Shown here one piece after another: positions 1 through 32,000 of a DNA stretch of 32,000 nucleotides. The DNA comes from Candidatus Lokiarchaeum ossiferum (GTDB taxonomy: Archaea; Asgardarchaeota; Lokiarchaeia; Sigyniarchaeales; Promethearchaeaceae). Numbering within the stretch: the stretch's first letter is position 1; every line of letters starts with the position of its first letter. Both the position numbers and the translations under genes were made by a program. The notes under the pieces were generated by a model that had not been told where the DNA came from, ran no database searches, and was given only the letters and a program-made list of their open reading frames with translations. The stretch is from assembly GCA_025839675.1 (NCBI GenBank), contig CP104013.1:5400001-5432000 (forward strand). Reading direction: 5' to 3'.

Positions 1-324
1 CCAATCTTCAATGAAATTTGGGGGGTATAAATTTTTAAATATTTGAACTATTTCGTGCATAGATTCTTTCATTGCTTTATTATTTTCTACTTTGATACCT
101 TTACCTATGATTAAGAGGTTATATGCTTGTACATGCTTTAATAATATAATTTCATCCCCAAATTCGATGCAATTCAATTCCTTTTTAGATAAATTTTTCC
201 CAAATTGATTAAGTGCACTAAAAAAACCTGCAAATAAATTTGGATCGCTATTTTGTTCTAGAGAGTAATTATAAATACATTTTCCCGAAGCATCAACTAT
301 CCATATTTCTGAAATGTCCACCAT
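1..324 (-). CDS. Longin/roadblock-like small regulatory-domain protein, paralog 1 (3' end cut by window edge)
   Basis: The minus-strand frame is open from ATG at 322-324 to position 1 (108 codons, hand-translated, no stops): MVDISEIWIVDASGKCIYNYSLEQNSDPNLFAGFFSALNQFGKNLSKKELNCIEFGDEIILLKHVQAYNLLIIGKGIKVENNKAMKESMHEIVQIFKNLYPPNFIEDW. It is absent from the ORF track because it runs off the window. It shares a motif order with ORFs 5177-5566 and 6464-7024: WIxD..G, then LFxGf..A...f, then I.F.d..I, then hydrophobic-G, then a helix. Confidence 0.6.
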   Translation of the reverse strand, partial: MVDISEIWIVDASGKCIYNYSLEQNSDPNLFAGFFSALNQFGKNLSKKELNCIEFGDEIILLKHVQAYNLLIIGKGIKVENNKAMKESMHEIVQIFKNLYPPNFIEDW

Positions 325-519
325 TCTACATCAATGTTGCTCTTATATGAAATTCATTATCAAAATTAATGGATCTCTGAATAAATATTGTTCACTTGTA
401 CCTTAAAATATTTCATGTTATTCCCGTGAATTTTACGAAATTAGGAATAATGTCTTAATCAGCAAAATTTACTAATTAGATTCTTAAAATTTAATTAGGA
501 TTCATGCAAACTAATATTC

Positions 520-1104
520 ATGCCCTTTACACCTTTTCATTTTGGAATCGCCCTTCCATGTATCTTTTGGGATTGGAAAAAGAAACGGGTCGATGCAATT
601 TCAGCATTAATAGGTACGGTTATTATTGATATTAGGGCAACGTATCTATTTCTTTTTGTTCCTTCAAACCGCCATTATCATGGCATTCTTCATAATTTTT
701 TGGTAGCCTTGATTCTTGGGATTTTGGTTGGGCTTTTTGTTCACGCAACCCGTAAATTTTGGAATAAAATTCTCAAATTAGGGAAATGGGAACAAACCAC
801 CTCTTTATTTTCTAAAATCCTTGTAGCCTGTATTTTTACTACAAGCCATATTCTTTTGGATTCTGCGATCTATTACTATGATCCAAATTGGGAATACTCA
901 ATGGAACCTTTATTACCTTTTGCTTCTGGTAATCCTCTCTATGGGTGGTTGGGATCAGTACAACCGACAAATCTCTGTATTTATGGATTTTTAATTGGTA
1001 TTGGTATGTATATCGGGTATTTATTTTGGTTTAATGGCTCACAAAAGATGATATCAAAGGATGTTGATGAAATTTTGGATTCTTTTGAAGATGAAGCAAA
1101 TTGA
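520..1104 (+). CDS. Integral membrane protein, DUF4184-like
   Basis: 194-aa ORF. The N-terminal MPFTPFHFG motif resembles DUF4184/YdjM-type membrane proteins (recalled family knowledge). It has several hydrophobic helices (LVALILGILVGLFV, LCIYGFLIGIGMYIGYLFWF). Confidence 0.55.
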   Translation: MPFTPFHFGIALPCIFWDWKKKRVDAISALIGTVIIDIRATYLFLFVPSNRHYHGILHNFLVALILGILVGLFVHATRKFWNKILKLGKWEQTTSLFSKILVACIFTTSHILLDSAIYYYDPNWEYSMEPLLPFASGNPLYGWLGSVQPTNLCIYGFLIGIGMYIGYLFWFNGSQKMISKDVDEILDSFEDEAN

Positions 1105-1225
1105 ATCTTCAAGATCAACTTTTTTATCTTTATATTATACTTCAACTAATTCTGAAGGCTTAGTTTAAAGCGATGACAAGTCCCGAATCGAAAGGTATAA
1201 TAAAGGACTTCACTATGAATTAACT

Positions 1226-1951
1226 ATGTTTCATAATCCCGATATTCACAATACGGAAGCGCCAAAAAAAGAAGAGGTAAATAAAGTTTTGGGGGATAAT
1301 GGCGACAGAATCCGGTTATCCAGTCCAATTGGTCAAGAATTGTTTACATGTCTATTTTGCACATTTCTTATGGGGATTATTTTCAATATTTTGCGATATT
1401 TTCTTCTAGGGCTTATCAGTCTTATGGTCATTTATCAACTCCTTTCAAAAACACGAATCGACGGCCAAAAGGTGCTGCTATATATGATCCAACATTCGCT
1501 ATTTTCGCCGTTCCATAAGTATATTTTGAGTAAGCATTATTTCATTATTTCAAATGGTGTGGTAGTCCAAAAATCACTTTCCCAGTACCAAAAAGAAAAC
1601 CAACCATTTTTGGTGGCCTTCATAAAATATCTGGCGAATCATCCGAAATATTTGGACCAGTTTGGGAATACTGCGCAAAAGCTCATAGTAGCGGCCAAAA
1701 ACGAGAATTATACTATTACAAGAATAAATGCACTAATGGACTATTATAGTCTGACCACCGAAGAATTGATTGATCAATATATTACCACTAAGCAAATCCT
1801 TGATCATCTCCAGCAGCGAATATTTATAGAAGCTGATGTAACTGATCGAGAAAAGTTGTACCGAGAATTAAATGCATCAGATCCACTATTATTAGCCTTT
1901 GAAAAATATCATAATATTGAGCTTAAAAGTGGGCTTGATATTATGAAATAA
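1226..1951 (+). CDS. Hypothetical membrane protein
   Basis: 241-aa ORF with two adjacent hydrophobic helices (LFTCLFCTFLMGIIFNIL, FLLGLISLMVIYQLL). The soluble C-terminal part carries no motif I recognise. Confidence 0.5.
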   Translation: MFHNPDIHNTEAPKKEEVNKVLGDNGDRIRLSSPIGQELFTCLFCTFLMGIIFNILRYFLLGLISLMVIYQLLSKTRIDGQKVLLYMIQHSLFSPFHKYILSKHYFIISNGVVVQKSLSQYQKENQPFLVAFIKYLANHPKYLDQFGNTAQKLIVAAKNENYTITRINALMDYYSLTTEELIDQYITTKQILDHLQQRIFIEADVTDREKLYRELNASDPLLLAFEKYHNIELKSGLDIMK

Positions 1952-2086
1952 ATGTGTTTCATTTGTAAAGAGGAATTATGGAGAAAAACGATCAAAAATA
2001 TGGGATTAATGATCGAAATCAGAAACTTTAAATAATATTCATTGCTTTCCGAATACATATTCACATAAAAACAGGTGATACTAACT

Positions 2087-2248
2087 ATGACTTGGATGAT
2101 AGATGAAGGATGTTATGGATGCGGACGCTGTACTTTTTGTAATGGAATAGAGATGGTAGGTAGCGTTGCTCAAATTGTTGATCAATCTGCGAATTGCATT
2201 GATAACGTGGCACAAATGTGCCCTGCTGGTATAATACACCAAATTTAA
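2087..2248 (+). CDS. Small [4Fe-4S] ferredoxin-like protein (53 aa), below the ORF-track size cut-off
   Basis: Hand translation gives MTWMIDEGCYGCGRCTFCNGIEMVGSVAQIVDQSANCIDNVAQMCPAGIIHQI. It has a C-x2-C-x2-C-x2-C cluster plus a distal C...CP. A GGTGA Shine-Dalgarno-like box at 2074-2078 lies 8 nt before the ATG. The stop is 18 nt upstream of the next gene. Confidence 0.55.
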   Translation: MTWMIDEGCYGCGRCTFCNGIEMVGSVAQIVDQSANCIDNVAQMCPAGIIHQI

Positions 2249-2266
2249 TTTGAGAGATACATAAAA

Positions 2267-2680
2267 ATGGACTCTAATTTTGGAAACATTAAATTTGCTG
2301 TTGGAACTGATGATAAACTAACTTATTCTGCCGATCATTTCGGTTCGGCGCAATTTTTTTTGATTTACACGCTAAATCTCCAAACTAAGGAGATAAAATT
2401 GCAAAAAACGATTGTGAATAAAACACCAGAGGAACATCGCCATGGTGATCCCCAAAAAGCCCTAAGTATATCTACACTCCTGCAAGGTATTCCAGTTTTG
2501 ATCGGAAGATACATGGGGAAAAATATCACTCGGATTCGGAAGAAATTTATTCCGATTATTGCATCGTTTGATTTAATTGACAAGTCCTTGGTAATTTTGC
2601 CCGATATAATTCCTGAAATTAGATCTGAATTGGAAAAACCTGGTGGGATACCAAAAAAAATCATCCATTTACGCTCTTAG
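2267..2680 (+). CDS. NifX/NifB-C-terminal-like (dinitrogenase FeMo-cofactor-binding domain family) protein
   Basis: 137-aa ORF. The N-terminus KFAVGTDDKLTYSADHFGSAQFFLIY matches the characteristic (K/R)IA(V/I)....G..v..HFG.a..F.iy signature of the PF02579-type domain (recalled). It sits next to a mini-ferredoxin, as is common for this family. Confidence 0.7.
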   Translation: MDSNFGNIKFAVGTDDKLTYSADHFGSAQFFLIYTLNLQTKEIKLQKTIVNKTPEEHRHGDPQKALSISTLLQGIPVLIGRYMGKNITRIRKKFIPIIASFDLIDKSLVILPDIIPEIRSELEKPGGIPKKIIHLRS

Positions 2681-3054
2681 ATCGGAAGATATGTGCTAAA
2701 ATTAATCAGATGGGATGGGCATTGTCAATTTCTTTTTTTAAATATTTGATATTCTTTGTAAAAGAAGATTAAAGTCTTGATTGTGATTATCACAATAACA
2801 TTAAATCCCAAAAGGCTGATTGAAAAGCGTTTCTTAGATGTAGGAATTTCTTGATGTCATGCGAAATCCAAAGAACAAACTAAATTGAAGACGCTAAGAT
2901 CTATTTTTTTTTTATATCCACTCATTTTCATTTCCTCATTGAATAAAACTTTTGTTTTTTGACCAATTAAAGAGTCACACTCTGAAAAATGATGGACCTT
3001 TGAGATCCTTCTTAACTAACAAATTTCATATTTCCCAGAAGATAATAAAAGAAT

Positions 3055-3303
3055 ATGGACAGTATTAGGGAGATAATTATAGATTTAGCTTTAAGGAATC
3101 ACATTTCTTTGAGTGAAGAAGCAATCATAGCTATAGAAAACATCCCAGAATTGAAATTTAAAGAAAAAAACTGGTTTGATATTTTAGAAGCTATCATAAT
3201 AGAAATGAAATATCATTTGGCGATTGTAGAACGAAACATTGCTCAAGCGGTAGATATAAAAAATGTTTGTGAGTCAATCGGAGTTGGATTTTCAAAAGAA
3301 TAA
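3055..3303 (+). CDS. Hypothetical small helical protein
   Basis: 82-aa ORF, convergent with the GTPase gene (stops 17 nt apart). I recognise no motif. Confidence 0.4.
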   Translation: MDSIREIIIDLALRNHISLSEEAIIAIENIPELKFKEKNWFDILEAIIIEMKYHLAIVERNIAQAVDIKNVCESIGVGFSKE

Positions 3304-3320
3304 AGAAATGAAAAAATAGC

Positions 3321-3950
3321 TTAAATCTCGCCTTTCGGACCTGTGGTCTGTCCGCCCGATTGTAAGCGCATATAATGCCGTAGAACGGCTTCTCGTGCTG
3401 CAAACACAAACGCTCGCTTCACATTCACACCCGTAATGGCGATTGTCTCATAGATCAAAACATTGCTCAATTTGGCTGCATTTAACACTTCACGAATCTT
3501 GTCGATCGGTGTCGGGTTGGGCACATCTCGTTTGTTTGCCATGAGTACTAATGGGACTTCAGCATTACCATCCGCTCCCGCCATCACCTTTGGGCCATAA
3601 AACTTTAGCAGTTCTTTAAGTGAATACAAGTTTTCTTCCCATTGATCCGCAGAAGAGTCCCAAGTAAAAATGACCGCATCAGAGCCTTTCAAGACTGTTT
3701 TACGTTGATATTTGTGGCGTCGTTGACCGGCGACGGTGTAACATTGGAAGACAACATTCGAAACCCGTGCCACAACACGATCAAAGAATAAGGTTCTTCC
3801 TGTAGGATCGGTGATTGATTGTAATTTGCCGCTAGCTAGCCCTTCCTTCTCGTAAATCCATCCTAAAGCGCATGTCTTCCCTCCCATCGAGGGCCCCCAG
3901 AACACGATCTTAAAGACTAAAGTATTATCCGCTCTTCTACTTGGACACAT
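3321..3950 (-). CDS. mglA: MglA-type Ras-superfamily small GTPase
   Basis: 209-aa ORF. Motifs: P-loop GPSMGGKT (G1), RTLFFD (switch I), YTVAGQ (G3 in the MglA-style T-V-x-G-Q form rather than DxxGQ), NKRD (G4). By eye it is collinear with Myxococcus MglA blocks recalled from memory (KIVYYGPGLCGKTTNL / RTLFFDF / LYTVPGQ / LKGVDGVVFV / NKRDLPN / TGVGV). The CDS is much more G+C-rich than its flanks. Confidence 0.9.
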   Translation of the reverse strand: MCPSRRADNTLVFKIVFWGPSMGGKTCALGWIYEKEGLASGKLQSITDPTGRTLFFDRVVARVSNVVFQCYTVAGQRRHKYQRKTVLKGSDAVIFTWDSSADQWEENLYSLKELLKFYGPKVMAGADGNAEVPLVLMANKRDVPNPTPIDKIREVLNAAKLSNVLIYETIAITGVNVKRAFVFAAREAVLRHYMRLQSGGQTTGPKGEI

Positions 3951-4596
3951 GGTTTTTTCTTCCTAGATAAATTGTTAAACTTTGTATAATAACAAAGTAG
4001 GTTTATAGTAATTATTAGTCTTTTGTTGCTTAAATGTTTTAATTTCGGATCAAGCGAAGTGGTCTGAAAAGGGCGAGGGGGAACGACAAAAATGCAAAAA
4101 AACAAGAATAAAGCAGAAAGAAAAAATGGTAAATGTGAAGATCTATGGTGGTAAGCGTTAGAATGGGGTATGATAAGGACATATTGGAGAATCAGAGATT
4201 CGAATATGTTGAATAAATATTTAATTTGAATGGGATCTTTTCTATGGGAAAATAAAGGGTGGAAATGAATTCCAATAGGATTACTACTTATTAGGCTCGG
4301 AAGAAAATAGGGCTTAGATTAATCCTTTTTTTTGGGAAAAAACGATGAAATTATAATACGAGGTGTTAAATTGGCGTCTTTTCATTAGTAAGAGAGAAAT
4401 TGGTTGTTTGGGTAAAAAAAATGGAACATATGGCAAAATGTGATTGCGGGTCGGAATTAATTGCCGATTCATTTTCCCAGCTAAAGAAAGCAGTGAATGA
4501 GCACGAGCGGAATTTTCATTGAATCAAACCAACAAACTATCTTTTTGAGATACATTTTTTCTCTTATTTATAATAGAAACTTTTTGATGAAATAGA

Positions 4597-4986
4597 CTAT
4601 TGGACCTTGATGACTTCCTTGTTGTCATTTACTTTATACAGTCCTTTCTGGGAATCCAAAACAACATATTGATGGTGCCAAGGATCTTGAAGAACGGCAC
4701 ATTTTCCAATATCAATATCAAAGGGGCCTGAGAGAATTGTTCCTCCAATGGTCGCGAAGTATTCGACAAATTTTTCAACATCATCGACTTTAAAATCGAG
4801 TTCAATTCCAGCTAAATCCGTATCCTCAGTGTATAGCACAATTTCAGACACATCTTTTTGCAATTTCAAGGCAACTGCAGTATTTGTTTTCCATAGGATG
4901 TCAAGTCCCAGTTTATGATGGTAGAAATCTAAACCATCTTGTAAATTGGGAACTTTTAGCCTAATACAATCTACTTTAGTAAACAT
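4597..4986 (-). CDS. VOC/glyoxalase-family protein
   Basis: 129-aa ORF. The N-terminus (IRLKVPNLQDGLDFYHHKLGLDILW) and the C-terminal half (GGTILSGPFDIDIGKCAVLQDPWHHQYVVL) fit the paired beta-alpha-beta-beta-beta VOC fold pattern. Confidence 0.7.
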   Translation of the reverse strand: MFTKVDCIRLKVPNLQDGLDFYHHKLGLDILWKTNTAVALKLQKDVSEIVLYTEDTDLAGIELDFKVDDVEKFVEYFATIGGTILSGPFDIDIGKCAVLQDPWHHQYVVLDSQKGLYKVNDNKEVIKVQ

Positions 4987-5176
4987 AGTTATTTGAAGGT
5001 AAAATTGGATATTTGTATTTTTCGATAATTTACAATCCCATGGAAGAAAACTTTTGCGTCAGGACCAACACCAGATCCTCCCTCATATAATCTCTTACAA
5101 AATTCATTTGATATTAGTCAAAAAGTAAAGCAAATCAATCAAACGAAATTCACGACGGTAGAGTGGGATTTTGAAG

Positions 5177-5566
5177 TTAAAAATATAATTTTTCGGTAAT
5201 TTCCTTGAAATAGTTAAAGATCGTCTGATCTCCAGCCCAACAATTAAGAATTTCTGCAAACTCCATAATGAATGCGTCTCGAATTTTGAATAAAATCTTT
5301 CGCACATTGAGATCTTTTTCTTTAATTTTTACTCTTCCCACGACAAAAAATTTGACTGGATCTTTAACTGGGACGATGATGATCTTAGAATCTTTCATTT
5401 TAATGGCATCAATGGCTTCTGCAGCCAAAGTTTCTACGGCAGTTAGAATTCCTGAAAAAAGAACGGGACTTACTTGTTGTCGGGAACTTATTTTGTCACT
5501 TTTTACGTGGACCAGAGCAAGTCCTGCTCGATCAATGATCCATAATTCCCATAATTTCGTTGCCAT
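5177..5566 (-). CDS. Longin/roadblock-like small regulatory-domain protein, paralog 2
   Basis: 129-aa ORF. LWELWIIDRAGLALVHV ... PVLFSGILTAVETLAAEA ... IDAIKMKDSKIIIV ... FFVVGRV ... then a C-terminal helix and W.GD..IF..F. This is the same motif order as 1-324 and 6464-7024. The predicted beta-beta-alpha-beta-beta-beta-alpha order fits a longin-type fold. Confidence 0.6.
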   Translation of the reverse strand: MATKLWELWIIDRAGLALVHVKSDKISSRQQVSPVLFSGILTAVETLAAEAIDAIKMKDSKIIIVPVKDPVKFFVVGRVKIKEKDLNVRKILFKIRDAFIMEFAEILNCWAGDQTIFNYFKEITEKLYF

Positions 5567-5687
5567 TTGCCTACCCCTTGGTTCTATTGTGTTCTACTTA
5601 ATTACTTGTTAGATAAGAAGAAAAATTAAAGATTTTTGGAGTTCTTTTAATCTCCTTAGTAATATTTGGATTTTGAATAATTTCTGG

Positions 5688-6140
5688 TTACTCTTCTGGT
5701 TCTATATTAATAATGCTCACTTCTTCGACGCGAGGGACTTTTAAAAACTCTTCTTTGATCCGGTCAATGGTAACTTTTCGAGTTTTAATGAGAGTACTAT
5801 CCAAATATGTTTCATAAAAACAATTGATTGATTCAAAACAGAGCCCTGTGGTGTGAATAGTTCCATCACCCAAATTAAAATTCTTCAATACATCCGAGAT
5901 TCCTTTTACTAAATCTGGAGAAAATTCTTTTAATCGGATGAGAATCTTTTGAATTGATGAATTTTCACAAGGGAACACTGAAATTTTAATTATATCATCC
6001 GCTGGGATATAAATCATCAAATAATATGGCGTAGACTTAATATGTGATTGAACTTTGCTGGGGATAAAGCCTGATGACTCAAACTTCGCCTTCGTAATTA
6101 ATTTACCAAATGAGATTTGTTTTTTTTCTGATACACCCAT
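5688..6140 (-). CDS. Hypothetical protein (possible ACT-like ligand-binding fold)
   Basis: 150-aa ORF upstream of, and on the same strand as, longin-like paralog 2. The segment SPDLVKGISDVLKNFNLGDGTIHTTG resembles the ACT-domain beta-alpha-beta core. This call is weak and pattern-based only. Confidence 0.45.
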   Translation of the reverse strand: MGVSEKKQISFGKLITKAKFESSGFIPSKVQSHIKSTPYYLMIYIPADDIIKISVFPCENSSIQKILIRLKEFSPDLVKGISDVLKNFNLGDGTIHTTGLCFESINCFYETYLDSTLIKTRKVTIDRIKEEFLKVPRVEEVSIINIEPEE

Positions 6141-6463
6141 ACGCGTATTCTCCTCGAGGAACCTAATTACTAATTGGGTAAAAGGCTATAAAAAATTTCG
6201 TAAATAGAGTTCAAATTATTCGGTGTATTTGGATAGGTTTTTTTTTATCCAATTGGAAAAAGAATTTCATCATTCAGTTCTGGCAAAGAATTGAAAAAAT
6301 TTATCAGAAAAAAGTTAAAGTAAACTAAAATGTTCATGAAATCAAAAAAAATCACTTGATGAAAGGTAATCATTGTTAATTCCATATATTATCGTGATAT
6401 TCTCGCCATGATAAGATACTTAAAATCAACAAGAAAAAGGAAATAAGGTAAGGAAGAAAACAT

Positions 6464-7024
6464 ATGAGGTCCACAAAAACAATTCCTTTCCATGCAATTT
6501 TTCTTATTGATAGCCGGAGTGGTTGTGATCTAATTAGTCAGAATTATTCTCAAAATATTTTTGATGTAGATATCATCTCTGGCATGTTAAAAGCGCTTGA
6601 AATGTTTGTAAGTCATTTGGCGTATTCTCAAAATTATGAACAATTGCAAGAAATTAATTTTCAAGGACTGCGAATTGTATATGAACGCTTAGGTCCTGTT
6701 TCTAGCTCGGTTCTTTGTGTAGGTATTTCCAAGAAAGAAGAAAACTTAGAATTGGAACACTTAATATTGAAAAATATTTTGGTTGAATTTTATTCGGCTT
6801 ATCATCCCTTCTTAACCGAATTTCATGGCGATGTTGTACCCTTTAGATCATTTAAAAAGCGTTTATTGCAATATCGGTTTGAATGGAATAATCTTTTAAC
6901 TCATTCTTCTCCGTCTATTGAAAATATGATTGAACAAATGTCTATGGAAATGTATAGAACCCCTCAAGTTGTTCGGTCTCCATCTTTTCCCAAATTCCAT
7001 GGATTTCAGAAAATAGTTGATTAA
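6464..7024 (+). CDS. Longin/roadblock-like small regulatory-domain protein, paralog 3 (with C-terminal extension)
   Basis: 186-aa ORF. HAIFLIDSRSGCDLISQNY ... DIISGMLKALEMFVSHL ... LQEINFQGLRIVYERL ... VLCVGISK ... LEHLILKNILVEFYSAY. This is the same motif order as the other two paralogs. Confidence 0.6.
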   Translation: MRSTKTIPFHAIFLIDSRSGCDLISQNYSQNIFDVDIISGMLKALEMFVSHLAYSQNYEQLQEINFQGLRIVYERLGPVSSSVLCVGISKKEENLELEHLILKNILVEFYSAYHPFLTEFHGDVVPFRSFKKRLLQYRFEWNNLLTHSSPSIENMIEQMSMEMYRTPQVVRSPSFPKFHGFQKIVD

Positions 7025-7105
7025 ATTCACCTTTGCGGTATTGGTCATTATTTGAAGGGAATTCAATTCTTCAATCTTTTTATATCTTCTCTCTAATATT
7101 TATTC

Positions 7106-8200
7106 ATGCTTATAATTTGTCCCATTGCTGGAGTTGGATCTTTTTTACAGCCCTTTACAGTATCAAAACCAAAAGCAATGATAAAAATTGCCGGTAAACG
7201 CATAATTGATCATACTCTCCAATTACTGAAGGACAATTTTCCTCCAGAAACTAAAATATGTTTCATTGTGGGTTATAAAAAACGAATTATAATTGAATAC
7301 ATTTCTGAACATTACGGGGAATATTTTAATCTTATATTTGAAGAGCAAAATCCAATAGCATATGATGGTGATATTCCACTATTTGCGGGGATCGGGGATG
7401 CCATTCGCTTAGCTGGGAAATATGGTAGAGGGGATGATTGTTTTATTTTTTTTAGCGATCATTTTCCAACTGAAGATTTCCTTCCTATGATTAAGATGCT
7501 TGAAAACACCAAGTTTGATGGAGTTGTAAATGTTCGGGAAGTAGAAAATCCTCAACAATATGGAGTGTGTGAAGTTGATTCAAATAATACAATTACTCGA
7601 GTTGTTGAAAAACCGACAAACCCGAAGTCTAATCTCGCAATCACTTGGGGGTATGTATTTAGCAAGCGAATAACGCATCAGATATTCGATAATCTTGATA
7701 AATTGGTCCATGATAACTTTAATCTTCAAAAAAATATTGATTTTACGGGAACTATACAATGTCTTATCAATTCAGGGGCAAAAATAGGTGTGAATGTGAT
7801 GAAATCACCCATTCTCGATTTTGGACAGATAGATGATTTCCTCCGCGGAAATAATTTTCTCTTGAACCAACAATTGAAAACAAGGACTGATAAGGGTGAA
7901 AATATATATGAAACTATGCTTCGGTCCAACGAACTTCAAAACACCTCCATTATACCTCCAGTTTTCCTTGGAAAAAATTGCAACCTCACAAATTCGGTCA
8001 TTGGACCGAATGTTTCTATTGGGGATAACACGGTGATAACAAAGTGTATTATTTCGAATTCTGTTATTGGGGACTGCACATCTATGGAAAATATCATCAC
8101 TGAATCTTCGGTTATTGGAGATTTTGTGAGCATGGAAGATTTAATTAAGAATTCTATCTCCATTGGTGATTCTTCCAGCATTATGAAAACTTTAGATTAA
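7106..8200 (+). CDS. Sugar-phosphate nucleotidyltransferase with C-terminal left-handed beta-helix (hexapeptide-repeat) domain
   Basis: 364-aa ORF. The N-terminus PIAGVGSFLQPFTVSKPKAMIKIAGKRIIDH aligns to the GxGTRLxPLT..xPKPM..i.gkp signature. The C-terminus carries repeated [LIV]-G-x4 hexapeptides (VIGPNVSIGDNTVITKCIISNSVIGDCTSMENIITESSVIGDFVSMEDLIKNSISIGD). Confidence 0.8.
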   Translation: MLIICPIAGVGSFLQPFTVSKPKAMIKIAGKRIIDHTLQLLKDNFPPETKICFIVGYKKRIIIEYISEHYGEYFNLIFEEQNPIAYDGDIPLFAGIGDAIRLAGKYGRGDDCFIFFSDHFPTEDFLPMIKMLENTKFDGVVNVREVENPQQYGVCEVDSNNTITRVVEKPTNPKSNLAITWGYVFSKRITHQIFDNLDKLVHDNFNLQKNIDFTGTIQCLINSGAKIGVNVMKSPILDFGQIDDFLRGNNFLLNQQLKTRTDKGENIYETMLRSNELQNTSIIPPVFLGKNCNLTNSVIGPNVSIGDNTVITKCIISNSVIGDCTSMENIITESSVIGDFVSMEDLIKNSISIGDSSSIMKTLD

Positions 8201-8240
8201 TCCATATTTTTTTACTCCTTCCTTCATTAGCTAAAGCATA

Positions 8241-9092
8241 ATGGTAGGTTTTGATCAATTTTCAGGTGCCAAGAAATACATTGTAAGTCCTGAATTGAAA
8301 AGTATTGTGAATGTTGCGATTGCGTTAGAGCGTCCTTTGCTTGTCAAAGGGGAACCTGGTACTGGAAAAACATTGCTTGCACATGCGATTGCAGAATCTT
8401 TAGAAAAGAAATTATATATCTGGAATGTGAAGAGTTCTACGAAAGCCATCGATGGGTGTTACATTTATGATACAGTACAACGTCTTAATGATTCTCGCTT
8501 TGGTTCAAATTCGCGTAATGTGGACAGTGTGGAAGATTATATTGTGATGGGAAAATTAGGGCAATCTTTTGAATCTGATGAGCAAGTTGTTTTGCTTATT
8601 GATGAGATTGATAAGGCCGATCCAGAATTTACCAACGATTTATTGCAAGAATTGGATATAATGGAGTTCTATATTCAAGAACTTCAAAAAACAATCAAAG
8701 CAAAACATCGTCCTATCGTAATTATTACTTCGAATAATGAAAAAGAACTTCCTGATGCATTTTTAAGAAGATGTGTGTTTCATTATATTACTTTTCCTAC
8801 TCCAGATCTTATGCGTTCCATAGTACAAGTTCATTATCCTCGAATAAAAGAAATCTTATTGGAAAATTGTCTTTCTCGCTTTTATCTTCTCCGTGAATTG
8901 AATCAATTACGGAAAAAACCAAGTACATCTGAATTGATTGATTGGATTGGGGTGTTAATGAAAGCGGGGCTTACTGAAGATGATGTTCGAGATAAAATTC
9001 CCTTCCTTGGCACATTGATTAAAAAAGAAATTGATTTAAATTATTTACAGAAATACAAACAAGAATTAATCGGATTGGTTAAGGATAATTGA
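8241..9092 (+). CDS. MoxR-family AAA+ ATPase (AAA_5/CoxD-like)
   Basis: 283-aa ORF. Walker A GEPGTGKT, Walker B VVLLIDEIDKA, sensor-1 region IVIITSNN, and LPDAFLRRC as is typical of MoxR-type ATPases. A VWA gene follows 36 nt downstream. Confidence 0.85.
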   Translation: MVGFDQFSGAKKYIVSPELKSIVNVAIALERPLLVKGEPGTGKTLLAHAIAESLEKKLYIWNVKSSTKAIDGCYIYDTVQRLNDSRFGSNSRNVDSVEDYIVMGKLGQSFESDEQVVLLIDEIDKADPEFTNDLLQELDIMEFYIQELQKTIKAKHRPIVIITSNNEKELPDAFLRRCVFHYITFPTPDLMRSIVQVHYPRIKEILLENCLSRFYLLRELNQLRKKPSTSELIDWIGVLMKAGLTEDDVRDKIPFLGTLIKKEIDLNYLQKYKQELIGLVKDN

Positions 9093-9128
9093 AGATATAG
9101 AATTTCATATCGCTGGGAGAGACTATTA

Positions 9129-10310
9129 ATGTTTGTTGAATTCTATTATGTGTTAAGGAATACTAAAATACCTGTGTCCATTACAGAGTTTTTATCCCTG
9201 ATGGATGCTATTTCTAAAAACTTGATCCTTAATAGTACTCAATTTTATTATATCGCACGTAGTTTATTAGTAAAAGATGAAAAATATTATGATCTATTTG
9301 ATGAAACATTCATGTATTATTTCCGAGGAGCAGACATCCCCTTAGCAATTAAAGATGACATATTTAAATGGTTAGAAAAACCAAAATCTTCTTTTTTTGA
9401 TAATCTACAACTTACTCCAGAAGAACGTGAGTTACTTGAAAAATATGACTGGGAAGAATTGAAGAAACAATTTGAAGCCAGGATTCAAGAGCAATTAGAA
9501 GAACATAATGGAGGCAATTATTGGATTGGCACTCGCGGAAAATCTCCATTTGGGTGGGGTGGGCAACATCCTGCTGGAATACGTGTAGGGGGTTGGGGTG
9601 GGATGAAATCTGCAATAAAAATAGCTCAGAAGCGGCAATTTAGGGATTATCGATCAGATCGCATTTTAGATACTCGCCAAATTCAGGTGGCTTTGAGAAA
9701 ATTACGTAGATTAAGTAAAATTGGGGCTCCCGATGAATTAAATCTTGATAAAACTATTGATGAAACATGTCGTCAAGGGGGAGAAATTGAATTTATTTGG
9801 GAGAAACGCAAGAAAAACAATTTGAAATTACTATTACTAATGGATGTGGGGGGGAGTATGGACCCATTCACTTATATGGTGGAACAATTGTTTTCGGCTG
9901 CGAATAAATCAAACCATTTTAAGAAATTCAAACATTTTTATTTTCATAATTGTATCTATAATAATCTCTATGAGAGTGCGGAATTATGGCATGATAAAAA
10001 GATTCCTCTTCCTGAAATTTTTCAAAAATTTGATAAAGATTATAGAGTTGTATTGGTGGGGGATGCTGCAATGGCCCCATATGAATTAATGATGAAATAC
10101 GGAGCGATAGATTATTATCAACAGAACGAAACAGCGGGAATCGAGTGGCTACACCGATTTAAAAAACATTTTTCTCATTCTGTATGGTTAAATCCCGAAG
10201 TGCCGGGTCCATGGATCTCTGAATCCCGTAAAATTATTTCCAAAATTTTTCCTATGTATCAATTAAGTCTTGATGGCTTGGAAGAAGCCATCTCTAAATT
10301 AATTCGTTAA
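9129..10310 (+). CDS. VWA domain protein (CoxE-like), partner of the MoxR ATPase
   Basis: 393-aa ORF. MIDAS-type motif LLLLMDVGGSMD. A Gly/Trp-rich segment (GTRGKSPFGWGGQHPAGIRVGGWGG ... RQFRDYR) is typical of CoxE-like VWA proteins (recalled). The MoxR-VWA gene pairing is conserved. Confidence 0.8.
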   Translation: MFVEFYYVLRNTKIPVSITEFLSLMDAISKNLILNSTQFYYIARSLLVKDEKYYDLFDETFMYYFRGADIPLAIKDDIFKWLEKPKSSFFDNLQLTPEERELLEKYDWEELKKQFEARIQEQLEEHNGGNYWIGTRGKSPFGWGGQHPAGIRVGGWGGMKSAIKIAQKRQFRDYRSDRILDTRQIQVALRKLRRLSKIGAPDELNLDKTIDETCRQGGEIEFIWEKRKKNNLKLLLLMDVGGSMDPFTYMVEQLFSAANKSNHFKKFKHFYFHNCIYNNLYESAELWHDKKIPLPEIFQKFDKDYRVVLVGDAAMAPYELMMKYGAIDYYQQNETAGIEWLHRFKKHFSHSVWLNPEVPGPWISESRKIISKIFPMYQLSLDGLEEAISKLIR

Positions 10311-10332
10311 AACATCTTCAAAAATCGAGAGT

Positions 10333-11118
10333 TTATTCTGTTTCTTTTTTTTCCCATGCAATTAAAGCGGCCCCGAGAGCGCCCGTTAGTTGTGGTTGCG
10401 AAGGAATTTTGATTTTCATGTTTAATTTTTCTTCAAGAGCTTTCTTAACTGCTGAATTGTGGGCAACTCCCCCACAAAAGATTAATGGGGTCTGACAATC
10501 GAGTCTTAAAGCCATATTTCCTACACGTTTTGCAATTGATTGGTGTAACCCTGCTGCAATATCCTCTTTTTTTGCCCCTCTTGCAAATAGACCAATTATT
10601 TCAGATTCCGCGAAAACGGTGCACATTGATGAAATATTTTCGGGATTCTCACTTTTTAATGACAATTCTCCAAATTGTTCTATTGGAACTTGTAAAGCTT
10701 TCGCCATCACTTCCAAAAATCGTCCTGTACCTGCAGCACATTTATCATTCATCTGAAAATCTAAAACATTCTTCGATTTCTTAGATATGATAATAACTTT
10801 TGAATCTTGCCCTCCAATATCGATAATTGTTTTGGCTTTAGGAAAATAATATTGGACTCCTCTCGCATGGGCCGATATTTCAGTGATTTTCTCTTCATTT
10901 AACTTGAGATTTGAATGGCGTCCATATCCTGTAAGCATAATTTTTTGAATTTGATCTTTTTGTAGATTGTTTTTTTGGATAATTTTGTAAAAAATTTTTT
11001 TCCCACTGTCTTGAAAATTATAAGTTGACCTCTCAATCAAAAAATCAACAATCTTACCATTTTTTAGTAAAACAACCTTTGTTGTTAATGAGCCTATATC
11101 AATTCCAATAAAAAACAT
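10333..11118 (-). CDS. BadF/BadG/BcrA/BcrD-type ATPase (2-hydroxyacyl-CoA dehydratase-activator-like)
   Basis: 261-aa ORF. ASKHA-fold N-terminus GIDIGSLTTKVVLL, DIGGQDSKVI, and the two cluster-bridging Cys contexts NDKCAAGTGRFLE and SSMCTVFAESE characteristic of HgdC-type activases. Confidence 0.85.
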   Translation of the reverse strand: MFFIGIDIGSLTTKVVLLKNGKIVDFLIERSTYNFQDSGKKIFYKIIQKNNLQKDQIQKIMLTGYGRHSNLKLNEEKITEISAHARGVQYYFPKAKTIIDIGGQDSKVIIISKKSKNVLDFQMNDKCAAGTGRFLEVMAKALQVPIEQFGELSLKSENPENISSMCTVFAESEIIGLFARGAKKEDIAAGLHQSIAKRVGNMALRLDCQTPLIFCGGVAHNSAVKKALEEKLNMKIKIPSQPQLTGALGAALIAWEKKETE

Positions 11119-11167
11119 ATCAATAACAGTTGTTTTTTAGAAAAAAAAAGGATTTTCTTTCTTTAAT

Positions 11168-12061
11168 TTATCTGTAGAATTCTTTTACAAATTCTTCAAC
11201 TTCTTTGCGACTTTTTTTAAAAGGACCCGGTGTTTCCATTTTCAGAGAAGTCAGAGCAGCCGCGAATTTAGCGGATTCTATTATTGATTTTGACCGTCTT
11301 TCTAAAATATATGATGTGGTACAAGTGTCTCCTCGTCCTGTTCTTCCTTCTAAACTTCGATTTTTAAAAGCAACAGAATGAATTATATCATTAGTAACTA
11401 TTAATAATTCTTGGTTATGTGAAACTATACACTCAGCAACCCCCCATTTAATTAATAATTTTGCTGCATTTATTCGCCCTTCTCGTGTGGAAGTGGAGAT
11501 TCCTGTAATAAATTCGGCTTCTGCAGCGTCTACCTTGAAATAGTATATCTTGGGTAGAGCTTCACGTAAATCTCCCCATATTTGAAATTGCATTTCTCCT
11601 GTTGGCATTACTTTTCGGATTAATCCTTGGGCATCAACGGCCACTTTTCCAATCGATGCTAGTTTTTGGATAAAAGTTAAATTTATCTCACCGGCGATTA
11701 ATCCGTTATAAATTATCAAATTGGTTTTGATTTCAGGAATCTCATGAATGGAAAACGAATCTGCTCTCCCTAAGTTGGTACATTTGCGCTTTTCTTTATC
11801 AATGGTGGAATATTCATTCAGAATAGATGTTGTTTTTTGTGATTCAATCCAATTAATCTTAATATTTTTATCTGGAAATTCAGAGAGTCTCCATTTTTCT
11901 TTTTGGGATGTTTTGGTTAAAATACAAGATTTTGCACCTAATTTATGAGCAGTCCAAGCTGCATGAAGTATTGCTCCCCCAGTTTCAGTTCTTTCAGAAT
12001 CTGGAGTTCGAATTATGTCGATTGACATATGACCGATGCAGAGAATATCGTATGTGATCAT
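11168..12061 (-). CDS. PfkB-family (ribokinase-like) sugar/nucleoside kinase
   Basis: 297-aa ORF. N-terminus DILCIGHMSIDII, a GG dipeptide region (TGGAILHAA), and the C-terminal anion-hole-like motif EGRTGRGDTCTTSYI. Confidence 0.8.
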   Translation of the reverse strand: MITYDILCIGHMSIDIIRTPDSERTETGGAILHAAWTAHKLGAKSCILTKTSQKEKWRLSEFPDKNIKINWIESQKTTSILNEYSTIDKEKRKCTNLGRADSFSIHEIPEIKTNLIIYNGLIAGEINLTFIQKLASIGKVAVDAQGLIRKVMPTGEMQFQIWGDLREALPKIYYFKVDAAEAEFITGISTSTREGRINAAKLLIKWGVAECIVSHNQELLIVTNDIIHSVAFKNRSLEGRTGRGDTCTTSYILERRSKSIIESAKFAAALTSLKMETPGPFKKSRKEVEEFVKEFYR

Positions 12062-12140
12062 TGATTTGCAAAATCTAACAAATTAAATAAATTGTCACCC
12101 AGTGTCTTTTTATATTTTGAAAAATCTATTATCTCTTTAA

Positions 12141-12188
12141 CACACACACTTTTTTAAAAACACACACACACACACTTTTTTTTCTCTT
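12141..12188. repeat. Duplicated (CA)n-oligo(T) microsatellite
   Basis: Seen directly: CACACACAC + T6 at 12141-12155, AAAAA, then (CA)7 C + T-run at 12161-12183. It lies in the intergenic gap between the REC::ArsR stop (12191) and the pfkB start (12061). Confidence 0.85.
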
Positions 12189-12190
12189 TA

Positions 12191-13039
12191 TTATTCCACT
12201 CCAAACCAAGCAGTGAATTTTTGGGTCCATGCCTTCCAGGATGTTAAAAAGGTTTGAAAATTATGTTCCATGAGGGAGTAATAAGTTATTTTTCCATTTT
12301 TTTTTCCCTTAATGAGACCTTTCTGTTCCAATCGGCGGATATGATGATATAATGTGGGTTGGGCTTTTTGCAAAATTATTTCAAGTTCTAAGATGGAATG
12401 TGCTTTCAAGCGAAGACAATCTAAAATCAAAAATCTATCAGTATTACTAAATTCTTCAAGCATTTCCATTAAAAAATTCTCATTTTCTTGAATATCTGGT
12501 GTAGTAGTTAAACTTGAAATAACATTCTCTTCTGAATTTTCTTGATTTTGTGTTTTTGAATTTGAATTTAAATGAGCTTTTTCTAATTCTTTTTTCACAC
12601 TGTTAATTTCCTGCAAGAATAATTTTTCTTTTTCTTGTTCCATTTGTCTTTTATTAAAAACAATATCAATGGTGGTTAAAATTTCATTTTCTTCATATGG
12701 TTTAATAATATAACCATAGGGATTAGCCTTTTTTGCTTCTTTTAGCGTGGTTTTATCGGCATATGCTGTCAAAAAAATAATAGGTATTTTGAAATAAGAT
12801 TGAATTACAACTGCTGCCTCTGTTCCGGTCATATTTCCTTGCAAATTAATGTCCATCAAGACCATATCTGGTTTTTGTTTAGATGCGACATCAATTGCAT
12901 CTAAGCCATTATTAACAATTCCAATTATGGTATATCCTTCAGCTTCTAATATTTCTTTGACATCTTCTGCTGGAATTGGTTCATCTTCAACAATTAATAT
13001 TTTTTGATTCAATCTATTCTTTCCTCCATTAGATTTCAT
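12191..13039 (-). CDS. Response regulator: REC domain fused to C-terminal ArsR-type winged HTH
   Basis: 282-aa ORF. REC motifs: KILIVEDE, phospho-acceptor context [23 protein letters not shown] low-complexity/coiled linker follows. The C-terminus [11 protein letters not shown]...[40 protein letters not shown] is ArsR/SmtB-like. The start overlaps the kinase stop by 11 nt. Confidence 0.85.
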
Positions 13040-15326
13040 TTACCTTAAATAAAATTTGTACTTTTGTTCCTTTTTCATTTAAAATGTTATAGGTTCCATT
13101 TAATTGGGCTGATAACATCGAAACTAATCTCAAACCCAAAGTTTTGGATGAAGTTAGATCCAAATCTTTCGGAACTCCTATTCCATTATCCATAACAGTA
13201 AGAACTACTTGGTTATTGTGTTTTTTTAATGAAATTTTCAATGTTTTTTTACCAATTCCTTTTGGAAATGCATATTTTAAAGCATTTGAAACTAATTCGT
13301 TAAGAATGAGTGCTAATGGAATCGCATCATTGATATCAATAGAAATTTCATCAATATCAAATATCGTGTGGATTTCAGAAACATTTTTTCGATAAGATCG
13401 AATCAAATTACCGACTAAAGATCGAATATATCGATTATAATTTATTTTCGCATAATTTTCAGTTTGATACAAGATTTCATGGATTAGTGACATTGATTTA
13501 ATTCGATTTTTACTATCTTCAAAAAATTCTTTGATTTTTGAGTCTTTTATATTTCGTGTTTGAAGATTAAATAAACTAATAATAATTTGGAGATTGTTCT
13601 TGACTCTATGATGTATTTCTTTCAATAGAATATCCTTCTCAGAAAGTGATTCTTTAAGTTCTAAGTCTGCCTTGACAGACTTGATTATCATTCCTAATTC
13701 TTCTCCAAGGGAAAGAAGGAACTCCATTTCTGGATTAGAAAATTCAATGGAGCTCTCTTTAATTAATATTAAAATTCCAATCTCTTTATTCATGGATAAA
13801 ATGGGTACAAATGCTATTGCTCCTATTGTTGAATCCAGTTTTAATTGTGGAATGTAAAATTGAATATCATTAATGAAAGTTGGGCAAATATCAACAATTT
13901 CGAATTGATTTTTGCATATTTCTTCTATCAATGTTTTTGACATGTTGGATTGGGCAACTAGTAATCCATCTTTTAAGGCTTCTTCAAAAACAATGATGCC
14001 CCCTGCGTTATAATCCCCTATTAGAAAACTTGACTGCAGTAAGTGCATGAAATAGTCTTCAAGAGTGTTTCCTTCAAATTTCTTTTTATATATTTCATTT
14101 AAAAATTCTAGACGTTTAGAACGAGTTGTTAATACATCTTTTGCTTCCTTTATTTCCGTAATATCTATCATTACTACGGTTTTAGAACGTTTTCCCAATA
14201 GACTAAAATTGGGAGTTATAATAACATGATACCAACGATTATTCCGAGGGTTAAATTTTTCTCCTTCCATTTCCATCTTTTCTTGAAACAATTTTTCGTT
14301 TTGACACCAAGGGCAGCGCTGATCTAAACCATAAATAGCAGTAAAACATTTTGTACCGATAGGATTTGTGTTATGTTTCCGAATTGCTTCAGCGTTAGCG
14401 TACTCCACAATATGATCTTCAGAACAAGTATATATTTCCCCTCCAAAAGTCTCAATTATACGTTTATATTTATGTTCTGTTTGATCCAATACATTTTGTA
14501 GAGATTTTTTCTTAGTTTCATCTGATATAACAAAAACCACATTTTCATAATTGAACATCTTCTTTTCTGAGATCATCCAATTAATTATGAAATAATTGAT
14601 TTTTTTTTCTTTATCCTTAAAAATTAATTTAAATTCTCCCTTCTTGTGATTTTGGATTATATCAAATAGGAAAGGGTATAACTGGACTTGAATCTCATTG
14701 ATTAAACTTTCACTAAATCGCGGGATTAATTGTTTTGGGTGTGTTATATGAAATTTTTGGGCCAATTTTTGGTTAAATTGTAAAATTTTAACCTTCATTA
14801 AAGCCCTTTTGAGTTTTTCAGGTTGGAATGTGAAGAATTTGATAAATTCTGCTTTTGATATCAAGTTAAACTTGGAGAGATATTGATAAGTTTTCTGAAA
14901 ATCCGCAGAAAGAATTTTCATTGGAATATCATCAATATTAATCTGAATTTTTGGGGCATTTTCATTTGATGAAACAACATTAGATGAGTCTTCAATCAAT
15001 TTATTCTCTATCAGATGAAAAATTCTGGCTTTTTCTTTAAATTCAGAAACAATTCTAAAATTAAAATGGATATATTTGTGCTCTTCCTTCCTTTGTAACC
15101 GACATTTGATAAAATCAAGTGGAAAATTGTTTTTCACTTTTTCTAAATTCTTTTTAAAATTCGCTAGATCATTAATATGAATAAAATCAAAGAGTTTTTG
15201 CCCTATAAGATCTTTTTTAGTATATCCTATTTTGCGAAGCAACGCTTTATTGCAGAATTTAATTCTCTTATTGGCATCAATGCTTATGGATGCTTCGATC
15301 AAATTTTCAAAAATTACTTGGTTCAT
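13029..15326 (-). CDS. Sensor histidine kinase, PAS-PAS-GAF-HisKA_2-HATPase_c, cytoplasmic
   Basis: 765-aa ORF. H-box [22 protein letters not shown] (HisKA_2 type), N-box [14 protein letters not shown]1 DNGIGVP, G2 GLRLV. N-terminal PAS-like segments and a GAF-like segment ([30 protein letters not shown]). No obvious TM helices. There is a 4-nt ATGA overlap with the upstream arsR-like gene. Confidence 0.9.
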
Positions 15327-15769
15327 GCAGACAATTCACCAAACCAATTTGATGCCTCATCAATCCATTTTGTTAGTATATTTGCCATATCTTCAAATTT
15401 TAGTCGATTTAATGAATAATAAGTATATTTTCCTTTTTTTTCTCCTTGTATTATTCCATCTTGTACCAACATTTTTAATTGATGACTGACTGCAGGTTGT
15501 TTCTTATTCAATTTATCTTGCAAATCACTATTTGATTGTTTTTTTTGCCCCAATAATTCAACCATTTTAAACCTATCAACTTTATTTCCAATACTATTCA
15601 AAAAAGAAACCATGAATTGCTTTTCTTCATTGTGATCAAAATCAGACCTAATTTTTATTAGTTGTTCATAAGCAATTTCCGGATTAGGGTGATTTTCTTG
15701 TCTCAAATCTTTTAATATCTCTTCTTTTGTCCGTAAATTTTTTTTATTTTTAATAGATTTGATATCCAT
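15323..15769 (-). CDS. ArsR-family winged-HTH transcription regulator (first gene of the kinase operon)
   Basis: 148-aa [57 protein letters not shown] is an ArsR/SmtB HTH. The C-terminal W...WFG tail is shared with the REC::ArsR proteins. Confidence 0.8.
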
Positions 15770-15794
15770 TTTTATGATTCCTAAAAATTCGGAT

Positions 15795-15811
15795 TTTTGA
15801 TATATTCAAAA
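15795..15811 (-). promoter_or_regulatory. Candidate TATA box/operator upstream of the arsR-kinase-RR operon
   Basis: TTTTGA-TATAT-TCAAAA has 6-bp inverted arms around a TATAT core and lies 26-42 nt upstream of ATG 15769. That spacing fits an archaeal TATA box for a short-leader or leaderless mRNA. The 12-mer TTTTGATATATT recurs at 15866-15877. Confidence 0.3.
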
Positions 15812-16035
15812 TCTCTACTAATTTTTTTGTTATTCATACTTTAAAACTTAATTCATTTTAAATGGTTTTGATATATTTGAAAAAATTTGATTTTAAAGCA
15901 ATGAATTTTATCTAATTGGTAAAATCTGATAATTGAAGTGACTCGCTAGGATAGGGTTGAAAGGTTACGAATAGAATTTAATGGAATCGAACATTATTTA
16001 TTTTCTAATAGCATGAAAAAATTCAGTTAAAGAAG

Positions 16036-16644
16036 ATGAAGAGCAAAAAATATATTCTGTTAATTTTACTTAGTACTTGTTTGATTTCCACATTAAATTC
16101 ATCGAACGCTCTTCTTTTTGGAATAAATGAAGGGGATGTGCTCATTTATGAAATTAGAGAAGATAAACAGATGAGTTATTGTCGGTATCAAATATTATCT
16201 ATTGATTCCACAAATATTTCTGTAGAAATGAGCATATATGAGTTTAAAACACAAAAATTCATCAATTCTACTAAAGTTATCCAAAATTTAATCTATGACC
16301 AAGCATATCTTGCCACTCTGGATGAAGAAAATATCATTTCAAAAAATTATGGGGGAAAAACCGTAAATTGTGTTGAAATCCAACCGTTAAATGCCTCATA
16401 TGTCCAATTTGTTGATGTATTGACTGGTGTTGTTTGCGAAGAGAAATATAGCGATTTAATTTCACCTGATTTTAAAAAATTAATCAGCTGGGATGATTTG
16501 AACTTAATATCACTTCATGAGTCTTATAAAACCCACTTTTTTTGGGGATATTTCGTTTCTATTGTTGGATTTATTTCACTAATTGGCGTGTTAATAACGG
16601 TATTTTTAATGCGAAAAATGAATGGAAAATTCAATCATGATTGA
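16036..16644 (+). CDS. Secreted, C-terminally membrane-anchored hypothetical protein
   Basis: 202-aa ORF. Signal-peptide-like N-terminus MKSKKYILLILLSTCLISTLNSSNA. C-terminal TM helix FFWGYFVSIVGFISLIGVLITVFLM followed by a basic tail. Confidence 0.55.
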   Translation: MKSKKYILLILLSTCLISTLNSSNALLFGINEGDVLIYEIREDKQMSYCRYQILSIDSTNISVEMSIYEFKTQKFINSTKVIQNLIYDQAYLATLDEENIISKNYGGKTVNCVEIQPLNASYVQFVDVLTGVVCEEKYSDLISPDFKKLISWDDLNLISLHESYKTHFFWGYFVSIVGFISLIGVLITVFLMRKMNGKFNHD

Positions 16645-17197
16645 GATCACAATTATTAGGCATGGGGAAACAACTTGGAATGTTGAAGGAAAAGTTCAAG
16701 GTCAAGCGGATCCACCTTTAACCCAAAATGGTATTAAACAAGCTTTTCAATTAGCTGAAAAATTCCGCGATTCTTTGAAGGAATATTCTATTATATATTC
16801 ATCTGAACGACAAAGAGCGTTAAAAGTTGCCGAAATATTAAAGAATGGCTCTTCTCTCTCTATTAAGATTGATTCTCGATTAAGTTCGCGAAGTTTAGGG
16901 AAATTCTCTGGAATGACATTGGATGAAGTGGAACGTGATTTTCCGATTTTATATAAAAAATGGAGATCAGGTGATGCAACATTTATTCCTCCTAATGGGG
17001 ATTCCACAGCAGATTTAATTAGAAATACACAAAAATTTTTAGCTTCCATAAAAGCTCTCCATAATGATGGAGAGAAAATTATAGTAATTACACATCGTGA
17101 GAATTTAGGCATTTTGCACTACTTAATCACTGGAAAAAAAATGGATGATCCGCTTCGAAATATTAAAAATTGCACGCCTTATGTTTATCAATATTAA
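16622..17197 (+). CDS. Histidine phosphatase family protein (phosphoglycerate-mutase-like)
   Basis: 191-aa ORF. Catalytic RHGETTWN motif at the N-terminus and a second His context VITHRENLG. An alternative start at ATG 16637 (MIEITIIRHGET) would reduce the overlap with the upstream gene. Confidence 0.85.
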   Translation: MENSIMIEITIIRHGETTWNVEGKVQGQADPPLTQNGIKQAFQLAEKFRDSLKEYSIIYSSERQRALKVAEILKNGSSLSIKIDSRLSSRSLGKFSGMTLDEVERDFPILYKKWRSGDATFIPPNGDSTADLIRNTQKFLASIKALHNDGEKIIVITHRENLGILHYLITGKKMDDPLRNIKNCTPYVYQY

Positions 17198-17292
17198 CTT
17201 AAATCAAAAAACAGTAAGGCTTTTTTTAGGTTAGCGCAGACTATAAATAATTAAGAAATTATTGAAGTAAGATATAAAGCGAGTTGAAACAA

Positions 17293-18015
17293 ATGAACCA
17301 AGGAAAATCATTCTATATGATGTTTGATGTTGTTGAAGGAGGCATAGTTGAAGCGATAGAGTTCAGTAAAGAGAGTTTAACGCCCGATCGAAGCATTATC
17401 ATCATGGACGAAGAAAATCAAACTGTATGGTTATGGCATGGCAAAAGGAGAGCTTTAGTTCCACGAAGGATGGCTTTACGTCAGGCACAATCAATCAAAG
17501 GTCACGGTTATCAAGCCGGAAATGCAATAGTTGGAAGAGATTTATCCAAAATAATTGAAATTGATGATCGAAAAGTTGGACGCGAACCAGCAACAACTGA
17601 AGATAATGATAAACTTATGGCGTTGTTAAATTGTCAATTTACTTCTATTGGAAACAGTGTTTTTACTAAATTGGGTGAAGGAGAAGTTGCCGCTCCAAGT
17701 AAAGAAGTGTCTCCAAAAACAGATGCACCTCCAGAATTAAAAAAAGTGTCTGCACCTGCTCCTACGGCTGTAAAACCCGTTGATACGAAATCAGATGATC
17801 AGAAAAAAGGTGCCATTATTATGGCTGTGCTAAGTGAGTTTAAGGATTTATGGATTTCCCGTAAAGATGATGGAATTTTGTCTCTTGAACAAATGGATGG
17901 GAAAATCTGTTCCTTCAAAGTTGAAAATGGAGAAATTAGTTTTCAAACAGGATCTTTCTTTGAGATTCCCAAAGAAAAGAAAGATGCAATTTTAAAAATC
18001 GTTGATTCTCTTTAA
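17293..18015 (+). CDS. Gelsolin/villin-homology-like domain protein with Pro/Ala/Lys linker and unknown C-terminal domain
   Basis: The track starts at TTG 17284; ATG 17293 is more likely. In the N-terminal ~115 aa, FYMMFDVVEGGIVEAIEF...DRSIIIMDEENQTVWLWHGKRRALVPRRMALRQAQSIKG follows the gelsolin-repeat pattern (D.yil....... iy.W.G..a...e...A...A..l). This was matched by eye only. A low-complexity linker follows (AAPSKEVSPKTDAPPELKKVSAPAPTAVKP). Confidence 0.5.
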   Translation: MNQGKSFYMMFDVVEGGIVEAIEFSKESLTPDRSIIIMDEENQTVWLWHGKRRALVPRRMALRQAQSIKGHGYQAGNAIVGRDLSKIIEIDDRKVGREPATTEDNDKLMALLNCQFTSIGNSVFTKLGEGEVAAPSKEVSPKTDAPPELKKVSAPAPTAVKPVDTKSDDQKKGAIIMAVLSEFKDLWISRKDDGILSLEQMDGKICSFKVENGEISFQTGSFFEIPKEKKDAILKIVDSL

Positions 18016-18110
18016 TCAATTTATCCTTTTTTTTAACTAATTTCTTGATTATTTTTAGCACCTAGTTAATATGAGTGTTTTTTAAACTTAAAATCTATTA
18101 AACTTTGAAG

Positions 18111-19934
18111 ATGGATTTTAATACCGTAGTCCAGTATTATGAACGGATTGGAGCCACCAAAAAGCGGTTGGAAATTATTGATATCCTTGCTCAGTTATTT
18201 CAAGAATGCCGAACTACTGATGATGGGGAGGATTTTCCAAAGATAATTTATTTAACCCAAGGGCGATTAGTGTCAGAGATTACCGAATGGCCAAAATTTG
18301 GAGTGGCAGAGAAGATGATTATTCAAGCCATGGTCAAACTAACCAGTTCCGAGTCTTCCCAAATCAAAAAAGCAATTAATAAAACGGGTGATGTTGGTGA
18401 AGTTGTTCAAAACATCTTGAAAAAGGAAAGGAGTAAAAGGGTTAAATATTCTCTAGATTCTGCTTTTAAAACCGGAGAAACTAAAAAAAAGAAAACATTT
18501 CAAATTGAAGCTTTGTACAAAGATCTTGAAAAACTCTCATTATTGAAAGGGGATGGGAGTCAAGAAAATAAAATAGATCTTATTAATGGCATATTACGAA
18601 GATGCACTCCTCAAAGTGCGAAGTATGTTGTAAATATAATTCTTTCCAATCTTCGAATTGGACTTGCAGATATGACGATCATGGATTCCCTTGCAATTGT
18701 GTTTTTAGGTGATAAAAGTAAACGGCATCTAATTGAAAAAGTATACAATATATTTCCAGACTTAGGATTTATTGTTAAGAAATTATTGGATAAAGGAGAA
18801 AAAGGGTTGCAAGAAATTGGAATTCAAGTTGGTGTTCCAATTAGAATGATGTTGGCTTCACGAATTCAATATCCACAAATTCAAGCCAAACTTGGTGGTG
18901 GTGATTTCATTGCTGAATATAAGTACGATGGGGAACGAGTTCAAGTGCATAAGCATGGCAATGAAGTGAAGTTATTTTCCCGGCACCTTAAAGATATCTC
19001 TCTCCAATACCCTGATGTTATTCGAGCTGTTAGGGATGAAATTAAAGCCTACGAGGTCATTTTTGAAGGTGAAATTGTGGCTATGGATCCATTTTTTGAA
19101 AAAATGCTACCATTTCAGGTTGTTAGTACACGTAGAAGAAAGTACGATATTGAGAAAATGATAAAAGAAGTTCCCGTTTCTCTTTTTTGCTTTGATATAC
19201 TCTATTTTCGCCCTGATGAAACTCATTCAATTGAAAAATCCACTACTATGTTCCTTCCGTTAATGGAACGGAGAAAAATGCTTGAATCCCTATTTACTCC
19301 CTCTGATCATCTTCAGTTATCCCAAATGAAAATGATTCATTCGTCCGAAATGATGGTGGACTATTTCAATGAAGCTCGTGCAAAAGGAGCTGAAGGTATT
19401 ATGAATAAAAAAATAGGAGAAGATGCAATTTATAAAGCAGGGAATCGTGGTTTCTTATGGATCAAGTTGAAGGGATTAGAAGGTGCAAAAATGGTGGATA
19501 CTATTGATGTTGTAATTATTGGAGGTTCATGGGGAAAAGGAAGGCGGAAAGGTATTTTAAGTCCTTTATTTGGGGCAGTATATAATTCCGATTCTAATAA
19601 ATTTGAATTCCTAACACGTATTGGGTCTGGGTTTACAGATGACGATTTGATCCAATTTACGGAACAGTTGCGGGAATTTGAAGTTCCGAAATGTCCAAAA
19701 AATGTGATATGTTCTGATGTTCCAGACATGTGGGTAGATCCAAAATTGATAATTGAAGTTATGGGTGATGAGCTCACAATTAGTAACAAGGCGGATGCTG
19801 GGGCGACTCCAACCAATTCTAGTGGGTATGGGCTTCGATTTCCCGTTTATCAACGCACTCGTAATGATAAAGATATTTATCAGATAACTACCACAGCAGA
19901 AATTATATCCTTTTATGAAATGCAAAATGGATGA
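18111..19934 (+). CDS. lig: ATP-dependent DNA ligase
   Basis: Motif I EYKYDGERVQVH (adenylated Lys), motif III FEGEIVA, motif IV SLFCFDILY, motif V GIMNKK...WIKLK, and a C-terminal OB domain. The length and N-terminal DNA-binding domain are typical of archaeal Lig. The track's TTG at 18105 is replaced by ATG 18111 (MDFNTVVQYYE). Confidence 0.93.
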   Translation: MDFNTVVQYYERIGATKKRLEIIDILAQLFQECRTTDDGEDFPKIIYLTQGRLVSEITEWPKFGVAEKMIIQAMVKLTSSESSQIKKAINKTGDVGEVVQNILKKERSKRVKYSLDSAFKTGETKKKKTFQIEALYKDLEKLSLLKGDGSQENKIDLINGILRRCTPQSAKYVVNIILSNLRIGLADMTIMDSLAIVFLGDKSKRHLIEKVYNIFPDLGFIVKKLLDKGEKGLQEIGIQVGVPIRMMLASRIQYPQIQAKLGGGDFIAEYKYDGERVQVHKHGNEVKLFSRHLKDISLQYPDVIRAVRDEIKAYEVIFEGEIVAMDPFFEKMLPFQVVSTRRRKYDIEKMIKEVPVSLFCFDILYFRPDETHSIEKSTTMFLPLMERRKMLESLFTPSDHLQLSQMKMIHSSEMMVDYFNEARAKGAEGIMNKKIGEDAIYKAGNRGFLWIKLKGLEGAKMVDTIDVVIIGGSWGKGRRKGILSPLFGAVYNSDSNKFEFLTRIGSGFTDDDLIQFTEQLREFEVPKCPKNVICSDVPDMWVDPKLIIEVMGDELTISNKADAGATPTNSSGYGLRFPVYQRTRNDKDIYQITTTAEIISFYEMQNG

Positions 19935-19996
19935 TTTGAATCAATTCAAATTCTTGTAATTTGATTTTTTAATCATGGAAATGAAGAAAAAAAGAT

Positions 19997-21862
19997 TTAT
20001 AGATATTTTTTAAACCAATTTACGATCTGCGGATGCAAGATTAATTTATTCTTCAATTTTGTTATTCCATGTCCCTCATCTTCAAAACGAATTAATTTTG
20101 AAGGCACCTTTGTCTTAATTGCTTCATACATTTGTATTGTTTCTGAGATTGGGACACGTTCATCAGTATCTCCACCTTCCAATAATAAAGGACATTGAAT
20201 TTTGTCTATCTTATGGATGGGACTGATTTGGTTTAGAATTTCAAGATCTCGATCTAAATAACCATATTCCACTTCCCGCAATTTTCTCCTCCATGGGGCA
20301 GTATTTTCTAAGAATGTTACAAAATTTGAAATTCCAAATAATTCGACCGCTGCTTTCCACAATTCAGGATATTCAGTGATTGCTGAAAGCACTGCAAATC
20401 CTCCATAACTTCCTCCAAAAATACCCAATCTGTTTCCATCAATTTCATTGTCATTAATTGAAAGATGATTTGCGAGTTCTGCAATATCTCGTGTGGAATC
20501 TAATCTTTTTTCAATATTATCCAAATTTACATACTTCGTCCCATATCCCGAACTCCCTCGAATATTGGGAATGATCAAGGCAAAATGGGCTGCCAAGAAA
20601 TATTGGTGCAAACCCGAAAAATTTGGTTTAGATTGGCCTTCTGGACCTCCATGAATTATGAATATGGTTGGATATCCCTTTTCAGGCCGTTTTCCTGAAG
20701 GAAGATATCTGAAGTATGGGATTGATATATTATCTGAACTCTCAAAATGAAAAAGTGAAGCCTTCCTGAACTCCTTTTGGTTCAAACCTTGGAGATTCAT
20801 ATCTGTTGCACACCACCAGTTCAATTTAGTTGTGTTTAAAATCCACAAATTTGTTGGAAAATCACTTGATGAAATTACTGCACTTAAATATTTTCCATTA
20901 TGACTTAATTCTAAATTTTTTGTGGAAGTTCGTTGATCTCCCCCGATAATAACTCCTTCTACTGGGAGTAAGATGCTTTCGATTGAACTAGTGCCAGATG
21001 AAGAAAATTTTCCCCTATACAATTTAGAATAGCCCTCTTCATTAACCACAAAATAAGTATAGGGCGATGAAGAATTCCAAGTCCAATCATGAATTTCATA
21101 GGGAGGCAATTTATTGATATCTTTTATTTCAAATAGTTCACCTGTAATCGATAGAATCATTAATTGAGAATAATCCGCTTTATAGTCTGTCAAAATTAAT
21201 AAATGATGATCGTCAATAAAACGAATCGGCTTCCATACTGCAATTTGATTTGGAGCTGCGAGTTCAGACAAATTTACTTGGGAATGATCTTCAAGATTTA
21301 ACCAAATTAGATTATGGTGGACAATACTAATATTATTGGTGATAATTACCGATTTTTTGTTAGGGGATTCTAATCTGGTACTGTAAAAACCTGAATTCCC
21401 CGGTGGGGTAAAAATTTTTTCCATAGGATTTTTCAATATAGGTAGTTTTTGACGATACAAACTAAAGCATTTTTTATTCTCAATATTTGCTGAGAAATAG
21501 AGATATTCCTTAGAAATATATGTGAAAAAGTGTTTTGCTTTCTCATCCGAACTTATCCAATGAATTTGTTTTGTATTGTCAATCAAACCTATTTGGAAAT
21601 TTTCATCTCCTTTAAAATCTCGAAGAAAAACAATCGTTCCATCCTTAAGATAATGTGGATCAGTACATCGATCATCTTCAAAAGTGCGTTGTTTGGGCCA
21701 GTTTTGGGCATTTTCGTGGATTTTTAAATCAAATACTTGGAATTGCCCCGGTTGGTTATATATCATGCTAACGAAATCATCCTTAGGGCTCCAAGATGCT
21801 CCTGCACATGATTCAATTGATAGATAGTCTTTTATTTTTTCTTTATTTGTTTTATAATTCAT
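19997..21862 (-). CDS. S9 family serine peptidase (prolyl oligopeptidase / acylaminoacyl-peptidase-like)
   Basis: 621-aa ORF. N-terminal beta-propeller-like region. C-terminal alpha/beta-hydrolase domain with nucleophile elbow GGSYGGF, acid GDTDERV and His EDEGHGI. Confidence 0.88.
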   Translation of the reverse strand: MNYKTNKEKIKDYLSIESCAGASWSPKDDFVSMIYNQPGQFQVFDLKIHENAQNWPKQRTFEDDRCTDPHYLKDGTIVFLRDFKGDENFQIGLIDNTKQIHWISSDEKAKHFFTYISKEYLYFSANIENKKCFSLYRQKLPILKNPMEKIFTPPGNSGFYSTRLESPNKKSVIITNNISIVHHNLIWLNLEDHSQVNLSELAAPNQIAVWKPIRFIDDHHLLILTDYKADYSQLMILSITGELFEIKDINKLPPYEIHDWTWNSSSPYTYFVVNEEGYSKLYRGKFSSSGTSSIESILLPVEGVIIGGDQRTSTKNLELSHNGKYLSAVISSSDFPTNLWILNTTKLNWWCATDMNLQGLNQKEFRKASLFHFESSDNISIPYFRYLPSGKRPEKGYPTIFIIHGGPEGQSKPNFSGLHQYFLAAHFALIIPNIRGSSGYGTKYVNLDNIEKRLDSTRDIAELANHLSINDNEIDGNRLGIFGGSYGGFAVLSAITEYPELWKAAVELFGISNFVTFLENTAPWRRKLREVEYGYLDRDLEILNQISPIHKIDKIQCPLLLEGGDTDERVPISETIQMYEAIKTKVPSKLIRFEDEGHGITKLKNKLILHPQIVNWFKKYL

Positions 21863-22419
21863 AATTGCAATTTTTCCCCCATTTTAATCCCTAGAGTAAA
21901 AATTTCTTCTTGTTTTTCAGGAAGTTCCTCGATGGGAATATCTCTTTGTGTTTTTGGGTCGTAAGTTTGGCATGGATAGCTTTGATAATCTAATTTAAAG
22001 AAAGGGGTAATTTGTTTGAAGAATTGATCGGCTAATTCATAATGATTCCGATATGTGAAAATTGCAAACACTTTTTTTCCACTAAATCCATCCCATGCTA
22101 ATGGTTCCATACGATCAATAGCCAATTTCATTTGTGCAGTTATATAATCCCAATACATTGGAGTAGTGTATATAATCAAATCGGCTGCCCGATAAGAACG
22201 ATAGATTTGTTGCATATCATCGTTGATTATACATAAGTGTGGTTCGACCTTGGTGCATTCAAAACAACCTCGACAAGGGGCAATATTCATTCTATCTAAA
22301 ATGCAATGTTCAATCTTCACTCCAACCTTTGATTTAATGCCATCCAAGAATTTTTCCGTTAATGTATCAGAATTTCGACCTCGACGCGGTGATCCATGAA
22401 GGACTAGAATATTACACAT
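21859..22419 (-). CDS. Iron-sulfur flavoprotein (Isf-like, flavodoxin-fold NADPH-dependent FMN reductase family)
   Basis: 186-aa ORF. ILVLHGSPRRGRNSDTL flavodoxin-like FMN site. Compact cysteine motif CRGCFECTKVEPHLC (C-x2-C-x2-C-x7-C) as in Isf [4Fe-4S] proteins. 4-nt overlap with the downstream peptidase gene. Confidence 0.75.
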   Translation of the reverse strand: MCNILVLHGSPRRGRNSDTLTEKFLDGIKSKVGVKIEHCILDRMNIAPCRGCFECTKVEPHLCIINDDMQQIYRSYRAADLIIYTTPMYWDYITAQMKLAIDRMEPLAWDGFSGKKVFAIFTYRNHYELADQFFKQITPFFKLDYQSYPCQTYDPKTQRDIPIEELPEKQEEIFTLGIKMGEKLQL

Positions 22420-22507
22420 CTCATTTTATATTGTTGGCTTTCCAAAATAATAAGATTTGGTATTCAATGGATTCAAGAATAAAATCATAAATGAAAGTAT
22501 GGATTAA

Positions 22508-23470
22508 TCATTTCTTTTTTGGTAATGCACGTTTATTTGTTTTTTCATGGAAATATTGAACATAATTGGATCCCATAACTAAGGTCAATTGGGGATGATA
22601 TTCTGGATTTCGAGCTTGAATCCACCTAAGTGCATGTTTTAGAGTCCAAATTAAATTGAAATTATCTTTTCCCAATTCTTTTTTTGTTTTTGATGCCAAA
22701 TCATCTGAAATTAGTATATTTGCTTCTTTTATCCATTCGTTCGCTAATTCAAGAATCTTTTCTGGGATATATTTACTTAAATCTTTCAAATTATTGCCAG
22801 TTGCTTTTCTTACATAAATATTTTCATCATGATTTAGATTTTTGAGTATTGTTATCATATCTTGATTTTCTGAAGGATCTCTTAACCATTTAAGGTCTGC
22901 CGAAGCTCGTAAGCTTTCTACAGCTAAACGACGCAGATTGTGCTCAGAAGAATGGGTTAACTCCAATAATGTACGTAATGTATCATTCTTTCGATATTTT
23001 AATCCTATTCTTATTGGATAACAACTAACTTCGCGTATTTCCCATGTTGAGTGGTTTGCCCATTTTTTCACAATATTATAAACCCTTTTCATGGAAGTGG
23101 TTTCAAACTTGATCAATTGTCCAAGAAAACAAAGGCCTAAAAATATAACAAAAGTATTCTGTTTTTCTTCAGCGATTTTCAATAATTGCTGAATAAAGTT
23201 CAAAATTTTGGGTATGTTTTTCTCAATATTTGGAAAGAAAGTCCCGAGATTTTTTTGCGTAATTAACCCCTCTGCCATGGAAACGGTGATATAATATTTT
23301 CCTTTTCCTACACGCTCTTTTTCAGGAATTATTGAATATTCATCTTGTAAAAACTGATTAATTAATTCATACTTGTGAGTGTTTATCTCCATATTATTCC
23401 AGATCGTGAATTTTCTCCAGAATACGAGAGTACGTTCTTTGATCTTAGATTTTGAGCTAATAGAAACCAT
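22508..23470 (-). CDS. HEAT-like repeat protein (DNA-alkylation-repair/AlkD-like family, tentative)
   Basis: 320-aa all-helical ORF. Repeats such as WEIREVSCYPIRIGL, HNLRRLAVESLR and IYVRKATGNNLKDLSK resemble the HEAT-like repeats of the DNA_alkylation family. An alternative start at ATG 23392 (MEINTHKYE) is possible. Confidence 0.45.
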   Translation of the reverse strand: MVSISSKSKIKERTLVFWRKFTIWNNMEINTHKYELINQFLQDEYSIIPEKERVGKGKYYITVSMAEGLITQKNLGTFFPNIEKNIPKILNFIQQLLKIAEEKQNTFVIFLGLCFLGQLIKFETTSMKRVYNIVKKWANHSTWEIREVSCYPIRIGLKYRKNDTLRTLLELTHSSEHNLRRLAVESLRASADLKWLRDPSENQDMITILKNLNHDENIYVRKATGNNLKDLSKYIPEKILELANEWIKEANILISDDLASKTKKELGKDNFNLIWTLKHALRWIQARNPEYHPQLTLVMGSNYVQYFHEKTNKRALPKKK

Positions 23471-23509
23471 GAGACTGACCTAAAAAATATTTAAAAAATT
23501 ATTAAAAGA

Positions 23510-25048
23510 TTAGATTTTTTCAAGAGTCATTCCTCCCAAAATCTGGGGTAAATGCGCATTATAATATTCAACGGCCTTTTTTAGACGGTGTTCACTATCG
23601 GAATAAATTTTAAAGATAACTTCTCCTTTTTCCGTATTTTGACCGATTTTTCGGAGTATTTCGATTCCTGCCTTTTTGGCTGCTGGACATCCTGCAATCT
23701 TTGCAATGCGATTAATATGCTCATTTTCTACTGAAGTAATAAATCCATCAAAAGACGCTTTCATTTCTGCCACAAATGGTCCCACTTCAATATTTTTAGG
23801 CAAAATGTCTGGGTTTCCTCCTTGAGCTTTTATCATTCGTTTCATAGCTGTATAAGCTTGTCCAGAATTAAGGATCTCTAAGGCGAGATCTTTTCCTTGA
23901 CCTTCTTGTGCTTTTCCTGCCATTTCTAAAAGAATTCCTGCAAGTTCACACGATTTATTTCGAAGACTAGATGGTCCTTCTAATGGATTAATAAGAAGGT
24001 TCATCGCTTCTCGAGCTTCCAAAGCAGGTCCTACAGCATGACCAATCGGTTGAGATGCATTTGTTAAGAGACAAACGGTTTGAATTCCAACCTTTTGGGC
24101 AATATCTTTAAATCTGATAGCGTATTTCTTACCATCTTCTAAGGTGGGAAACTTGGTTCCTTTTCCACAAGGAATGTCAAGTACTAATTTTTTTACACCC
24201 ATTGACATCTTTTTACAAATAATTGATGCTATCATTAGCGGAAACGGATCCATGGTCAGTGGTTTTTCTATTCGTATTAATGCATTATCAGCAGGCGCTG
24301 AATCCAGAGCACCTCCCCACAAAATACCACATTTTTCCGTTTTTAAAATTTCCAATACTTTTTCTTTGGAAAATGCAACAGGTGCTAGTACTTCAAATGA
24401 ATCTGCTGTGCCAGAAGGTGATGTAATTGCACGGGTTGATGTTTTTGGAATAAATAATCCCGCAGCTGCAATTATTGGGACAATAATTAATGTAACTTTA
24501 TTTCCTGGAACTCCACCTGTTGAATGTTTATCATAAACCTCTGATCCAAAATCTAAAACTTCTCCTGAGTGGGCCATGGCATTAGTAAGATCTACAACTT
24601 CCCGATCAGTAGCCCCTCGGACTTCCAAACCAATAATGAATGATGCTTTTTCAATGTCGAGTAATCGCTCATGAGTACAATCATTGATGATATCTTGAAT
24701 TTCTTGAGTGCTTAGTTCTTTTCCTTTTACTTTTGCCTTAATAGCCAAGAAAGAATTAGGTTTTGAAGAGAGTTGAACATCTATTCCCTTATAATCATTA
24801 GAGAGCTTCAATTTCTCATAAACTTCGTCATATAAACCCATTGTCCCACGCGATAACATTTTTTCTCCTGTTGCAATATCAACAACTGCAATGATACCTG
24901 GTTCTAATTTAGTTCCATCGGTTTTATATGGGATTAATCTGACACGATCTCCTGGTTTTGCTCCCAATTCAAATGCATCTTCATCGTCTAAGACTATTAT
25001 CTTTACTGCTCCACTGGATATGCCTAGTTTTCTAAACTTGAATTTCAT
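23510..25048 (-). CDS. deoA: AMP phosphorylase (archaeal DeoA-type, thymidine-phosphorylase family with N-terminal extension), copy 1
   Basis: 512-aa ORF. Nucleoside-phosphorylase-II signature DKHSTGGVPGNK and TSPSGTADS. An ~85-aa N-terminal extra domain and a ~500-aa length are typical of archaeal AMP phosphorylases rather than ~440-aa bacterial thymidine phosphorylases. Confidence 0.85.
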   Translation of the reverse strand: MKFKFRKLGISSGAVKIIVLDDEDAFELGAKPGDRVRLIPYKTDGTKLEPGIIAVVDIATGEKMLSRGTMGLYDEVYEKLKLSNDYKGIDVQLSSKPNSFLAIKAKVKGKELSTQEIQDIINDCTHERLLDIEKASFIIGLEVRGATDREVVDLTNAMAHSGEVLDFGSEVYDKHSTGGVPGNKVTLIIVPIIAAAGLFIPKTSTRAITSPSGTADSFEVLAPVAFSKEKVLEILKTEKCGILWGGALDSAPADNALIRIEKPLTMDPFPLMIASIICKKMSMGVKKLVLDIPCGKGTKFPTLEDGKKYAIRFKDIAQKVGIQTVCLLTNASQPIGHAVGPALEAREAMNLLINPLEGPSSLRNKSCELAGILLEMAGKAQEGQGKDLALEILNSGQAYTAMKRMIKAQGGNPDILPKNIEVGPFVAEMKASFDGFITSVENEHINRIAKIAGCPAAKKAGIEILRKIGQNTEKGEVIFKIYSDSEHRLKKAVEYYNAHLPQILGGMTLEKI

Positions 25049-25173
25049 GGTTAATCAACAAAGATAAATTGCATTTCCACCCTTTATTTGTTTGGGTAAA
25101 GCGTGTGTTATCATAAATAATAAAAAGAATTGGCAAATCCCGAAAAAAAATCACTTTATAGAAAAAAGGAGTA

Positions 25174-26712
25174 TTAGATTTTCTCGATGGTCATGCTTGC
25201 AAAATTGAAAACTGGATGGGAATTATAATATTCCACTGCTTTTTTCAGCTGAGAATCTGTTGGGGCATAAATCTTCAAGATAGTATCTCCAAGTTGAACT
25301 TTATGTCCAATTTTGTGTTCAATTTCTATGCCTGCTGATTTTGAAGCAGGGCATCCTGCAATTTTAGCAATGCTGTTAATGTGTCTATTATTAACTTCTG
25401 ATATTATTCCTTGTATATCTGCTTTCATTTCTGCAATATAAGGCCCTACGGTTATATCCTCTGGAAGAATATCGGGAAAACCTCCTTGAGTACGAATAAG
25501 TTGTTTCATTTCATCATATGCTTTTCCCGATTTAAGAATATCCGTTGCATATTCTTTACCCTTGCCTTCTGGAGCTTTTCCTGCCATTTCTAGAAGTGCT
25601 CCTGCTAAATCTGTTGATTTGTTTAAAAGGCTTGACGGTCCTACAGATGGATCAATAAGTAAGCGCAAAGCTTCTCTTGCTTCTAATGCTGGTCCTACAG
25701 CATGACCAATGGGTTGTGATGCAGAAGTTAGCAAACATGTGCACTCAATTCCAACACGGGCTGCAATTTCTTTAAATTGTCGAGCAAATTTCCGACCAAT
25801 TTCTACCGTCGGAAATTTAGTTCCTGGTCCTACAGGAATATCCATCGTCAAAATTTTTACGCCCATACTTAATTTTTTGGCCAAAATAGATGCAATCATT
25901 ATCGGTAATGGGTCGATATTAAGTGATTTCTCAATCTTTATAAAAATATCCGCAGCAGGGGCTGATTTCATGGCTCCAGCCCAAAATATTCCCGCTTTTT
26001 TAGATTCCAAAATATTTAAGATTTCTTCTTTGGTGAATGAAACGGATGCAAGTACTTCCATGCTATCGGCTGTTCCAGATGGGGAAGTTATTGCCCTTGT
26101 TGATGTTTTTGGGATCAGTAAGCCTGCAGATGCTATTATGGGGACTATAATTAATGTGATTTTATTTCCAGGAACTCCTCCCGTACTGTGTTTATCATAA
26201 ACATTTGGTCCTAAATCAAGAATATCTCCAGAATGGGTAAAAGCATAGGTAAAATCTACAATTTCGTTTTCAGTTAATCCATGAATTTCAACGCCAGTTA
26301 TAAAAGAAGCTAACTCTATTCCCAACAACCTTTCATCCACACAATCATTGACAATTCCCAATATCTCTTGAGTCGAAAGTTCTTTTCCTTTGATTTTTTT
26401 TCGAATTGCGGCATATGATTTGGGTTTTGAGGATAAAAAGATTTCAATATTCTTATCATCTTCCCCTAAAGCTAATTTATCTTTTACTTCGTCATATACA
26501 CCTACTTCTCCCGGTTCCACAATTCCAGAACCAGTCGCTAGATCTACAATCGCAATTATTCCTGGTTCTATCAATGTCCCATCTAAATTCTTTTTAAAAA
26601 TTCTTACTCGACTTCCCGGTTTAGCATTAATTTTGAAAGCATCTTCATCATCTAAAATGATTATGTTAATTCCACCAGATGCTAACCCTAGTTTTTTTTT
26701 CCTTAATTGCAA
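25174..26712 (-). CDS. deoA: AMP phosphorylase paralog, copy 2 (apparent TTG start)
   Basis: 512-aa ORF that aligns without gaps to copy 1 and has the same DKHSTGGVPGNK / TSPSGTADS core. The aligned N-terminus begins at TTG 26710-26712, and there is no in-frame ATG nearby. Confidence 0.85.
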   Translation of the reverse strand: MQLRKKKLGLASGGINIIILDDEDAFKINAKPGSRVRIFKKNLDGTLIEPGIIAIVDLATGSGIVEPGEVGVYDEVKDKLALGEDDKNIEIFLSSKPKSYAAIRKKIKGKELSTQEILGIVNDCVDERLLGIELASFITGVEIHGLTENEIVDFTYAFTHSGDILDLGPNVYDKHSTGGVPGNKITLIIVPIIASAGLLIPKTSTRAITSPSGTADSMEVLASVSFTKEEILNILESKKAGIFWAGAMKSAPAADIFIKIEKSLNIDPLPIMIASILAKKLSMGVKILTMDIPVGPGTKFPTVEIGRKFARQFKEIAARVGIECTCLLTSASQPIGHAVGPALEAREALRLLIDPSVGPSSLLNKSTDLAGALLEMAGKAPEGKGKEYATDILKSGKAYDEMKQLIRTQGGFPDILPEDITVGPYIAEMKADIQGIISEVNNRHINSIAKIAGCPASKSAGIEIEHKIGHKVQLGDTILKIYAPTDSQLKKAVEYYNSHPVFNFASMTIEKI

Positions 26713-26843
26713 ATTTCGTTCATCTCGATTATCTGAGTCATTCTTTTTTTTAGTTATCTTTAGGTTAAAAACATATATATCTTTCTATAAGGGTGCAAAA
26801 CAATACTTGCGATAAAAAGAAGAAAAAAAGAGTCTTTTTCAAT

Positions 26844-28169
26844 CTACAAATTGATATTTAATGGTAAATCTGCTGTAAATGGTCCTTTGGCATTTCCATC
26901 TCCATCTTTGAAGGAAACTGTCGCTTTGATCGGAATCTCACCCCCATCAAAAGCTTTCACAATGATTTGCCATTTCATATCTTCATTTGGATCCAAAGAA
27001 TAAATATTCTTTTGTAAAGTTCCCCGCATCAATCGCAAATCTTCGGGAAATTCAAATTCTACATTTATTTCCATAGCGGGTCCCTCGCTATTGTTGGAAA
27101 CATTCACTTGAAGAGGAAATGATTGATTAATAACTGGTGTTTTCAAAGGCAATAAATCTATACCTAACACGGCATTAGGGGAAGTTATTAACAATTCTTG
27201 CTTTTCTGATTGTAATTTGAAACGATATTTTCCATCAATTACCAAAGTTAGTGTGATTGGACCGATGAAACCTTCTCCAGGAAAATTAGTTCGAAATTTA
27301 AACGGTAAAACCTTTTTCCCGAAGTCCTTAACTTGTATTTTTTCTGGAAGGGCAATTTTCTCTTTCGTGGATATGTTGTCTCCAATTTCAATTTCCATCT
27401 TTTCAATAACGAGTGATTTAAACACACGCGGTAATATGCTATAATTTTTGAATTCTCCTAAGCGGGTACAATCTAAGATTGATTTTACCTCAATCGAATC
27501 ATCGCGTTCATATTCCGTTTTATCCATCCCTAACTCAAATTTTACCATTAAGGACGCTAGTCCAACAATTAGAGCTTCTTTTATAAGTAAAGTTTCCGCT
27601 GCACCATATTTATGGATCCCAAAGTTATCAACGATTGAATCAATATACTTTTCTCTTTCGTTGATAATTGCTTTTGTGAGATCTCGCACTAAAACCATTA
27701 AAGAATGAGATGAATACATGTCTGGATCAATCTGATCTTTGAAACGCTTTATATAAACGATACCTTCTTCATATTTTCCTTGAACAAAATAACATAGAAA
27801 AGCAAAACAAATATCTGTTGTGGCCATTTCGTCCGGATTCTTTGCATCCGATTTCAAGATGGATTTTGAAGCTATATCAAAATAATCCCGTGCTTTTTCA
27901 AAATCATTCGTGAATATACAACATTTTCCCGCTTCATATTCCAATAATGATGCTCGATGGAAATCTCGGGCTCCTCCTAAGGTGTGATAATTTTTCGCAG
28001 AATAGAAGAAACATTTTTCAGCAATTTTCCATTCCTTTAATTCTAAGAATAATTCGGCCGCTTTTTTAAAGTGTTCTGCAGATTTTTTGTGGTTATCGTT
28101 ATCCATTAATATTTCTGCTTTTTCTAAAGCTACTTCCGCTTTTTTCCGGAGTTTTTCTTCGTTAGCCAT
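26844..28169 (-). CDS. TPR/SNAP-like alpha-solenoid protein with C-terminal beta-sandwich domains
   Basis: The track ORF (to 28403) overlaps the upstream M24 gene. ATG 28169 (MANEEKLRKKAEVALEKAE) gives 441 aa. The N-terminal ~200 aa are helical-hairpin repeats (AEHFKKAAELFLELKEWKIAEKCFFYSAKNY, FEKARDYFDIASK). The C-terminal ~200 aa are beta-rich (PLQVNVSNNSEGPAMEINVEFEFPEDL...WQIIVKAFDGGEIPIKATVSFKDGDG). Confidence 0.6.
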   Translation of the reverse strand: MANEEKLRKKAEVALEKAEILMDNDNHKKSAEHFKKAAELFLELKEWKIAEKCFFYSAKNYHTLGGARDFHRASLLEYEAGKCCIFTNDFEKARDYFDIASKSILKSDAKNPDEMATTDICFAFLCYFVQGKYEEGIVYIKRFKDQIDPDMYSSHSLMVLVRDLTKAIINEREKYIDSIVDNFGIHKYGAAETLLIKEALIVGLASLMVKFELGMDKTEYERDDSIEVKSILDCTRLGEFKNYSILPRVFKSLVIEKMEIEIGDNISTKEKIALPEKIQVKDFGKKVLPFKFRTNFPGEGFIGPITLTLVIDGKYRFKLQSEKQELLITSPNAVLGIDLLPLKTPVINQSFPLQVNVSNNSEGPAMEINVEFEFPEDLRLMRGTLQKNIYSLDPNEDMKWQIIVKAFDGGEIPIKATVSFKDGDGNAKGPFTADLPLNINL

Positions 28170-28225
28170 CTTTGGAAGAAATATAATGAAGGAAAAAAAA
28201 AAAGAGTTTGGTTCATTTGATCTTG

Positions 28226-29440
28226 TTACAATGTAATAAATTTGGTTTGTGGTGGTACTAAAAAGCGACAGCCATCCTTTGTAATTACAACATCTTCTTC
28301 TAAGGATACTGTGCCATAATTCTTCGTCACGACTTCGAGTTCTAATGTGAAAATATTGTTCTCTTCCACCAATCCTTTTGGAATATCTCCATACTTCTCC
28401 CAAAGAGGTCCTAAAAGAACTCCCCCATCGTGCCCTTCGGTTCCTACTTGATGTCCTAAAGCATGACCATATTCGGGATATCCTTGAGATATTACATGAT
28501 TACGTGCGATAGTATCCACTGAATGCCCAGTAACGCCTGGTTTGATGTAATCTGCGGCTTTTTGAATGGCATCACGAACGGTGTTAAATGCATGAATTAA
28601 CTCATCTGGAATTTCATCTTCTGTTCCGAAGAACCACATTCTTTGAATATCTGAGCAATATCCATTCAATCGCACTCCAAAATCGTTATGTAATGTGTGT
28701 CCCTTTTGAGTAAATAGATCTTCCCGAGGACCATCATGCCCAATTTCTTTATCTGGTCCAGCATCAATTGCCGGGCAACAATTTCTCTGCCATGCCTCTT
28801 CAACTCCAAGATTTTCCATTTCTTTAAAGAACATTTCTTGGATCTGAGTTTCACTTACACCGATTTTAAATTGTTTGGCCATTTTTTTATTAATTTCTTC
28901 AGTGAGTTCACAGGCTTTTTGTACCAATTCGATTTCAGTTTTTGTTTTACGCCCTCTCACTGCATGCACTAATGGTTTGGAACTAATAAATTTCTTTTTA
29001 TGCTCGCCCAAAATTCGTTCAATGTTTAAATACATGCCATGTGACAGCCCATCCGAAACTACATCATCAAGTGAGTAGTTTAATGCAATTTTTGTCGGAT
29101 TTAATTTATCAATAAACGTTTTTAAGGTCTCAGAAATTCCTTTGACATATCCAATTACTTCATCCCAAATTCCTTTTCTTTTTTCCGCGCTTGAATCGCC
29201 CTCCCCCAAAATAACCGTTTTCTTGAATTTTCCATCTGAAATCGAAAAAATGAATGCTGCTTTCCAGACGACATCTCCACCCACTAAAAGATTCATGATA
29301 GGATCAGGATTAGAAGGTGTTTCTCTAACAAATATTATCCAACAGTCCATATCATTTTCTTTCATGATATCTGGTAAAAGAAGGTGTTTTTCTTTAATGA
29401 TTTGAAAAAGCAAAGTATTTGAAATTTTTGACTTGTTCAT
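28226..29440 (-). CDS. M24-family metallopeptidase (Xaa-Pro aminopeptidase/dipeptidase-like)
   Basis: The start is trimmed to ATG 29440 (MNKSKISNTLL); the track's longer version overlaps the upstream RR gene. Pita-bread-fold metal ligand contexts: DFGVRLNGYCSDIQR, YGHALGHQVG, FTLELEV, SLEEDVV. Confidence 0.85.
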   Translation of the reverse strand: MNKSKISNTLLFQIIKEKHLLLPDIMKENDMDCWIIFVRETPSNPDPIMNLLVGGDVVWKAAFIFSISDGKFKKTVILGEGDSSAEKRKGIWDEVIGYVKGISETLKTFIDKLNPTKIALNYSLDDVVSDGLSHGMYLNIERILGEHKKKFISSKPLVHAVRGRKTKTEIELVQKACELTEEINKKMAKQFKIGVSETQIQEMFFKEMENLGVEEAWQRNCCPAIDAGPDKEIGHDGPREDLFTQKGHTLHNDFGVRLNGYCSDIQRMWFFGTEDEIPDELIHAFNTVRDAIQKAADYIKPGVTGHSVDTIARNHVISQGYPEYGHALGHQVGTEGHDGGVLLGPLWEKYGDIPKGLVEENNIFTLELEVVTKNYGTVSLEEDVVITKDGCRFLVPPQTKFITL

Positions 29441-29484
29441 GGGAAGAACAAAAGCACCTAATAAAAAAACATTTACTATTTGAT

Positions 29485-30291
29485 CTAAGACAATGGAAAG
29501 AGGGACAACCAGAATCGCCAATTTTCTAAAAATTTCAAGATTTCGGTTTTTGCAAGAGAATAATAGGTAAAACGCCCTTTCTTCCACCCTTTGATTAATC
29601 CTAAATGTTCTAAGATCTGAAGATTGTGGGATGTGGCTGATCGAGATTTTTCAATCAGATTTTGGATCTCAGTTAATTTTAAAGGACGATCTTTCAGAAC
29701 TGTCATAATTAGAAATCGATCTGCATTGGCTAAAGCACTTAAACAACCAATCATAAAGTCTTTAAAATGTTGGTCTTCACTCAAAGGTTGCTTTTCTTCA
29801 CCGCCTTGATTCTGAATTTCATTATTGTTGGTTGGTTGGGAAAAATTAATCAATTCCGTTTGTGTAATGTCATGAATTTGCATTAATTTCTTTCGAATTT
29901 CTTCTTTAATTTTGGAATTATATAATAATGTTTCGATATTCGGTCTTAAATCATTAATTCCTTTGACTGGTTTAATAATATAGCCAAACGGCTCCCCAAG
30001 TTTAGCGGATTCAAGAGTTTTCATATCTTCTAAAGCTGTAACAAATACTATGGGTGTATGATATTTTGTAGAAATTTCTTTAGCAGCATCGATTCCATTA
30101 ATACTACCATCAAGTATAATATCCATTAAAATTAAATCCACTTCATTAACATTTTCGCGCATAAAGCTTAGGGCTTCTTCTCCAGATGAAACAGTAGCGA
30201 CAGGATTGTACTTAGCTTTTTTCAGTAAAGATTCCAAAGCTAATGATGTAAGGCCTTCATCTTCCACAATTAAGATATTTTCATTAACCAT
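29485..30291 (-). CDS. Response regulator: REC domain fused to ArsR-type winged HTH (paralog of 12191-13039)
   Basis: The start is trimmed to ATG 30291 (MVNENILIVEDE); the track's extension to 30378 runs into the structured vhuD 3' UTR. REC motifs: LILMDIIL, IVFVTAL, YIIKP. C-terminal HTH: NADRFLIMTVL...LTEIQNLIEKSRSATSHNLQILEHLGLIKGWKKGRFTYYSL. Confidence 0.85.
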   Translation of the reverse strand: MVNENILIVEDEGLTSLALESLLKKAKYNPVATVSSGEEALSFMRENVNEVDLILMDIILDGSINGIDAAKEISTKYHTPIVFVTALEDMKTLESAKLGEPFGYIIKPVKGINDLRPNIETLLYNSKIKEEIRKKLMQIHDITQTELINFSQPTNNNEIQNQGGEEKQPLSEDQHFKDFMIGCLSALANADRFLIMTVLKDRPLKLTEIQNLIEKSRSATSHNLQILEHLGLIKGWKKGRFTYYSLAKTEILKFLENWRFWLSLFPLS

Positions 30292-30375
30292 TATGTGAAG
30301 ATAGGAGATTTTTCCTTTTAATTGTTTAGAAGGAATAAAAAAGAAAATTATTGATAAATTATTTTGGTTCAATTG

Positions 30376-30453
30376 CATATATGGGATACATCCTCGCAGG
30401 ATTCATCCACCTTGCACTTGGTTTATAGCAAGGGTTCATCTGGGCCATATATG
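30376..30453 (-). promoter_or_regulatory. Structured 3'-UTR element downstream of vhuD: SECIS candidate
   Basis: Seen directly on the minus-strand RNA: a 9-bp clamp CAUAUAUGG/CCAUAUAUG encloses two hairpins, CCUUGC-12 nt-GCAAGG and AUCCU-GCG-AGGAU. Each hairpin is preceded by GAUGAA. The element starts 25 nt after the stop codon and is more G+C-rich than the surrounding intergenic DNA. Confidence 0.5.
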
Positions 30454-30477
30454 TCGAAGGTTTTTGTTGTATTTTCC

Positions 30478-30951
30478 TTAGACTGTTTTTTTTTTGGCTT
30501 TCTTGGCAGCAGCTTTTGCGGCAGCATCAATTTGATGCATTCTTAGTTTAGAAGGCCCTAACCGTCTGACTGTATTATCCATTTCAACTGCAAGTTGTCG
30601 GAAGCGTTCTCCTTCAGCCGCACTGATAAAGATCATTTTCAAACGATCAGGTTCTAATCCTATAGTATGCATGATAGTTTTGAGATATTGGACTAATTTT
30701 TGGGCATATTCATTGCCATTCACAAAATCACATTCTCCAATATGTCATCCACCTATGATGACTCCATCGGCTCCTTTATTAAAGGCTCGCATGACCATAT
30801 CTGCTGATACTCTTGCCGTGCACATTACTCGAACTGGTCGAATACTTGCAGGATATTGGGCTCGAATGGTTCCGGCCATATCGCAGGCGCCGTAACCTCA
30901 TTTCCAACATAAGAAAGCTATAATCCGTGGTTCAAAATTTTCCATTTTCAT
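30478..30951 (-). CDS. vhuD: MvhD/VhuD-type hydrogenase delta subunit, selenoprotein with two in-frame UGA (Sec) codons
   Basis: Hand translation from ATG 30951 (alternative ATG 30945; GGGGGA box at 30955-30960): MKMENFEPRIIAFLCWK-U-GYGACDMAGTIRAQYPASIRPVRVMCTARVSADMVMRAFNKGADGVIIGG-U-HIGECDFVNGNEYAQKL...ISAAEGERF.... The TGAs are at 30898-30900 and 30745-30747. Both replace conserved Cys residues of the MvhD family. The track reports only the last 81 codons. Confidence 0.85.
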
Positions 30952-30963
30952 TTATCCCCCTAA

Positions 30964-32000
30964 TTATGCCTTAGATTTCTCCATAAGGGCATCTTCCAAT
31001 ATTGCGTCAATTAAATCGCCGTATTGTTCATCACGATAGTATCGAATTGATATTGCCGAACTTGGGCACACTGATGCACAAAGACCGCATCCTCGGCAGA
31101 GGATTTCATCGACAAGCGCTCCATCTTCTTGAGTTATTCGAATTGCATTATAAGGACAAGCTTCCGCACACATTCCACATCGTGAGCATTTGGCTTCATC
31201 TGGTACGGCCCGAATAAGTTTAATTCGATATTCTCCATTGGATAATAACTTACCAATAGAAGAGGCTGCACCCTTTGCTTGCATAATGGATTCTGAAATG
31301 GCTTTAGGGCCATGACATGCACCTGATAATGCAATTCCGGGAACATCGGTGTCGACAGTGTTCAATCGCTGGTGGAATTCTTTTAAGAATCCGCTCGGAT
31401 GTTTTGACAGATTTAGGGCTTTATTCAATTTTCCAAAGGTATCCGAAGGCATCATCGCTGCAGATAACACAATTAAATCAAATTCATATTCTTTAATCGT
31501 TTTATCTGGGCTTAAGGTGTCCTCAAGCACCACTATGAGATTTTGGGTCTTTGGATCTTCGCGAACACGAGCTACCTTTGAGCGTATATATTTTACTCCG
31601 TCGCGTCTGGATTGGGTATAATATTCTTCATATCCCTTTCCTGCTGCGCGAATGTCAATATAAGATACAACTACTTCAAGATCTGGATCATGTGTTTTTA
31701 CAAGCTTAGCATTTTTAATGCTAACCATACAACATACTCCACTTGAGCAGTATACATTTCTATTGACATCCCGTGAGCCAACGCATTGGACAAATAAGAC
31801 GCTTTCTGGTGGTTTTCCATCCGATGGTCTATGTAAATGGCCGACTACTGGTCCATTGGGGGCGAGCATTCGTTCAAATTCGAGTTGTGTTACTACGTTC
31901 TCGTATTTGCCATAACCTAAATATCCATCAATTGGTTTGTATTCATCCCAACCTGTTGCTACAATTATTCCTCCTACTTTCACAGAGAAGAGTGTATCTT
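30964..32000 (-). CDS. hdrA: Heterodisulfide reductase subunit A (HdrA), C-terminal ~345 codons; 5' part lies beyond the window
   Basis: The frame is open from the stop at 30964-30966 to the window end; the track's GTG at 31983 is internal, because the codons upstream of it (DTLFS) remain open. Motifs: IIVATGW, FVQCVGSRD...YCSSGVCCM, and two C-terminal ferredoxin motifs CSRCGMCAEACP and CRGCGLCASVCP. vhuD starts 12 nt downstream. Confidence 0.9.
   Translation of the reverse strand, partial: DTLFSVKVGGIIVATGWDEYKPIDGYLGYGKYENVVTQLEFERMLAPNGPVVGHLHRPSDGKPPESVLFVQCVGSRDVNRNVYCSSGVCCMVSIKNAKLVKTHDPDLEVVVSYIDIRAAGKGYEEYYTQSRRDGVKYIRSKVARVREDPKTQNLIVVLEDTLSPDKTIKEYEFDLIVLSAAMMPSDTFGKLNKALNLSKHPSGFLKEFHQRLNTVDTDVPGIALSGACHGPKAISESIMQAKGAASSIGKLLSNGEYRIKLIRAVPDEAKCSRCGMCAEACPYNAIRITQEDGALVDEILCRGCGLCASVCPSSAISIRYYRDEQYGDLIDAILEDALMEKSKA

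Follow-up and report, generated by a model that had tools for sequence, protein, structure and literature searches.

Three longin paralogs near an orphan MglA-type GTPase in Candidatus Lokiarchaeum ossiferum: a divergent two-longin cluster as the probable functional unit

The window examined here is a 32,000-nt stretch of the genome of Candidatus Lokiarchaeum ossiferum (contig CP104013.1, GCA_025839675.1), in which three longin paralogs, P1, P2 and P3, all lie within 7 kb of an MglA-family GTPase. Every gene that a preliminary description had placed here is present, and the VOC gene and the 646-bp gap that it reported are real.

1..324, minus strand: P1, longin paralog 1 (NEF87_004588); the edge of the window removes the C-terminal 33 aa
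3321..3950, minus strand: MglA-family small GTPase (NEF87_004594, 209 aa), from PDB sequence search and motifs
3951..4596: non-coding gap of 646 bp upstream of the GTPase, without a credible ORF
4597..4986, minus strand: VOC/glyoxalase-family gene (Pfam Glyoxalase, 7.5e-8)
5177..5566, minus strand: P2, longin paralog 2 (NEF87_004596, 129 aa), second in the pair ACT-like gene then P2
5688..6140, minus strand: conserved 150-aa protein (NEF87_004597), the "ACT-like" gene of the preliminary description, on the strand of P2 and 121 bp before it
6141..6463: intergenic region from which the ACT-like gene and P3 diverge
6464..7024, plus strand: P3, longin paralog 3 (NEF87_004598, 186 aa), a longin core with a C-terminal tail of ~40 aa
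7106-8200, plus strand: sugar-1-phosphate nucleotidyltransferase (Pfam domain), after P3
8241-9092, plus strand: MoxR-like AAA+ ATPase (Pfam domain), after the nucleotidyltransferase
9129-10310, plus strand: VWA/CoxE-like protein (Pfam domain), after the AAA+ ATPase

P3 and the three genes behind it (7106..10310) share a strand and are separated by gaps of 81, 40 and 36 bp, so P3 through VWA is possibly one operon. The gap at 3951..4596 presumably holds the GTPase's own promoter and, with the VOC gene, stands between the GTPase and P2, in keeping with the earlier caveat that these genes are not one operon. The region 6141..6463 is probably a shared bidirectional promoter region for the ACT-like gene and P3, and its alignment yielded just a T-rich, TATA-like stretch upstream of the ACT-like gene. 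Rfam gave zero matches across positions 1-10500 of the window.

The motif order that had been noticed in the three small proteins is retained under closer comparison. Pairwise BLASTP links P1 to P2 at 1e-6, P2 to P3 at 3e-3 and P1 to P3 at 0.02, the P2 family aligns with the P3 family at E 8.6e-5 over 115 columns in profile-profile comparison, and a joint alignment retains D12, G15, G39, A43, I55, G77, F99, G112, F117 and F120 (P2 numbering). Mutual identity is ~20-24%. Orthologs of P2 match P1 at 1e-8 to 1e-9, and one P3 ortholog matches it at 1.5e-8. Judged from their sequences, P1, P2 and P3 are true, ancient paralogs whose motif order is beyond chance. The full P1 gene (L001:9380-9805) encodes 141 aa, identical to P0032, and matches the longin family HMM at 3e-34. 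A word-based search recovered only three P1 homologs at ≥85% identity and, outside the immediate relatives of L. ossiferum, no orthologs; P1, an extra copy, is lineage-specific and without conserved context. Only 12 P2 orthologs, none with a Pfam domain, and 19 P3 homologs were found.

AF2 models of two of the three paralogs, P2 (pLDDT 88.2, pTM 0.84) and P3 (overall pLDDT 68, with 80-90 for the core and low confidence for the ~40-aa tail), both have the topology bbabbbaa (beta-beta-alpha-beta-beta-beta-alpha-alpha), as expected from the longin fold that had been guessed by eye. In Foldseek searches of the PDB, P2 matches TRAPP Bet5/Trs23 best (2j3t_C, 7.7e-5), followed by an AP-3 small-chain-like structure (1.4e-4), MglB (2.9e-4), LAMTOR (3e-4) and Mon1-Ccz1 (7e-4), while P3 matches zeta-COP best (3tjz_C, 1e-5), then Mon1 (3e-4) and MglB (4e-4), and also sigma-adaptins, Fuzzy and TRAPP. 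Scores of this size (E 1e-5 to 1e-3, TM 0.4-0.63) are modest and do not by themselves set longin apart from roadblock, with MglB and LAMTOR close behind; the choice between the two folds is made from the topology and from the Pfam matches of relatives. Among 98 members of the family, Fuz_longin_1 is matched by 31 (best 1.8e-8), Intu_longin_1 by 8, Longin by 7, Sybindin by 3 and Robl_LC7 by one, at 0.018; P1, P2 and P3 themselves fall under the gathering thresholds of the Pfam copy searched. On the evidence of the models, the fold of P2 and P3 is longin. The longin part of the earlier longin/roadblock assignment thus stands, and a roadblock fold is rejected by the topology of the P2 and P3 models and the Pfam matches of their relatives.

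All three paralogs carry the UniRef name "FUZ/MON1/HPS1 first Longin domain-containing protein". They belong to a family of 3292 cluster representatives (E ≤1e-3), an Asgard-expanded group of single-domain longins nearest to the first longin of Mon1/Fuzzy/HPS1, to TRAPP and to adaptor small chains. Dimers of longin or roadblock domains serve as platforms for GTPases, and dozens of such domains are encoded per Asgard genome (PMC10933270; 10.1101/2020.10.19.343400; PMC9834061). A GTPase-related role for the P1-P3 family is plausible because some of its members (P0097, P0143, P0152, P0168) are fused to small GTPases elsewhere. The fused GTPase domains are canonical DxxG, Rab/Arf-like proteins, not MglA-like.

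The GTPase at 3321-3950 (minus strand) had been called MglA-family, and we agree. Its nearest solved structure is MglA, with a collinear alignment at 5e-25 versus 2e-6 for Rab7, the next family, in the PDB sequence search; in Pfam the GTPase matches Arf (2e-8) and Ras (6.5e-8), and IMG names a cluster mate MglA. The protein has a P-loop (G19-T26), an NKRD motif (N139-K-R-D142), an intrinsic arginine finger beside the G2 threonine (Arg52-Thr53) and a G3 motif TVAGQ (T72-V-A-G-Q76) in which Thr replaces Asp. By the criteria of Wuichet & Sogaard-Andersen 2014 (PMC4316618), this signature is that of a bacterial-type (Group-1-like) MglA. No roadblock (MglB) gene was found within four genes of it, the distance at which mglB is coupled to 87% of MglA genes (PMC4316618).

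What is conserved at this locus is the trio in which P3 diverges from the ACT-like gene and P2 follows the latter. It is present in 10 further distinct loci, and the divergent ACT-like/P3 arrangement recurs in L002, L004, L006, L009, L010, L014, L021 and L092-L094, all within a narrow Lokiarchaeia clade (Lokiarchaeum/Harpocratesius-level). No description of this trio was found in the literature searched. The 150-aa protein (5688-6140) is without a Pfam, NCBIfam, PADLOC or PDB sequence match and is unrelated to the longin family by hhalign; its orthologs are 59-77% identical and always adjoin P2, P3 or both. The VOC gene has its place between P2 and the GTPase in L. ossiferum only and is outside the conserved unit, an unrelated gene of 82-84 aa following P2 in L002, L004, L006, L010 and L092.

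The genes behind P3 vary within this clade. Behind P3, and on its strand, come AAA+ and VWA genes at gaps of 7-112 bp in L002, L004, L009 and L010/L014, as they do after the nucleotidyltransferase in L. ossiferum, five genomes in all; in L006, L021 and L093 a nucleotidyltransferase comes next. These steadier same-strand partners could suggest a role for P3 unrelated to GTPases. If P3, perhaps with the whole trio, served a MoxR AAA+/VWA chaperone-like remodelling system as its adaptor or for substrate recognition, the same-strand AAA+/VWA pair behind the nucleotidyltransferase in L. ossiferum itself and the 60-76% identity of AAA and VWA across these genomes would fit. We regard this GTPase-independent role as quite improbable: AAA/VWA are absent behind P3 in L006, L092, L093 and L094 (in L092 and L094 the nucleotidyltransferase is missing there as well), PADLOC yields generic AAA matches only, no precedent for a longin that works with MoxR/VWA came to light, and the recurrent fusion partner of the longin family is a small GTPase.

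The preliminary description had proposed one multi-component module of the GTPase and all three longins, and in its strictest form the longins would stand in for MglB, the roadblock GAP, or be the GEF of this MglA. That the GTPase is an "orphan" MglA, that P2 and P3 fall within the four-gene coupling distance of PMC4316618 and that both models superpose on MglB (E 3e-4 to 4e-4) would be consistent with such a module. The synteny is mixed and mostly negative. A GTPase ortholog lies 0.8-10 kb from the trio in 7 of the 11 trio genomes, and within 2 kb in four, but is absent from the available flanks in L004, L007, L009 and L093. There is no shared operon, the intervening genes differ (VOC; 83-aa and 452-aa genes; a resolvase-bearing insert; an ABC transporter), and the orientation is opposite (convergent) in L092 and L094. 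Of 73 loci whose GTPase orthologs are more distant (below 85% identity, at 64-79%; 571 kb of flank), a single one has a longin of the P1-P3 family nearby. In L019, a GTPase ortholog of 75% identity has a P1-like longin 1.2 kb upstream; the conserved neighbours of the GTPase are housekeeping genes (metallophosphoesterase, DEAD-box helicase, gyrA). Where P2 is at 44-60% identity, and the longins together at 42-60%, the GTPase is at 88-93%, which gives no sign of co-evolution. With P1 missing from other genomes and the family's fusions involving non-MglA GTPases, the idea of a dedicated module has partial support only; the four genes do not make up one regulatory module, and we consider the version proposed improbable. 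Across these genomes the surroundings are collinear (DNA ligase, His_Phos, AAA, VWA), so the linkage, loose and lineage-specific as it is, may simply be inherited gene order. Because this link is loose, P1-P3 are ordinary members of known Asgard families.

Might the GTPase and P1 then lie beside P2 and P3 by chance or historical accident, with only the trio meaningful? Lokiarchaeal genomes have dozens of longin/roadblock domains and dozens to ~100 small GTPases (PMC10933270; 10.1101/2020.10.19.343400), longin ESPs are enriched in L. ossiferum (PMC9834061), and MK-D1 small GTPase genes are generally outside roadblock/longin operons (Tran et al., PMC10933270). By simple arithmetic, ~100 GTPase genes in 6 Mb would place one in about 1/9 of 7-kb windows, and P1 is without conserved context. 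However, members of the P1-P3 family are scarce in the flanks sampled, at one match in 571 kb, so three copies in 7 kb are a clear local excess, and the GTPase remains near the trio in most clade genomes despite local rearrangements. Coincidence is a possible reading, and one that we hold to be rather unlikely.

Our preferred explanation, to which we give a probability of roughly 60%, is that the locus combines three longin paralogs with an orphan MglA GTPase and that the functional unit is the divergent P3/150-aa/P2 cluster, not the GTPase with three longins. P3, on one strand, often leads the MoxR AAA+/VWA pair, and the 150-aa gene and then P2 lie on the other. To our knowledge, longin domains in every characterised case are paired and act as docking or regulatory platforms for GTPases. 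On this analogy, P2 and P3 most likely pair as a longin dimer, which would let a small GTPase dock or be regulated (with the dimer as GEF, GAP or scaffold), as the fusion of the same family to Rab/Arf-like GTPase domains supports. The 150-aa protein may be a third subunit or sensor of this platform. The adjacent MglA-type GTPase would be one candidate client, since it lies within 10 kb of the trio in most clade genomes. The Rab/Arf-like character of the fused GTPases and the near lack of longin neighbours around the 73 distant GTPase orthologs count against this explanation. The longins and the MglA GTPase are a reasonable candidate pairing for experiments.

Among known systems, MglA-MglB of Myxococcus and Thermus, with its roadblock-dimer GAP, shares with this locus the defining motifs of its GTPase, the closest solved relative of ours, the superposition of P2 and P3 on MglB (E ~3e-4) and, by analogy, the general logic of a Ras-like switch under the control of a dimer from the longin/roadblock superfamily. 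It differs in that P2 and P3 have the topology of a longin (two helices at the C-terminus and none at the N-terminus), Robl_LC7 matches only 1/98 relatives, the small longins neither adjoin the GTPase nor share its transcript, and the GTPase is without the usual roadblock partner. The TRAPP and adaptor small chains (Bet5/TRAPPC1, Trs23/TRAPPC4 (Sybindin), sigma-adaptin, zeta-COP), the best Foldseek matches of P2 and P3, are similar-sized single-domain longins that work as paired subunits, but no Bet3/TRAPPC3-like (V4R) or adaptor large-subunit gene lies near P1-P3, and Sybindin is matched by just 3/98 relatives. Asgard longin/roadblock-GTPase fusions and the conserved Asgard operon of LAMTOR1-like roadblock, Rab-like GTPase and DENN (Liu et al.; Tran et al. 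2024) share their phylum and their superfamily expansion with P1-P3, and members of the P1-P3 family are themselves N-terminal longins fused to Ras/Arf-type GTPase domains; in L. ossiferum, a loose linkage joins separate longin and GTPase genes, the GTPase is of the MglA type, and the locus is without a DENN or LAMTOR1-like gene. Finally, the first longins of the tri-longin RabGEFs Mon1/Fuzzy/HPS1 and Ccz1/Inturned/HPS4 (PF19036, PF19031) have the same fold and topology as P2 and P3. Those subunits have three longin domains each and Rab7/Rab23/Rab32-type clients, whereas P1-P3 are single-domain proteins of 129-186 aa under Pfam thresholds, and a P2/P3 heterodimer with GEF activity is putative. 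Relatives nevertheless match Fuz_longin_1 (31/98) and Intu_longin_1 (8/98), the Mon1, MON1A, Fuzzy and Mon1-Ccz1 longins are among the Foldseek matches of P2 and P3, UniRef takes the names of P1-P3 from this group, and two different paralogs, P2 and P3, side by side recall its heterodimer.

Three small longin paralogs (P1, P2, and P3) and one MglA-family small GTPase (NEF87_004594) are encoded at the start of the window, and all of the coordinates in the preliminary description of these genes proved correct. NEF87_004598 and NEF87_004588 are 100% identical to the proteins encoded at 6464-7024 and 1-324 (full length), respectively, and the missing end of the P1 gene was recovered from L001, a Logan contig containing the window.

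Gene layout of the first 10 kb of the window, in gene order
324..1, minus strand: P1 (NEF87_004588), longin paralog, gene truncated at the window edge, 141 aa when complete
After P1: DUF4184/DUF8201 membrane protein
After the DUF4184/DUF8201 gene: 241-aa protein
After the 241-aa gene: 53-aa ORF
After the 53-aa ORF: NifB/X-like protein
3055-3303: 82-aa protein, between the NifB/X-like gene and the GTPase gene
3950..3321, minus strand: MglA-type GTPase, 209 aa
Between the GTPase and VOC genes: 646-bp gap
4597-4986, minus strand: VOC/glyoxalase gene, between the 646-bp gap and P2
5566..5177, minus strand: P2 (NEF87_004596), longin paralog, 129 aa
6140..5688, minus strand: 150-aa protein (NEF87_004597)
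6464-7024, plus strand: P3 (NEF87_004598), longin paralog, 186 aa
Directly after P3: sugar-1-phosphate nucleotidyltransferase
After the nucleotidyltransferase: MoxR-like AAA+ ATPase, forming with the next gene a pair at 8241-10310
After the AAA+ ATPase, ending at 10310: VWA/CoxE-like protein

No Rfam match to an RNA element was found in the 646-bp gap or in the rest of 1-10500. The 82-aa ORF at 3055-3303 is all-helical and convergent to the GTPase gene, the two stop codons being 17 bp apart; none of the fetched loci holds a homolog of it, it matches no family, and it may be a lineage-specific gene or no gene. Farther along, the window also carries side by side on the minus strand two tandem 512-aa paralogs (23510-25048 and 25174-26712) with glycosyl-transferase family 3 and PYNP_C domains, resembling thymidine or AMP phosphorylases.

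The homology of the three small proteins is visible in direct BLASTP comparison (P1-P2 1e-6, P2-P3 3e-3, P1-P3 0.02), in matches of P1 to P2 orthologs at 1e-8 to 1e-9 and to one P3 ortholog at 1.5e-8, and in an hhalign comparison of the P2 and P3 families (E 8.6e-5 over 115 columns). A joint alignment of the three families (23 sequences) is collinear, and the motif order that had been read across P1-P3 by eye corresponds to its conserved positions: D..G in the first hairpin, LFSG..A in the first helix, I in strand 3, and VG at the end of strand 5, followed by a long helix and a W-G-D...F..F turn. At about 20-24% mutual identity, the paralogs are old and did not arise by recent tandem duplication.

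The longin fold, which the preliminary description had guessed, is borne out by structure models of P2 and P3. The P2 model (98 sequences; pLDDT 88, pTM 0.84) has the elements E7-12, E17-22, H34-47, E54-56, E60-67, E73-80, H85-107, and H114-128, and the P3 model (16 sequences; pLDDT 68 overall and 80-90 in the core, pTM 0.68, C-terminal tail disordered) has E9-16, E22-27, H35-52, E63-66, E69-76, E83-89, H95-119, and H129-146. Both are thus beta-beta-alpha-beta-beta-beta-alpha-alpha. Foldseek searches of the PDB with these models returned zeta-COP, sigma-adaptins, Mon1/MON1A, Fuzzy, and TRAPP Bet5/Trs23 (E 1e-5 to 1e-3, TM 0.4-0.63), with MglB, LAMTOR, and an Asgard roadblock interleaved at almost equal scores, and since the roadblock proteins score nearly as high, Foldseek by itself places P2 and P3 only in the longin/roadblock superfamily. 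Longin is preferred over roadblock because of the topology, the two arrangements being told apart as in PMC10933270, and the sequence profiles of relatives. Among 98 family members, Pfam profiles matched Fuz_longin_1 in 31 (best 1.8e-8, with the best relative, P0168, passing the cut-off at 34.9 bits vs 26.1), Intu_longin_1 in 8, Longin in 7, and Sybindin in 3. A roadblock/LC7 fold such as that of MglB, LAMTOR, or DYNLRB, of alpha-beta-beta-alpha-beta-beta-beta topology, was rejected, as the N-terminal helix before the first hairpin is missing in both models and Robl_LC7 matches one of the 98 relatives (E 0.018) and no window protein. By homology to the P2 and P3 families, P1 is predicted to be a longin as well. 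P1, P2, and P3 themselves have no match at E<=1 in the Pfam copy searched, and sequence-profile searches of all PDB chains with the P2, P3, and 150-aa families gave nothing meaningful. A division of P2 and P3 into "Mon1-like" and "Ccz1-like" proteins was also looked for, and the matches that appeared were sub-threshold and inconsistent; a P1 relative matches Intu_longin_1 at 5.5e-4 and P3 relatives match Fuz_longin_1 at 0.04-0.09, all below threshold. The longin assignment is already public: in UniRef each of the three carries the name "FUZ/MON1/HPS1 first Longin domain-containing protein".

With a profile built from the three families, 3292 cluster representatives score E<=1e-3 and 473 reach 1e-10; most have a single domain and a length of 120-200 aa. 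Fusion to small GTPases recurs in the family: 4 of 20 multi-domain members scanned (P0097, P0143, P0152, and P0168) carry the longin N-terminal to a Ras/Arf-type GTPase domain. Canonical WDxxG(Q/S) G3 motifs identify these fused GTPases as Rab/Arf-like and not MglA-like, and the fusions, of a kind known in Asgard archaea (PMC10933270; Liu et al., bioRxiv 10.1101/2020.10.19.343400), tie the longin family to small GTPases in general, not to MglA. Other fusions (P0095, P0076, P0179, P0064, and P0102) join the longin to TIR, with two longin copies in the TIR fusion, to long TPR arrays in proteins of 540-700 aa with the longin C-terminal, or place it inside giant proteins of 1500-2200 aa with CARDB and DUF5915; such architectures are atypical for membrane-traffic regulators.

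The assignment of the GTPase to the MglA family holds. Its best matches among all solved structures are MglA of Myxococcus and Thermus (5e-25 to 5e-22, residues 12-183), and the next family in the PDB sequence search is Rab7 at 2e-6, so MglA is nearer than Rab, Ras, or Arf. Its GRTLFFD aligns with DRTLFFD of MglA, placing Arg52 at the position of the intrinsic arginine finger beside the G2 Thr53, and its YTVAGQ (Thr72...Gln76) aligns with YTVPGQ, the usual G3 Asp being replaced by Thr and the catalytic Gln kept; NKRD is conserved in the MglA alignment. An intrinsic arginine finger by the G2 Thr and a TVxGQ G3 define the Group 1 MglA of Wuichet and Sogaard-Andersen (PMC4316618), and the GTPase has both. 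Collinearity of its G1-G2 stretch with bacterial MglA, taken with the small group of "MglA bacterial-like GTPases" that Tran et al. (PMC10933270) described in a Lokiarchaeon, suggests a bacterial-type gene. Its orthologs are 88-93% identical, against 42-66% for P2, P3, and the 150-aa protein and 42-76% for neighboring proteins in the same genomes, and the 1-kb block at 3001-4000 that holds it exceeds every other block of the first 30 kb in G+C (0.396 vs about 0.33). Conservation and G+C together fit a gene that is very strongly constrained or highly expressed, or possibly one of foreign, bacterial-type origin. The four genes on one side encode the 82-aa, NifB/X-like, 53-aa, and 241-aa proteins, and the four on the other encode VOC, P2, the 150-aa protein, and P3. 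As none of these is a roadblock (MglB) gene, the GTPase is an "orphan" MglA in the terms of PMC4316618.

Orthologs of P2 or P3 were compared in 11 distinct genomes or contigs, namely the window, L002/L008 (Ca. Harpocratesius repetitus), L004, L006, L007, L009, L010/L014, L021, L092, L093, and L094. In 9 of the 11, P3 lies on one strand and the 150-aa gene followed by P2 on the other; P3 is missing from that place in L007, and L094 has no P2. A pair of different longin paralogs and the 150-aa protein are kept together around a divergent intergenic region. When this region (6141-6463) is aligned with its equivalents in L002, L004, L006, L010, and L021, the shared features are a T-rich, TATA-like stretch ahead of the 150-aa gene, together with one or two words resembling GATAATAT. 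The GATAATAT repeat was rejected as a signal, as it is not enriched in the window (5 observed vs 3.25 expected). P2 has 12 orthologs in a collection of 5.8 billion proteins and four loci among GTDB species genomes (P2-family alignment), and P1 has only three homologs at >=85% identity, which indicates that the trio is a young, clade-restricted invention and P1 a singleton.

The 150-aa protein had been called "ACT-like", a label whose sole basis was a sequence pattern seen by eye. Six orthologs give no match to ACT or any other Pfam or NCBIfam family at E<=10, the protein has no PDB sequence match, and hhalign against the longin family finds no relation, so that a further longin was rejected.

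Behind P3, on the same strand and with short gaps, AAA+ and VWA genes follow in the window (past the nucleotidyltransferase), L002, L004, L009, and L010/L014. The runs from P3 to VWA span 6464-10310 in the window, 6290-9111 in L002, 6548-9202 in L004, 560-3269 in L009, and 4504-7238 in L010, with gaps of 7-112 bp. The window pair at 8241-10310 encodes an AAA_5-type ATPase and then a VWA protein (Pfam AAA, AAA_5, and VWA_CoxE), the former matching the NCBIfam MadB-family AAA-type ATPase at 4.7e-34, under that model's cut-off. P3 heads the run, and its association with AAA+/VWA is steadier than that with the GTPase. An alternative reading is that P3 would serve the MoxR/VWA pair; the pair is absent behind P3 in L006, L092, L093, and L094, where a nucleotidyltransferase follows (L006 and L093, as also in L021) or neither type does (L092 and L094). 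A defense system was rejected for this cluster, PADLOC yielding generic AAA matches only. Convergent to P2, five relatives encode a helical protein of 82-84 aa (L002 10436-10687, L004 10402-10656, L006 12225-12473, L010 8400-8651, and L092 6588-6836; 48-77% identical among them) where the window has the VOC gene at 4597-4986, and no homolog of it occurs within the 32-kb window. It looks MIT/TPR-like by eye, and an MIT domain is not supported, Pfam giving sub-threshold TPR-like matches only.

The GTPase is a looser neighbor of the trio. On the P2 side, an ortholog is 1.2 kb away in the window, 1.5 kb in L021, 1.9 kb in L010/L014, 5.2 kb in L092, 7.3 kb in L006, and 9.6 kb in L002, and in L094 the distance, measured from the 150-aa gene, is 0.8 kb; none was found within 6-10 kb in L004, L007, L009, or L093. 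The intervening genes differ by genome, and in L092 and L094 the arrangement is convergent. In L002 the insert between P2 and the GTPase (10999-17041) contains a resolvase, a MerR fragment, a peptidase_S8 fragment, and DUF285, and is probably a mobile element that accounts for the 9.6-kb spacing there. Because the whole neighborhood (DNA ligase, histidine phosphatase, AAA+, VWA, and gyrase) is collinear among the trio genomes, inherited gene order is a sufficient explanation for the proximity of GTPase and trio. From the GTPase side, across 80 metagenomic loci with orthologs 64-94% identical, the longin-family HMM matches in L014, L021, and L019 only, and the 73 loci with orthologs below 85% identity hold a single longin match in 571 kb of flank. 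Judged by the refuting condition set in the preliminary description, synteny of longins with an MglA-type GTPase is present at shallow depth, though loose, and fails at greater depth. The sole distant ortholog with a nearby longin is in L019, a 3-kb contig in which a 137-aa longin (346-759), nearest to P1 (2e-12), lies 1.2 kb upstream of the GTPase (1966-2571, 75% identity). Beside the GTPase, a metallophosphoesterase gene is conserved in 50 loci, the gene for a 308-aa protein in 37, a DEAD-box helicase gene in 30, and gyrA in 24, and no roadblock-sized conserved neighbor occurs in the 80 loci.

Sampled flanks give a background of about one longin-family gene per several hundred kb, so three copies in 7 kb are a real local excess, and the adjacency of P2 and P3 is conserved. 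The case against chance is weaker for the GTPase, because small GTPases are so numerous in lokiarchaeal genomes, dozens to about 100 each (PMC10933270; Liu et al., bioRxiv 10.1101/2020.10.19.343400); with about 100 in 6 Mb, we calculate that about 1 in 9 windows of 7 kb holds one. Longin and roadblock proteins form dimeric platforms for small GTPases, on which they act as GEFs, GAPs, or scaffolds (PMC10933270), and from this we infer that P2 and P3 probably pair as a heterodimer, that the heterodimer probably acts on a small GTPase, and that the 150-aa protein is probably its accessory subunit. The MglA-type neighbor is a doubtful candidate for its client. The fullest form of this reading, in which P2 and P3, possibly with the 150-aa protein, would make up a minimal longin heterodimer with exchange-factor or GAP activity and the neighboring bacterial-type MglA as its client, is a long shot, to which we give a probability of about 0.12. 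The clustering noted in the preliminary description is confirmed, then, and its interpretation as a GTPase-regulatory module is supported in part only.

Expansions of the longin, roadblock, and small-GTPase families in Asgard archaea have been described since 2015-2017. Among 329 trafficking-class ESP asCOGs, 130 are roadblock-superfamily and 94 small-GTPase, and a conserved operon of roadblock, Rab-like GTPase, and DENN genes has been reported (Liu et al., bioRxiv 10.1101/2020.10.19.343400); L. ossiferum is enriched in longin ESPs (PMC9834061), and Tran et al. (PMC10933270) described MglA-like GTPases and longin-GTPase fusions. The parts discussed here thus belong to families already annotated and discussed, and the finding overturns nothing; the one detail that may be new is the conserved longin/150-aa/longin trio, with an orphan MglA lying loosely near it within a restricted clade. 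We found no published account of the trio or of its proximity to an MglA-type gene, within incomplete literature coverage. GTPase genes generally lie outside operons with roadblock or longin genes, and gene order seldom helps to match regulator to GTPase (Tran et al. 2024, PMC10933270). With dozens of small GTPases and dozens of longin/roadblock proteins in Asgard genomes and their pairing almost wholly uncharted, the trio is useful because such matches are scarce and gene order is rarely informative: present in a cultured organism, L. ossiferum, and often near an MglA-type GTPase whose sequence is very strongly conserved, it offers a concrete set of candidates that can be assayed cheaply. If the pairing is true, a prokaryotic GTPase would be acted on by a longin dimer, a case with a bearing on the origin of eukaryotic longin GEFs and GAPs.

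Whereas an MglB gene is coupled within four genes to 390 of 449 MglA genes (PMC4316618), the GTPase here has no roadblock partner in that range. The tri-longin RabGEFs (Mon1-Ccz1, Fuzzy-Inturned, and HPS1-HPS4) comprise two subunits of three consecutive longin domains each, unlike P1, P2, and P3, which have a single longin domain apiece in 141, 129, and 186 aa. In the RabGEFs a heterodimer of the first longins forms the GEF site; for a like heterodimer here, the one supporting fact is that P2 and P3 are different paralogs conserved side by side. If P2 and P3 did act on MglA, then an archaeal MglA switch would be under longin control instead of roadblock (MglB) control, and the pair would correspond, in free-standing form, to the catalytic longin core of RabGEFs of the Mon1-Ccz1 type.

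Follow-up and report, generated by a model that had tools for sequence, protein, structure and literature searches.

The locus at positions 30478 to 30951 of a 32,000-nucleotide stretch of the Candidatus Lokiarchaeum ossiferum B-35 genome, subsequently designated the window, raises the question whether a reading frame containing two TGA codons is a broken gene or an intact one in which both codons are read as selenocysteine (Sec). On the minus strand, a single frame of 157 codons leads from ATG 30951-30949 to TAA 30480-30478, and its only internal stops are TGA 30900-30898 (codon 18) and TGA 30747-30745 (codon 69). Conventional ORF listing recovers here an 81-aa ORF (30478-30723, minus strand) and an antisense 74-aa ORF (30671-30895, plus strand) only. 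In the public gene calls VhuD is reduced to a 64-aa stub, and the upstream HdrA is split into pieces of 60, 80 and 454 aa. At the base composition of the locus about 11.5 stops are expected per 157 random codons, and the probability of encountering neither TAA nor TAG is 1.4e-4. An earlier note, which was based on the bare sequence, had proposed a hidden Sec-encoding mvhD/vhuD gene at this place. The coordinates that it gave for start, stop, both TGAs, the short ORFs, the hdrA stop and a GGGGGA box were all confirmed on the sequence, as was the claimed spacer of 12 nt between hdrA and vhuD, which lie on the same strand. Exact protein matches identify L. ossiferum B-35 as the source. The features concerned are:

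30478..30951, minus strand: vhuD/mvhD coding sequence, 157 codons including two predicted UGA-Sec codons, then TAA; matches PF02662 and PDB chains.
30898..30900, minus strand: predicted UGA-Sec codon 18 in the motif C15-W-K-U18 (CxxU), a Cys column of MvhD.
30745..30747, minus strand: predicted UGA-Sec codon 69 in the motif GG-U69-H-IGE-C74, a Cys column of MvhD.
30964..32000, minus strand: last 345 codons of hdrA, encoding heterodisulfide reductase subunit A, running off the window edge; stop TAA 30966-30964.
30955..30960, minus strand: GGGGGA, a putative Shine-Dalgarno-like box read from the sequence, 3 nt 5' of the vhuD ATG.

To what family does the frame belong? With Cys substituted at both TGAs, the product covered the PF02662 (Pfam FlpD) profile from position 1 to 123 of 123 (E 5.5e-45; 152.8 bits vs. 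a cut-off of 22.3), and solved MvhD/VhuD chains in the PDB were matched with E values of 1e-32 to 1e-39. The collinearity with MvhD asserted previously is thus borne out by a full-length profile match and by solved MvhD chains that are matched over their whole length. Comparison with the Cys-type MvhD proteins of M. thermolithotrophicus (5ODC chain D) and M. hungatei (7BKB chain F) and with ElpC (8RVU chain F) revealed collinearity throughout (E about 1e-38), and the L. ossiferum product retains C15, C44, C74, H70 and E73, the last of which is Asp in MvhD. The counterpart of the TGA at codon 18 is the final Cys of CNWC in 5odc_D, 7bkb_F and 8rvu_F, and that of the TGA at codon 69 is the Cys of GGCH(I/L)GDC in the solved MvhD chains. 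Hence, Cys-type MvhD carries Cys at both sites, and in addition an extra Cys (FCCNWC vs. FLCWKU in L. ossiferum). C15, C44 and C74 of the product are conserved, C44 and C74 being invariant in A3, while U18 and U69 occupy the remaining two Cys columns.

The same two codons align to the two X residues of 9sfi_K (FVCYQXGYG and VAGXKPNEC), i.e. PDB 9SFI chain K, which is VhuD of Methanococcus maripaludis in the Hdr-Vhu-Fwd complex (PMC13518236). According to the literature these X residues are Sec, VhuD having two of them, and a CxxU motif with 2 Sec has been given for the VhuD family (PMC13188914). The motifs that the earlier note had compared (FLCWK-U-GYG vs. FCCNW-C-SYG and GG-U-HIGEC vs. GG-C-H(I/L)GDC) proved correct when compared with the solved MvhD chains. 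Its assignment of both TGAs to Cys/Sec columns holds, and so does the parallel that it drew with the two Sec sites of VhuD in Methanococcales, for which the X positions of 9sfi_K speak. L. ossiferum VhuD resembles its counterparts in M. voltae, M. jannaschii and M. maripaludis in family and length and in the position of Sec, found at the same columns about 50 codons apart. Both share the CxxU character of the first motif (F-V/L-C-x-x-U-GYGA), in which the CC pair lacks its first Cys. The role of a [2Fe-2S] adaptor to HdrA may also be common to them, as homology suggests for the L. ossiferum protein: by analogy to 5ODC, 7BKB and 9SFI, it would bind a [2Fe-2S] cluster and dock on HdrA. In this arrangement, Sec18 would take the place of MvhD Cys16, the non-ligand Cys between the cluster and FAD, whereas Sec69 at the GG-C-H position is, by elimination, probably a cluster ligand. 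The chemical roles of both residues are proposed on this structural basis.

A Cys-type mvhD that has been killed by two independent nonsense mutations would also yield the fragments seen by standard gene callers, i.e. the 81-aa ORF and the 64-aa stub of the public calls. Unrelated frame disruptions in close relatives had been named beforehand as the mark of such a pseudogene; the relatives exhibit the same two TGAs instead, with dN far below dS. In 10 complete relatives at 46-80 % identity (L001, L002, which is MK-D1, L003, L009, L011, L012, L018, L020, L021 and L022) both TGAs stand in an intact frame, and a cut contig representing an 11th close relative agrees; codon 18 is TGA in all 11. These close relatives span 46-85 % protein identity, include two cultured species and carry no lesion other than both TGAs. 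The MK-D1 protein is 73 % identical to VhuD of L. ossiferum. Since the relatives diverge by 15-54 % in protein, one shared contaminating sequence is excluded. Between the TGAs dN amounts to 0.02-0.14 with saturation at synonymous sites, and in none of the three segments of vhuD did a computable dN/dS exceed 0.2. These rates indicate that the segments on both sides of the TGAs are under strong purifying selection. Considering also that both TGAs fall on Cys/Sec columns and that a conserved SECIS follows the gene, inactivation by mutation is extremely improbable. Errors in the sequencing or assembly of one genome are a vanishingly improbable source of the TGAs: an independent Logan assembly from another run (L023, SRR22273276) agrees with the window at each of 2,000 compared bases, and the same codons recur in independent relatives.

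Alternatively, TGA could specify a standard amino acid, either through a code 4/25 reassignment (Trp or Gly) or through SECIS-independent near-cognate read-through (Trp/Cys). Public databases indeed list 'full-length' homologues with W at both sites, and at site 2 a true TGG is found in metagenome contig L010, in place of the TGA of the near-identical L003. However, the W residues in the databases result from gene calling with a code in which TGA means Trp; under table 11 these sequences do not translate to the query. Moreover, 6 of 24 Pfam-supported genes in the window terminate with TGA, and the extents of the TGA-ended products 22508-23470 and 9129-10310 are identical to those in public records. 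The use of TGA as a terminator by these other genes shows that the code is not reassigned. In distant homologues both columns are Cys and never Trp. The state of the two sites toggles between Sec and Cys, with U/C in Freyarchaeota L006, C/U in Desulfobacula L004 and L014, and C/C in six other homologues. The structure 9sfi_K, with X (Sec according to the literature) at both positions, as well as the covarying SECIS and the Sec-containing SelD of L. ossiferum described below likewise speak against a standard amino acid, a reading that we consider highly improbable.

Decoding of UGA as Sec is expected to depend on a SECIS element. Downstream of vhuD, the 3' UTR contains a complete element of the kind known as lokiSECIS, to which the earlier note had not pointed. 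A covariance model (R1) scores it at 89 bits (E about 1e-22), and neither this model nor an independent pattern scan has any other match in the window. Its parts are:

30372..30455, minus strand: complete SECIS (lokiSECIS, Asgard eSECIS-like, type I) in the 3' UTR, beginning 22 nt past the vhuD stop.
30445..30453, minus strand: 5' arm of helix I (lower stem), CAUAUAUGG, pairing with 30384-30376; 8 of 9 pairs change on both sides.
30436..30439, minus strand: 5' side of the core, AUGA, a defining lokiSECIS feature (PMC4989117).
30409..30434, minus strand: helix II and apical loop; 30434-30427 pairs with 30416-30409, leaving the loop at 30426-30417.
30406..30407, minus strand: 3' side of the core, GA; GGAUG is invariant in all aligned relatives.
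30376..30384, minus strand: 3' arm of helix I, CCAUAUAUG, pairing with the 5' arm.

Covariation supports this structure. Changes on both sides were found for 16 of the 17 pairs, including 8 of 8 in helix II across the relatives, and the observed score was reached in none of 500 shuffles. In the alignment 84 % of the cells pair, as compared to at most 46 % when the partners are slid. L020 and L021, which were outside the training set, were detected by the covariance model just past their own vhuD genes, with E values of 6e-14 and 8e-10, respectively. A second covariance-model match in MK-D1 (L002:5436-5517) lacks the AUGA half and is preceded by no ORF; it was treated as a partial duplicate.

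According to published criteria, the upper stem of a lokiSECIS is immediately flanked by AUGA on its 5' side and by GA (or AA) on its 3' side (PMC4989117, PMC11227280), and the loop comprises about 11 nt with an A-rich start and a last base G that often follows A (PMC4989117). In common with the published elements, that of L. ossiferum has AUGA, a stem of 9 positions, an A-rich loop of 10-11 nt with G as its last base, and then GA. Across 10 VhuD elements the 5' core reads AUGA in 8 cases and AGGA in 2. The 3' GA presumably provides the partner in a kink-turn G.A/A.G quartet, a geometry taken over from the literature. The apical loop of the window, AUAAACCAAG, has 10 nt and, like the published lokiSECIS loops, opens with an A-rich stretch and closes with AG. 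In the relatives the loop measures 10-12 nt, starts with (A/G)UAAAC or ACAAAC and has a final G in 9 of 10 cases. Starts with AUAAAC or GUAAAC differ from AAAAA, the consensus given for the Loki elements reported first. Helix II of L. ossiferum deviates from the published lokiSECIS by two mismatches: the 9 positions of the upper stem comprise A.G followed by 8 positions with 6 standard pairs and the mismatches C.U and U.U. It is weaker than in most relatives, which form 7-8 of 8 pairs, and fits the model of Huang (7-15 bp, at most 2 mismatches) just at the limit; Mariotti gives 9 bp.

With eukaryotic type I SECIS elements, the hairpin shares the location in the 3' UTR, the unpaired adenines opening the apical loop, and a lower helix with an internal loop. 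In contrast to these, its upper helix is shorter, a third helix is possible on the 3' side, and no Rfam SECIS model matches. An Rfam scan of 30000-31100 at E values up to 10 yielded no SECIS family, and the matches to RAGATH-22 and IsrM obtained therein were attributed to chance. Standard SECIS tools likewise fail on Loki genes according to Mariotti et al. (PMC4989117). RNAfold of the vhuD 3' UTR recovered the lower stem and helix II. The minimum-free-energy fold places the 3' GA into a second hairpin because G.A pairs are beyond the model of RNAfold. The outer pairing that it proposed for the 3' UTR was rejected as it is unconserved in the relatives.

Further evidence for Sec usage comes from selD, one of the genes for which the earlier note had suggested a search of the genome. 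SelD of L. ossiferum is found as P0159 ('Selenide, water dikinase') on the 6,035,313-bp chromosome, and its locus (L025) contains an own Sec codon (HG-U-KCK) as well as an own SECIS, which begins 15 nt past the stop and forms 9 of 9 pairs in helix II. The window and loci L023 and L025 contain no gene for tRNA-Sec, EFsec, PSTK or SepSecS, and the window, L023, L025 and L026 contain no tRNA gene of any kind; in either case part of the chromosome only is covered. The Sec trait has been reported for 85.9 % of sequenced Lokiarchaeia/Helarchaeales (PMC11227280). It is therefore with high confidence that we regard the two-TGA frame as an intact vhuD gene of the mvhD type, in which both UGA codons are decoded as Sec. 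Actual incorporation of selenium at these codons is predicted from sequence.

How could a single element serve these codons? vhuD appears to be the second cistron of an hdrA-vhuD operon. The part of hdrA within the window has no internal stop and matches Pfam 4Fe-4S ferredoxin domains, while the full gene in L023 contains three in-frame TGAs just beyond the window, at the window-equivalent positions 32799, 32724 and 32346, in the contexts SLU-TTSG, AAU-TPKT and CSIU-ILGP. According to the public gene calls, none of mvhA, mvhG, hdrB and hdrC adjoins the operon, and the next gene, encoding a response regulator, begins at 30291. The following tract lies between this gene and the SECIS:

30334..30347, minus strand: oligo-T tract UUUUCUUUUUUAUU, read from the sequence, 3' of the SECIS.

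This tract is likely an archaeal transcription terminator. We propose that one eukaryote-like hairpin in the 3' UTR directs recoding of both vhuD UGA codons. As in eukaryotes and other archaea, it would do so by bringing the Sec-specific elongation factor, loaded with Sec-tRNA(Sec), to ribosomes that pause at a UGA. Very probably, the same SECIS also serves the three UGA codons of the upstream hdrA, so that five Sec codons within about 2.4 kb of a single transcript would share one SECIS.

Pairs of HdrA and VhuD selenoproteins with a common lokiSECIS were described in Lokiarchaeota by Mariotti et al. 2016 (PMC4989117) and Huang et al. 2024 (PMC11227280). As in these pairs, including that of Promethearchaeum syntrophicum MK-D1 (GCA_008000775), hdrA of L. 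ossiferum directly precedes vhuD in the same orientation and is separated from it by very few nucleotides, VhuD is about 150 aa long and has its two Sec in the same columns, and a single SECIS occurs downstream of vhuD only and none after hdrA. HdrA contains multiple Sec at the same three sites as in MK-D1, whose VhuD orthologue, with X at either site, has already been catalogued (PMC11227280 supplement). The supplements of Huang 2024 (PMC11227280) contain neither L. ossiferum nor its assembly accession or VhuD peptides. As the arrangement itself has been in print since 2016, a point absent from the earlier note, the L. ossiferum gene is another case of a known type: what is new is a mis-annotated copy, not the phenomenon of a two-Sec HdrA-VhuD pair. 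In Methanococcales, by contrast, the SECIS is of the canonical archaeal type (GAA_A bulge) and hdrA has a separate one, whereas the L. ossiferum element is eukaryote-like, apparently common to both genes, and its host is a non-methanogenic Asgard archaeon.

The public calls shred the hdrA-vhuD operon, and in other databases a false Trp stands at the Sec sites of homologues. Metabolic reconstructions that draw on these annotations can overlook or misinterpret the HdrA-MvhD module, a central part of the hydrogen and electron-bifurcation metabolism proposed for Lokiarchaeia. As L. ossiferum and MK-D1 are in culture, it can be tested directly whether one SECIS serves five UGA codons in two cistrons over about 2.4 kb, and which factor binds it in the absence of SBP2, which is not known in Asgard archaea (PMC11227280). 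The cultures would also permit to address why Sec is used at the 'additional cysteine' positions between the [2Fe-2S] cluster of MvhD and the flavin of HdrA.

Finally, a small hairpin is discernible on the 3' side of the internal loop of the SECIS:

30390..30402, minus strand: mini-hairpin AUCCU-GCG-AGGAU, possible helix III.

It separates the GA of the core from the 3' arm of helix I and has the consensus UCC-NGC-NNGGAUG. Across the VhuD elements it is near-invariant, with 91 % of the cells pairing, while both flanking helices covary freely. Within the VhuD set no change on both sides was seen, i.e. the mini-hairpin receives no support from covariation, and its folding energies are only weakly better than those of shuffles (0.01-0.54). 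For these two reasons, we report it as an observation rather than as a claim. The main texts of PMC4989117 and PMC11227280 make no mention of a mini-hairpin between the GA and the lower stem. That the Lokiarchaeial SECIS is a three-way junction (k-junction-like) rather than a simple two-helix, eukaryote-like hairpin is a speculative and rather unlikely reading. If it were true, the extra helix could dock an Asgard SECIS-binding factor as a functional counterpart of SBP2 and could let one element serve five UGA codons in two cistrons. In the SelD SECIS elements an analogous hairpin of unrelated sequence occupies the same place, recognizable by eye in 3 of 4 cases and clear in 2 of 4 by automated folding.

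Downstream of hdrA, the minus strand holds a frame of 157 codons whose sole internal stops are two TGAs, at codons 18 and 69. All coordinates that the earlier note had given for this frame were reproduced on the sequence, as were its start 12 nt past the hdrA TAA and a GGGGGA box within this spacer. Of this region, the mechanical ORF list captures just the last 81 aa (30478-30723), besides an antisense ORF, as had been described. At the base composition of the window (34 % G+C), about 11.5 stops are expected per 157 random codons, and the chance of meeting neither TAA nor TAG over this length is 1.4e-4.

The vhuD frame and the adjoining hdrA, as read from the sequence
ATG 30951 to TAA 30480-30478, minus strand: vhuD frame, 157 codons
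30900-30898, minus strand: in-frame TGA, codon 18 (site 1)
30747-30745, minus strand: in-frame TGA, codon 69 (site 2)
30964-32000, minus strand: 3' part of hdrA, encoding the C-terminal 345 residues of HdrA, no internal stop

The product had been proposed to be collinear with MvhD and to carry both TGAs at conserved cysteine columns. Indeed, when Cys was substituted at both TGAs, the protein matched all 123 positions of the Pfam profile FlpD (PF02662, methyl-viologen-reducing hydrogenase delta subunit; E 5.5e-45) and all solved PDB chains of the MvhD type (E 1e-32 to 1e-39). In the alignment to these chains, codon 18 falls on the last Cys of FCCNW-C-SYG and codon 69 on the Cys of GG-C-H(I/L)GDC, and the suggested comparison with MvhD/FlpD profiles thereby placed both TGAs in Cys/Sec columns. 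Chain K of PDB 9SFI, the VhuD of the Methanococcus maripaludis Hdr-Vhu-Fwd complex (PMC13518236), possesses the motifs FVCYQ-X-GYGAAD and VAG-X-KPNEC, with both X in exactly the columns of the window TGAs. These X residues were taken as selenocysteine (Sec), because archaeal VhuD proteins of ~150 aa have two Sec positions ~50 codons apart (PMC4989117). In a review from 2026, MvhD/VhuD (PF02662) is given as a family that has two Sec and the motif CxxU (PMC13188914). In the window protein, this motif reads C15-W-K-U18. The VhuD subfamily has been known in Methanococcales since the 1990s, and the window protein is a member of it.

Homologues were gathered by scans of genome and metagenome collections. 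The close ones, with 73-85 % identity (loci L001, L002, L003, L009, L011, L012 and L018, of which L002 is the chromosome of cultured Promethearchaeum syntrophicum MK-D1), have TGA at both columns and otherwise intact frames, and the same holds for L020, L021 and L022 at 46-65 % identity. Hence, the unrelated frame disruptions for which the earlier note had advised to look were not what close relatives showed; they keep the same two TGAs. In comparison with eight relatives, dN was 0.02-0.14 between the TGAs and low in the two remaining segments too, synonymous sites were saturated, and dN/dS did not exceed 0.2 wherever it could be computed. A pseudogene is excluded by these values and because the stretch that would be left untranslated, were the first TGA a stop, is the most conserved part of vhuD. 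Farther away, Freyarchaeota (chromosome L006) have Sec at site 1 and Cys at site 2, the deltaproteobacterial MvhD of Desulfobacula (L004, L014) has Cys at site 1 and Sec at site 2, and six other distant homologues have Cys at both. In more distant homologues, the two sites thus switch between Sec and Cys independently of each other. Of note, metagenome contig L010 (3001-3426) encodes otherwise the same protein as L003 (2632-3057), with TGG (Trp) at site 2 in place of TGA; a population variant, a loss-of-function allele and an assembly error are all conceivable.

Genome-wide reassignment of TGA was ruled out, as 6 of the 24 genes of the window with Pfam support end in TGA; for two TGA-ended products that were checked (22508-23470 and 9129-10310), the extents are identical to those of public protein records. 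Apparently full-length homologues in databases have W at both sites. The underlying DNA has TGA and the loci do not yield these proteins under table 11, and therefore the W-bearing homologues are gene-calling artefacts of a TGA=Trp code. Examples are P0022, P0023, P0024, P0031, P0034 and P0040, which stem from short contigs called under this code (loci L020-L022). Some other public homologues begin at MAGT..., right past the first TGA. Gene-calling with TGA=Trp represents a systematic artefact, which can mislead alignments of selenoprotein families.

A single SECIS architecture is common to the 3' UTRs of vhuD in the window and in relatives.

Elements of the vhuD SECIS in the window, with the oligo-T tract that follows; elements of the SECIS belong to the conserved architecture, the tract was read from the sequence
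30453-30445 pairing with 30384-30376, minus strand: lower stem
Between lower stem and AUGA, minus strand: internal loop, 5 nt
30439-30436, minus strand: core AUGA
8 positions 30434-30427 pairing with 30416-30409, directly after an A.G position, minus strand: helix II
Minus strand: apical loop AUAAACCAAG, 10 nt
30407-30406, minus strand: core GA
30347-30334, minus strand: oligo-T tract after the SECIS

The same features characterize the published lokiSECIS, in which AUGA is followed by a stem of 9 positions, a loop of ~11 nt with an A-rich start and a final G, and then GA (PMC4989117). Compensatory changes support the fold: 13 of 17 pairs changed on both sides in a MAFFT alignment of seven elements, and 16 of 17 in a model-fitted alignment of ten. 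In the latter, 84 % of cells pair, as compared to 46 % or less with partners slid by 1-3 columns, and none of 500 shuffles matched any observed measure of covariation or pairing. A covariance model built from seven elements gave the window element 89 bits as sole match in the window, and an independent pattern scan returned exactly one match, at the same place. The model also found the elements of L020 and L021, which had been left out of its building, directly after their own vhuD (E 6e-14 and 8e-10). Helix II of the window has 6 of 8 standard pairs and is weaker than in most relatives. Rfam holds no matching family for the vhuD SECIS; standard tools failed on Loki SECIS in 2016, too (PMC4989117). 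The next gene downstream begins only at 30291 in public gene calls and thus the element is fully intergenic. The MK-D1 chromosome has a second, weaker match (26 bits), located downstream of its vhuD SECIS at a distance of ~0.9 kb (L002:5436-5517). The 3' half of this match is nearly identical to that SECIS, but the AUGA side and a preceding ORF are missing, which gives it the appearance of a partial duplicate.

The 3' GA is separated from the 3' arm of the lower stem by a mini-hairpin, AUCCU-GCG-AGGAU (30402-30390, minus strand). We compared this position in the window (30390-30402, minus strand) and in loci L001, L002, L003, L009, L011, L012, L020, L021, L022, L025, L028 and L029. Whereas the two neighbouring helices covary freely, the hairpin sequence is almost invariant across hdrA-vhuD elements (UCCNGCNNGGAUG) and shows zero covariation in the VhuD set. 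Folding energies are only marginally better than those of shuffles. By eye, a hairpin of unrelated sequence occupies the same place in three of four SelD elements; automated folding gave a clear hairpin in two of the four only. The main texts of the two SECIS papers do not contain a third helix (PMC4989117, PMC11227280). As a weakly supported lead rather than a finding, the SECIS may be a three-way junction.

Eight proteins of the window are exact matches to records of Candidatus Lokiarchaeum ossiferum B-35 (UYP48309 to UYP48329, from a chromosome of 6,035,313 bp). Across 2,000 compared bases, contig L023 from an independent assembly is identical to the window, and it reaches 3 kb past the window edge. 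It provides the full L. ossiferum hdrA (L023:2034-4085, window-equivalent ~30964-33015) with in-frame TGAs at 32799, 32724 and 32346, in the contexts SL-U-TTSG, AA-U-TPKT and the canonical CSI-U-ILGP; MK-D1 has the same three sites. With three Sec codons in HdrA beside two in VhuD, the operon comprises five UGA-Sec codons, the farthest ~2.4 kb upstream of its single SECIS. The same configuration was reported for Loki HdrA-VhuD pairs by Mariotti et al. (PMC4989117). Public annotation of this operon is broken: HdrA is called as three fragments (60, 80 and 454 aa), and VhuD is reduced to a 64-aa stub. Most likely, the UGAs are decoded through EFsec, which would be recruited by the 3'-UTR SECIS and would bring Sec-tRNA(Sec) to ribosomes at each of the five UGAs in the hdrA-vhuD mRNA.

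Three conserved 'additional' cysteines, MvhD Cys16 and HdrA Cys202/Cys205, were described between the MvhD cluster and FAD in 2026, and MvhD His68 and Asp71 are located at the same interface (PMC13580544). MvhD Cys16 is Sec site 1 of the window VhuD, and comparison of the motif DDCSIU with the Cys202-x-x-Cys205 pair suggests that the canonical HdrA Sec takes the place of HdrA Cys205. Sec site 2 directly precedes His68. Conserved Cys residues left in Sec-type VhuD are C15, C44 and C74 only, so that Sec69 would be needed as ligand if the four-ligand cluster excludes Cys16. By elimination, Sec69 is a candidate cluster ligand.

The window contains neither a tRNA gene nor a Sec-pathway gene. The earlier note had proposed to look for SelD/SPS elsewhere in the genome. 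Using the MK-D1 SelD sequence from the supplement of Huang 2024 (PMC11227280) as query, we retrieved P0159, 'Selenide, water dikinase [Candidatus Lokiarchaeum ossiferum]'. This SelD (L025:9869-10989), which is annotated as an N-terminally truncated protein of 312 aa with the real start upstream, has an in-frame TGA of its own at the catalytic HG-U-KCK. Its SECIS begins 15 nt past the stop and consists of AUGA, 9/9 pairs, an AUAAAC loop (AUAAACCUUUGG) and GA. Three further Lokiarchaeial SelD loci look alike. The Sec trait is present in 85.9 % of sequenced Lokiarchaeia/Helarchaeales, and MK-D1 selenoproteins were catalogued already; among them is the VhuD orthologue, listed with X at sites 1 and 2 (PMC11227280).

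The HdrA-VhuD Sec arrangement was described for Lokiarchaeota in 2016 (PMC4989117) and across Asgard archaea in 2024 (PMC11227280). The new points are modest, namely the L. ossiferum copy, absent from the 2024 catalogue (PMC11227280), and the broken operon annotation.

Elsewhere in the window, two response regulators (12191-15769 and 29485-30291, minus strand) share the same unusual architecture of receiver and ArsR-type HTH; the operon of one also encodes a PAS/HisKA_2 histidine kinase and a further ArsR-type HTH protein, and the second is positioned directly downstream of the hdrA-vhuD SECIS. Two adjoining tandem paralogues of AMP phosphorylase (Glycos_transf_3 family, 512 aa each) are encoded at 23510-25048 and 25174-26712 (minus strand), and an Arf/Ras-family small GTPase, typical of Asgard eukaryote-like signature proteins, at 3321-3950 (minus strand).
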